Virus record (IMG/VR): IMGVR_UViG_3300035397_000191
Span: 1 to 35,625 of that record
Length of the DNA stretch: 35,625 nucleotides
Reading direction: 5' to 3' (one strand)
DNA from: a virus
Lineage: Duplodnaviria > Caudoviricetes
Position numbers and translations under genes: made by a program. The notes beneath the pieces were generated by a model. The model was not told the origin of the DNA and searched no databases. It saw only the letters and a list, made by a program, of their open reading frames with translations. Shown here one piece after another: positions 1 to 35,625 of the stretch (positions within the stretch are counted from its first letter, which is position 1; every line of letters starts with the position of its first letter).

Positions 1-443
1 CCTTTTTTGTTTGACATTGACAAAACCATGTTAGTAAGTCCGTTTTCGTCTTTGTCTCCAAACCCTGCTTTTTTCTCGTCTTCGGTAAGCTCGACTTTTA
101 TTTCGGCAAATGCATCAGCATAGCGCAAAGATTGTTCTTTAACTTCCCAAGCGAACCGATAAAAATCTATTAATGGGCTTTTCTTTAGCCACTCTTCTTG
201 TTTTTCTTTTACACCGAAAAATATCTCTACATAAGCCAGTAACAAATCTTTTGTGTCTTTAATATCCCATATCCAAGACTGCTGTAATATTGTTATTGCA
301 CTATGTTTCATTGGCTTTATGCCTTGAATTTCTTTAGGCATTGCAAATTTTGAACATTCAAGGAGTAAATCAGTTCCAGCCAGTTGTGCAATTGGTAATA
401 TATTGACTATTTCTTTAAGCTTTGTTTTTTGTGTGATTATCAT
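1..443 (-). CDS. Partial virion morphogenesis protein (runs off left edge)
   Basis: Hand translation MIITQKTKLKEIVNILPIAQ... is open to the window edge; its ATG overlaps the stop of the 440..919 gene. Confidence 0.7.
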   Translation of the reverse strand, partial: MIITQKTKLKEIVNILPIAQLAGTDLLLECSKFAMPKEIQGIKPMKHSAITILQQSWIWDIKDTKDLLLAYVEIFFGVKEKQEEWLKKSPLIDFYRFAWEVKEQSLRYADAFAEIKVELTEDEKKAGFGDKDENGLTNMVLSMSNKK

Positions 444-919
444 AAGAAGTAACTTAACTTATATATTTCGCTATAATAGTCAGTCGGATAGTCAAAATCT
501 TTGCCGGCATTATAAAGTACTTCGCGAATTTCACCAAGCATTTCGACCATATCATTCCACGCTTCATCTTGCTTGTTTTTATATGATATATGAATAGTAT
601 TTTCAGCAGACTGTATTTGCTCTCCTTGCATTGTAGAAGTACTTTGATAGTCTTTTATTACATTGCAGAATACATAATTAGCTATTGGACTTGTAAGCGT
701 TGTTTCATCAACCAATAAAGATGCTACTTCGTCAGGCACTACTTCCGAACCAAACAATTTAACAAGTAATTTTTTTTGATATTTTGCAATGTTAACCATT
801 AGCTTATCATTTTGATAAGCAACTGCCTCGCCTGATGGCGTATTAAGTTCTGCGCTAACTTGCGAATCGGGTAACTCGATTAATCCGTGAAAATATGCAG
901 GTGTGATTAAGTTTTCCAT
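440..919 (-). CDS. Putative head-tail connector/adaptor protein
   Basis: Likely start MENLITPAYF at 919 (the longer ORF runs through a terminator); lies downstream of the capsid gene. Confidence 0.55.
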   Translation of the reverse strand: MENLITPAYFHGLIELPDSQVSAELNTPSGEAVAYQNDKLMVNIAKYQKKLLVKLFGSEVVPDEVASLLVDETTLTSPIANYVFCNVIKDYQSTSTMQGEQIQSAENTIHISYKNKQDEAWNDMVEMLGEIREVLYNAGKDFDYPTDYYSEIYKLSYFL

Positions 920-931
920 TTTATTTTTATT

Positions 932-959
932 AAAAAAGGGCAGCCAATAGACCGCCCTT
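932..959 (-). terminator. Intrinsic terminator
   Basis: Minus strand AAGGGCGGTC-TATT-GGCTGCCCTT followed by a T run. Confidence 0.75.
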
Positions 960-962
960 AAT

Positions 963-1121
963 TTAGTTTTTAACGGTTTTTTTAGGCTTTTCCGCTGTAT
1001 CAATCATATCAGTTGCCACGCCGTTTGCGATTAAGCTTTCCGCATGATTATCAACTAAGAAAGTAACTGTTTCGCCTTTTTTGTGTTTGCAGTGGTCTTT
1101 TAAGAAATAAACTGTTTTCAT
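963..1121 (-). CDS. Small 52-aa head-region protein
   Basis: Hand translation MKTVYFLKDHCKHKKGETVTFLVDNHAESLIANGVA...KPKKTVKN; this kind of small protein commonly follows capsid genes. Confidence 0.7.
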   Translation of the reverse strand: MKTVYFLKDHCKHKKGETVTFLVDNHAESLIANGVATDMIDTAEKPKKTVKN

Positions 1122-1279
1122 TCTAAATAAAGTTTTAGTACTTGATTAGCAACTGTAGTAGTACCAGTTCCTGTTCCAGTCAATGTATATTTATATAAAC
1201 TAAATCGGTTTTCCGTTGCATTACTAACTATAATTGTAGTGTCAGCTGTAGTCCCTTTCCAATTGACTGTACTTCCTAT
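1118..1279 (-). pseudogene. Start-less C-terminal fragment of a beta-rich structural (decoration-like) protein
   Basis: Open frame IGSTVNWKGTTADTTIIVSNATENRFSLYKYTLTGTGTGTTTVANQVLKLYLE*; no ATG; its TGA overlaps the next ATG. Confidence 0.55.
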
Positions 1280-1311
1280 TTTTGTTTTAATTTTTTTATG
1301 TTTATAAATTA

Positions 1312-1335
1312 GTGAGCGTATATTCCAACGCTCAC
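1312..1335 (-). terminator. Stem-loop after major capsid gene
   Basis: GTGAGCGT-N8-ACGCTCAC perfect 8-bp stem; weak T tail. Confidence 0.55.
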
Positions 1336-1342
1336 ATTATTT

Positions 1343-2602
1343 TTATACGGCTGTGATTGCAGTTTTAGCAGCTTCAATATCACTTATTTTAACGAAATTA
1401 TTTTTGTGTGCTTTCACAAATTGCATCCCATAAAACTCGCCACGGATAGCATAGCGGTTTTTCTGAAAGTCATCGTTAATCCATCCTATTTCAAACTCGA
1501 TATTTTTAACAAAGTTGAAAGTTGCTTTCGTGAAGTCCCCAATCAATACTTCTTTTTCTGTCAAATATTCTGTTTCGATAATTGGTATGTTTTTCAACGT
1601 CTTGTTAGCATTGGTAATCCATGTAGGCAAAAGGTAGTTTCCGTTTTCGTCTTTCTGCAAATCCAAATCGTTTACTTTATCAATTGACATAAGTATAGCA
1701 GTAGGACGTTGACCTCTTACGGCTTTTCGAGATTGTTTCCATGCTTTTAACAAAACATCCCACAAAGTTGCTTTTGGCAATTGAATACCTGCTGTTACAA
1801 ATTCAGTAGCATAGATAGATTTCAAACCGTTAATTTCTGTTGTGCCTGCACCGTTGATGATAGCATCGTTGTATTTGTTAATCAACTCGTCCATCAATTC
1901 TTTGCGAACTTCCTGCTCCAATGTAGGATAGTTCCAAGTTGCTATCTTAGAGATAGGAACTATTGCAGCAATACATTTAGCGGTAACTTCTTTTTCAGCC
2001 CAATTGTAGTCAATGAAAGGTTTAGCATCACCCTCAGCAACATAAGCAGGTGAACCCTCTTTTTTATTACGTTCCATCCATACATAAGGGTTTGATCCTA
2101 CTCCACCATTCATTTCATTAATTAATGAAGATGGCAAAAATTCAGGTAAAACAGGGGATGCATCAACAACAGTATCACGATAGCCCAATGACTTAGGAGC
2201 TACAATGTTAGCCATTGTTATGGGGGCAGCAGAGCGTACTGTAATTTTAACAGAACCACTGTTTTGAGTTGCCAAGATAGCGTCTTTATTAGCCTCAAAC
2301 TCTGTGCGGAATGAATCCCAAAAACCAACTGGTTTGTTATTACTTGAACGCATACCATCAACTGTATTTTGTAATGATACGATTGTTTCTGCTACGGTTT
2401 TACCATTACCTAAATCGCCAAGTTTTTCACCAATGATTGTTGTTGCTTGATTTTCTAAATCAGCACGCAAAGTTTCGTTTTCTTTCTGCATTGCATCGTA
2501 TAAGCCACCAGCAAGTTGTTCAGCTCCTTGTAATTGTTCAGCTGTGTAACCTTTTGCTTTAAAGTCAGCTCGCATACTTTCTATAAATACTTCCTTTTTC
2601 AT
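1343..2602 (-). CDS. Major capsid protein, HK97 fold
   Basis: ~419 aa from MKKEVF; motifs VAEGDAKP, IINGAGTTEINGL, KDENGNYL, IGDF, DDFQKNRYAIRGE; follows portal and protease. Confidence 0.93.
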   Translation of the reverse strand: MKKEVFIESMRADFKAKGYTAEQLQGAEQLAGGLYDAMQKENETLRADLENQATTIIGEKLGDLGNGKTVAETIVSLQNTVDGMRSSNNKPVGFWDSFRTEFEANKDAILATQNSGSVKITVRSAAPITMANIVAPKSLGYRDTVVDASPVLPEFLPSSLINEMNGGVGSNPYVWMERNKKEGSPAYVAEGDAKPFIDYNWAEKEVTAKCIAAIVPISKIATWNYPTLEQEVRKELMDELINKYNDAIINGAGTTEINGLKSIYATEFVTAGIQLPKATLWDVLLKAWKQSRKAVRGQRPTAILMSIDKVNDLDLQKDENGNYLLPTWITNANKTLKNIPIIETEYLTEKEVLIGDFTKATFNFVKNIEFEIGWINDDFQKNRYAIRGEFYGMQFVKAHKNNFVKISDIEAAKTAITAV

Positions 2603-2612
2603 TTTGTTAATT

Positions 2613-3209
2613 TTAATTATTTTTTGTAAATATATTTTTAAGTAAATCTTTTTCAATAATTGGCTTGATTACATCGCCCTCTACTTTTGCATCGCTTCTT
2701 AATGTGCAAGCAACATCGGCTGGCTCGGGTGCGAATGCTACGTGTTTCGGCTCCCATTTTAGGGCAGTATATGAAACATTACCATCAACATCTAATCGCA
2801 TTACATTATGAATTGCACATCCTATTGATACAGACTTTAATACATTATTTTCAATATCCAATAATAAAGCTTCGTCAGCTCTTGCACCGAGTTTGAATGT
2901 AGCAACAATTTGACCGTTACCTATTTCGTAACTTGTTGAAATTCCCCTTAAATCTTCGGCTTCACGTTCCCAATGGCTTTCAAATAATGGCAACCCACTA
3001 TCTAATCTGTCAGTCATTACTGCATCAGGTGAGCATCGCAATACTTCGGTAAACTCTTCATACATATCGGCATATTTATAGCCTTGTAATTTTATAGGAT
3101 TTTCAGTCGCAATAACAGCAGTAAAACTTCTATCTTCACGATTAACAGTAAAAGCTGCATCACTGCGAAAGGTTTCAAATCCTAAGTTTTTAGTTTCCGT
3201 ATTTTTCAT
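2613..3209 (-). CDS. Prohead maturation protease (HK97-type)
   Basis: LFESH and LKSVSIG catalytic-like motifs, VAFAPEPAD; lies between portal and capsid. Confidence 0.85.
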   Translation of the reverse strand: MKNTETKNLGFETFRSDAAFTVNREDRSFTAVIATENPIKLQGYKYADMYEEFTEVLRCSPDAVMTDRLDSGLPLFESHWEREAEDLRGISTSYEIGNGQIVATFKLGARADEALLLDIENNVLKSVSIGCAIHNVMRLDVDGNVSYTALKWEPKHVAFAPEPADVACTLRSDAKVEGDVIKPIIEKDLLKNIFTKNN

Positions 3210-4452
3210 ATAATTTGTTTAATTGCATTGTTGTATCAATTCCGGCATCTCTTAAAGCAGTTAAATTTTCAATTAGTATCTTATCTGATTCTAGTTCTAA
3301 CTTTCTGTTCGATTGTAGAAAACCTATATTGTCTGTTTTTACTGCAATTTTTTCATTTGTTAAACCGAACATATTTGTCAAATCATTACAAATATCATTT
3401 GCATAAGTAACGGCAATATCTGACCATATTTTTGCTTCGGCAACTTCCTTATTTGTGAAAGTAGTACCATCTTTTAAAGGTAGCAAATCCTTATCAACAC
3501 CGAATACCCCTGCAATAGCTAAGAAATTAGCAACAGTCTCTTCGAGTGGCATTAAATCCTTTATGCTTACTAATGTGTTAAGTCCTGCTAATGGTGTATC
3601 TGATACGGCTTTTATTTGTCTGTCCCCTGTTAATCCAAAACGATTATTCATATCTTTAATAATATCATCTCGTTTTGCTGGATTAAGTGCCGCAGCTAAA
3701 TCATTCTGATTTTTTTGCTGTGGGAATAAAATGTAAGCAGTTCCATTATTTACATAAACATTATATCTAGCCTGATATACAGCTAAAAGATTATCAACAT
3801 TATTCTTTGCAGCATACAAAGGGCTTAAACACCTGTAATCAGATGCGCTCCTATCTTTCATATAACTCTTTGAATGAATTATGAATTTAGGTTTTATCTT
3901 GTCATTTGTCAAAGAATAATCATAATAATCAATATAATCTTCTATTGTAGCAGCTTTCAGCTTATCAAATTCAGTAGTCTTTAATTGAATTTGTATTTTG
4001 TCAGGCTGCAATAATAGTATTGATTGAACATTGTCTTTAGTAATTTTTTCTGTGTCTTGTGGACACTTGAAATATAAATATCCATTACCATCTGACAATT
4101 CAGAAAACACAAAGTTATAAATCAAATCAGTTAAAGAACCATCGTATATGTTTGGTTTTGAGAATAACCGCTGCATATTGCTATTCATTTTCACCTCTTT
4201 GCCTGCACTGTTTTGAAGATGTACTGTATCAAATAATTTAGCTACCTTTTCAGCAATACAGTCAATTACAAAAAAAACTTCTGCTAATTGGCTCGCAATA
4301 GTGTATCCGTTATCATTTGAAAGTATTAATGGCGTTGATTGTTCAGAGACGTTAATATATGTAAAAAACGAACCATCCTGCAATTGCGTAAATCGCGCAT
4401 TTTGTTGCGGTTGCTCTGCTTTTTTTCGTCTTAGAAAATCTAACCCTGCCAT
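3190..4452 (-). CDS. Portal protein (HK97 family)
   Basis: ~420 aa from MAGLDF; motifs KPNIY, DGNGY, LLQPD, IIH, SPL, IAGVFGV, TFTNKEVA. Confidence 0.9.
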   Translation of the reverse strand: MAGLDFLRRKKAEQPQQNARFTQLQDGSFFTYINVSEQSTPLILSNDNGYTIASQLAEVFFVIDCIAEKVAKLFDTVHLQNSAGKEVKMNSNMQRLFSKPNIYDGSLTDLIYNFVFSELSDGNGYLYFKCPQDTEKITKDNVQSILLLQPDKIQIQLKTTEFDKLKAATIEDYIDYYDYSLTNDKIKPKFIIHSKSYMKDRSASDYRCLSPLYAAKNNVDNLLAVYQARYNVYVNNGTAYILFPQQKNQNDLAAALNPAKRDDIIKDMNNRFGLTGDRQIKAVSDTPLAGLNTLVSIKDLMPLEETVANFLAIAGVFGVDKDLLPLKDGTTFTNKEVAEAKIWSDIAVTYANDICNDLTNMFGLTNEKIAVKTDNIGFLQSNRKLELESDKILIENLTALRDAGIDTTMQLNKLYEKYGN

Positions 4453-4460
4453 TAATTTAA

Positions 4461-4480
4461 TTATTTTTTGCAAATATATA
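4461..4480 (-). promoter_or_regulatory. Bacteroidota-type -7 promoter (TATATTTG) for the head operon
   Basis: TTATTTTTTGCAAATATATA, identical to 33261-33280; the minus strand reads TAnnTTTG. Confidence 0.7.
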
Positions 4481-4501
4481 TAGCAATTAAAAATAATGTA
4501 T

Positions 4502-4509
4502 TATATTTG
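4502..4509 (+). promoter_or_regulatory. -7 promoter element for plus-strand insert
   Basis: TATATTTG upstream of the 4538 ORF. Confidence 0.55.
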
Positions 4510-4537
4510 TCATCAATATGACAATAAATGTAATTAT

Positions 4538-4831
4538 ATGATACTATCAATAATTGATTATCAATTAGAATTCCATCCTACTAAGTCAACAAGAACAGTA
4601 TTAAGGATGGTTAAAGGAGGATTAATGCCAAGTAATCATATAATAATAAAAGGGTTTAATAATCCTATATTGATTCAGGTTATTGAAGATAAGGATATTG
4701 AATTACATTACTATCCGTATGTTGTAGATTTTCTAAAAAATAAGGTTACTACTCACGAAACGGCAGCTTACTTTTGCTGTGAAAATAATCTTAATATGAA
4801 ACTCTTTTGTAAATTAGCAAAATTGAAATGA
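4538..4831 (+). CDS. Hypothetical protein (accessory insert between TerL and portal)
   Basis: ORF track 4496..4831; start moved downstream of the promoter. Confidence 0.55.
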   Translation: MILSIIDYQLEFHPTKSTRTVLRMVKGGLMPSNHIIIKGFNNPILIQVIEDKDIELHYYPYVVDFLKNKVTTHETAAYFCCENNLNMKLFCKLAKLK

Positions 4832-4832
4832 T

Positions 4833-5000
4833 ATGATATGCCCAAGCGGAAAGGTTCAATTTAAAACTTGTCAGGATGCGGTTATATTCAACAAGGCGAA
4901 CGGATCAAAGTATGGAGAGTATTACAATGTTTATCGTTGTACGTATTGTAATGACTTTCACTTAGCGAGTAGAGAGAAAAAAGTTAAACGAATAAAATAA
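4833..5000 (+). CDS. Small zinc-binding phage protein, 55 aa
   Basis: Hand translation MICPSGKVQF...VYRCTYCNDFHLAS; C...CxxCxxxH pattern. Confidence 0.7.
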   Translation: MICPSGKVQFKTCQDAVIFNKANGSKYGEYYNVYRCTYCNDFHLASREKKVKRIK

Positions 5001-5015
5001 ATAATAAATAAAACA

Positions 5016-5309
5016 ATGAAAAAAACTATTTTAATTCTTGCATTAATTCTTGCATCTTGCACAGCAGATGTAGATGTTCATATCGTTTTAAACGACTATC
5101 TTTTTACTCAAATTGTTCATACAACTTACGGTTTTACACCAACTAAACCAACTGGAAAGATTTATACAAGTGAATCAACTTTTACTATGTTACAAATTAC
5201 AGAGGACCATGCAAAAGAGGTTTGTAAAGAAAAAACTTATACAAGTAGTTCATATACAAGTAATTATAGAGTTAGTAGTGTTACTACATACGTTGTAATT
5301 AATAAATAA
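5016..5309 (+). CDS. Predicted lipoprotein
   Basis: MKKTILILALILASC signal peptide II with LASC lipobox. Confidence 0.75.
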   Translation: MKKTILILALILASCTADVDVHIVLNDYLFTQIVHTTYGFTPTKPTGKIYTSESTFTMLQITEDHAKEVCKEKTYTSSSYTSNYRVSSVTTYVVINK

Positions 5310-6675
5310 CACTCCCGAACTTCACCTTTAGCACCTTTGCTGCCGAACAAAGTACATCGATTGCATCCATTTTGTGATTATTATTGCCCTTAATATAATA
5401 GCTTGTTAAGTCTTTTATGAATTGGTAGTATTGTGGATTACTCTTGTAATTACTATCAAATACAAAGTGTTTTTGTACAAATTCATAGTTTGATAAAATA
5501 CGCACTTCCTTTGGCTCTGTGGACGTGAACGGCAATAGTTTGGTTAACCCTTGTATTTTCTCTTTTAGTGTCAACACTGCCGCCAAACCTACCCCGTTAG
5601 CTTCCACAATACACTCGTCTATCATGTATTGATGCAATTTATTTATTATTAATCCTGTGTTAGCAATTATACCTGCTTCATTGCAAATACAGTCTTTAAC
5701 ATAGCACGTTAATTTTTTATTACTAAAATCAACAAACATAAAAGGCATGGCATATTTATCGCCACCCTTATCGGCAGGGTCTCCAACACTTAACCGGTAT
5801 GTATAATGTGTTTGATTGATATTGCTTAAATCGTCAAAGCGCAAAGATGACAAAGGTAACAAAAGACCTTCCGCCTCAACTGGGGTCTGCATATATTCAG
5901 CATTCCATATTGACGAATCAATATCTGATTTTATTTTTAAGTATTCGGCTGTGCTTTTAACATCCTCGCAAAATGATTGATTATTTTCGTTTAAAGCAGG
6001 AATTATAGTAATACTTTTCAAGTCACCGCTTTCTATTGCTTCACCAATAATATCATTCTTTGTCCAACGTGTGCCAATATAAATCTCCGGACAGTTCTTT
6101 TCTTTTCGGCTATCGTGTGCTGATTGTTTCCAACTCTTTGTTGACTGTTGCACCTGACTTGACATTGCATCGGTCATCGACTTGTACAAATCGTCTGTGA
6201 TTGCAAGATTAGCACCGAATCCAATAATCGAACCCCCAACACCAGCACCGAAGTAACTCACTTGTTTTGCGGTAGATAAGTTCCAGCCGCCTACATTTTG
6301 CTTATCGGGCTGTAAACTTATTTCGGTAAATACTTCTTTTAATTTTGTATCTCTGAATAATGCCCTTGTATCATAACTAAATTTATCATATAGAGTTGCG
6401 GTACAAGTGTTTCGCATTACTGACAAGGTAGGGAAACGACACAACCAATAAGCAGCAAATAATGAAGTAATATAAGACTTTCCAGCACGTGGTGGCATTG
6501 ATACTGAAATCTTTATTGCATTGCCTTTTTCGTATTGAATTATAACTTCATTCATAGCATCTGCAACATCTATAAGAAAACGTCTTTTATTATAAAATTC
6601 GTAATCCATAAATAGACAAAACGACCAAAAATCTTTTTGAGCGAGTTGTTTTAAAGTTGCATTTCCTAAATACAT
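5299..6675 (-). CDS. terL: Terminase large subunit
   Basis: Walker A MPPRAGKS, ITDD Walker B, IGTRW, EYMQTP, GDPA nuclease Asp, IVEANGVG, HKMDAID. Confidence 0.95.
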   Translation of the reverse strand: MYLGNATLKQLAQKDFWSFCLFMDYEFYNKRRFLIDVADAMNEVIIQYEKGNAIKISVSMPPRAGKSYITSLFAAYWLCRFPTLSVMRNTCTATLYDKFSYDTRALFRDTKLKEVFTEISLQPDKQNVGGWNLSTAKQVSYFGAGVGGSIIGFGANLAITDDLYKSMTDAMSSQVQQSTKSWKQSAHDSRKEKNCPEIYIGTRWTKNDIIGEAIESGDLKSITIIPALNENNQSFCEDVKSTAEYLKIKSDIDSSIWNAEYMQTPVEAEGLLLPLSSLRFDDLSNINQTHYTYRLSVGDPADKGGDKYAMPFMFVDFSNKKLTCYVKDCICNEAGIIANTGLIINKLHQYMIDECIVEANGVGLAAVLTLKEKIQGLTKLLPFTSTEPKEVRILSNYEFVQKHFVFDSNYKSNPQYYQFIKDLTSYYIKGNNNHKMDAIDVLCSAAKVLKVKFGSVIY

Positions 6676-6972
6676 TTATCTTTGTTTTATTTCTTGAAGT
6701 GCTTTTTTAAATTGTTCGTCAGTTAGTTGTACAGGAACTTCATTGATTATTTCAGTTGTAGCATCAATAACTTGTTTAGGCTGCCCATATCTATAACCTA
6801 ACCATGTTTTAATTGCCTGTATATCGCACTCCTCTACTAACTTAGCTAATGAATCCCATACAGTATCAGGTACAAGCCTTTTATCCATTTGTTCAATCAT
6901 GGAAATCACATCGTTTTTTTTCAAACGACCTGAATTTTCTCTTGCACCTCCATGATTATTTTTCTTTTCCAT
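6676..6972 (-). CDS. terS: Terminase small subunit (putative)
   Basis: HGGARENSGR motif, AIKTWLGYRYGQPKQ; directly upstream of TerL; start MEKKNN lies downstream of CAAATATA at 7023-7030. Confidence 0.75.
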   Translation of the reverse strand: MEKKNNHGGARENSGRLKKNDVISMIEQMDKRLVPDTVWDSLAKLVEECDIQAIKTWLGYRYGQPKQVIDATTEIINEVPVQLTDEQFKKALQEIKQR

Positions 6973-7141
6973 TTTGAAAAAATTTGAAATCCAAGTATTC
7001 CTATTATAATATTTATTAACCACAAATATAGTGTATATTTTATTACAAACAAAATAATATTACATATATTTTATATTAGTTTAATTATCAATTACTTACA
7101 AAACAAAGTAATACAATGTAACAAAGTATTTGTATAATTAC

Positions 7142-7172
7142 TTGTACGGTATTATAATTTTATATATCTTTG
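7142..7172 (+). promoter_or_regulatory. Early rightward promoter
   Basis: TTG-N20-TATCTTTG matches the Bacteroidota -33/-7 consensus; TATCTTTGTATCA recurs at 15717. Confidence 0.7.
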
Positions 7173-7210
7173 TATCATAAAAATAAGACAAGCAATTTAA
7201 AAAAAACATT

Positions 7211-7411
7211 ATGAAAAAACAAAAAGTAACAGGGACAATTTGGCATGAAAAGTTTTCTGAAAAGAAAAATGAGCTAAAATTAAGCTACCGAAAATTGTCT
7301 GAAATTACTAGTATTCCACACTCTACAATTTCGTATTATTGTAATACTGAATGTAAGATCCCGTATGATAATTTTATTAAATTAACAAAAACATTAAAAA
7401 TTAAATTATGA
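7211..7411 (+). CDS. XRE/Cro-like HTH regulator
   Basis: LSYRKLSEITSIPHSTISYY HTH pattern; first gene of the early operon. Confidence 0.8.
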   Translation: MKKQKVTGTIWHEKFSEKKNELKLSYRKLSEITSIPHSTISYYCNTECKIPYDNFIKLTKTLKIKL

Positions 7412-7704
7412 AAAAAACAGTCTATAACAATAAAACTGCCCTTGGAGGAATTATATTAGCAGAAATTGGGTGCGATTATTATAAAGTATTGTGGAACGAT
7501 GGTACTGAGTCAATAGTCAATATCAATGAAATTGAAACAAGTAAGTTTAAAAGATTAATATATTATCTACCTAATTTACAATTTAGGATTGAAAATAATA
7601 TTGATACATTTATGGAAGATAAAAGGCTAGATACTTTCATTGTTAAAATTATAGCAGTAGGATTTTTAGCTTTAACATTAGCCTTAATTTTAACAATATT
7701 ATGA
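7408..7704 (+). CDS. Hypothetical protein, C-terminal TM helix
   Basis: ATGA-coupled ORF with hydrophobic C-terminus. Confidence 0.65.
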   Translation: MKKTVYNNKTALGGIILAEIGCDYYKVLWNDGTESIVNINEIETSKFKRLIYYLPNLQFRIENNIDTFMEDKRLDTFIVKIIAVGFLALTLALILTIL

Positions 7705-7873
7705 AAAGACGAATAAGGATAATAAAAAAATCTTTAACCGCTCGTTTTTGTTATGAGTGTGAAAAAGAAAAGACAAACAACGGTCAGATATATTGCGATA
7801 CTTGTTGCGATATAATTGACAAAATAAATAAAGATATTGAAAATACAAATAACAATTTAAACAGTTATAGATA

Positions 7874-8134
7874 ATGGAAACAAATAAAAAAGAACGAAAA
7901 AAAAGGACTCCAAACCCTAATTTACCTAAAAACTGCGGTTTTAGGGTAGGTATAGGTGAATTTTTTTGGAGCATTGTGAAAAAAAATGATTACTTAGAAC
8001 CTTTTGAACGATTTGAAACAGAAAAAAGCATAAAACAAAAAAATTCTGTCAACTCTATTTTAGCAGAAAATGGAAATTATTATAGGACAAAAGAAGATTG
8101 TCTTTATCGTATTAACTTTTTAAAAATAAAATAA
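7874..8134 (+). CDS. Hypothetical protein
   Basis: ORF in coupled early operon. Confidence 0.65.
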   Translation: METNKKERKKRTPNPNLPKNCGFRVGIGEFFWSIVKKNDYLEPFERFETEKSIKQKNSVNSILAENGNYYRTKEDCLYRINFLKIK

Positions 8135-8433
8135 TGGAAATAACAATTAGAAGAGACGTAAAAGTAGAAGAGAAAGTAAATATTAACTTTCCTTATTTCA
8201 CAAAAACAGAAATACATAATTTTTTCTTTATTAATGAAAAAGAATGTATTAAGGTAACTGATTTTTTTGATGGATTTTCAATTGAATATTTAACTAAATA
8301 TCCTGAAAGCTGGCTTGTGGCAGAGCCATCTACTAAAGATGAATTTATTTCTGCATACAAAGAGGTAAATGTAGAACAAATAAATTTATTTAATAAAATA
8401 TTCATAGAGCCAAATGAACTACCTAAAACGTAA
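8134..8433 (+). CDS. Hypothetical protein
   Basis: TAATG-coupled ORF. Confidence 0.65.
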   Translation: MEITIRRDVKVEEKVNINFPYFTKTEIHNFFFINEKECIKVTDFFDGFSIEYLTKYPESWLVAEPSTKDEFISAYKEVNVEQINLFNKIFIEPNELPKT

Positions 8434-8647
8434 CGATAATCACCTTTGGGCAGTTCCTGACGACCGGAACAACAACGGACTATATGAAATCCTATGTGTA
8501 ACAATAGCAAGCGAAAAAACTGCTATTGAAACGGCAAAATTAACAAGAGGTTTTTTTGAACCTTATACTAAAATTGATAAAGCAGAATTTGATTTAGCTT
8601 TTGAAAAAGCAAAAGAAATATTAATTAACAAATTTAAAGAATTATAA
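8414..8647 (+). CDS. Hypothetical protein
   Basis: Overlapping ORF in early operon. Confidence 0.6.
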   Translation: MNYLKRNDNHLWAVPDDRNNNGLYEILCVTIASEKTAIETAKLTRGFFEPYTKIDKAEFDLAFEKAKEILINKFKEL

Positions 8648-8649
8648 TT

Positions 8650-9579
8650 ATGTTAGACGAAAAAAACGAAATTACAAAAACACGTATTGGAGGGCTAGGT
8701 AGTTCAGATGCAAAAATGGTTGCTAAAATTGGCAGAAATGGTATTTTAGGCGATTCAGATAGAAAAAGAATTGCAATAATGCTGGGGTTAGACGAACAAA
8801 AACAGTTCACATCAATTGCAACAGAACACGGTAATTTTATTGAAAATAGTATTTTTAAATTATTAACATCAAAATACAATAATGCATTATCAAACCCATA
8901 TACTAAGCATGATATGCTTTCGGATAAATACGGATTTGATATTTTCAATCACATTGATTATGAAGTTCAAACTAATGATAAACTAATTTGGTTTGAATGC
9001 AAAGCAACAAATAAAAATATTGATGATACTATTAATGATTACATCCATCAATTACAATGGCATACTGTAATTGGAGAAAATAAAGCTAGTAAACTAGGTT
9101 TGAAATTTGAGCTTTATATTGTTCACTATTTTGATGTTGAAAAAGAGTTTATTTTTAATTCGGATAATTTTGAAATAAAATTAATTGATATTCATTTTGA
9201 AAAAGAAATTATTTCAAAAGGTCTTGAAATAATTTCAGATGAAATAAAAAAAGGTTTTGAATATGAAAAGCGTTCTGAATTATTTTTGTCTGATTTACCT
9301 GAAAAGTGGCAAAATGAAGCATACGAGATTCAACAAATTTTGATTCGTAAAAAATATGAAGAGCAAAAAGTAGAAGAGTTTAAAATAAAACTTTCTGAAA
9401 TTATGGGTAAAAATAATATTAAGTCTATTGTTAATGATTTTTTTTCAATTACTTATGTTTCAGAAACACTATCAACAAAATTTGATTCAAAAAAACTTAT
9501 GGCAGAAATGCCTGAAATTTACGAAAAATATACAAAAATAAGTCCGGTTAAACAATCAATAAGATTAAAAATAAAGTAA
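8650..9579 (+). CDS. YqaJ/lambda-exonuclease-like recombination nuclease
   Basis: RIGGLGSSDA, HGNFIE, HID...WFECKA, QLQW motifs. Confidence 0.85.
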   Translation: MLDEKNEITKTRIGGLGSSDAKMVAKIGRNGILGDSDRKRIAIMLGLDEQKQFTSIATEHGNFIENSIFKLLTSKYNNALSNPYTKHDMLSDKYGFDIFNHIDYEVQTNDKLIWFECKATNKNIDDTINDYIHQLQWHTVIGENKASKLGLKFELYIVHYFDVEKEFIFNSDNFEIKLIDIHFEKEIISKGLEIISDEIKKGFEYEKRSELFLSDLPEKWQNEAYEIQQILIRKKYEEQKVEEFKIKLSEIMGKNNIKSIVNDFFSITYVSETLSTKFDSKKLMAEMPEIYEKYTKISPVKQSIRLKIK

Positions 9580-9581
9580 TT

Positions 9582-10151
9582 ATGAATGAAGTAGAAGTAA
9601 AAAAACCGTTTAGTTTGTCAGAAATATATGATAATGAAACAGTAATCGAGATTGCAAAGATTGAACAACTTAACTCTATACTTTGCAGCAAACCAAATGA
9701 AAATTGGGTAAAAACAAACAAGTATGCTAATAATTCGCGTTATTTACCTATTGACAAAGTTGAGTTTCTTTTGAGAAAGATTTTCAAACAGTTTAAAATT
9801 GAAATTACAGGTCAAGGAGTTGCATTTAATGGGGTTTGGGTTTCTGTTAGAGTTCACTATATAGACCCAATTAGCAAAGAATGGCGATACCACGATGGTA
9901 TAGGTGCTGAAGCATTGCAAGTAAAGCAAGGAAGCAGCCCTGCACAATTAGAAAATATTAACAAAGGAGCTTTGTCAATAGCGTTTCCAATTGCAAAAAG
10001 CTATGCCGTAAAAGATGCGTGCGACCATTTAGGGGACATTTTCGGTGCAAACCTTAATCGTAAAGATTCAATCGATTTTTACGTAGACAATAAAATTATT
10101 GAAAATGCTGAAAAAGCAAAAGAAATATTCTCTAAAATTATTAACGAATAA
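9582..10151 (+). CDS. Single-strand annealing protein (Rad52/Sak-like)
   Basis: YLPIDKVE...DGIGA...AKSYAVKDA..LGDIFG; lies between exonuclease and SSB. Confidence 0.7.
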   Translation: MNEVEVKKPFSLSEIYDNETVIEIAKIEQLNSILCSKPNENWVKTNKYANNSRYLPIDKVEFLLRKIFKQFKIEITGQGVAFNGVWVSVRVHYIDPISKEWRYHDGIGAEALQVKQGSSPAQLENINKGALSIAFPIAKSYAVKDACDHLGDIFGANLNRKDSIDFYVDNKIIENAEKAKEIFSKIINE

Positions 10152-10162
10152 ATTTAAAAAAA

Positions 10163-10447
10163 ATGGCAAAAGTTAAAAAAATCTATGATATGTGCGCTAT
10201 AACAGGCACATATACAAACAAAAACAACGAACAAAAAAACGAGTACACTAACATCGGAAAGTTTTTTGTTATGGATGACAACTCTTTTTTTTCAGTTGTT
10301 AAAACAGTTCCAGTAGGAGCTTGGGATGGGAAAGTAAGCTACTTTGAGCAGAAAGAAAAAGAACAAAATAACACTTCACCAGTAGCACATCAAAGCGCAC
10401 CAGTTCAAACTGCACAAGTTAATACAAATGAGTCGCTCCCTTTTTAA
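10163..10447 (+). CDS. ssb: Single-stranded DNA-binding protein (putative)
   Basis: GTYTNKNNEQKNEYTNIG fold pattern, low-complexity linker, C-terminal ESLPF. Confidence 0.75.
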   Translation: MAKVKKIYDMCAITGTYTNKNNEQKNEYTNIGKFFVMDDNSFFSVVKTVPVGAWDGKVSYFEQKEKEQNNTSPVAHQSAPVQTAQVNTNESLPF

Positions 10448-10457
10448 TCATTAACTC

Positions 10458-10481
10458 GCACCGCTTGAAAAATAGCGGTGC
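10458..10481 (+). terminator. Stem-loop after ssb
   Basis: GCACCGCT-N8-AGCGGTGC; no U-tract. Confidence 0.45.
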
Positions 10482-10494
10482 AAAATAAAATAAT

Positions 10495-10755
10495 ATGACT
10501 AAATCAGATAAGCTATTAGCTCAAACAGTTTTACTAGAAAGACTACTCAAAGACAAGTTAGATGAATTTATTGATGAGGTGAAAAAAGATAATACTACTT
10601 TGGCAAATGTTATTCGTAACGATGTTAGAGTATTAACACGTAATCACGATAATTTTTACAAATATATTCGACCAGTAATTAACGAAAATATATTTGAAGA
10701 CTTTGAGAAATTACAATTATTAACAGAAAAGTTTTTTAAAAATGAAGACAAATAA
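10495..10755 (+). CDS. Hypothetical protein
   Basis: ORF with A-rich start context. Confidence 0.65.
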   Translation: MTKSDKLLAQTVLLERLLKDKLDEFIDEVKKDNTTLANVIRNDVRVLTRNHDNFYKYIRPVINENIFEDFEKLQLLTEKFFKNEDK

Positions 10756-10868
10756 TGAAATATCCGAATTAGAACGCGAAAAAGAAGAGATTCTTGAAAA
10801 AATACGTATTACTCAAATTATGAGCATAGAAACAATCCCTTTTATTATAAAACTTAAAAATATATTAA

Positions 10869-11144
10869 ATGAAATTAAAAGAAATAATTAAGCGCAATTA
10901 TGAAGCTACTGTAAGACGAGGGCAAATAAGTATAAAAACATCTTTTGTAGATTTTTTCTTAAAAACTGAAGAAGAGTTTGATGAACTAAAAATGAGTACT
11001 TGGACATCAAATATATATCCATTTGACCCGAAAGAATCAATTGATATTATTTTAGTTCAATTTTCAATGCTTAATCATTATGGTTTTGATGTTGAAAAAC
11101 TTTTAATTGAAAAAGTATTATTTAACGAAAAAAGAGAAGATTAA
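10869..11144 (+). CDS. MazG-like NTP pyrophosphohydrolase
   Basis: KTEEEFDEL...ESIDII...KVLFNEKR all-alpha NTP-PPase pattern. Confidence 0.6.
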   Translation: MKLKEIIKRNYEATVRRGQISIKTSFVDFFLKTEEEFDELKMSTWTSNIYPFDPKESIDIILVQFSMLNHYGFDVEKLLIEKVLFNEKRED

Positions 11145-11145
11145 C

Positions 11146-11364
11146 ATGAAAACTAAATTACAATTTACTGACCCTAATTTTGTATTAATGTGTGCCTTAG
11201 ATTATGTTATTAATAGGAATAAATACGCACCAGATAGGTTAGCAAGTGAAATTGAAGTGCACTGGGCAGATATATCAACAGAGACAAAGGAATATATTAA
11301 GCGAGTAATAAAAAAGGAGTATTACTCTTGTAATCATGAATTTCATAAAATATTAGAGTTATGA
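11146..11364 (+). CDS. Hypothetical protein
   Basis: Start MKTKLQF follows the previous stop. Confidence 0.6.
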   Translation: MKTKLQFTDPNFVLMCALDYVINRNKYAPDRLASEIEVHWADISTETKEYIKRVIKKEYYSCNHEFHKILEL

Positions 11365-11536
11365 AAGCTACGAGAAAGAATGAATATGAGGAAAGGCGAA
11401 TAAGAAAAAATAAAGCTCAAGAGATATTCGACCGTAAAAAAGCTGAATATGAAGAGCGAAACAAAGACAATAAGCCTGAATTTGTAAAAGTTGCGAATGG
11501 ACTTTGGAAAGAAGTAAAAAATACATTAAAATAAGT

Positions 11537-11566
11537 TTTGTAATTGAATAATTATTAGTATTTTTG
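11537..11566 (+). promoter_or_regulatory. Promoter ahead of replication module
   Basis: TTTG-N18-TATTTTTG. Confidence 0.6.
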
Positions 11567-11581
11567 TAGTGTATTAGAAAG

Positions 11582-11675
11582 TCGAACTGCCATTCGATAA
11601 AAGAAATTGAGCGAAAGCTTACAATAAGGGATTAAAAGATGAAGTTGGCAGACTTCTGATTTTATTCCCTTTTTT
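11582..11675 (+). ncRNA. Structured leader RNA/attenuator with kissing loops
   Basis: Hairpin TCGAA-CTGCCA-TTCGA; hairpin with GAAA tetraloop; terminator hairpin GAAGT-TGGCAG-ACTTC extended to AAGGGA/TCCCTT plus T run; the two 6-nt loops are exactly complementary. Confidence 0.65.
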
Positions 11676-11716
11676 AATTTATAATTATGAAACAACAATA
11701 AAAAGGTTGCGTTTAT

Positions 11717-11949
11717 TTTTTAGGGTAAAAAAAGTTTTACCCCTAAAATTGAATATAAGACTTTAATATACAACGTTTTAATATACATATTCTTTTTACA
11801 TTTTTACCGTAAAAATAAAAAAATAAAAAAATAAAAAATAATGTAATTTAATTTTTTTTCTAATTTAATGGGTAAAACTTTTACCGTTAAAATATAATAC
11901 ATAATTATTTGAAATATAGATTAATAACTCTTTTACCATAGAGGTAAAA
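11717..11949. repeat. Putative replication origin with GGTAAAA/TTTTACC iterons
   Basis: 7 copies (11724, 11735, 11802, 11871, 11879, 11931, 11943), mostly as inverted pairs, around an A-rich tract; immediately before the primase-helicase. Confidence 0.65.
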
Positions 11950-11963
11950 ATAAATCAATAAAT

Positions 11964-14285
11964 ATGAACAAACCGACAATATCACGTTGCAACAAACTAT
12001 TAGACGATGGTTTTTCATTGTTGACAGTAGGAGATGGAAAAAAGCCAAATTTCACATGGAAAAAATCACAAACAAAGCCTTTGTCAAAAAATGATTTTAT
12101 AAAATTATATGAATATGCTGGTGGCGAATTTTATAAAGATAAAGACACAAATGAATTAATTGAGATAAAACCAACTTTAGGAATTGGAATAATAACAGGG
12201 TTTAATAATCTTGAAGTAATTGATATTGACTTGAAAGTTTTACCAACTTTGAAAGATCAACAAGATTTTTGGAATGAATATACAATGTACCTTCGGGAGT
12301 CAATCGATGACTTTGATAATAAATTTGTAATTTATAAAACTGTAAACAACGGATACCACATTATATATAAATGTGAAAAAATTGACAGAAATATAAAAAT
12401 TGCTAAACTTCAAGGATATAAAGAAGCTATTATTGAAAGTAGAGGTATTGGTGGATATGTTTGGATATATGATAATCAAGTAAGTAAGTTTGGTTATGAT
12501 AAAGTGCAAGAAATTTCAGAAAAAGACAGAGAGTTGCTTTGGGAAATATCAAGGTCTTTCAATTATGTTGAGCAACAGCCGGAACAACCAAAAGAGATAA
12601 TAAAAGAATACAGAAAAAATGAAAATGATATTACTCCTTGGGAAGATTTTAATAATAAAAACAGAATTTGGGACTTGATAAGCAACGAATTCACAATTGT
12701 AAAAAAGTTATCAAATAAGTTAATTATAAGAAGACACGATGCAACATCTGCAAGTAGTGGAAGTGTTTTTACAAAAGACAATAAAATGTTTTTGTTTTCT
12801 ACCGGAACACAATATCCACACGAGAAGCCTTTAAGCCCTTTTGATATTTATTCAATTAAAAATTACAACGGTGATTTTAAAAAAGCAGCTGCAGATTTAT
12901 ACTCGAAAAATTACGGAAGTAGAAATATTAAAAATAATCCTATAAAAATTGAAAACATAATAAAAGAAAAAACGGAAGATAAAATACCAAATAAAATAAT
13001 ATTTCCAATTGAAATATTTCCTGAAGATATTCAGTATTACATGAATATTTGTAATAAAACATTGAATAGCAATATTGATTATATGGGTTGCTCTTTTTTA
13101 TGGTTAATTTCTTTAATTGTAGGAAATTCAGTGAAAATTAAAGTAAAAAGCGGATGGATTGAAAGTGGCATTGTTTGGATTAGTTTAGTGGGTGAAGCAG
13201 GTATTGGGAAGACACCATCTATAAGCAGAATAATATATCCATTAGAAAAAATTAACAATTTAGAAATAAAAAAATATATTAATAATTCAAAGCTATATGA
13301 AGCATATAATAATTTGGATAAAAAAGAAAAGCAAAATAATGAGGAAGTAAAAAAACCAACAAAATCGCAAATTATAGTTTCAGATTTCACTATTGAAGCA
13401 ATAACAGACTTACATGAAGAGAATAAAAATTCTGTAGGAGTTTTTTGTGATGAATTAGCAGGCTGGTACAAAGATATGAATAAGTATAGAGCTGGTTCAG
13501 ACTTAGAATATTGGTTAAGTAGCTGGTCTAATAAGGGAATTGCACAAAACAGAAAAACAGCTAAAAGTACCTTTGTTGAAAGTCCTATTTTGCCTGTTTT
13601 AGGTGGCATCCAACCTAAAATATTAGTACAATTTTTTACAGAAGAGAATAAAGATAATGGATTTATTGATAGAATGCTTACAACTTATCCCGATGCAATA
13701 GTTGATAATTATAATGAAGAGGATTTAGGGGAAGATGTAATTGATTGGTATAATGATTATATTGTTAATTTTTACAATATGATAAAATTAACAATATTAA
13801 ATTATCATCCTGATGGTGAAATAAAATCAAAAATCGCTATATTATCAGATGGAGCCAAAAAACTATGGGTTGATATTTTTAACAAAATTACTTCGCATCA
13901 AAATTCAGATGAAGAGAATGAATACATGAAAAGTATGTATCCGAAACAAAAATCTTATATACCTAGATTTGCATTATTACTTAATACTTTATATTGGTAT
14001 GATGACAAAGATAATTATTCATTAAGTATAATTTCTGAAAAGGCAATGAAAAACGCAATTGAATTATCTACCTATTTTGTATTAATGGCTAAAAAACACA
14101 AAATTAGTTCGATAGAATATTCAGAAGTAAAAAAAGTAATAACACAAAATGAAAATAAAACTACAAAGGAAAAAATAATTGAAATATTAAATAAAGACCC
14201 GAATACAAAGGTTACATATATTTCAAGTATATTAGGTATTTCAAAAAAAACTGTTTATCAATATATTAATGAATTAAAAAAATAA
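11964..14285 (+). CDS. Bifunctional primase-polymerase fused to DUF3987-type P-loop helicase and C-terminal HTH
   Basis: VIDID, TVNNGYH, ESRGIGGY (PrimPol); GEAGIGKT Walker A, DFTIEA, DELAGW, GGIQP, NGFIDR; ISSILGISKKTVYQY HTH. Confidence 0.88.
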   Translation: MNKPTISRCNKLLDDGFSLLTVGDGKKPNFTWKKSQTKPLSKNDFIKLYEYAGGEFYKDKDTNELIEIKPTLGIGIITGFNNLEVIDIDLKVLPTLKDQQDFWNEYTMYLRESIDDFDNKFVIYKTVNNGYHIIYKCEKIDRNIKIAKLQGYKEAIIESRGIGGYVWIYDNQVSKFGYDKVQEISEKDRELLWEISRSFNYVEQQPEQPKEIIKEYRKNENDITPWEDFNNKNRIWDLISNEFTIVKKLSNKLIIRRHDATSASSGSVFTKDNKMFLFSTGTQYPHEKPLSPFDIYSIKNYNGDFKKAAADLYSKNYGSRNIKNNPIKIENIIKEKTEDKIPNKIIFPIEIFPEDIQYYMNICNKTLNSNIDYMGCSFLWLISLIVGNSVKIKVKSGWIESGIVWISLVGEAGIGKTPSISRIIYPLEKINNLEIKKYINNSKLYEAYNNLDKKEKQNNEEVKKPTKSQIIVSDFTIEAITDLHEENKNSVGVFCDELAGWYKDMNKYRAGSDLEYWLSSWSNKGIAQNRKTAKSTFVESPILPVLGGIQPKILVQFFTEENKDNGFIDRMLTTYPDAIVDNYNEEDLGEDVIDWYNDYIVNFYNMIKLTILNYHPDGEIKSKIAILSDGAKKLWVDIFNKITSHQNSDEENEYMKSMYPKQKSYIPRFALLLNTLYWYDDKDNYSLSIISEKAMKNAIELSTYFVLMAKKHKISSIEYSEVKKVITQNENKTTKEKIIEILNKDPNTKVTYISSILGISKKTVYQYINELKK

Positions 14286-14296
14286 ACATCTTAGTA

Positions 14297-14518
14297 ATGC
14301 AATCAGGCGACAAAATAACAATTAACCGGCAAGTATATGAAGCGTACTGTTTCGATATTGAAAAAAATAGCCTGAAAACAAATTGCAGCTCACCTTGTAT
14401 TATGTGCGATTTTGATGCTTTTAAAGATATGGAAATTTGCAAAACGGTTGATTGCATTAATGGAACTGACTTTTTATATTTGAAAAAATATTCAACACAA
14501 CTAAATTTATTTGATTAA
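14297..14518 (+). CDS. Cys-rich hypothetical protein
   Basis: ORF with CxxPCxxC; ends QLNLFD. Confidence 0.6.
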   Translation: MQSGDKITINRQVYEAYCFDIEKNSLKTNCSSPCIMCDFDAFKDMEICKTVDCINGTDFLYLKKYSTQLNLFD

Positions 14519-14542
14519 ATATTAACAATTAAAATAAAAAAA

Positions 14543-14863
14543 ATGAAAATACAAATAAAACCACTTTCAGTCAATGAAGTATTTCAAGGTAGAAGATTTA
14601 GAACAAAAAAATATGATTTGTATGAAATGCAAGTTAGATATTTATTGCAGAAAATTGAAATACCGAAAGGAAAATTATCAATAAAGTATGAAGTTGGCTA
14701 CAGTAATCAGTTATGTGATATTGACAACTTTATAAAACCGTTTCAGGATATTTTGCAAAAACACTATGAATTTAATGATAGAATGATTTATCATTTAGAT
14801 ATTACTAAGGTTATTGTTAAGAAAGGATTTGAATACATTGATTTTGTAATAAAAGAAATTTAA
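14543..14863 (+). CDS. rusA: RusA-like Holliday junction resolvase
   Basis: KPLSVN, DIDNFIKPFQDIL, FNDRMI. Confidence 0.85.
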   Translation: MKIQIKPLSVNEVFQGRRFRTKKYDLYEMQVRYLLQKIEIPKGKLSIKYEVGYSNQLCDIDNFIKPFQDILQKHYEFNDRMIYHLDITKVIVKKGFEYIDFVIKEI

Positions 14864-14879
14864 AAAAAAATTATAATAT

Positions 14880-15650
14880 ATGATACTTAGACGATTAGGA
14901 AATAAAAAAGCAATAATGCCTAAACTTATACAATACTTCCCCGAACATACTACTTGGATTGAACCTTTTTTTGGCAGTGGTTCGGTTTTCTTTTATAAGA
15001 AAAAAGCGAAATATAATTTTTTAAATGATATTGATTCAAATGTATATAACTGTTTTGATGTTATTATAAGGCATAAAGAAGAGCTTAAAACATATTTGGA
15101 GCTTATTCCTATACATATAGACTTTTGGAACGAATGCAAAACACGGACACCAGATAATAACATCGAAAAAGCAGTTTATTTTTTATTTTTATCAAATTTC
15201 GGATACATGGGTAAGCCTAATACATTGCGATACACACTTGATTATTCAAAAGATGTTCTACTTAAAAATTTAGAATTAACGTATAAAAATTTAGTAAGTT
15301 GCGAGAATCAATTTCTAAATTGTGATTTTCGAGAACTTTTTAAAAAAATATCATTAAAAAATGAAATAGGGATAAATAATTCATTCATATACTGCGACCC
15401 ACCGTACTTGAGTACGGATGATAACTACAGCCATTCTTTTACACAGCAGGATAGTATTGATTTATTCAATACGCTGCAAAATACTGGAATTAAATGGGCA
15501 ATGAGTGAGTTTGATAATCCGTTTATAATTCAACAAGCAAGAGAGAGAAATTTGAATATAATTATTATCGGTGAACGTAGAAATATTAAAAACATACGTA
15601 CTGAAATATTGATAACAAACTACAGAAAAAACGCAACACTTTTTGACTAA
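14880..15650 (+). CDS. Dam/D12-class N6-adenine DNA methyltransferase
   Basis: LGNKK, EPFFGSGSVFF, LNDID, YCDPPY, EILITNY. Confidence 0.92.
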   Translation: MILRRLGNKKAIMPKLIQYFPEHTTWIEPFFGSGSVFFYKKKAKYNFLNDIDSNVYNCFDVIIRHKEELKTYLELIPIHIDFWNECKTRTPDNNIEKAVYFLFLSNFGYMGKPNTLRYTLDYSKDVLLKNLELTYKNLVSCENQFLNCDFRELFKKISLKNEIGINNSFIYCDPPYLSTDDNYSHSFTQQDSIDLFNTLQNTGIKWAMSEFDNPFIIQQARERNLNIIIIGERRNIKNIRTEILITNYRKNATLFD

Positions 15651-15716
15651 AAGTTAAACATTGTTAATTCAATAAAAATAATTTGCTTTTTGTTTTCATA
15701 AACCAAATATACATAT

Positions 15717-15729
15717 TATCTTTGTATCA
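15717..15729 (+). promoter_or_regulatory. -7 promoter element upstream of accessory/cassette region
   Basis: TATCTTTGTATCA, identical to 7165-7177. Confidence 0.65.
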
Positions 15730-15779
15730 ACAAAAAAAGGATAACAAACAATTTAAAAATAAAAGCCATGAATTAGCAA

Positions 15780-15932
15780 ATGATTAAAACAGTACAAGAC
15801 AGAGTTAATGAAATGATTCAAAATGTAAAAATTCAAAATATCATGATTAGTTTTTCAAGTACAGAAGAAGCACAAGAATGGATTATAAAAGCAGCTATTG
15901 CAACATTAATAATACCAGCAAATGAAAGATAA
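15780..15932 (+). CDS. Hypothetical 50-aa protein
   Basis: Hand translation MIKTVQDRVNEMIQ...AAIATLIIPANER. Confidence 0.6.
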   Translation: MIKTVQDRVNEMIQNVKIQNIMISFSSTEEAQEWIIKAAIATLIIPANER

Positions 15933-16191
15933 AAAACTTCCAATACTCATCTTTATAGAAGCTATAAAGAGGAGAGAAATAGAAATATCATACAATACAA
16001 TTGATGGTATTTGCGTAGAAGGTGCAGAAAAATATATTGAGTATGAATTTAGCGAACTGATAGAATGCCATTCAGAAGGTATAAGATATATGGCACAAGA
16101 CACAATCGTTCCGCAGCCTGTTAGCATTGAATATATCAAAAATAAATATAATGGAAAAAAGAGGCGGAAAACGAACACCAAAAGAAGGTAA
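15922..16191 (+). CDS. Hypothetical protein
   Basis: ORF track; overlaps both neighbours. Confidence 0.6.
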   Translation: MKDKKLPILIFIEAIKRREIEISYNTIDGICVEGAEKYIEYEFSELIECHSEGIRYMAQDTIVPQPVSIEYIKNKYNGKKRRKTNTKRR

Positions 16192-16309
16192 AAAAATCGG
16201 CAGACCGAAAAAAGAGCCAACCAAAGTTATAAGTTTTAGAGTTCCTATAAAATATTCTGAATTGTTAAAAACAAAATTCAAAAACTATTTAGATAGTTTT
16301 GCTAAATAA
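16152..16309 (+). CDS. Small basic DNA-binding protein (RHH-like)
   Basis: MEKRGGKR...GRPKKEPTKVISFRVP; start approximate. Confidence 0.6.
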
Positions 16310-16442
16310 AAAACAGCCAATTCGCAAATTATTGCAATGTCCACTGACAATGCTATGATTATTATTTCGCAAAGTGCGCTAAAATAGAAATAAACGACAT
16401 AGTACTTAATAAAGATAATTAAGTCAGACTAGGCTGTTTTTT
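16308..16442 (+). other. Multi-stem structured element closed by an 11-bp inverted repeat
   Basis: AAAAAACAGCC/GGCTGTTTTTT enclosing CTGAC/GTCAG, CTATG/CATAG, TTATTTC/GAAATAA and TTAAT/ATTAA stems. Confidence 0.55.
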
Positions 16443-16468
16443 CTTTTTATTTAAATATTAAAATAATA

Positions 16469-16900
16469 ATGGACTTTAAAATAAAACATTTGCAACTTTA
16501 TTTAGCCGGACAATATAACTTGCTACATAAATCTTTAGGCGTTGAATTAGTCGAGTTAGGTTTTTTAAATTACAGAAAACTAACCGCTGAAAATTACGAA
16601 TTCTGGTGGTATGAAATTGAAGATAAATCAAAAATTGATAGAAAATCTTTTACATACAATTGGAGCGATTTAATTCCGACAAGGAAAATAGAAATGATAA
16701 AAAAATATATTGCATTTCATAATCAAAATGAAAGTATGTATAAACTAATCACAGCAATTTTAAACATAGAATCAGCAAGGTTTGACGGTATAGATATGCT
16801 TATAGGTAAATCAGAATTTGAAAAACAAATTGAGTTCTACTATGCCGGTCGACTTAAGAAACAACCTCGGCAAGCGCAACTTTTTTTTAATTATTCCTAA
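16469..16900 (+). CDS. Hypothetical protein heading the cassette array
   Basis: 143 aa; its TAA stop is the TAA of the first TAAC core. Confidence 0.75.
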   Translation: MDFKIKHLQLYLAGQYNLLHKSLGVELVELGFLNYRKLTAENYEFWWYEIEDKSKIDRKSFTYNWSDLIPTRKIEMIKKYIAFHNQNESMYKLITAILNIESARFDGIDMLIGKSEFEKQIEFYYAGRLKKQPRQAQLFFNYS

Positions 16901-16943
16901 CGACAAATGCTATTGGCGTAGGCGTGTGTTATGGGCATGCCGT
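16894..16943. repeat. attC-like site S1 (internally collapsed)
   Basis: TTCCTAAC...TAGGCGTGT-GTTATGGGCATGCCGT; only 34 bp from TAAC to GTTA, no full stem. Confidence 0.65.
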
Positions 16944-16974
16944 TTCTCTTATATTAATCTTAAAATTCAATAGT

Positions 16975-17076
16975 ATGTTAGAAATCTTTGTATCAATTTG
17001 TTCAGGTTTTATCGGATGGTTAATTGCTTATTCAATAATAAAATATATTCAAAAATGGAAACGAAACACGAAGTAA
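16975..17076 (+). CDS. Cassette A: 33-aa membrane peptide
   Basis: MLEIFVSICSGFIGWLIAYSIIKYIQKWKRNTK. Confidence 0.5.
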   Translation: MLEIFVSICSGFIGWLIAYSIIKYIQKWKRNTK

Positions 17077-17249
17077 AAATGATTGAAGTTGATTTTCTTT
17101 GTCCTAAATGTGAAAAAGGAAATTTAAGACCAAACGGAAATGTGTCTTAGTTGTCAGATCCTCAACAATTTCCTCATAAATGTAATAGTTGCGATTATGA
17201 GCAAACTTTTACTGTAAAATATCCAACTCTGTCTTATGTTATAGTATAG
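17055..17249 (+). pseudogene. Cassette A: zinc-ribbon protein with in-frame TAG
   Basis: METKHEV...CPKCEKGNLRPNGNVS*LSDPQQFPHKCNSCDY...; TAG at 17148-17150 lies between the two CxxC motifs. Confidence 0.7.
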
Positions 17250-17263
17250 CTGTCTTTTTTTTT

Positions 17264-17371
17264 ACGGCTGCGCATAACGACCGAAATATGGGCGCACGGC
17301 TGCGATAAACTTTCAACCTTGCACAAACTTTCTGCCGTGTATCCTTTTAGGTGCGTGTTATGTTTCAGGGC
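17264..17371. repeat. attC-like site S2
   Basis: ACGGCTGCGCATAAC ... CACGGC/GCCGTG stem ... GTTATGTTTCAGGGC. Confidence 0.8.
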
Positions 17372-17414
17372 TTTCTTATCTTCAAACAAAATATTAATCT
17401 TTAAACATAAAAAA

Positions 17415-17672
17415 ATGGAATTAATTGATTCACAAGAAAAAACACTTTTTTCTGATATTGAAAAAATCAAAAATCAGATAGCAGCATTTAAAGAACGTGG
17501 TTTTATGGGTTCTTATGGAAATTTTTTGCCATATACTGTAAAACAAGCTGATAAAATATCCGTGAAATTAAAAGAGGCAGGGATTAACTTTGAAATACAA
17601 AAGTCAACTAAAAAAGGATATATAAAGGTCGTATTTTCAGACCTGCTCGATTTGCCTGTTTTTTTGCCTTGA
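17415..17672 (+). CDS. Cassette B hypothetical protein
   Basis: Start MELIDSQEK; stop lies inside the end arm. Confidence 0.7.
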   Translation: MELIDSQEKTLFSDIEKIKNQIAAFKERGFMGSYGNFLPYTVKQADKISVKLKEAGINFEIQKSTKKGYIKVVFSDLLDLPVFLP

Positions 17673-17810
17673 ACATAACTGTTTGCATAAGATTAGTACG
17701 GGGATAGAAAGCGAAAACCTCCTGAACTACTCGAAACTTATTAAAATGTAATTCGCTCAAATTTGGCACTAAACCCCGTATTAATTTTATGCTGTGTTAT
17801 AGCCAGTTAT
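17666..17810. repeat. attC-like site S3
   Basis: GCCTTGAACATAAC; 19-bp stem GCATAAGATTAGTACGGGG/CCCCGTATTAATTTTATGC; GTTATAGCCAGTTAT. Confidence 0.88.
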
Positions 17811-17821
17811 TTATCAATATT

Positions 17822-18082
17822 ATGACAGAACAAGAAAAAACAATTGCAAAGATTTTTGACAAATCAGTTGAAGCATTAGGAATAATGACAAAATCATTAT
17901 GTGATGCAATCAAATCAACAAAAACAGAAAAGCGATATGTAATGTATCAAGACCAAAAATGCGAACTACTTGGAACAACTGATGCAGGTGGAACTTTAAA
18001 TACAGGGGGATTAGCATTTTGTATTATCATACCAGGCGGGAAAGTCAAAAATGTTCAAGATACGCACTGCACTTTCTTATAA
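17822..18082 (+). CDS. Cassette C hypothetical protein
   Basis: Start MTEQEK; stop lies inside the end arm. Confidence 0.7.
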   Translation: MTEQEKTIAKIFDKSVEALGIMTKSLCDAIKSTKTEKRYVMYQDQKCELLGTTDAGGTLNTGGLAFCIIIPGGKVKNVQDTHCTFL

Positions 18083-18198
18083 TTGGCTATAACGGACAAC
18101 TGCTATGATTATAAGCCCAATTACGGGTGCATAGCTTTCGTGAAGCGATGCAATTAATGCGGTCAGGTGAACATAGACGAGTTTTATGCGGTCATTGT
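18079..18198. repeat. attC-like site S4 (core G mutated to T)
   Basis: ATAATTGGCTATAAC; CTATG/CATAG and TGCAT/ATGCA stems; tTTATGCGGTCATTGT. Confidence 0.75.
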
Positions 18199-18254
18199 TG
18201 GTTTTTCTTCAAATTAAAATTGTATTATCTGTACTTAATAGATTAAAAGCAAAT

Positions 18255-18437
18255 ATGAATAGATTTCAAGTGTACAAAATTGTACGAAATAATAGAAAAA
18301 TGCACATTATGAGTTTATTTTCTGAAAATAGAATTACTGCAATTTCAGAATTTAAAAAAGAACATAAATGGGCTATAATTGGGTTTAAATTTTGGAACTA
18401 TTATATAACTGGGTTAATGCAAAATGGAAACTATTAA
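18255..18437 (+). CDS. Cassette D ORF1
   Basis: Start MNRFQVYK. Confidence 0.55.
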   Translation: MNRFQVYKIVRNNRKMHIMSLFSENRITAISEFKKEHKWAIIGFKFWNYYITGLMQNGNY

Positions 18438-18576
18438 ATTCAAAATTTGGAATGATTATAGTAAAAGTTTAATCCGTTGTGTTCGAGCTCACTATCCTAA
18501 AGATAAATATGTTGTTGTTAAAAAGAAAAAATATCATAAATATACTACTTACTACTTAAAATTAAAGACAAAATGA
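18424..18576 (+). CDS. Cassette D ORF2, basic 50 aa
   Basis: Hand translation METIKFKIWNDYSK...LKLKTK; ATGA overlap with next ORF. Confidence 0.55.
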   Translation: METIKFKIWNDYSKSLIRCVRAHYPKDKYVVVKKKKYHKYTTYYLKLKTK

Positions 18577-18782
18577 AAACAGAAAAAAAGTATTTAGAAA
18601 GAGAATTAGTGTCATTTGCTAATTATGTTTTATCAGAAGATAGAAAAGGAACTATCCACAAAGGTCATTCACAATCTATTGTTTATCATTCAGATATAGA
18701 AAATTGGAAAGTTTCCTGTAAAAATGCAGATAAACGACCAATTGAATTGTCAGAAAACGGCACTCCGCTGCGACCCTGTTAG
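18573..18782 (+). CDS. Cassette D ORF3
   Basis: ELVSFANYVLSEDRK...VYHSDIENWK. Confidence 0.7.
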   Translation: MKTEKKYLERELVSFANYVLSEDRKGTIHKGHSQSIVYHSDIENWKVSCKNADKRPIELSENGTPLRPC

Positions 18783-18790
18783 TTTTTTTT

Positions 18791-18858
18791 ACAATTCCGC
18801 ATAACGTATAGGCTATAGGCGGTATTCCAGCCTATAGGCGTGTGTTATGCGCTTGCCT
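18791..18858. repeat. attC-like site S5
   Basis: ACAATTCCGCATAAC; CTATAGGC/GCCTATAG stem; GTTATGCGCTTGCCT. Confidence 0.88.
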
Positions 18859-18886
18859 TTCTTTCTTAATTCTTAAAATTGTCAAA

Positions 18887-19036
18887 ATGAAAATAATAAC
18901 CAAAATAGAAAAATACAAAAATAGAAAAGTATATTACGCTTTCAACTTAATTGATATATGTTTTATAACCACTTTTCAAGTAACAGCTTTTAATATAACT
19001 ATCTGCAATATATTAATCCAATTTCATCATACTTAA
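18887..19036 (+). CDS. Cassette E ORF1, 49 aa
   Basis: Start MKIITKIEK; paralogous remnant at 21920-22027. Confidence 0.6.
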   Translation: MKIITKIEKYKNRKVYYAFNLIDICFITTFQVTAFNITICNILIQFHHT

Positions 19037-19047
19037 AAACGCTACAA

Positions 19048-19311
19048 ATGAATACAGAAGAAAAAATGTCATTAGAACAAAAACAGGATTTTATTATTGA
19101 AACTCTTTTTGAGTATTTCAAAAACGGAGTTGATATTATGTTTGAAAATCAAGCAAAATTTATGTCAATCGAAAACGATAAACGTCAACGTGAAAATATT
19201 GGACGCAAGTACAGATTCTTTAAACAAAAGTCGATTCTAACAGATTCTGAAAAACAAGAACTTGAATATGTTACTTTTCTTGTCGAAGTAGAAAAGGTTC
19301 TTGTTTTTTAG
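19048..19311 (+). CDS. Cassette E ORF2
   Basis: 87 aa; TAG stop lies in the end arm. Confidence 0.7.
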   Translation: MNTEEKMSLEQKQDFIIETLFEYFKNGVDIMFENQAKFMSIENDKRQRENIGRKYRFFKQKSILTDSEKQELEYVTFLVEVEKVLVF

Positions 19312-19457
19312 GCTTTCCAATAACGGCACATTTGTATGTGAAACAGGCGATTTACGAGAGTTTCGCCTTATAACTATACAAACGTTCGCACGAGTAAATA
19401 TAATTCTAATACGCACTCTACAGCCTGATTTACATACAATGTGTTATGCGCTTGCCT
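19310..19457. repeat. attC-like site S6
   Basis: AGGCTTTCCAATAAC; ACATTTGTATGTGAAACAGGC/GCCTGATTTACATACAATGT stem; GTTATGCGCTTGCCT. Confidence 0.88.
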
Positions 19458-19500
19458 TTCTTTCTTAATTCTTAAAATATTCACTTTAAAAACAAATTAT

Positions 19501-19695
19501 ATGAACTTAACACCAAAACAAAAAGCGAGCGAATTAGTAAAAAAGTACAAATAAATTTCTGGTTTTTTCAGATTTTCGAAGGCGTATGCTTTAATTACAG
19601 TTGATGAAATAATATCTGCATTAGTAGGCTTCAATACTGCTGAAGAATTTGGTAATTATTGGGAAAAGTTAAAAAACGAAATAGAAAAATTATAA
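19501..19695 (+). pseudogene. Cassette F ORF1 with in-frame TAA
   Basis: MNLTPKQKASELVKKYK*ISGFF...ALITVDEII...YWEKLKNEIEKL; TAA at 19552-19554; resembles 22203..22448. Confidence 0.72.
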
Positions 19696-19696
19696 T

Positions 19697-19999
19697 ATGC
19701 AAACATTAGAACAAGCTGCTCAAAAAAGAGCAAATAAATTTTCGGAAATAATTGTCGAAGGTACTGAAATACCATGCTTAATTGAAGATTTAAACTTATG
19801 GTCAAAAGAAGATTTTAAAAAAGGTTTTGAATTTGCAAATAAATGGTATTCTTCAAAACGAAAAAATACTCCAGTGAATAAAAATCTACTTTGTAAAGTT
19901 GAAGATTTCTACATTATTGGATTCTTTGACGGAAATAAATGGTTTAACGTTTCAAGTCGTGAAGTCGAAAACGTTACACACTGGCGTCTGATTTTTTAG
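19697..19999 (+). CDS. Cassette F ORF2, DUF551-like C-terminus
   Basis: MQTLEQAA...FKKGFEFA..W...P...VTHWR pattern. Confidence 0.7.
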   Translation: MQTLEQAAQKRANKFSEIIVEGTEIPCLIEDLNLWSKEDFKKGFEFANKWYSSKRKNTPVNKNLLCKVEDFYIIGFFDGNKWFNVSSREVENVTHWRLIF

Positions 20000-20138
20000 G
20001 CTTGCGCATAACGGTCGCTACTATACTGATTTAGTGGCTTTCACAAATGATGGATAGCGAACAAAACTTATTAATTACACTTCGGTAGCATAACCCCACG
20101 CCAATAAATAGGGATAGTTAGATGTTATGGTTTCGTTA
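19998..20138. repeat. attC-like site S7
   Basis: AGGCTTGCGCATAAC; ACTATACTGATTTAGTGGC/GCCAATAAATAGGGATAGT stem; GTTATGGTTTCGTTA. Confidence 0.85.
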
Positions 20139-20173
20139 TTTTCTTTCTTATTTAACATTTTTATTCTACTTAT

Positions 20174-20563
20174 ATGCAAATCGAAAAAAACGGATTACTA
20201 TTTGAAAAAGAAATTGCAAACTGTGAAAATGCAAATACTTGTAACGGATGCTATTTTCAAGACAATCCACACATTGAAGGCTGTAATCCTAATTTATGCA
20301 GCGATTACGAAGGTTGTGAAATTCAAGAAATGTATATTTTTAAATTCATATCTGGTAAAATCGGATCTTTTGATAATCAAAAAATTGAAAAGGAAATAGA
20401 AATTCAAGAAAACAAAATTACTGAACGAATGATTAAAGGTCGTTCAGTTGGCGGAACTGCTGGAGCTTTAAATCGTGATATTGATAATATGGGCAAAAAG
20501 TTGGATAACCTTAAAAGTCGGTTAAACCTTCAAACTTCGCTTTCTTTTTATCATGAACCATAA
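20174..20563 (+). CDS. Cassette G Cys-rich/coiled-coil protein
   Basis: CNGCYF motif; the stop TAA is the TAAC core. Confidence 0.72.
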   Translation: MQIEKNGLLFEKEIANCENANTCNGCYFQDNPHIEGCNPNLCSDYEGCEIQEMYIFKFISGKIGSFDNQKIEKEIEIQENKITERMIKGRSVGGTAGALNRDIDNMGKKLDNLKSRLNLQTSLSFYHEP

Positions 20564-20643
20564 CGACTTAGGCTATAATTTTCGGCTCTTTGATTTAGGA
20601 GCATTTGAGCCTAAATTATAGGATTGTGTTATTGGCATGCCGT
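20551..20643. repeat. attC-like site S8
   Basis: TCATGAACCATAAC; CTATAATTTTCGGCTC/GAGCCTAAATTATAG stem; GTTATTGGCATGCCGT. Confidence 0.88.
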
Positions 20644-20680
20644 TTCTTTCTTAAATTTTCATCTTAAAAATATAAACAAA

Positions 20681-20959
20681 ATGGAAAAAGTAAAATTTGA
20701 CGAAAAGTATTTAAACATTGATTTAATAAAATCTGATTACGAAAAGTATTGTAGTCAAATTGAAAATGTTAGAACAAACGCAGAATATGATTTGATTAAA
20801 GAAAAAGCAGACGTTTTATATTCTTTAATTTCTGCTTTCCTTTCAAAAACTGATATGGTTAATTTGTATGTTCAATATAAATATGACGTTTCAGTTTTGA
20901 CAGCCGAAATAACTAAACTAAAAAATCAAGTCAAAAAACTAAAAAATAAACATGCATAG
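20681..20959 (+). CDS. Cassette H coiled-coil protein
   Basis: Start MEKVKF. Confidence 0.7.
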   Translation: MEKVKFDEKYLNIDLIKSDYEKYCSQIENVRTNAEYDLIKEKADVLYSLISAFLSKTDMVNLYVQYKYDVSVLTAEITKLKNQVKKLKNKHA

Positions 20960-20967
20960 TTTTTTTT

Positions 20968-21115
20968 ACGGCTGCCCATAACGACCGAAAATATAGGCAA
21001 TAGCTGGATGCGGCGCTGAACACTTAAATACTATACTTTCGGTGGTGCGGGTGCAAATGCTTATAATACAGAAAAGGCAAGCTAATGACTATATTTAAGT
21101 GTTATCGGCTTTTGT
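20968..21115. repeat. attC-like site S9
   Basis: ACGGCTGCCCATAAC; AAATATAGGCAATAGCT/AGCTAATGACTATATTT stem; GTTATCGGCTTTTGT. Confidence 0.88.
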
Positions 21116-21153
21116 TTCTTTCTTTTCGAGTTATAATTTAATAATATAAAAAT

Positions 21154-21816
21154 ATGAATACAATTGAAAATTTAAAAAATTCGTTTGATTTAGAATTTGA
21201 ACGGACAAAACAAGACATGAATGAATTTTCGGGGTGTGCAACCGCAAGTAAATTATTCAAAGAATTATTAGGCGATAAAGTAAAAATACTTGATTCATTC
21301 GGAAGTGGGAAACTAACTGCTACATTCAAAAAAATACAATTAGAAGCAAGCGGAGTACGTGGATATAGACAGATAAGAATTAGTAATGCACCTCAACATA
21401 TTGTAGGCTTTGAATTAAATAGATATTCTAAGTTTGACGAGGTTGTAGTTGGTGATATTTATCTTGACATTGATTTTAAATGTATTGTTTTTAAAAATAT
21501 AGAAGTAAACGCTCCAATGGGTTCAACTCATGCAAAATTTTTTATAAAAGAAATTGGGTTTCCTGACTTATTTTATCAGAAAAAAGAGAAAGTATGGTCA
21601 CAACTTAGAACATCTTTTCATGGAACGTATGAAAGCAATTACATTGATTTAAATGATTGCAATAGATTAAAGATACCAACATATACTGATTTTACTCACA
21701 AACAACAAAGTAGGTCTATTGTTTTGGTTGTCGGAGTTGAGTTTTTTCAAAACGTTGGAGATAAATATTATCTTTTCCAAACAGGTAACGCAGCAAAAGT
21801 TCTGAACGTCTTTTAG
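21154..21816 (+). CDS. Cassette I: conserved Bacteroidota-type hypothetical protein
   Basis: FERTKQDMNEF...RGYR...VGFELN...LVVGVEFFQNVGDKYY resembles, from memory, a bacterial hypothetical family. Confidence 0.7.
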   Translation: MNTIENLKNSFDLEFERTKQDMNEFSGCATASKLFKELLGDKVKILDSFGSGKLTATFKKIQLEASGVRGYRQIRISNAPQHIVGFELNRYSKFDEVVVGDIYLDIDFKCIVFKNIEVNAPMGSTHAKFFIKEIGFPDLFYQKKEKVWSQLRTSFHGTYESNYIDLNDCNRLKIPTYTDFTHKQQSRSIVLVVGVEFFQNVGDKYYLFQTGNAAKVLNVF

Positions 21817-21834
21817 ATCCGAATGGCTTTTTCT

Positions 21835-21869
21835 ACAATTGCCGATAACAATATTATATACGAAGTACA
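21835..21869. repeat. Terminal non-hairpin site T1 (attI-like)
   Basis: Cassette end arm then ATAACAATATTATATACGAAGTACA (21845-21869), identical to 23269-23293. Confidence 0.75.
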
Positions 21870-21881
21870 AATATTTGAACC

Positions 21882-22027
21882 ATGATAATAGATACAGATA
21901 ACTACAATGCTCAAGAACTTTCAATTTAATAGATATATGCTTTATAAATACTTTTCATGTGATAAGTTTAAATATAACTATTTGTAATTTACTAATTAAA
22001 TTTCATTATACTAAAAAACGCTATTAA
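21882..22027 (+). pseudogene. Frameshifted paralog of 18887..19036
   Basis: FNLIDICFINTFHVISLNITICNLLIKFHYT frame has no in-frame start; the ATG at 21882 is in another frame. Confidence 0.6.
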
Positions 22028-22215
22028 TGAATACAGATATATTCACAAAAGTAGGATTTGTAATGGTTTTTCTTTTCGCAGGAATGGGAATAGCAACCTT
22101 TACATTATGGGTCATAAATAAGTTTTTGACTTACTTATTCAAAACTCTCAAACTTTGGAAAATACTAATAGATTTTATTTTCGATTATAAACAATTTAAA
22201 AAATGGAAAAAATGA
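22027..22215 (+). CDS. Small membrane protein (unit J)
   Basis: One hydrophobic helix. Confidence 0.65.
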   Translation: MNTDIFTKVGFVMVFLFAGMGIATFTLWVINKFLTYLFKTLKLWKILIDFIFDYKQFKKWKK

Positions 22216-22448
22216 TACACACATTAGCAATAAAGAGTATTTTTGAAAAAGAAAAGAAAAAGGTAAAAAATAAATATACACACTTTGGGCTAACTCCATT
22301 ACAAAAAACCGATAAATTGATTTTTTTGTTTGGAAAAGAAAAAGCTATAGAATATGTAAATGAAAGAATAAAATGGCATTTTGGTAGTAGTTTAAAGGAT
22401 AGATTAGATTACTGGAAAGAAGTTAAACAAAGAATAGAAAATTTATGA
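22203..22448 (+). CDS. Hypothetical protein (unit J)
   Basis: LTPLQK...YWKEVKQRIENL. Confidence 0.7.
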   Translation: MEKMIHTLAIKSIFEKEKKKVKNKYTHFGLTPLQKTDKLIFLFGKEKAIEYVNERIKWHFGSSLKDRLDYWKEVKQRIENL

Positions 22449-22666
22449 ACGCAACAATCAACGGAACTAATTATCATTCAGATTTGAAGTTCAACCAAGA
22501 AAAGGGAGAAATAACTATTGAAGTTATTCAATGTCGAAAAGTAATTTGTCAAAAAATTACTAAAATGGATTTGTCTTTGTCGCAATTGGAAATAGAATCC
22601 TTCAAACTTTTATATTCTAATCTTGTCGGCACGACTTCTAAACCCGATGAGCTAAGTCTTTTTTAG
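22445..22666 (+). CDS. Hypothetical protein (unit J)
   Basis: ATGA-coupled; TAG lies in the end arm. Confidence 0.65.
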   Translation: MNATINGTNYHSDLKFNQEKGEITIEVIQCRKVICQKITKMDLSLSQLEIESFKLLYSNLVGTTSKPDELSLF

Positions 22667-22736
22667 CCTTGCCCATAACGACGGTGTATGTGCATCCGTA
22701 TTTCGGTGCACATTACACATTGTTATAAGCAGTTTT
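22665..22736. repeat. attC-like site S10
   Basis: AGCCTTGCCCATAAC; GTGTATGTGCATCCG/CGGTGCACATTACAC stem; GTTATAAGCAGTTTT. Confidence 0.88.
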
Positions 22737-22778
22737 TTTTCTTATATTTCTTATTTTCAAACAATTAAATACATAAAA

Positions 22779-23240
22779 ATGAAAACTACAATTTTAGATT
22801 TACAACTTGAAACGATTCGAGAATTTCAAGAAAAATATCCCAAAAGCCATGTAGGTGGAAGTTTTGGCTTATTTCTTTTAGGTTATGATTTGAAACGTGA
22901 TATGTCAGAATCTGATTTAGATTTGATTTGTCCAGCTTTTGAAAAAGAACAGTATTTAATTGATAAAAATGATACGCTTGAAGAAACAAGTGATAGCAAT
23001 GACTTTGATTTTAAATACAGACGTTGGTTCGGGAATATTTATGTAAAACATGATATTTGCATAAATTCAGAGCAAGAATTTCAGATTATAGAGCGCAACG
23101 GTGAAAAATACAACGTTTCTTTATTTGAAAACATTATGAAATTCAAACGTGAATATGCTGATAAAGGTGTTTTTAAACATAAAGCTGATATTGAAGCAAT
23201 AGAAACTGGTGTTAGACCTGTCGAAAATTCGACGATATAG
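22779..23240 (+). CDS. Cassette K: Pol-beta-like nucleotidyltransferase-fold protein
   Basis: HVGGSFGL...SDLDL (GS...DxD), distal HD, KHKADI. Confidence 0.65.
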   Translation: MKTTILDLQLETIREFQEKYPKSHVGGSFGLFLLGYDLKRDMSESDLDLICPAFEKEQYLIDKNDTLEETSDSNDFDFKYRRWFGNIYVKHDICINSEQEFQIIERNGEKYNVSLFENIMKFKREYADKGVFKHKADIEAIETGVRPVENSTI

Positions 23241-23258
23241 ACTTCTATTTTGGTTTTT

Positions 23259-23293
23259 AAAATTGCTTATAACAATATTATATACGAAGTACA
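23259..23293. repeat. Terminal non-hairpin site T2 (attI-like)
   Basis: AAAATTGCTT + ATAACAATATTATATACGAAGTACA; marks the end of the array. Confidence 0.75.
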
Positions 23294-23314
23294 TTAAATT
23301 AAAAGAATTATACC

Positions 23315-23899
23315 CTAATTTTTTTTAATTTCGATAAATTGTAATCCTGTTATTGTAGTATTCGGATTAGCAGCTTTGGCAGTAACATTTGAAACTTTTA
23401 AACCGTACTTAATAAACAAAAAACGCTTGGTATATTCTGTATGTACAACAAGAAATAAACTATCTTTATTTGTCGTGCTACCGACTACATAATTATTCTT
23501 AATACATCCGTTTACTGTTGAATAATTGTCTTTAAAGCTAAAACAAGTATCTTTAGGAGTATATATAAGTTTGCTTTTGTATCTTGTTTCAATAACAGTA
23601 TTTACGATAGTTGTATTTAAAGCGTTTTTAAGCCTTATATTAAGTTGTTTGATAGTTTGTATATCTTCTTGTTTATATGCCTTATATTCGGCATTTGTGT
23701 AAGTAATCGAGCGTATTTTTGCTACTGATTGATTAAGACTATTTCGATACGTTTGTAATTTAGAGTTTAGCACTTCAATATTGCTTGCTTTAAGCTTTAT
23801 TTCTTTAGCTTGTTTTACTGTTTTCGATATTAATACAGAGGTAGTGATTAATGATACCGATAATAATACGATTAGAATTATGTTAAAATAATTTTTCAT
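23315..23899 (-). CDS. Spanin-like lysis accessory protein (putative)
   Basis: N-terminal TM helix, coiled coil, DSL...KRFLFIKYG...NPNT; own promoter element CAAATATA at 23925-23932. Confidence 0.6.
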   Translation of the reverse strand: MKNYFNIILIVLLSVSLITTSVLISKTVKQAKEIKLKASNIEVLNSKLQTYRNSLNQSVAKIRSITYTNAEYKAYKQEDIQTIKQLNIRLKNALNTTIVNTVIETRYKSKLIYTPKDTCFSFKDNYSTVNGCIKNNYVVGSTTNKDSLFLVVHTEYTKRFLFIKYGLKVSNVTAKAANPNTTITGLQFIEIKKN

Positions 23900-24012
23900 G
23901 ATACATATTTTAAAAATTATTTCGCAAATATAAGAAAAATATGTTTTTAAACATAAAAAATAATAGTATTTTGTTTTAAAAAATAGCTTTACTTTGCATA
24001 AAAATTATAACA

Positions 24013-24219
24013 ATGACAATTAAAGACTTAAAAAAACTAATTGAAAATCTTCCTGACGATATAAAAGTAGGAGGTTGTGGGCATTTTGGTGATTTTTTAG
24101 AATGTTACAGTGCTAGTGTACAATCTTTTAGTAAGCTTTCATATATAGATATAGTTACAAATGTAATTAAAGATACAAAAGAAGATACAAAAGAAGATAT
24201 GTTTTGTATTTTGTATTGA
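24013..24219 (+). CDS. Hypothetical protein
   Basis: MTIKDLKKLIENLPDD is a common phage N-terminus. Confidence 0.7.
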   Translation: MTIKDLKKLIENLPDDIKVGGCGHFGDFLECYSASVQSFSKLSYIDIVTNVIKDTKEDTKEDMFCILY

Positions 24220-24267
24220 TATTGAGGATAAAGGAAAATCACCTTATTAAGTTAAAAACTAAAATAT

Positions 24268-24624
24268 ATGCAACAAAAAGGAATTAAAATTCAAGAGTTC
24301 GATAAATTAAGAATTGGTAACTATGTAATATCAGAACTATATCAACAAGATAAGTTATATACTACTGTAGATTCTGATTTTTTAGAAAAAGTCGATTTTG
24401 TTAAATATTACGGTATAGTATTAACAGAGGAGTTAATTCTGAAATTAGGTTTTTCAAAAACAAAAACAAAAAACATATTTTATAAAGATAAATTTGTTAT
24501 ATATATGGCATTAGATGTTTTTTTAGTTTGGTATAATTCTGTATCTTTTCTTGATATTTTTCGTTATGTTCACGAGCTACAAAATATATACTTTTCAAGG
24601 CTTAATGAAGAGTTAATTTTTTAA
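24268..24624 (+). CDS. Hypothetical phage protein (YopX-like)
   Basis: LRIGNYV...IVLTEELILKLGF...YVHELQNIYF. Confidence 0.7.
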   Translation: MQQKGIKIQEFDKLRIGNYVISELYQQDKLYTTVDSDFLEKVDFVKYYGIVLTEELILKLGFSKTKTKNIFYKDKFVIYMALDVFLVWYNSVSFLDIFRYVHELQNIYFSRLNEELIF

Positions 24625-24659
24625 AACTTATAAATAAAAAGATTATATATAAACAAGAT

Positions 24660-25445
24660 ATGAAAATAGGGACTTACAATATCAGAGTTGATATGCCAAT
24701 AGATTGGTTAAGAGGACATGGATGGTGGTTTAATAGACACAGATTAGTTATAAAGAAAATAAAAGATAATGACTTAGATATTATAGCATTACAAGAGGTT
24801 AAGCATTGGTTTCAGTTATTGTCAATAAACTTAGCATTGCATGAATACGATTCTTTTAGTGTTGGTAGAAATTCAGATAATGGATTAATCGGCGAACGTG
24901 TAGGTATTTGGTGGAAAAAAAATAAATATAAATTAATAGTAAAAAATCATTTTTTTATTTCTGAAACACCAGATCAGTCATCAAAAGGGTGGGATGCTAC
25001 TTATAAGAAAGTTTGTGCCGTGGTAATGTTACAAGATATATTAACAGGTGAATATATTCATGTATTTAGCACTCACTTAGATTCTAACGGTAAAGTAGCA
25101 AAAGAAAAAGGTATGAAACTTGTTTTGTCAAAAATGGATAAAATTAATAAAAGACACACTATTTTCATGCTAGGAGACTTAAATATTTCACCTTTTATAC
25201 ATCCTGATTACTTAATATCTCCTTATTACTTAGCACTAGAAAAGTATAATGATTGCTATAAAATAGCAAATACAATTAATCAGATAATGCCAAACACTTA
25301 TAACGGATTCAACTCTAACATAGAGCCAACAGAGCATTACCGTGGCGATATGATATTTACAAACTTAAATTATGTTGAACAATATTCAAATGAATTTGAT
25401 TCGCAAGCATCCGACCATAATTTAATACACATAAAAACGAAATAA
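24660..25445 (+). CDS. Endonuclease/exonuclease/phosphatase (EEP) family protein
   Basis: TYNIR, DIIALQEV, STHLD, GDLN, SDH. Confidence 0.9.
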   Translation: MKIGTYNIRVDMPIDWLRGHGWWFNRHRLVIKKIKDNDLDIIALQEVKHWFQLLSINLALHEYDSFSVGRNSDNGLIGERVGIWWKKNKYKLIVKNHFFISETPDQSSKGWDATYKKVCAVVMLQDILTGEYIHVFSTHLDSNGKVAKEKGMKLVLSKMDKINKRHTIFMLGDLNISPFIHPDYLISPYYLALEKYNDCYKIANTINQIMPNTYNGFNSNIEPTEHYRGDMIFTNLNYVEQYSNEFDSQASDHNLIHIKTK

Positions 25446-25627
25446 TATGACAAAAGAAATAGAACAAAAAGCAAAAGATAAATATCCTTTGTTAGGTACT
25501 GGTGAAAGTATTGCTATGACTGACGAATATAGTGGCAATGAAATTCAAAATATTAAAATAGTAGCCTATATTCAAGGATATGAGGATTGCAAAAAAGAAT
25601 ATAAAAATAATGTTAAATAATTAAAAA

Positions 25628-25861
25628 ATGGTTACAAAAGAATTAACACCAGCAGCCTTATTGACTGTAAGCGATGAGGACTTATATTTTACTTACATGA
25701 ATCTTCTTAGAGGTAAACGTATCTATAGAGTTAGAAAAATAGATGAAATTATTCAATATGAAGCCGCCGAACGATGGCTTATGTATTGGACGTTTAAAGA
25801 TAATAGGAGAAGATTATTTGAGCTCGTTATGGGTATTAATCCAAAATATGCAATTGCTTAA
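25628..25861 (+). CDS. Hypothetical protein
   Basis: ORF ending at the convergent terminator. Confidence 0.65.
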   Translation: MVTKELTPAALLTVSDEDLYFTYMNLLRGKRIYRVRKIDEIIQYEAAERWLMYWTFKDNRRRLFELVMGINPKYAIA

Positions 25862-25864
25862 ATT

Positions 25865-25888
25865 TAAACCACCCTAAAAGGTGGTTTA
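25865..25888. terminator. Bidirectional terminator between convergent genes
   Basis: TAAACCACC-N6-GGTGGTTTA. Confidence 0.7.
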
Positions 25889-26278
25889 TTTTATTTCAAT
25901 AGTAATTTCATCTGTTGCACTTTTTAATATATCAAATAATTTATCAAAAGTAGTTCTACTTTTAGTAACTTTGCCTTTTATTGTATTCTTTCCAACTAGC
26001 AAACACCCTTCAGTGTCAAATTCATCTGTCCCCCAGTGTATCCGTATTCCGCTAAAATTTGGTACATCAAGTAATAGAGGCATAATACGCTTAAATCGAT
26101 TAGAATAGTTTAAAATTACTTTATAAGTTCCTGAATGTATTGCGGTTTTACCTTTTATCTTAATACCATCTTCGCGAACAGCATCCTCCAATATATTACA
26201 AAATAACATACCATCAATATACAAATTGCTTATTGTATAAGAAGGAGCTTTATAGATTCTTTCACATATAAGTTTCAT
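25886..26278 (-). CDS. DUF5675-family putative endolysin
   Basis: YTISNL..FCNILED...TAIHSGTY...VPNFSGIRIHWG...TEGCLLVG; follows a holin-like gene. Confidence 0.82.
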   Translation of the reverse strand: MKLICERIYKAPSYTISNLYIDGMLFCNILEDAVREDGIKIKGKTAIHSGTYKVILNYSNRFKRIMPLLLDVPNFSGIRIHWGTDEFDTEGCLLVGKNTIKGKVTKSRTTFDKLFDILKSATDEITIEIK

Positions 26279-26649
26279 TGGCTTAATTCTTTAAGTTTTA
26301 TTATTACAGGGCATGTGTGAGCTTTTTCGTAAAAACATTCAGTTTGAGCATTTACGGCTCTCTTGTGTATATTTAGGCTTCTTTCAATATCAATTAATAA
26401 TTTCTCTCTTTCCAAGTCTCTTTTTTCAAGAGTTTCAACTCTTGTAATTAATTCTTGACGCTCTTTTTTATCATTTTCACGAGCTTTTGATATTTCATAT
26501 ATAATTTTTGTTAAATTTTCAATTTCACCGCTATCGGCTTCATTTGTTTTTTTTCTTTTTATCTCTCTAAAAAAAACTATTAAACCGATGAAAGTTGTTA
26601 GTCCACCAAGCGCACCAAATAAGCTAATTATCATTTTCCAAATTTCCAT
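26275..26649 (-). CDS. Holin-like membrane/coiled-coil protein
   Basis: N-terminal TM helix (FGALGGL) then coiled coil; coupled to the lysin. Confidence 0.6.
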   Translation of the reverse strand: MEIWKMIISLFGALGGLTTFIGLIVFFREIKRKKTNEADSGEIENLTKIIYEISKARENDKKERQELITRVETLEKRDLEREKLLIDIERSLNIHKRAVNAQTECFYEKAHTCPVIIKLKELSQ

Positions 26650-26807
26650 ATTTTTTTATCTGACTTTTTTATTTCAATTAGCACATTAAGACTATCTATT
26701 AACTTATCATATTGCTCTGTAGTCATATTATCACAATTCCCATTATCTATATTCTTTATAAGCTCTTTTAATGCGCTTATTATAGCTTTTTTTAGAGCTG
26801 ATTCCAT
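26631..26807 (-). CDS. Hypothetical 58-aa protein
   Basis: Hand translation MESALKKAIISALKELIKNIDNGNCDNMTTEQYDKL... Confidence 0.55.
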   Translation of the reverse strand: MESALKKAIISALKELIKNIDNGNCDNMTTEQYDKLIDSLNVLIEIKKSDKKIWKFGK

Positions 26808-27135
26808 TTAAGAAAAATAATAAAGTTGCTATTAATAATATTATTATCAAAATAAAAGAAAAATCTAAAAACGAAACAGATAATAAGATATTTTTTTCTT
26901 GTAAAAACTCAAAAAATAATGATAGAAAGCACCCTAAAATTAATGTTTTATGCCAAATACATAAATTAAAAACAAAAGAAAGTGCTAAAAGTATTAAATC
27001 ATATTCTACTGAATGCCCAATTATATAGTACATATTTTGTAAATATCCAAAATAATAAAATATTAACCATAGTATTTTTACAAACGGTATGATCATTATT
27101 GAATATGACAATACTTTTAACAGTTTAAAGTTCAT
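26743..27135 (-). CDS. Multi-pass membrane protein
   Basis: About 4 hydrophobic segments. Confidence 0.7.
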   Translation of the reverse strand: MNFKLLKVLSYSIMIIPFVKILWLIFYYFGYLQNMYYIIGHSVEYDLILLALSFVFNLCIWHKTLILGCFLSLFFEFLQEKNILLSVSFLDFSFILIIILLIATLLFFLNGISSKKSYNKRIKRAYKEYR

Positions 27136-27182
27136 TTTTTAGGTGGTCTTTTAGCTCCGCTCCCTGATTGTTTTGCTTTCAT
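27132..27182 (-). CDS. 16-aa micropeptide MKAKQSGSGAKRPPKK
   Basis: A-rich start context; TGA overlaps the next ATG. Confidence 0.45.
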   Translation of the reverse strand: MKAKQSGSGAKRPPKK

Positions 27183-27232
27183 TTTTTTTGTTTTTAAATT
27201 GTTTTGTAAAAATATAAATAATATTTGAATAA

Positions 27233-27469
27233 TTACTTACTAGGCTTAAATATTTTACTTGCAAGAAGAGAGCTGCCAAGGGTTATTATAGCAAGCGATT
27301 GAATTAATATCAAGCTTAAAATCTCTAATTTCCTACAAAAAAAAACCCCATATCCGAAACAAATACATCCGAATAATACCAAGAATATGCCGACCGCTTT
27401 CCCACTTGATGGAATACCATTTGCAGAATTAGCAATTAATGCGGTAAAAGTTAGTTTTTTCAGTTCCAT
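27233..27469 (-). CDS. Two-TM membrane protein (holin-like)
   Basis: NSANGIPSSGK then 2 TM helices. Confidence 0.6.
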   Translation of the reverse strand: MELKKLTFTALIANSANGIPSSGKAVGIFLVLFGCICFGYGVFFCRKLEILSLILIQSLAIITLGSSLLASKIFKPSK

Positions 27470-27703
27470 TTAATCTAAGTCTGCAATTAATTGTAATTTT
27501 TGATTAACCAAAAGTAAGTCTGCTTCTAGTTTAATCTTTTTTTTGTTAAGTTCTGTTTCAGTTGTTTCATCAACTTTCTCGTTAACATATCCTACACCAG
27601 TGTAGTTATTAGTTGTTACATTACTTTCTTTCGGATACCAAAAAGATATAACATCAGTTCTGTCATCTCTTATTTCTCTTTTAGCACTTAATACTACTAC
27701 CAT
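27470..27703 (-). CDS. Small tail-fibre-associated protein
   Basis: Likely start MVVVLS overlaps the tail fibre stop. Confidence 0.55.
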   Translation of the reverse strand: MVVVLSAKREIRDDRTDVISFWYPKESNVTTNNYTGVGYVNEKVDETTETELNKKKIKLEADLLLVNQKLQLIADLD

Positions 27704-30300
27704 GTTTCTTGATTTATTATTTTCCAAATATAAGAACTTGCACCATTTCTAACACACATTTCTACGTATGAATTATTTTCATCCTCTCTGTATATCAAAG
27801 AGCCTGCTTTATCTTGTGTTGCTTCTGCTGTGTCATCTCCTACTTTTATACTTTTTGTAACAATAAGATTTCCACTTGTGTCAATTTTAAAAATATCATT
27901 TGTATCTAGTCTGAAAATAAGCCCTGATACTGTACTAAAATTAATGCTAAATCCTGATGTTGCGGTTAAAGTACTTATGTATCCACCACTTTGAATAAGC
28001 ATACCACCATTAAGATAGAATTTCGCACCATATGTTTCGTTAGTTCCATTTATTCCTAATTGTCCAGTTGATGTAATGAATAAGTCTGTTACCCACGTAC
28101 CGCCTCCTTTAGTTGCATTGGATACCGTGCAACGTTGAAAGTATTTAATTCTATTCAATACATATTCTCTACGGTCTCCTATTGTATCGGCAGTAGTTGA
28201 TGTTGGATTTTTATATTCATATTGTGGTGTCTGAATTATACCAGTGAAAATTGAATTATTAATTTTAGCGTATAATAAAAGCAAGTCATCAACGAACTTC
28301 TTGTTAACCAATACATTATCTGATGTAACAAGTGTTTCATAATTAGCAAGCATGGAGGATAAAGCCCCATTTGTTCCTAGTTTTATGTAGTCCACAGGTG
28401 CTGTTGAACTTGTAGGACTGTTAACTGCAAATACCATACAAGTAGGGTATGTACCTGCTGCCCAAGTGCCATCTTGTGCAAAATAGAATGACGCACTTTT
28501 TCTCCAAGCTGAATAATAAGCTAAAGCAGTAATTTCGTATAATATATTATTATTCCCTGTTAAATTAGTAGGTACTGCAATAGTTCCCTTTGCTCTTGCA
28601 CCCCGTAATATTGCGTTCCCCGATGCTCCGAAAAAAGCGTGCAAAATATCTTTATTAGCAGAATCGGCAGAAAATAAATTAAATTTAGAACTTCCTAAGC
28701 CAGTCGCAGATGAATAAGCTGTATTTCCAATTACTACTTTTTTATTGGTTTTATCAGTTACAAGTAAATCTGTATCTACAATTATATTGTTATTTCCTAA
28801 ATTAACATCTGCATTTGCACCAGTGTAAGGGACTTTATTTGTAATATCGTTCACGCTTGAAACCTGTGCTGCTGTCAAGTGTATGTAGTCTCCATCATTT
28901 ATTCCTGCCAAATCATTGTGCCTGCTTTGTAGAGGCGTGTGAGCATGGCTTGCATTAGCCGACCCACCCAAATAAATAGTTACTGTCCTACTTTGAGCTG
29001 CTGTTTGTGTAGCCCGATAAACAAATACAAGTCTATGGTCTATTGTTAAGCCTGAAAATGCAGTCTGTATTACATTTACATTGTAACCAGTTATTACATT
29101 TGTTAAAAGTTTATTTGCAACCGTAAATAATGGCGTGCCTAAAGTTACTACCCCTGCCGATACAGTGGCTGCATATACTACAATATCAAATCCAGCCGTT
29201 GTTCCACCGCTACTCTTAGCCCAAGTGTTAAATTCCCAAAGCCCTGCAGGGATGGTAGTTACCCCTATTCCATTGGATGATATTATAAAACTCTTAATTA
29301 CAACTGGCGAAGTTCCCGAAGTTACCGCTGCAGCAAAAGAAGTCTCAACAAGAGTAATTGGCGAGCGTGCAAGGTATAGGTAATTAGCATCTGTAACGTC
29401 AGGGCTATCTGTATCGGTTAAATATTCTATTATCCCATTCCCAGCCCCAATAACACCAGCTCTTGGTACCCAATTTAAACCATCAAATTGTAAATTGTCA
29501 TCTACATTTGGGGCTGTTGAAACTACATCGGAAAGTTCATCTAATGTATAGCTTGGCTTGGTAGTTTCTTTTGCCCATGCGTAAACGTCTGCCGCATTGC
29601 GTGCATCGGAAAGGCGTGTATCTGTAGTATCTACTTTACCATCCCAGTTAGTTTTATTCTCACTTGTTACATGAATTATAGTGTCAGAGATGTGGCTTTG
29701 TATATTTGAATTTGCAGGCTCTGCACCTACTTCACCAGCATTGTAAGTTGGTTTTGTTGGGTTTTTTGACCATGCAGGTACTGTAGGGTCAGTTTCTGTA
29801 AAAGTCTGCAATGCCGTGTCCGCTTTTGCGCCTTGATCTGCAGTGGCAAAATCACCTGTATTGTTATTTGCAGCAGTTCCAAATGTACGACCCTCCAATA
29901 TTGTACCGGCAGTAGTTCCGAAATTCTTATTAAAAGCAGTTAGTTTAGTTATTATTGGTTCGTAAAGCAAGTCAGTAGCGGACTTGAATAATGTTTTTAA
30001 AGCAGAAATTAAAGTTTTTTTCTTACCGCCTAAAATTATATAATCTGTATCTTCAGGCGTACTTACATCGAATGTATCAATTGCAGTACCTACATTATCC
30101 TTTGTAACAGATGCAGACCCTTGTTGCACCCATTCAGTATCGTATGGATTATTAGACTTTTTTTGTAGAATTTCGCCAGTATTTCCACCACTAGGAACGC
30201 CAACACCAGGTTGTCCAATGCGAAAATCAAAAGTTATTGACGCTCCTTGTTGAACTTCAATACCATCAATAACTTTAACCAGTGTAACAACTACGCTCAT
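27697..30300 (-). CDS. Tail fibre / receptor-binding protein
   Basis: 867 aa, T/G/A/N-rich; GVPSGGNTGEILQKKS..YDTEW, ATADQGAKADTALQ, ETDPTVPAW..KPTY, VPYTGANADVNLG modules. Confidence 0.85.
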   Translation of the reverse strand: MSVVVTLVKVIDGIEVQQGASITFDFRIGQPGVGVPSGGNTGEILQKKSNNPYDTEWVQQGSASVTKDNVGTAIDTFDVSTPEDTDYIILGGKKKTLISALKTLFKSATDLLYEPIITKLTAFNKNFGTTAGTILEGRTFGTAANNNTGDFATADQGAKADTALQTFTETDPTVPAWSKNPTKPTYNAGEVGAEPANSNIQSHISDTIIHVTSENKTNWDGKVDTTDTRLSDARNAADVYAWAKETTKPSYTLDELSDVVSTAPNVDDNLQFDGLNWVPRAGVIGAGNGIIEYLTDTDSPDVTDANYLYLARSPITLVETSFAAAVTSGTSPVVIKSFIISSNGIGVTTIPAGLWEFNTWAKSSGGTTAGFDIVVYAATVSAGVVTLGTPLFTVANKLLTNVITGYNVNVIQTAFSGLTIDHRLVFVYRATQTAAQSRTVTIYLGGSANASHAHTPLQSRHNDLAGINDGDYIHLTAAQVSSVNDITNKVPYTGANADVNLGNNNIIVDTDLLVTDKTNKKVVIGNTAYSSATGLGSSKFNLFSADSANKDILHAFFGASGNAILRGARAKGTIAVPTNLTGNNNILYEITALAYYSAWRKSASFYFAQDGTWAAGTYPTCMVFAVNSPTSSTAPVDYIKLGTNGALSSMLANYETLVTSDNVLVNKKFVDDLLLLYAKINNSIFTGIIQTPQYEYKNPTSTTADTIGDRREYVLNRIKYFQRCTVSNATKGGGTWVTDLFITSTGQLGINGTNETYGAKFYLNGGMLIQSGGYISTLTATSGFSINFSTVSGLIFRLDTNDIFKIDTSGNLIVTKSIKVGDDTAEATQDKAGSLIYREDENNSYVEMCVRNGASSYIWKIINQETW

Positions 30301-30608
30301 ACAATTAATTTTTTTGAGTGGGAGTCATCTAAGACAAAAAACTCTTCTTTTGCAATTGAAGTATAATCAGAACCAAGTAATATTTCTTTTATGTAATTTC
30401 CTACATGAAGACTTTTTGTAATTGTATTTGATATTTCACCATAATATCTGTTAGTTGATATTTGTGTTAATTCTGATTTTTGAAATACAATATCTTTCTG
30501 TTGTACATTATTGTAAATAAGTACAGCAAACACATTTGCATCTAAGTCAGTTTGTGCATCTCCTTGCATATAAAAACCTATTGTATCACCCCTATAAAAT
30601 TTTTCCAT
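30297..30608 (-). CDS. Tail-associated protein (BppU-N-like)
   Basis: FYRGDT N-terminus, coupled to the tail fibre. Confidence 0.55.
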   Translation of the reverse strand: MEKFYRGDTIGFYMQGDAQTDLDANVFAVLIYNNVQQKDIVFQKSELTQISTNRYYGEISNTITKSLHVGNYIKEILLGSDYTSIAKEEFFVLDDSHSKKLIV

Positions 30609-30612
30609 ATAA

Positions 30613-31083
30613 CTAAAATAGTAGAAAGTAATAAGTAATTACCACTGATGTAAAAGCACATATTTCAGCCCAATATACCACTGCTTTTTTTTCTAACAAA
30701 TATAATGAATATGTCAGTGCAATAAATAAAAAAGATAGCCAAGCAAACCCAAGTGAAAATAACATTATTTGACTTCCTATAACTGCAATTGCAGCACCTG
30801 CAAAATGTGTAACAGACTTTGTGCCACTTTCTAAGTATTCAGGTGCAGCAGCAACATAAAATAAAGTAACACCAAAGAGTACCCATTCCGTAAATTGTAA
30901 CCCTATTATTATTATTAATGTAGAGTATATCATGGTAACAATAGGAAATATGTATTTATAAATTCCTTTTAGATAGTACCATTCGGAACTTAAACTTTTA
31001 GCATTATATTTTAATTTCAAAAAGATAGCATTTGAATAAAATATAATAACCATACAAAAAAACATTATCTTAATTGCTAGCAT
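30613..31083 (-). CDS. Multi-pass membrane protein
   Basis: KSLSSEWYYL, FYVAAAPEY, HFAGA, YWAEI; 5-6 TM helices. Confidence 0.75.
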   Translation of the reverse strand: MLAIKIMFFCMVIIFYSNAIFLKLKYNAKSLSSEWYYLKGIYKYIFPIVTMIYSTLIIIIGLQFTEWVLFGVTLFYVAAAPEYLESGTKSVTHFAGAAIAVIGSQIMLFSLGFAWLSFLFIALTYSLYLLEKKAVVYWAEICAFTSVVITYYFLLF

Positions 31084-31240
31084 AATACCGCCTTATATAA
31101 TTTATGTATTCGATTAATTTACAGTCGCAAAAATCGGGGTCTTGACCTTTTATTCTTTTATATTCATAAAGAATAATTTTAACATATTCTCCTGAATTAA
31201 CAATTGCAGAATCAGGTAGTTTTATTATATCTTGGACTGT
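31070..31240 (-). CDS. Start-less ORF reachable by -1 shift from 31225..31440
   Basis: TVQDIIKLPDSAIVNSGEYVKIILYEYKRIKGQDPDFCDCKLIEYINYIRRYYASN*; A10 run at 31240-31249. Confidence 0.55.
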   Translation of the reverse strand, partial: TVQDIIKLPDSAIVNSGEYVKIILYEYKRIKGQDPDFCDCKLIEYINYIRRYYASN

Positions 31241-31440
31241 TTTTTTTTTGTCTCTTCTACAATTGGTATTGCCACATCTTCTACTGTTTCAACTACTTTA
31301 TTAACATTTTCAGTTTGTGTAAAAGGTTTTTTTTCTATAGCATCTCTAACTGCCTGAGGTAGTTTTTCTTTTGATTTTTCAGTTTTATAATCTGCATGAA
31401 AATAAACTACCCCTTTGTATATTGTTTTCTTGTTATTCAT
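31225..31440 (-). CDS. Small protein, possible tail assembly chaperone N-part
   Basis: Directly after the tail tube paralogs; ends just past the A10 run. Confidence 0.6.
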   Translation of the reverse strand: MNNKKTIYKGVVYFHADYKTEKSKEKLPQAVRDAIEKKPFTQTENVNKVVETVEDVAIPIVEETKKKQSKI

Positions 31441-31441
31441 A

Positions 31442-32566
31442 TCAATTAAAAGTTATAGTGTAATTAGGTAAGTTACTTTCAATCCAAGATAATAATGTAG
31501 AATAGTCATCATCATCGAACATATATAATGAAATATTATACATATAAGCATTATTTCCATCTGTAAAATAACAACTCCCTGATTCATTAGGATTGTTACG
31601 TGCCGCATCAAATAACCAGTCCCCAATACATTTAGCTGTTAAACTACATCCATTGGCATTAATATTATATGCGTAAGGAGCAGTAAACTTTGTTAATGTA
31701 GGTTGAGATTCTATATTAAGAGTACTAGTTAATTTATTAGCTGTAATACTTGAAAACAAACAACCTGCCAAAACTAAATTTGTCAGAGGAATATAAGTAA
31801 CAAAATTACCTTTAAATTCAGACCCACCAATATTATCTGTTAATTTTAATAAAGTTGTTGTTTTAGGTATAATTAACAATCCATTTCCAGCAGGCAAATT
31901 AGCATTACTATCAGAATATACTCCAGCAGTTGTATTACTTGTAACATATCCACCACTTGTATTAAGATATTTAATACTAGCTGTTTTATTTGAATCAATC
32001 TCTAAATATATTTTAGTTCCTCCAGCATCAAACTGTACGGTAATGAAATCATTATCATTAAAATAATTATAAAGCGAATCTTCTAAAAAAGCCATCGGAG
32101 TATTGACAAGAGTTTCCTCAAATGTTAATAATATACCGCCGTGTGTATCAGTTGAGTTTAATTCCTGTGAAGTTGTTTTAAGTCTCAACCCTCTTTCTAA
32201 ACCTACTACAATATTTTTACCGTCAAATTGTCTCCCAATAAATACCCAATCCTCATCTTTCAATTGCAATATTTGTTGTTGAGTTAGACTTGTATTTGCA
32301 ATTATGAAAACTTCTATGCCGTTTGTGAACTTTGTTAATCCGTATGAATTGCGTTCACCGTCTGCTTTAGGTTTAAAAGCATTGTCAGTCGGTGGTTGAG
32401 CAACGGATATAAGAAAACTAGGGTAGAATGTAGCAATATAACCAGCTGTTACTGCCTTTTGTATAATTTCAGAGCGCAAACATAAAAAACCATTGTGTTC
32501 TAATCCTGATACAGTGGGGCATCCTGCGTTAATTGCGGTATTTAATTTATCTTCAGAACAAATCAT
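31442..32566 (-). CDS. Tail-tube paralog with C-terminal extension
   Basis: N-terminal ~170 aa aligns by eye with 32639..33223. Confidence 0.65.
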   Translation of the reverse strand: MICSEDKLNTAINAGCPTVSGLEHNGFLCLRSEIIQKAVTAGYIATFYPSFLISVAQPPTDNAFKPKADGERNSYGLTKFTNGIEVFIIANTSLTQQQILQLKDEDWVFIGRQFDGKNIVVGLERGLRLKTTSQELNSTDTHGGILLTFEETLVNTPMAFLEDSLYNYFNDNDFITVQFDAGGTKIYLEIDSNKTASIKYLNTSGGYVTSNTTAGVYSDSNANLPAGNGLLIIPKTTTLLKLTDNIGGSEFKGNFVTYIPLTNLVLAGCLFSSITANKLTSTLNIESQPTLTKFTAPYAYNINANGCSLTAKCIGDWLFDAARNNPNESGSCYFTDGNNAYMYNISLYMFDDDDYSTLLSWIESNLPNYTITFN

Positions 32567-32597
32567 GTTAATTATAGTTAAATTGTTAAAATATTAT

Positions 32598-32628
32598 GTA
32601 TAGGTTCTCGAAATTGAAAACCTACACA
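32598..32628 (-). terminator. Stem-loop after tail tube gene
   Basis: TAGGTT/AACCTA core stem with flanking TGT/ACA pairs. Confidence 0.5.
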
Positions 32629-32638
32629 TTAATATAAA

Positions 32639-33223
32639 TTAAGCCACTAATAAATCAATTAAAGCATCTGTTGCAGCCTCACCACTAGATGCCCAAATGA
32701 ATGAAACAGGAAGTAAAGCACCCTCTTCAATCATTTCTACTGCCCATCCGTAAGCATCTTGATTTTCCATAGAAAAAGATGCTTTTCTTGTAGTCATACC
32801 TTTTGTAGGTGCTAATAACATATACTTGTTTTTTTCGGCAGCACTATAAGAAATATTTTGCAAAATTACATAGTGTTCATCGTTTTGTAATTGCATAACT
32901 TGATTAACCTTGTCAGGGCTATTCCCCATGATAATGAAGCCAAAAGTTGATAAAAATTTCATTTTATACTCGCCTTTTTCGCCCTCAACCTTTGTCGCTT
33001 TAAATGGCATTTCACCATAATCAGTTACATATTCGCCACCAGTTCCAGGTGTTGTAAGTCCAAATGTATTGATTACAACAGTTCCTGAATCATATGCAAT
33101 TGCTGCATTATTAACAAGTGAGCGAGGTATTACAATCGCTCTTTTTTCTACTCCGACTGTTTGATTTTGACATCCGCTATTGATTGCGGTACTCAACTTA
33201 TCTGTAAAACAAGGCTGTGCCAT
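32639..33223 (-). CDS. Major tail tube protein (putative)
   Basis: 194 aa; C..VGVEKRAIVIPRS; own promoter and downstream hairpin suggest high expression. Confidence 0.65.
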   Translation of the reverse strand: MAQPCFTDKLSTAINSGCQNQTVGVEKRAIVIPRSLVNNAAIAYDSGTVVINTFGLTTPGTGGEYVTDYGEMPFKATKVEGEKGEYKMKFLSTFGFIIMGNSPDKVNQVMQLQNDEHYVILQNISYSAAEKNKYMLLAPTKGMTTRKASFSMENQDAYGWAVEMIEEGALLPVSFIWASSGEAATDALIDLLVA

Positions 33224-33260
33224 AATTAAGTATATTTTTAATTGTTATTTTATTATTTTA

Positions 33261-33280
33261 TTATTTTTTGCAAATATATA
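33261..33280 (-). promoter_or_regulatory. Late promoter motif
   Basis: TTATTTTTTGCAAATATATA, identical to 4461-4480. Confidence 0.7.
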
Positions 33281-33323
33281 ATATGTTTATATTAAATTAT
33301 TACTATTGTCAGCAACATGACAA

Positions 33324-35624
33324 TTAAGATTTAATTGTAGAGATATTATCAATAAAATCAACTTGGTTTTGCGCTCTTTTAAGCTCGACTAAAGAGAGTT
33401 GCGGTGGTGGTTGCTTGCTTATAGCGTTCGCCAATGCATCATAGTTAATAGCAGGGGTTGTGTTCACATTTGCAGCCCCACTTGTTATCGTATTACTTCC
33501 ACCAGTAGCCTGAATATCGCCAACTGACGTACTTAATGGGGTTGCCATCTTTGAAGTCATATCGGGTGGAATACTTGTAGAAATACTTGGTGTACTTCCA
33601 CCACCACCATCTCCAGGCAATCCTGACTTTACAGCCCATACATCTTTTATAGCTTTTGCCCCTACTACTGCTACTGCTGCTGCTGCTGCAATACCTAATG
33701 GAGGAATAGCAGCAAAAGTTGAATAAGCAGCCATCGCACCCTTATATGTATCAATAGCAATTTGAGCAGATGCAGCAGCTTTACCTACCTTTGTATTTTT
33801 ACCAAATATAGTTGCAATGTTACCAGCAAACTGCGAAGCTGCGTTAAGGTTTGCATCCCTCTCTTTTTTCTTTAATTCGATGTTTAAAGCTGTGTATTTT
33901 TCATTAATCAGGTTAATATCTGCACCAGTTTTTTCAGCGGATTCAACTTCTAACAATCTTTTATTTTCTAATGATTGTCTTTCTAAATCATAGATATACT
34001 GATTATTTAAAATAGCAGTGTCATATTTATTTTGAAAGTCCATTGCATCCGCAGCTTGTTTATTTACTTTTTCGTTTTCTGCAAATGCTGCATTTTCAAT
34101 AGCAAGTTCTGTTTTTAGTTGTTGATTAGAAAGCTTTACTGCGTTTGCATATTCAACTTGATTAATTTGTTGTTTTTCAAATAATTCAGATGCTTTGTCA
34201 ATTTCTAATTTATTTTGAGCCTGTATTTGCAATATCTTATTAGCATGATATTTAGCATCTGATAAAATTATACCAGCGTTTTTTTCTTCATTCTTTAATA
34301 AAGCAAGTTGGTTTTCATAGTCGAGAGCTTCGATTGCTTCATCTGCTTTCTTTTTATTTTGTTGTTGTGTAAATTCAGCATCTAATATAGCAATTTCAGT
34401 TTTTAATTTTTGATTAGATATTTTAACATTATTATCATATTGTCCCTGTGTAATTTGTTTATTATTTAGCAAAACTTTTTGAGCCAATAATTCATCTGAA
34501 TTTTGTTTTTGTATATCTAATATTTTTTGTTTATGTGCCTGTTCGTCTGTGAACTTTTTACCAGCGTTCAACTCTTTTGACTTTAATATAGTCATTTCCG
34601 CTTCATAATTTAATAATGCTATTGCATCGTCTGCATTCTTTTTTAAAATTTCAAGTTTAGCATCTGCGTTAGCATCTGTTTTTGCAGTAGATTCACTTTC
34701 TATTTCAGCCATTAATGTAGCAGTAACCCCTGCTAATTTTTTAGTTCTATCATAGTATTGTTTTTGTTCGTTATATTTTTCAGCTTGTAACCGTGCCAAC
34801 TCGTCCCGTTCTGTTTGCGTTAAATCTTTTTGAGCTTTACCTCGCACTTTCATATCATTAAGGAACAACTTCAATGCATCGTTTGCCCTTTGTGCATCGC
34901 CAATAGCATTTTTTCGTTCTATTTCGTCTGCTTCTTTTGCAAATTTAATACGCTCTTGAGTATTAAATTTATCTTTTTGAGCTATCATTTTTCTCAATTC
35001 AGCTACTCTTAATTGGTCTTTTGCATCGTCAACTATATCCTTTCTAGCTGCTGAAACTAAACGCTGTCTTTCACGTTCCAAATTGATGGCATTTTCAGTT
35101 GCTTTTGCTACATTGTTAAGCCCTGGTATAACTGAAATAATACTTGTAATAAACTTACCCATTGCCAACACACCATCTATTAAAGCCTCTGCTATTTTTC
35201 CTAAAACAGTAAAAACAGAATCTAAAGCAACTTTAAAAGGCGCTGCAATTTGAGACACTTTTTGCATTGCAGAACCGTTTGATTGCATTGCTTTTACCAT
35301 AAGCATAACAGCTGCTGCTATTGCTGCAATAATAGCTACAATTGGATTTGCTAACAATGCAAGTAATTGCTTACCAAATCCTATTACTGCCTGTCCACCT
35401 GCTTTAAAAGACCCTGCTAGTCCACCGTTTGCAGTTATAAAAGAGTTTATTCCTTTTAATCCGTTTACATATTGATTATTTAAACCATCTAAATTCTCTG
35501 TTAAATTACTAGCTCCAAGTCCTAAAGCTTTCATTTCGCTTTTTTGCAATTCAATAGCTTTTGTACTCTCTGTTATTTTTACTTTATTTTCTTGAATTGA
35601 TTTTGTAAGTTGAGCATATTGTGG
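33324..35624 (-). CDS. Tail tape measure protein (5' truncated by window)
   Basis: Open to window edge; LLANPIVAIIAAIAAAV, long Ala/Lys/Glu helical runs, KAAASAQIAIDTYKGA. Confidence 0.88.
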   Translation of the reverse strand, partial: PQYAQLTKSIQENKVKITESTKAIELQKSEMKALGLGASNLTENLDGLNNQYVNGLKGINSFITANGGLAGSFKAGGQAVIGFGKQLLALLANPIVAIIAAIAAAVMLMVKAMQSNGSAMQKVSQIAAPFKVALDSVFTVLGKIAEALIDGVLAMGKFITSIISVIPGLNNVAKATENAINLERERQRLVSAARKDIVDDAKDQLRVAELRKMIAQKDKFNTQERIKFAKEADEIERKNAIGDAQRANDALKLFLNDMKVRGKAQKDLTQTERDELARLQAEKYNEQKQYYDRTKKLAGVTATLMAEIESESTAKTDANADAKLEILKKNADDAIALLNYEAEMTILKSKELNAGKKFTDEQAHKQKILDIQKQNSDELLAQKVLLNNKQITQGQYDNNVKISNQKLKTEIAILDAEFTQQQNKKKADEAIEALDYENQLALLKNEEKNAGIILSDAKYHANKILQIQAQNKLEIDKASELFEKQQINQVEYANAVKLSNQQLKTELAIENAAFAENEKVNKQAADAMDFQNKYDTAILNNQYIYDLERQSLENKRLLEVESAEKTGADINLINEKYTALNIELKKKERDANLNAASQFAGNIATIFGKNTKVGKAAASAQIAIDTYKGAMAAYSTFAAIPPLGIAAAAAVAVVGAKAIKDVWAVKSGLPGDGGGGSTPSISTSIPPDMTSKMATPLSTSVGDIQATGGSNTITSGAANVNTTPAINYDALANAISKQPPPQLSLVELKRAQNQVDFIDNISTIKS

Positions 35625-35625
35625 C

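Follow-up and report, generated by a model that had tools for sequence, protein, structure and literature searches.

An integron-like, recombinase-less cassette array in a phage contig, with related arrays beside an Xer-like recombinase in Flavobacteriaceae

Sites and gene units of the array

The window analysed here is the whole contig of a phage, 35.6 kb long and about 54% complete. Between positions 16897 and 23293 it carries nine full sites, one site with a decayed right core and two half-sites devoid of a hairpin. The first-pass annotation had described hairpin elements separating co-oriented gene units; the elements are present in the sequence where it located them, and all units of the array lie on the + strand. 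A full site consists, in order, of a T-run, x'-ATAAC-G, a variable hairpin and GTGTTAT-x. Both cores and the hairpin are found in S1, S2, S3, S5, S6, S7, S8, S9 and S11, whose RNA MFE ranges from -6.8 to -37.2 kcal/mol. The two half-sites, S10 and S12, have a left core followed by a common 25-nt sequence, with neither hairpin nor right core, and S12 is a candidate for the primary (attI-like) insertion site.

16897..16935, + strand: S1, short ('collapsed') site, CCTAAC-G...GTGTTATGG; its core holds the stop codon of ORF 16469-16900
17272..17364, + strand: S2, full site; CATAACG, hairpin, GTGTTATG
17673..17803, + strand: S3, full site, 131 nt; its hairpin type (..ATAAGATTAGTACGGG..) also occurs in other phages and in flavobacterial arrays
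18087..18199, + strand: S4; left core ATAACGG intact, right core decayed (TTTTATGCGG, TTTTAT, at 18182)
18799..18851, + strand: S5, full site, 53 nt; right arm and leader repeated in S6
19318..19450, + strand: S6, full site, 133 nt
20006..20131, + strand: S7, full site, 126 nt
20558..20635, + strand: S8, full site, 78 nt; core holds the stop codon of ORF 20174-20563
20976..21108, + strand: S9, full site, 133 nt
21843..21869, + strand: S10, half-site; cassette arm and ATAAC, then the 25-nt AATATTATATACGAAGTACA..; no hairpin
22673..22729, + strand: S11, full site, 57 nt
23267..23293, + strand: S12, terminal half-site closing the array; its 25 nt are identical to those of S10
15697..15704, + strand: core-like ATAAAC, possible left boundary of the array

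The hexamer ATAACG occurs nine times in the 35.6-kb window, eight of them at 17274-22675. A search of the window for CATAACG-N(33-143)-GTGTTAT gives four forward matches, none in reverse and none in a backwards control. (T/C)AAC is present in every hairpin site and GTTA in every one except S4, while the interiors differ. The hairpin sequences had been called unrelated, which is mostly correct; S2 and S9, however, have their first ~20 interior bases and left arm in common, and the right flanks of S5 and S6 form a 56-nt repeat. Stop codons were likewise said to fall in the TAAC arm. Those at 16900 and 20563 do lie inside the core, and those at 17672, 18082, 19311, 19999 and 22666 lie in the arm immediately preceding it.

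Each gene unit can be written as [G-hairpin-GTGTTAT-x(9-10 nt)-leader-ORF(s)-x'(9-10 nt)-ATAAC], in which x and x' are complementary and unit-specific.

16928..17279, + strand: unit 1; arms GTTATGGGCATGCCGT / ACGGCTGCGCATAAC; CxxC..CxxC ORF 17055-17249 with an in-frame TAG
17357..17680, + strand: unit 2; ORF 17416-17672; own arms
17796..18094, + strand: unit 3; ORF 17823-18082; arms GTTATAGCCAGTTAT / ATAATTGGCTATAAC; at position 11 a G faces a T
18183..18806, + strand: unit 4; ORFs 18256-18437, 18424-18576 and 18573-18782
18844..19325, + strand: unit 5; ORFs 18878-19036 and 19048-19311; arms mismatched (composite); repeat D1 inside
19443..20013, + strand: unit 6; ORF 19697-19999; arms GTTATGCGCTTGCCT / AGGCTTGCGCATAAC
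20124..20565, + strand: unit 7; ORF 20174-20563
20628..20983, + strand: unit 8; ORF 20682-20959
21101..21850, + strand: unit 9; ORF 21154-21816 (220 aa)
21870..22680, + strand: S10-S11 block; ORFs 22027-22215, 22203-22448 and 22445-22666; starts without a right core; second copy of D1
22722..23274, + strand: unit 11; ORF 22779-23240 (phrog_33731); arms GTTATAAGCAGTTTT / AAAATTGCTTATAAC

The 220-aa protein of unit 9 is similar only to unnamed Bacteroidota protein clusters.

Complementary arms across the genes

The gene units are bracketed by their own 13-15 nt inverted repeats, which lengthen the cores. The right arm of a given site is complementary to the left arm of the following site, on the other side of the gene, rather than to the left arm of the same site. 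Summed over the window, the across-gene arm score is 63.5 versus 13.5 for pairing within the same hairpin; when arm partners were permuted (n=100000), the mean was 26.6 (sd 6.1) and a single permutation reached 63.5. The left arm of the next site is the best partner in eight of ten units and the second best in one, unit 5 being the exception to the rule. In all ten units the arm is irregular, either at position 7 or somewhere in positions 9-11. Strand choice in integrons is set by extrahelical bases; here, position 10-11 of the arm is fixed as non-Watson-Crick (G-T, T-T or a bulged T), and it belongs to the outer stem, not to an L box. That a core arm finds its partner in the next site is a point absent from the first-pass annotation.

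If the two ends of a unit are joined in silico, the hairpin gains a 14-bp outer stem and the fold becomes more stable (summed DNA MFE on the + strand, -201.0 kcal/mol reconstituted versus -144.0 in the array). The + strand folds more stably than the - strand in seven of ten sites, a weak strand preference. Imperfect palindromes with AAC/GTT cores, conserved in structure more than in sequence, characterize attC-type sites, and those of the window are of this kind. As in integrons, the 5' boundary of a cassette is complementary to its own 3' inverse core, both here and in the bacterial arrays described below.

Rearranged units and related phages

Related contigs from eight other metagenome runs contain 17 distinct joints between positions that are apart in the window. 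These were taken from assembled contigs (k-mer assemblies), not from raw reads; on their shorter side several extend over just 23-30 letters, a length flagged as error-prone. For most joints the sequence between the joined positions is not given, and adjacency can be read from the record coordinates for 18840>19440, 23268>20978, 18085>18799 and 22674>23269. Ten joints fall at cores, eight at left ATAAC cores and two at right cores.

22674>23269, left core: 5 shared letters; runs X2, X4, X5 and X6; unit 11 absent
20977>21845, left core: 5 shared letters; X2 and X5; unit 9 and the S9 hairpin skipped
18085>18799, left core: 2 shared letters; X3 and X5; unit 4 and S4 skipped
20006>20559, left core: 7 shared letters; X6; unit 7 and the S7 hairpin skipped
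23268>20978, left core: 5 shared letters; X3; reordering, with unit 11 in front of S9
20976>17273, left core: 9 shared letters
20002>17269, left core: 11 shared letters
23268>21845, left core: 25 shared letters
18840>19440, right core: 39 shared letters; X2, X3 and X5; unit 5 skipped
20632>15704, right core: 0 shared letters; X2, single contig; GTGTTAT of S8 directly onto 15704

Loose ends at 17676 (X5) and 19320 (X2) show a different upstream sequence that stops at the left core, and an X5 contig has a longer S1 hairpin interior, joined at 16919 (also a loose end). In natural populations, single units are present, absent or reordered, with the breakpoint inside ATAAC. A crossover within the core, as in integrons, is observed in these assemblies. 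The proposal that the region is a platform for gene capture and shuffling is supported by these joints. It appears likely that the mobile unit is a hairpin together with the gene that follows, cut at the left core rather than at GTTAT, the core first proposed. It must be noted that seven of the 17 joints lie away from cores (15726/15733>16186, 15738>18564, 21925>23296, 23287>23910, 16947>17388 and 21126>21192), indicating that other recombination shapes the region too.

The hairpin, right arm and leader of S3 are kept in OP947161 and in seven IMG/VR contigs, and in every one of these relatives the sequence to the left of AAC differs. In OP947161, the arms of unit 3 enclose a different, unrelated ORF, contrary to what a pure cut-at-core model would lead one to expect. 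Polaribacter phage P12002L shares the site family, brackets and doubled terminal half-sites included, and its complete genome has no annotated integrase. A phage member of the family is thereby already in print, since Qi et al. (2023, Front Microbiol, PMC9892861) published P12002L as a phage CALIN. CALINs are clusters of attC sites, two or more within a few kb, that lack an integrase gene. HattCI, alone or with Infernal, predicted two attC sites in P12002L, in divergent directions. IntI1 recombined attC2 at G|TT in E. coli, whereas attC1 was the sole site of six that it did not recombine (Qi et al. 2023, PMC9892861). This attC1 (NC_028924 29974-30077) is a typical hairpin member of the site family of the window.

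Flavobacterial arrays, a candidate enzyme and known systems

The search among Bacteroidota hosts proposed in the first-pass annotation led to the same site family, in arrays beside a tyrosine recombinase of Flavobacteriaceae. In Hwangdonia seohaensis the site arrays adjoin the gene of a 376-aa tyrosine recombinase, homologs of which (E<=1e-60) were found in 90 of the 151 Flavobacteriaceae genomes sampled. Sites lie 3' of the recombinase gene in 18 of 20 fetched loci, 90 oriented one way and three the other; the two site-less loci have <250 nt of sequence 3' of the gene. The bracket rule extends to these arrays (sum 352.5 versus 141.5, sd 9.6, for shuffled partners). The bacterial arm reads GTTR + N6, then G opposite T at position 11 and three further pairs, with 59 distinct N6 words among 68 and the position-11 G-T in 54 of 68. 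Of 68 bacterial segments, 63 have their sites antisense to the cassette genes, and the phage genes face the opposite way. Against TIGR02249 (integron integrase) the recombinase scores 196.2, below the cut-off of 265. Where VchIntIA has 69 residues it has 26, and hence is without the insertion specific to integron integrases; among solved structures, XerA proteins are its best relatives. At the N terminus it is longer by ~105 residues, and its gene runs in the same direction as the cassettes instead of diverging from them. Judged by its sequence, the enzyme that accompanies the bacterial arrays is Xer-like and not an integron integrase.

The array of the window is a real, integron-like cassette array without a recombinase. 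With a probability of about 0.72, we consider that its units are cut and rejoined at the 5-base ATAAC by the Xer-like tyrosine recombinase of a flavobacterial host, which the phage would borrow during infection. The folding strand would be the one that reads AACG...TGTT, which in the phage is the coding strand. Its outer stem, unpaired G/TG spacer and hairpin base would mimic a two-armed Xer-type site. The recombinase would cut beside AAC, and a folded site would exchange strands with another folded site or with S12; units would be excised as circles and then reinserted. The phage genes would occupy the other cassette strand than in bacteria and would thus be read along the long + strand operon (7211-23240), with the hairpin preceding the gene.

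The hairpins might instead be RNA punctuation of a polycistronic transcript, serving as leaky terminators, as stems for processing or stabilisation, or possibly as long-range stems that pair 5' with 3' sequence around each gene. Variation would then arise by homologous recombination between the repeated regulatory modules, as in the promoter-early stem-loop (PeSL) modules of T4-type phages, on which papers have been published (PMC2839356, PMC4122927). The sites lie between genes, point the same way as these and precede a T-rich tract, and the coding strand is the one favoured by G-T/G-U pairs. A RecE-like exonuclease and a RusA-like resolvase, both encoded by the phage, could promote exchange by homology, which accounts equally well for the two joints sharing 25 and 39 letters. 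Yet seven of the eight left-core joints share 2-11 letters (the eighth, 25), too few for homologous exchange. Terminator-like matches in 15500-24500 are not enriched overall (five versus 2.9 expected), although three of the five sit on the right halves of S1, S2 and S5; nor are sigma-70-like promoter matches (46 versus 53.8 expected). Integrons have an attI site and a Pc promoter at the head of the array; no promoter was identified here. No Bacteroidota TAnnTTTG motif was seen by eye in the conserved leaders, and the early-promoter coupling of PeSL stem-loops was not found in the window. Rfam, Flavo-1 included, had been suggested as a check. The whole window gave no match at E<=1, and 16800-23400 gave four at E<=10, far under gathering scores (snoRNA, miRNA, Staphylococcus sRNA) and without Flavo-1, so that no family is at or near its gathering score. 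Moreover, a role in mRNA sense would not predict sites whose strand relative to the genes is opposite in bacteria and phage, and the sites adjoin a tyrosine recombinase gene in 18 of the 20 fetched loci. We regard this explanation as improbable, though a secondary RNA role could coexist with cassette mobility.

Two further explanations concern the enzyme. It is very unlikely that this is an ordinary CALIN, that is, attC sites of classical integrons which the phage has taken up and on which a canonical IntI of the host acts. The cores obey the AAC/GTT rule, the lengths are those of attC, and P12002L sites were predicted by HattCI/Infernal and, for attC2, recombined by IntI1 (Qi et al. 2023). 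Opposed to this are the failure of IntI1 on attC1, the features that set the bacterial recombinase apart from IntI (score, insertion, XerA likeness, co-directional gene) and complementary arms of 14 nt, not 7, with a fixed G-T. In the other explanation, a recombinase of the phage's own, encoded on the missing part of the genome, would run the system autonomously. The incomplete contig leaves space for such a gene, and relatives of the flavobacterial recombinase (25-58% identity) turn up at 56 IMG/VR loci, one of which (L276) has two sites immediately downstream. However, a Pfam and PHROGs scan of the 67 ORFs of the window found no recombinase, and these 35.6 kb already cover the replication/recombination module and both array flanks. 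The position that the recombinase holds in bacteria is taken here by a DUF6549 protein gene, and the complete P12002L genome has the same sites with no annotated integrase. Viral contigs with related recombinases are not clearly enriched in sites, as seen with a hairpin detector that recovers four of the ten hairpin sites of the window over a background of ~2 per 35 kb per strand. An autonomous phage system is accordingly unlikely.

Sedentary chromosomal integrons comprise IntI, attI and promoterless cassettes bounded by attC. Set beside them, the preferred reading, a cassette array probably served by a host Xer-like enzyme, has much in common: rows of co-oriented small cassettes with imperfect palindromes of ~40-135 nt between them, structure and AAC/GTT triplets kept over sequence, an exchange point in the core, a cassette start complementary to the end of the same cassette, which marks a circular intermediate, and, in bacteria, a neighbouring tyrosine recombinase of the Xer/IntI branch. 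The differences lie in the bacterial enzyme, which lacks the IntI insertion, has the N-terminal extension and is co-directional; in arms that reach 10 nt past the core, with a fixed G-T at position 11; and in the phage genes, which are on the other cassette strand, with the hairpin before the gene and exchange at the left core. The phage fragment encodes no recombinase.

Exchange in the PeSL modules proceeds by homologous recombination between longer promoter/terminator repeats. Like the window, these modules of T4-type phages have repeated intergenic stem-loops bounding small variable ORFs in a plastic region, shuffled through stem-loop modules (Arbiol et al. 2010, PMC2839356; Comeau et al. 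2014, PMC4122927). Unlike them, the joints of the window share mostly 5-9 letters, the arms are cassette-specific, no promoter consensus was found, and the sites are tied to a bacterial tyrosine recombinase. The P12002L report, in the parts drawn on here, treats its two sites (versus 12 in the window) as classical attC, and those parts contain neither the cassette-specific 14-nt arms, nor the Xer-like host recombinase, nor population variation. For the window, by comparison, there is direct evidence of gain, loss and reordering of units.

Setting of the array and anatomy of its sites

The IMG/VR viral contig that constitutes the window (35,625 bases, completeness ~54%, GC content 24-40%) looks like a tailed phage, with the following features.

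1343-2656, - strand: capsid gene
3190-4473, - strand: portal gene
5299-6675, - strand: large terminase gene
7211-23240, + strand: single long operon, with the array of small unnamed ORFs at its later part
8650-9579, + strand operon: RecE-like exonuclease
11964-14285, + strand operon: DUF3987 primase-helicase
14543-14863, + strand operon: RusA-like resolvase
14880-15650, + strand operon: Dam-type methyltransferase, after which comes the array
33324-35624, - strand: tape-measure-like protein

A Pfam and PHROGs scan of the 67 ORFs of this ~54% complete genome detected no tyrosine or serine recombinase. The same databases name none of the array ORFs, bar one assignment to phrog_33731 (unknown function). 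A 220-aa array ORF resembles only unnamed Bacteroidota clusters, and ORF 22779-23240 has no close relative in IMG/VR. The ORF of unit 1 (17055-17249, + strand) specifies a small CxxC...CxxC zinc-ribbon-like protein with an in-frame TAG at 17148-17150, and could be a broken gene or subject to read-through. Outside the array, three - strand gene blocks are each preceded by a copy of a 26-nt repeat (2611-2636, 4455-4480 and 33255-33280); its motif ends TATATATTTGCAAAAAA, with TATATATTTG within the reverse complement, a sequence of the Bacteroidota -7 promoter type. Inspection by eye also revealed a non-coding element of ~110 nt at 16305-16445, with ACAGCC...GGCTGT at its ends and then a T-run, directly upstream of ORF 16469-16900; it does not belong to the AAC/GTT site family.

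The positions assigned to the hairpin elements in the first-pass annotation are correct on inspection of the sequence. The 5' half of a full site consists of a stop codon, a T-run, an arm of 9-10 nt (x'), the left core (C)ATAAC, G(AC) and a hairpin that varies in both sequence and size. The 3' half comprises the right core (GT)GTTAT, a second arm of 9-10 nt (x) and a T-rich leader, with the ATG 20-50 nt further on. Nine sites are complete (S1-S3, S5-S9 and S11), while the right core of S4 has decayed. ATAACG occurs nine times in the window, eight of them within 17274-22675, and the pattern CATAACG-N-GTGTTAT was found four times in the forward direction, with none in the reverse direction or in the control. 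The right-flank pattern GTGTTATKSGCWTGCCKTTTCT had no further match in IMG/VR. Generic scans of the raw sequence were too noisy in this AT-rich DNA (14 versus 20 TAAC..GTTA hairpin candidates on the two strands; 55 arm pairings versus 42-70 in shuffles) and were therefore replaced by tests on defined sites.

S10 (21843-21869) and S12 (23267-23293) are half-sites, in which an arm and ATAAC run directly into an identical 25 nt, with no hairpin and no right core. The post-core sequence of the last cassette is thereby present twice in the window, each copy on a different cassette arm. The same duplication is seen in Polaribacter phage P12002L (NC_028924, at 29166-29247 and 37200-37304), again with each copy joined to a different arm. 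The terminal half-site sequence of the window may also resemble an arm of a lox-type site.

The arm that follows GTTAT in one site complements the arm that precedes ATAAC in the next site, across the intervening gene, and shows no such complementarity to the arm belonging to its own hairpin. This bracket partner ranks best in 8 of 10 units and second best in one, a consequence of the near-identity between the left arms of S2 and S9. The rule fails in unit 5, whose 5' end is a duplicate of that of unit 6. A direct repeat of 120 nt (83% identity; 18939-19058 and 21918-22037), spanning the upstream region of ORFs 19048 and 22027 together with their first codons, has its copies in the two blocks that violate the rule. 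The summed bracket score is 63.5, as against 13.5 for pairing with the own hairpin and 26.6 +/- 6.1 for permuted partners; 63.5 was reached by 1 in 100,000 permutations. When the two ends of each unit were joined in silico, a more stable fold was obtained (summed DNA MFE -201.0 versus -144.0 kcal/mol), and the + strand fold is the more stable in 7 of 10 sites. All 10 units carry an irregularity in the arms (G-T, T-T or a bulged T) at position 7 or positions 9-11. This complementarity is the footprint that would be expected if every unit had once been circular, with one long hairpin site opened at the core upon insertion. In loci of the S3 family (L086-L089), a bracket search gave weak or unclear partners.

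Gain, loss and reordering of units in natural populations

Twelve public runs (8 studies), most of them metagenomes of microbial mats, contain the array region. For eight of the runs, contigs were aligned on 15500-24500, the evidence being assembled contigs, not reads. The first-pass annotation had proposed a comparison of related phages for breakpoints at the cores, and 10 of the 17 distinct joints in contigs of other runs do fall there (eight at the left core, two at the right), with the other seven elsewhere.

Joints at the cores (a>b, contig passing from window position a straight to b; X2-X6, other public metagenome runs)
22674>23269; left core ATAAC; X2, X4, X5, X6; 5 shared letters; unit 11 missing
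20977>21845; left core; X2, X5; 5 shared letters; unit 9 missing
18085>18799; left core; X3, X5; 2 shared letters; S4 and unit 4 missing
20006>20559; left core; X6; 7 shared letters; unit 7 missing
23268>20978; left core; X3; 5 shared letters; order changed, unit 11 before S9
20976>17273; left core; X6; 9 shared letters
20002>17269; left core; X5; 11 shared letters
23268>21845; left core; X4; 25 shared letters
18840>19440; right core; X2, X3, X5; 39 shared letters; homologous exchange explains it equally
20632>15704; right core; X2; 0 shared letters

The shorter side of several joints measures just 23-30 letters, and direct adjacency of both sides is shown by record coordinates for four joints. 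Forms with and without unit 11 exist side by side in run X2. At two loose ends (17676 and 19320), a different upstream sequence stops exactly at the left core. From the joints and loose ends at the left core it follows that, in phage orientation, the moving unit consists of hairpin, right core, gene and left core. This fits the conservation pattern of the S3 family (OP947161 and seven IMG/VR contigs), in which hairpin, right arm and leader are conserved and everything to the left of AAC differs. Movement of single phage genes seems here to follow an integron-like, site-specific path whose exchange point spans 5 bases. The proposal of a phage-borne cassette array is borne out in that the array is real and integron-like shuffling is supported; the left-core joints, however, put the exchange point in the phage at ATAAC and not at GTTAT.

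Slippage across the gene-closing stem would also remove units, but it is ruled out because it predicts deletion from right core to left core, contrary to the joints observed. A MITE or transposon with terminal inverted repeats is likewise ruled out, the arms being different in every unit. The Rfam comparison envisaged in the first-pass annotation gave no match for the window or the array; no Rfam family matches the sites, and a self-cleaving ribozyme or riboswitch was rejected on that ground.

Contigs of other runs also contain off-core skips (15726-16186, 21925-23296 and 23287-23910), one of which deletes most of the DUF6549 gene (23315-23899). Phage OP947161.1 (6118-6345) and the window (17790-18110) have in common a cassette 5' end (~30 nt to the ATG) and 3' end (TAATTGGCTATAACG), enclosing unrelated ORFs of 56 and 85 aa. 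The simple cut-at-the-core model does not account for such shared ends around unrelated ORFs. In a blastn comparison of the array region with GenBank phages, one record was found, matching the S3 site alone. None of the 18 array ORFs had a tblastn match in 80 IMG/VR loci with a related primase-helicase (up to 83% identity).

Flavobacterial arrays and an Xer-like recombinase

The S3 hairpin type also occurs chromosomally in the flavobacterium Hwangdonia seohaensis (family Flavobacteriaceae), where one array stretch gives 22 BLAST matches across the genome, grouped in several arrays. The cores of these arrays read GTTG, not GTTA, and a GTTA-requiring filter on a scan of genome contigs retained 1 of ~120 loci (L138). 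BLAST of the whole phage array against five flavobacterial genomes gave weak matches to the T-rich leader only.

One Hwangdonia array (L222), with seven sites ~600 bp apart, adjoins a gene for a 376-aa tyrosine recombinase, located at G004:C3:354061-355188. Its best NCBIfam scores are with archaeal XerA (197.6; cut-off 220) and the integron integrase (196.2 in two pieces; cut-off 265), followed by XerD and XerC, and XerA proteins rank first among solved structures. VchIntIA aligns to it in two blocks separated by 26 residues, versus 69 in the integron integrase IntI, indicating that the integron-specific insertion is missing. The protein has ~105 extra N-terminal residues. A homolog at E<=1e-60 was detected in 90 of the 151 Flavobacteriaceae genomes sampled, and it is likely this host protein that acts on the phage sites. 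Many homologs lie 150-500 nt from a contig end, and at least 15 are 70-510 nt from a contig start and always with the 3' end facing the break, which suggests that repeat arrays routinely break flavobacterial assemblies.

Among 20 recombinase loci fetched, 18 have sites 3' of the gene, 90 in one orientation and 3 in the other; the two site-less loci have <250 nt of sequence on that side. Viral contigs encoding related recombinases showed no clear site enrichment. Brackets are evident in the bacterial arrays too (score 352.5 versus 141.5 +/- 9.6 with shuffled partners). Their arms consist of GTTR and six cassette-specific bases (59 distinct words in 68), then G opposite T at position 11 (54 of 68) and three further pairs, with nothing beyond. 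Relative to the AACG...TGTT polarity, the longest ORF is antisense in 63 of 68 bacterial segments; phage ORFs are all sense. On its gene strand, the bacterial cassette reads gene, then hairpin downstream, with exchange at the right core, and the phage cassette is the bacterial cassette with the gene on the opposite strand. Two Hwangdonia arrays (L222, 15989-16022; L102, reverse strand, ~4735) end in an identical short hairpin-less element, TAACGATGTATTTTTAATAAAATTTCCAYTGTTA. In L222 this element adjoins the recombinase gene and may be the bacterial primary site.

Proposed mechanism and relation to integrons

The architecture, the cassette-specific arms, the ATAAC breakpoints and the bacterial link between sites and an Xer-like recombinase are all observed, as is the phage fragment's lack of a recombinase. 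In the mechanism that we propose, one DNA strand would fold such that outer arm, unpaired spacer and hairpin base mimic an Xer-type site with two arms. Cutting by the host enzyme would take place beside AAC, and units would exit in circular form and be reinserted either at another site or at S12, the terminal half-site. Among the units, the one adjoining S12 is most frequently polymorphic. The flipped gene orientation would let phage cassettes be read along the long + strand operon.

We consider it slightly better than an even bet (about 0.55) that most Flavobacteriaceae carry a second, unrecognised kind of integron, built from an Xer-like recombinase that lacks the insertion of IntI and from folded sites whose cassette-specific arms measure 14 nt, and that their phages, with recombinase-less arrays of these sites and flipped genes, exploit the host enzyme for exchanging accessory genes with one another. 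Phage mosaicism is usually attributed to homologous or illegitimate recombination; if this reading is true, a site-specific route to it can be observed in natural mat populations. A sizeable reservoir of small accessory phage genes lacking a known function would become definable as mobile cassettes.

The array already has partial precedent in print. Qi et al. 2023 (PMC9892861) report 17 phage CALINs (clusters of attC sites without integrase), among them a pair of predicted attC sites in the Polaribacter phage P12002L, which is in culture together with its Polaribacter host. We find in the P12002L genome at least five hairpin sites of the window's family with cassette-specific arms, and two terminal half-site copies. 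Their attC1, the single site of six not recombined by IntI1, is typical of the family; their attC2, recombined by IntI1, proves to be the terminal half-site region in reverse complement. Full-text literature outside subscription journals yielded no account of an Xer-like cassette system in flavobacteria. Integron surveys (PMC9024848) contain almost nothing from Bacteroidetes, the exceptions being In0 elements and a single complete integron, a near-absence for which an Xer-like system could account.

The array is integron-like, and its recombinase places it outside the integron family; the integron concept would extend beyond IntI. Integrons share the layout of the bacterial cassette, a gene with a downstream hairpin and exchange at the right core. 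The logic of the circular form is likewise that of integron cassettes, yet here 14 complementary bases take the place of 7.

Follow-up and report, generated by a model that had tools for sequence, protein, structure and literature searches.

Positions 16885-23293 of one uncultured phage genome are probably a mobile gene-cassette array that works like the cassette array of an integron. About 11 small cassette units stand there in a row, all on the + strand. Matching ends of about 13 bp, combined with whole-cassette differences cut at one five-base motif, make integron-like movement of these units as circles likely. The window analyzed here is the whole phage record, 35,625 nucleotides long. In the general layout, a spacer is followed by a start arm opening with GTTAT, the gene or genes, and an end arm finishing in ATAAC. 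The array looks like integron attC sites clustered with no integrase; attC clusters in virulent phages have already been published, including that of Polaribacter phage P12002L. The array lies in an early + strand block, with small genes of unknown function around it. Only one of the 16 cassette ORFs matches a PHROG family, and none of the 14 cassette ORFs scanned against Pfam exceeds the curated cut-off. The parts, from left to right, are these:

16885..16901, + strand: left anchor, the end arm of the last fixed gene (ORF 16469-16900), ending in CTAAC; T-run, arm, and CTAAC follow the same layout as cassette ends.
16902..17278, + strand: unit A, with spacer 16902-16927, start arm 16928-16943, small ORFs, and end arm 17264-17278; its arms have one inner mismatch, and the H end arm is a slightly better partner for the A start arm.
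17279..17679, + strand: unit B, with spacer 17279-17356, start arm from 17357, ORF 17415-17672, and end arm to 17679; its own end arm is the best of 12, and the stop codon lies within the end arm.
17680..18093, + strand: unit C, with spacer 17680-17795 (a long hairpin with G.T pairs), start arm from 17796, ORF to 18082, and end arm 18079-18093; its arms are repeat I21 (15 nt, 93% complementary).
18094..18805, + strand: unit D, with spacer 18094-18182, start arm from 18183 (TTTAT in place of GTTAT), three small ORFs, and end arm 18791-18805.
18806..19324, + strand: unit E, chimeric, with spacer 18806-18843 and body 18844-19324; its start arm is that of F over a 39-nt repeat, its end arm is non-matching, and the stretch 18939-19058 is similar to 21918-22037.
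19325..20012, + strand: unit F, with spacer 19325-19442, start arm from 19443, ORF 19697-19999, and end arm 19998-20012; the pairing is 9 bp, TT versus TT, then 4 bp.
20013..20564, + strand: unit G, with spacer 20013-20123, start arm from 20124, ORF 20174-20563, and end arm to 20564.
20565..20982, + strand: unit H, with spacer 20565-20627, start arm from 20628, ORF 20681-20959, and end arm 20968-20982.
20983..21849, + strand: unit I, with spacer 20983-21100, start arm from 21101, ORF 21154-21816, and end arm 21835-21849.
21850..22679, + strand: segment J, with a 20-nt box (21850-21869) directly 3' of ATAAC, three ORFs, and an end arm at 22679; it has no start arm.
22680..23273, + strand: unit K, with spacer 22680-22721, start arm from 22722, ORF 22779-23240, and end arm 23259-23273; its arms are repeat I6 (18 nt, 94% complementary).
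23274..23293, + strand: second 20-nt box at the right end of the array, directly 3' of K's ATAAC and identical to 21850-21869.

The box at 23274..23293 is a candidate docking site with a putative attI-like function. Units I and K and other metagenome cassettes are inserted exactly between an ATAAC and the 20-nt box. The array on contig L243 has a similar box 3' of a TAAC, beyond its annotated cassettes.

An earlier note on this DNA had described private inverted repeats at the two ends of each unit. The nine arm pairs it quoted (A, B, C, D, F, G, H, I, and K) all lie on the + strand where it placed them, and its span, 16928-23273, opens with the first base of the A start arm and closes with the last base of the K end arm. 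Its list left out E, with its non-matching end arm, and J, with no start arm. The pattern it gave, 9 bp, a 1-2 nt discontinuity, and 4-5 bp, is borne out and can be refined. Specifically, the start arm consists of GTTAT, four private bases, an unpaired middle of 1-3 nt, and four further private bases, after which comes the gene; the end arm mirrors this order and finishes in ATAAC, its own unpaired middle being 1-2 nt. The stem between them has five conserved pairs (GTTAT with ATAAC), four inner private pairs, the unpaired middle, and 3-4 outer private pairs. Just outside the unpaired middle, a conserved G.T occurs in 18 of 28 cassettes and a Watson-Crick pair in the other 10. Each remaining private position uses 3-4 Watson-Crick pair types and is Watson-Crick paired in 24-27 of the 28 cassettes, and the fifth conserved pair changes from T-A to G-C on both arms together in four. 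G.T mismatches outnumber A.C mismatches in the arms (26 versus 6), and the + strand is the better fold at 9/10 junctions. About one third of junctions carry an inner conserved box, GGCTATG-like 6-8 nt inside TAAC and ATAGGC-like 4-5 nt inside GTTA. A conserved leader, TTTCTTTCTTA...CTTAAAAT, lies 3' of the start arms, and the T-run is placed before the hairpin, not after it. The extra unpaired bases beside the TAAC/GTTA box are on the 5' half of the + strand. In canonical attC bottom strands, the extra unpaired bases are on the 3' half.

The two ends of a unit match each other, and the match is specific. To compare self with non-self pairing in the window, we circularized and folded each unit in silico, keeping its own upstream spacer and offering 12 candidate end arms. 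Eight of 10 units fold most stably with their own end arm; the own arm ranks second for A and sixth for E. Summed energies are -201.0 kcal/mol in circle form and -142.7 in array context, compared with -151.5 +/- 8.2 for permuted pairings, and 0/100,000 permutations match the observed value. The average gain in stability of the in-silico circles over the sites in array context is about 5.8 kcal/mol. In the array, a spacer is flanked by the arms of two different units, which pair over only about 5-6 bp; the long stem forms only in the self-closed unit. As the earlier note had stated, pairing across the gene beats pairing across the adjacent hairpin, in nine of 10 units with E the exception. The same preference appears in a larger dataset of 28 consecutive cassettes from four arrays (10 from the window, five from G001, nine from L261, and four from L243). 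There, no other end arm outdoes the cassette's own in 24/28 cases, the own arm is strictly best in 19/28, and the observed sum is attained by 0/100,000 permutations. Adding four single cassettes gives 28/32 best or joint-best, these four being biased because their detector required complementarity; a stricter energy measure gives 21/32. The arms are not private in the strict sense, since one arm pair can recur around different genes. The A/H-type pair is also present in G001 and L261, and F-type arms are also present in L249.

Junction elements are shared between phages that have little else in common. G001 is an otherwise unrelated phage whose junctions share elements at 81-87% identity while the genes between them differ. 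Specifically, the spacer, start arm, and leader of H are 85% identical to a G001 junction, and the window's cassette genes have no match among the genes of G001. Members of unit G's spacer family also occur in G001, L243, and L261, where different arms flank them on each side. Because spacer and arm families reassort in this way, one spacer type having different arms on either side, a strict one-sided crossover is insufficient alone.

Natural variants show whole units coming and going. Near-identical metagenome phages gain, lose, replace, and reorder exactly [spacer + cassette] units, and the breakpoints fall inside or directly 3' of the ATAAC of an end arm. Unit G is entirely missing from an X6 contig, with 7 bases common at the joint; unit I is entirely missing from L276, X2, and X5, with the joint at ATAAC and 5 shared bases; and unit K is entirely missing from L276, X2, X4, X5, and X6, again with 5 shared bases. 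In X3, unit I with its own spacer is placed after K. In X5, the spacer of B follows F, with 11 shared bases. L228 carries another self-matching cassette in place of D and E, and we read the joint at D in the X3 and X5 contigs as the same replacement. Unit E is missing from L303, X2, X3, and X5, with the joint inside the 39-nt repeat. At four joints, the overlap is only 5-7 bases, located at ATAAC in flanks without homology; so short an overlap could not give rise to assembly chimeras (k-mers of about 31) or serve ordinary homologous recombination. The earlier note proposed independent arrival of units that had existed as circles; this has indirect support from the whole-unit variants, the ATAAC joints, and the stem of the self-closed unit. 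No circle junction (end arm, spacer, start arm) was seen among the assembled contigs.

Integrons have the integrase IntI, an attI site, R and L boxes, and a crossover between G and TT. The array is like them in that a conserved GTT/AAC core bounds the cassettes and the crossover adjoins AAC; structure defines the sites, whose ends are conserved and whose middle varies; the stem base in the array is a hybrid of two neighboring cassettes that is restored in the circle; and close relatives differ by whole cassettes. It is unlike them in having no integron integrase and no recognizable attI or Pc platform, in its genes facing the other way with the hairpin upstream of the gene, in each cassette seemingly carrying its own leader, and in the rarity of IntI in the likely host class. 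Also close are the virulent-phage CALINs, attC clusters without an integron integrase (Qi et al. 2023, PMC9892861). As far as the accessible part of that source goes, both are rows of small, mostly unknown phage genes with imperfect TAAC...GTTA palindromes and no integrase nearby; the termini here agree with the phage attC sites of its supplementary Table S3; and its clusters have 2-4 predicted sites where a number is given, compared with about 11 units here (PMC9892861). A P12002L junction of the array's design is the HattCI-predicted P12002L_attC1, the only one of six sites that did not recombine with IntI1, whereas attC2, beyond the end of the methyltransferase cassette there, did (PMC9892861, same part). 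The long self-match, the unpaired middle with its G.T, the natural gain, loss, and reordering, and the crossover position are not described in that part of Qi et al. (PMC9892861). The P12002L methyltransferase cassette has the same self-match, 9 bp, TT/TT, and 4 bp. A cassette of Tetrasphaera phage TJE1, flanked by attC sites with demonstrated IntI1 recombination, has a self-match of 8 bp, versus 5 + 4 + 3-4 pairs here, so the integron comparison drawn in the earlier note was right in kind.

The promoter-early stem-loop (PeSL) cassettes of T4-type phages, reportedly treated by Comeau et al. in 2014, also deserve comparison. PeSL-mediated shuffling and mini-circles are described for them in the accessible part of Arbiol et al. 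2010 (PMC2839356). On that showing, PeSLs and the array share repeated intergenic elements around small nonessential phage genes, modular shuffling, and possible mini-circles (PMC2839356). However, PeSLs act by homology between copies, whereas the array has four joints with only 5-7 shared bases at one motif, and, unlike in PeSLs, both ends of each array unit co-vary.

Xer-dependent elements include the folded single-strand attP of the CTX phage, a site that exists only in that form, and the dif modules on Acinetobacter plasmids. Xer-binding arms finish in ...CATAA just before the cut, like the array end arms. Sites of the dif type have two 11-bp arms and a 6-8 bp center; we tried this spacing on the array and rejected it, the inverted arms lying 26-158 nt apart. 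Like the Xer-dependent elements, mobile DNA without its own recombinase would borrow a host tyrosine recombinase, and Bacteroidetes microviruses use Xer, according to the accessible part of the source (PMC3091885).

Searches for tyrosine, serine, and Y1-HUH recombinases (PF00589, PF00239, and PF01797) found none in the window, G001 (94% complete), or P12002L. Another contig with an array, L261, encodes a phage integrase 3.3 kb away from it; this enzyme is ordinary and weakly Xer-like. An integron integrase model scores over its cut-off in only one of 401 sampled genomes of the likely host class, the one that holds Flavobacteriaceae. The phage encodes its own RecE-like exonuclease and RusA-like resolvase. 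Because no recombinase was identified, the earlier note's step to a distinct recombinase family is unsupported.

Other explanations must be weighed. An unlikely one is that each junction is a PeSL-like terminator plus early promoter, that homologous recombination does the shuffling, and that the arms pair for transcription or mRNA stability, for example by joining the 5' and 3' ends of the mRNA. The early + strand setting and the lack of PHROG and Pfam matches suit it, as do the recurrence of junction families between unrelated phages, the leader 3' of the start arms, the favoring of the transcribed strand by G.T pairs, the loss of E by plain recombination between 39-nt direct repeats, and the published precedent of PeSL shuffling and mini-circles. 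Yet the four homology-free joints sit exactly at ATAAC, the T-run precedes the hairpin, terminator-like matches are not above chance (5 versus 2.6 +/- 1.9), and the arms pair with partners 300-750 nt apart and not with adjacent arms, no such feature being known from PeSLs. We consider it quite improbable that there is no dedicated recombinase and that hairpins stall replication while the polymerase slips or switches template between ATAAC repeats, within or between co-infecting genomes. Three joints are indeed simple deletions between 5-7 base direct repeats flanking hairpin-forming DNA, the recombinase search came up empty, and the phage has the exonuclease and resolvase named above, but slippage explains neither the co-varying unit ends nor the conserved site design across unrelated phages, nor how one unit was inserted at two different ATAAC sites.

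Very unlikely, finally, is that the units are small non-autonomous transposons with terminal inverted repeats, moved in trans by a DDE or single-strand HUH (IS200/IS605 kind) transposase and landing between hairpin spacers. HUH enzymes of the IS200/IS605 kind insert 3' of a fixed pentanucleotide, and here insertion is always directly 3' of ATAAC. The unit itself ends in ATAAC, so arrays could grow by tandem insertion; each gene unit is bounded by inverted repeats, and the two strands fold asymmetrically. However, mobile units take the spacer of one side only, from ATAAC to ATAAC, and at none of the six ATAAC joints does the unit extend from GTTAT to ATAAC. Target duplication is not seen, the right end has no local hairpin, the repeats are private and not shared as transposase-binding ends are, and a Y1 HUH gene is absent from four phage records.

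For an integron-like cassette array, the proposed sequence of events is as follows. On excision, a unit would become a circle that brings its end arm, spacer, and start arm together, and these could form a long imperfect hairpin on one strand, likely the + strand because it folds better. The layout of this hairpin would be attC-like: TAAC/GTTA would lie in the outer stem, followed by an unpaired stretch, a conserved inner box, and finally a variable loop. A structure-reading recombinase, likely a tyrosine recombinase of the IntI/Xer kind, would cut between ATAA and C and insert the circle at a different ATAAC, in many cases that preceding the 20-nt box at the array end. Repeated excision and insertion could keep the arms of a unit complementary while their sequence drifts. 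The enzyme would act from outside this record, likely supplied by the host or a co-resident element.

Three aspects of the array are new. No tyrosine, serine, or Y1-HUH recombinase turned up in this record or in two relatives with arrays, both of them complete or nearly so; the self-match has about twice the length of that in the TJE1 cassette with IntI1-recombining flanks (8 bp); and near-twins of the phage in metagenomes lack, swap, or reorder entire [spacer + cassette] units.

All nine arm pairs quoted in the earlier note, each as the start and end of a single cassette, are present in the window at the places given. Two units had been passed over. In unit E, the start arm copies that of unit F over a 39-nt repeat, and its own end arm does not match; segment J is without any start arm. 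The unit layout is very regular among cassettes. Specifically, the start arm opens with GTTAT and four private bases; after one to three unpaired bases come four more private bases and a TTTCTTTCTTA-like tract. The end arm consists of a T-run, A, four private bases, T followed by T or G, four private bases, and ATAAC. The stop codons of cassette ORFs often lie within the T-run, the arm, or ATAAC itself.

The claim that the two ends of a cassette match each other privately was examined by folding. For each window unit, the upstream spacer and the start arm were left unchanged while all 12 end arms were tried. In 8 of 10 units, no fold was more stable than the one with the unit's own end arm; in A this arm ranked second and in E sixth. 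Summed over the window sites, fold energy is -201.0 kcal/mol in the circle form, with each unit closed on itself, versus -142.7 kcal/mol in the array context, with the neighbors' arms; 0 of 100,000 permutations equaled the observed sum. To find more arrays, viral and metagenome contigs were scanned with sequence patterns, and the arrays were annotated cassette by cassette, with failures kept. A looser scan of viral contigs, GTTAT N9-11 TTTCTTTCTTA, was set aside, as the matches listed were mostly chance; a tighter pattern worked. In bacterial species genomes, the pattern matched 37 places, with no array among them.

Four arrays, those of the window and of the viral or metagenome records G001, L261, and L243, supplied 28 consecutive cassettes. 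In 24 of these, no end arm is a better partner than the cassette's own, ties included, and the observed sum was attained in 0 of 100,000 permutations. Taken singly, the window and L261 each had 0 of 20,000 permutations at or above the observed value; the short arrays of G001 and L243 had 159 and 811 of 20,000, respectively. Adding four single cassettes, a biased set, brings the count to 28 of 32. Each private position displays three or four distinct Watson-Crick pair types and is paired in 24 to 27 of the 28 cassettes. The exception is the outer position adjoining the unpaired middle, which is G.T in 18 of 28. Self pairing thus exceeds shuffled pairing in the larger dataset (24/28; 0/100,000), so the refuting outcome named in the earlier note did not arise, and the observation of co-varying ends is confirmed.

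The junctions, each composed of an end arm, a spacer, and the next start arm, resemble attC sites. Nine of the 10 window junctions have the form (A/C)TAAC...GTTAT, and the C/D junction has TTTAT. Spacers span 26-118 nt in the window and 26-120 nt in the other correctly placed junctions. All 10 window junctions fold as imperfect hairpins in which TAAC pairs with GTTA, and in this they correspond to attC/CALIN sites, which are imperfect palindromes of ~55-140 nt whose outer R boxes read ...AAC and GTT.... The better fold lies on the plus strand in 9 of 10. Arm mismatches comprise 26 G.T versus 6 A.C, most of the G.T falling at a single conserved position. In a set of 31 junctions, whose rows L261 5130, L261 8200, and L228 967 have automatically misplaced ends and are to be ignored, an inner conserved box occurs 6-8 nt inside TAAC (GGCTATG-like) in 10 and 4-5 nt inside GTTA (ATAGGC-like) in 13. 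In canonical attC sites, a short unpaired spacer sets the inner L boxes off from the R boxes and extrahelical bases mark the recombining strand; the unpaired-base asymmetry is on the half opposite to that seen in these junctions. Rfam returned no match in the window. Terminator-like and sigma-70-like matches were at chance level in a scan that does not cover Bacteroidota promoters.

Near-identical phages reveal how the array changes. Variants were collected from metagenome contigs and from Logan contigs of eight coded runs, all microbial-mat metagenomes. Phages 95-100% identical to the window differ in cassette content, as follows.

Cassette changes in near-identical phages, relative to the window
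L276 and X2: unit I with its upstream spacer missing; unit K with its spacer missing
X3: unit I placed after K, together with the spacer that belongs to I
X4: unit K with its spacer missing; K followed by J
X5: units I (with upstream spacer) and K (with spacer) missing; F followed by B's spacer
X6: units G and K missing, each with its spacer
L228: another self-matching cassette in place of D and E

Seven distinct joint types were found. One, the loss of E, is homology-based: it runs through the 39-nt repeat that E shares with F, and it is ordinary homologous recombination, in agreement with E as a chimera. Six joints lie at ATAAC; in four of them the shared sequence is just 5-7 bases long and reads ATAAC or CATAACG in every case. 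From these variant joints, it follows that spacer, start arm, gene, and end arm change together as one unit, with the crossover at the end-arm ATAAC. In attC recombination, the crossover falls between the G and TT of GTT (between AA and C on the other strand), so that whole cassettes are what moves; the joints at ATAAC, with spacer and cassette lost, gained, or moved together, agree with this. Moreover, an identical 20-nt box lies directly 3' of ATAAC at 21850-21869 and at 23274-23293, and units I and K, along with other cassettes, are inserted exactly between ATAAC and this box. L243 has a similar box after a TAAC, past its annotated cassettes. The box, which adjoins no integrase gene, may by its position be a docking site of the array. 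The earlier note had envisioned cassettes that were circular and arrived independently. The natural variants and the fold logic support that idea, indirectly, but no circle was seen.

Junction elements also recur across phages. G001 is a 47-kb phage otherwise unrelated to the window, and it carries junction elements 81-87% identical to those of the window with different cassette genes. Spacer types and arm types reassort between phages, a pattern for which a purely one-sided crossover does not account. Outside the array, a window gene at 24268-24624 (+), phrog_10066, is 37% identical to a cassette gene of G001 (reverse strand, 15002-15403). A compound cassette with ends that do not match lies on the reverse strand of L261 at 5782-6886; its gene matches radical SAM, DUF5131, and spore photoproduct lyase models weakly, with no match reaching its cut-off. 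DNA methyltransferase genes are found within or beside such arrays, with AAC/GTT-type arms, at 3662-4639 (-) of L243 and at 15545-16370 of L133, a relative of the window phage. Likewise, a DNA methyltransferase gene of Polaribacter phage P12002L is bounded by AAC/GTT-type arms.

Which enzyme could act on these sites? A profile search with PF00589, which would cover an IntI-type integrase by the array, gave no match in the window, and no recombinase appeared among the window ORFs scanned against Pfam or PHROGs. Tyrosine, serine, and Y1 HUH recombinases were likewise found in none of four phage records: the window (54% complete by CheckV), G001 (94% complete), G003 (a 100% complete relative of the window phage, no array), and P12002L (complete). 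The DUF6549 gene adjoining the array end was considered as a recombinase and rejected, its product resembling a membrane-anchored protein by sequence. In L261, an integrase of 384 residues with weak likeness to Xer is encoded 3.3 kb away from the array. Its neighbors are an S24 repressor and an antirepressor, and it looks like part of an ordinary lysogeny module. Among 401 sampled genomes of the class holding Flavobacteriaceae, one exceeded the cut-off of the integron integrase model. G286 is a Bacteroidia genome that encodes a true integron integrase, and a simple screen of 20 kb of it found no sites of the window design. We infer that the recombinase of the array is a host or helper tyrosine recombinase.

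Several known systems can be weighed against this evidence. A complete integron has an integrase gene (intI) beside its array, and next to that gene a Pc promoter and an attI site at which cassettes insert; no such integrase gene was found in the window. Sites for Xer (dif/pdif) require 11-bp inverted arms around a 6-8 bp center; here, the arms are 26-158 nt apart, and this candidate was rejected. An IS200/IS605-type transposon, also rejected, carries subterminal hairpins at both ends, versus one hairpin per unit here, and PF01797 (Y1 HUH) is absent from all four phage records. A transposon with terminal inverted repeats would be expected to leave GTTAT-to-ATAAC joints; these account for 0 of the 6 joints at ATAAC. 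PeSL-type cassettes combine a strong promoter with a terminator stem-loop and are exchanged through homology between copies; of the seven joint types here, one is homology-based and four share only 5-7 bases.

The closest likeness is to integron cassettes in phages. According to Qi et al. 2023 (PMC9892861), attC clusters without an integrase occur in virulent phages, and IntI1 recombined 5 of 6 tested phage sites; the phage attC sites in their Table S3 have the same TAAC...GTTA termini as the window junctions. The methyltransferase gp35 cassette of P12002L has the same self-match as the window cassettes: 9 bp, TT/TT, and 4 bp. The junction before it is P12002L_attC1, of the same design as the window junctions and called by HattCI in that study (PMC9892861). 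In the results cited from the same source, P12002L_attC1 is the one tested site that failed with IntI1, while attC2, after the gp35 cassette, worked, as did both tested sites of Tetrasphaera phage TJE1 (PMC9892861). The TJE1 cassette between its two working sites has a self-match of only 8 bp, shorter than in the window, and for this reason we take the long self-match to be a real difference. The classification that fits the region best is a phage-borne cassette array of the integron-like (CALIN) type, and its cassette-private stem is longer and more elaborate than known ones.

The window is an entire IMG/VR virus record of 35,625 bases with a CheckV completeness of 54%. The minus strand carries the capsid, portal, and large terminase genes. 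On the plus strand, an early block encodes a RecE-like exonuclease, a DUF3987 primase-helicase, a RusA-like resolvase, and a Dam-type methylase; the array sits at the end of this block, and tail genes follow further along. The matches of the primase-helicase are weak; 14 of the 17 are to Cellulophaga phages, so a Bacteroidota host is likely. Matches to the large terminase gave no host information. No near-identical DNA was found in the phage collection, and the DUF6549 protein, a neighbor of the array, retrieved no relatives of the phage when used as query. The primase-helicase retrieved 80 loci, with a plausible cassette, a single one, in L133/L134 only; the complete relative reached by this route, G003, is without an array. 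At 14100-14400, L133 has a non-coding, G+C-rich stretch with a tRNA-like T-arm sequence, 3' of a small ORF.

Additional repeats occur in and around the array. About 120 nt are repeated with 82.5% identity at 18939-19058 and 21918-22037, each copy leading into an ORF (at 19048 and 22027, respectively), tying chimeric unit E to segment J. The end arm of the fixed gene preceding the array (16883-16900) has an 18-nt, 89% complementary partner 975 nt downstream, at 17876-17893, inside cassette C's ORF; this complementarity may be chance or a relic. A long-range inverted repeat, AAAAACAGCC ... GGCTGTTTTT, flanks the intergenic stretch 16309-16468 ahead of ORF 16469; it has no TAAC/GTTA core. Summed contig depth over 16400-16643 is ~4-8x that of neighboring DNA in two runs (110 vs 14 in X2, 64 vs 14.9 in X3), and from 16642 on, contigs diverge, continuing as a spacer end and a start arm of the GTTAG type. 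Several phages seem to have the first part of ORF 16469-16900 in common.

A broader notion, which we offer tentatively and regard as rather unlikely, is that Bacteroidota phages own an integron-like accessory-gene system without an integron integrase. The site would be structure-only, its stem (five fixed pairs, ~8 private pairs, a fixed G.T, and a bulge) complete only in the excised circle, so a recombinase, host Xer-type or unrecognized, could distinguish free cassettes from those in an array. Unrelated phages of the same habitat would draw on a shared cassette pool.

It has long been asked how phages acquire and exchange their many small genes of unknown function, many of which are suspected of countering host defenses. 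In the window array, the unit of exchange and the breakpoint are defined and the site design can be tested, and its natural variants reveal exchange happening within microbial-mat phage populations. The integron rule, by which the first bases of a cassette match its own attC, is here stretched from ~7 to ~13 pairs. That the longer self-match occurs where integron integrases appear rare raises the question of the enzyme responsible. Polaribacter phage P12002L is a cultured carrier of a cassette of the same design, and the question is thus open to bench work.
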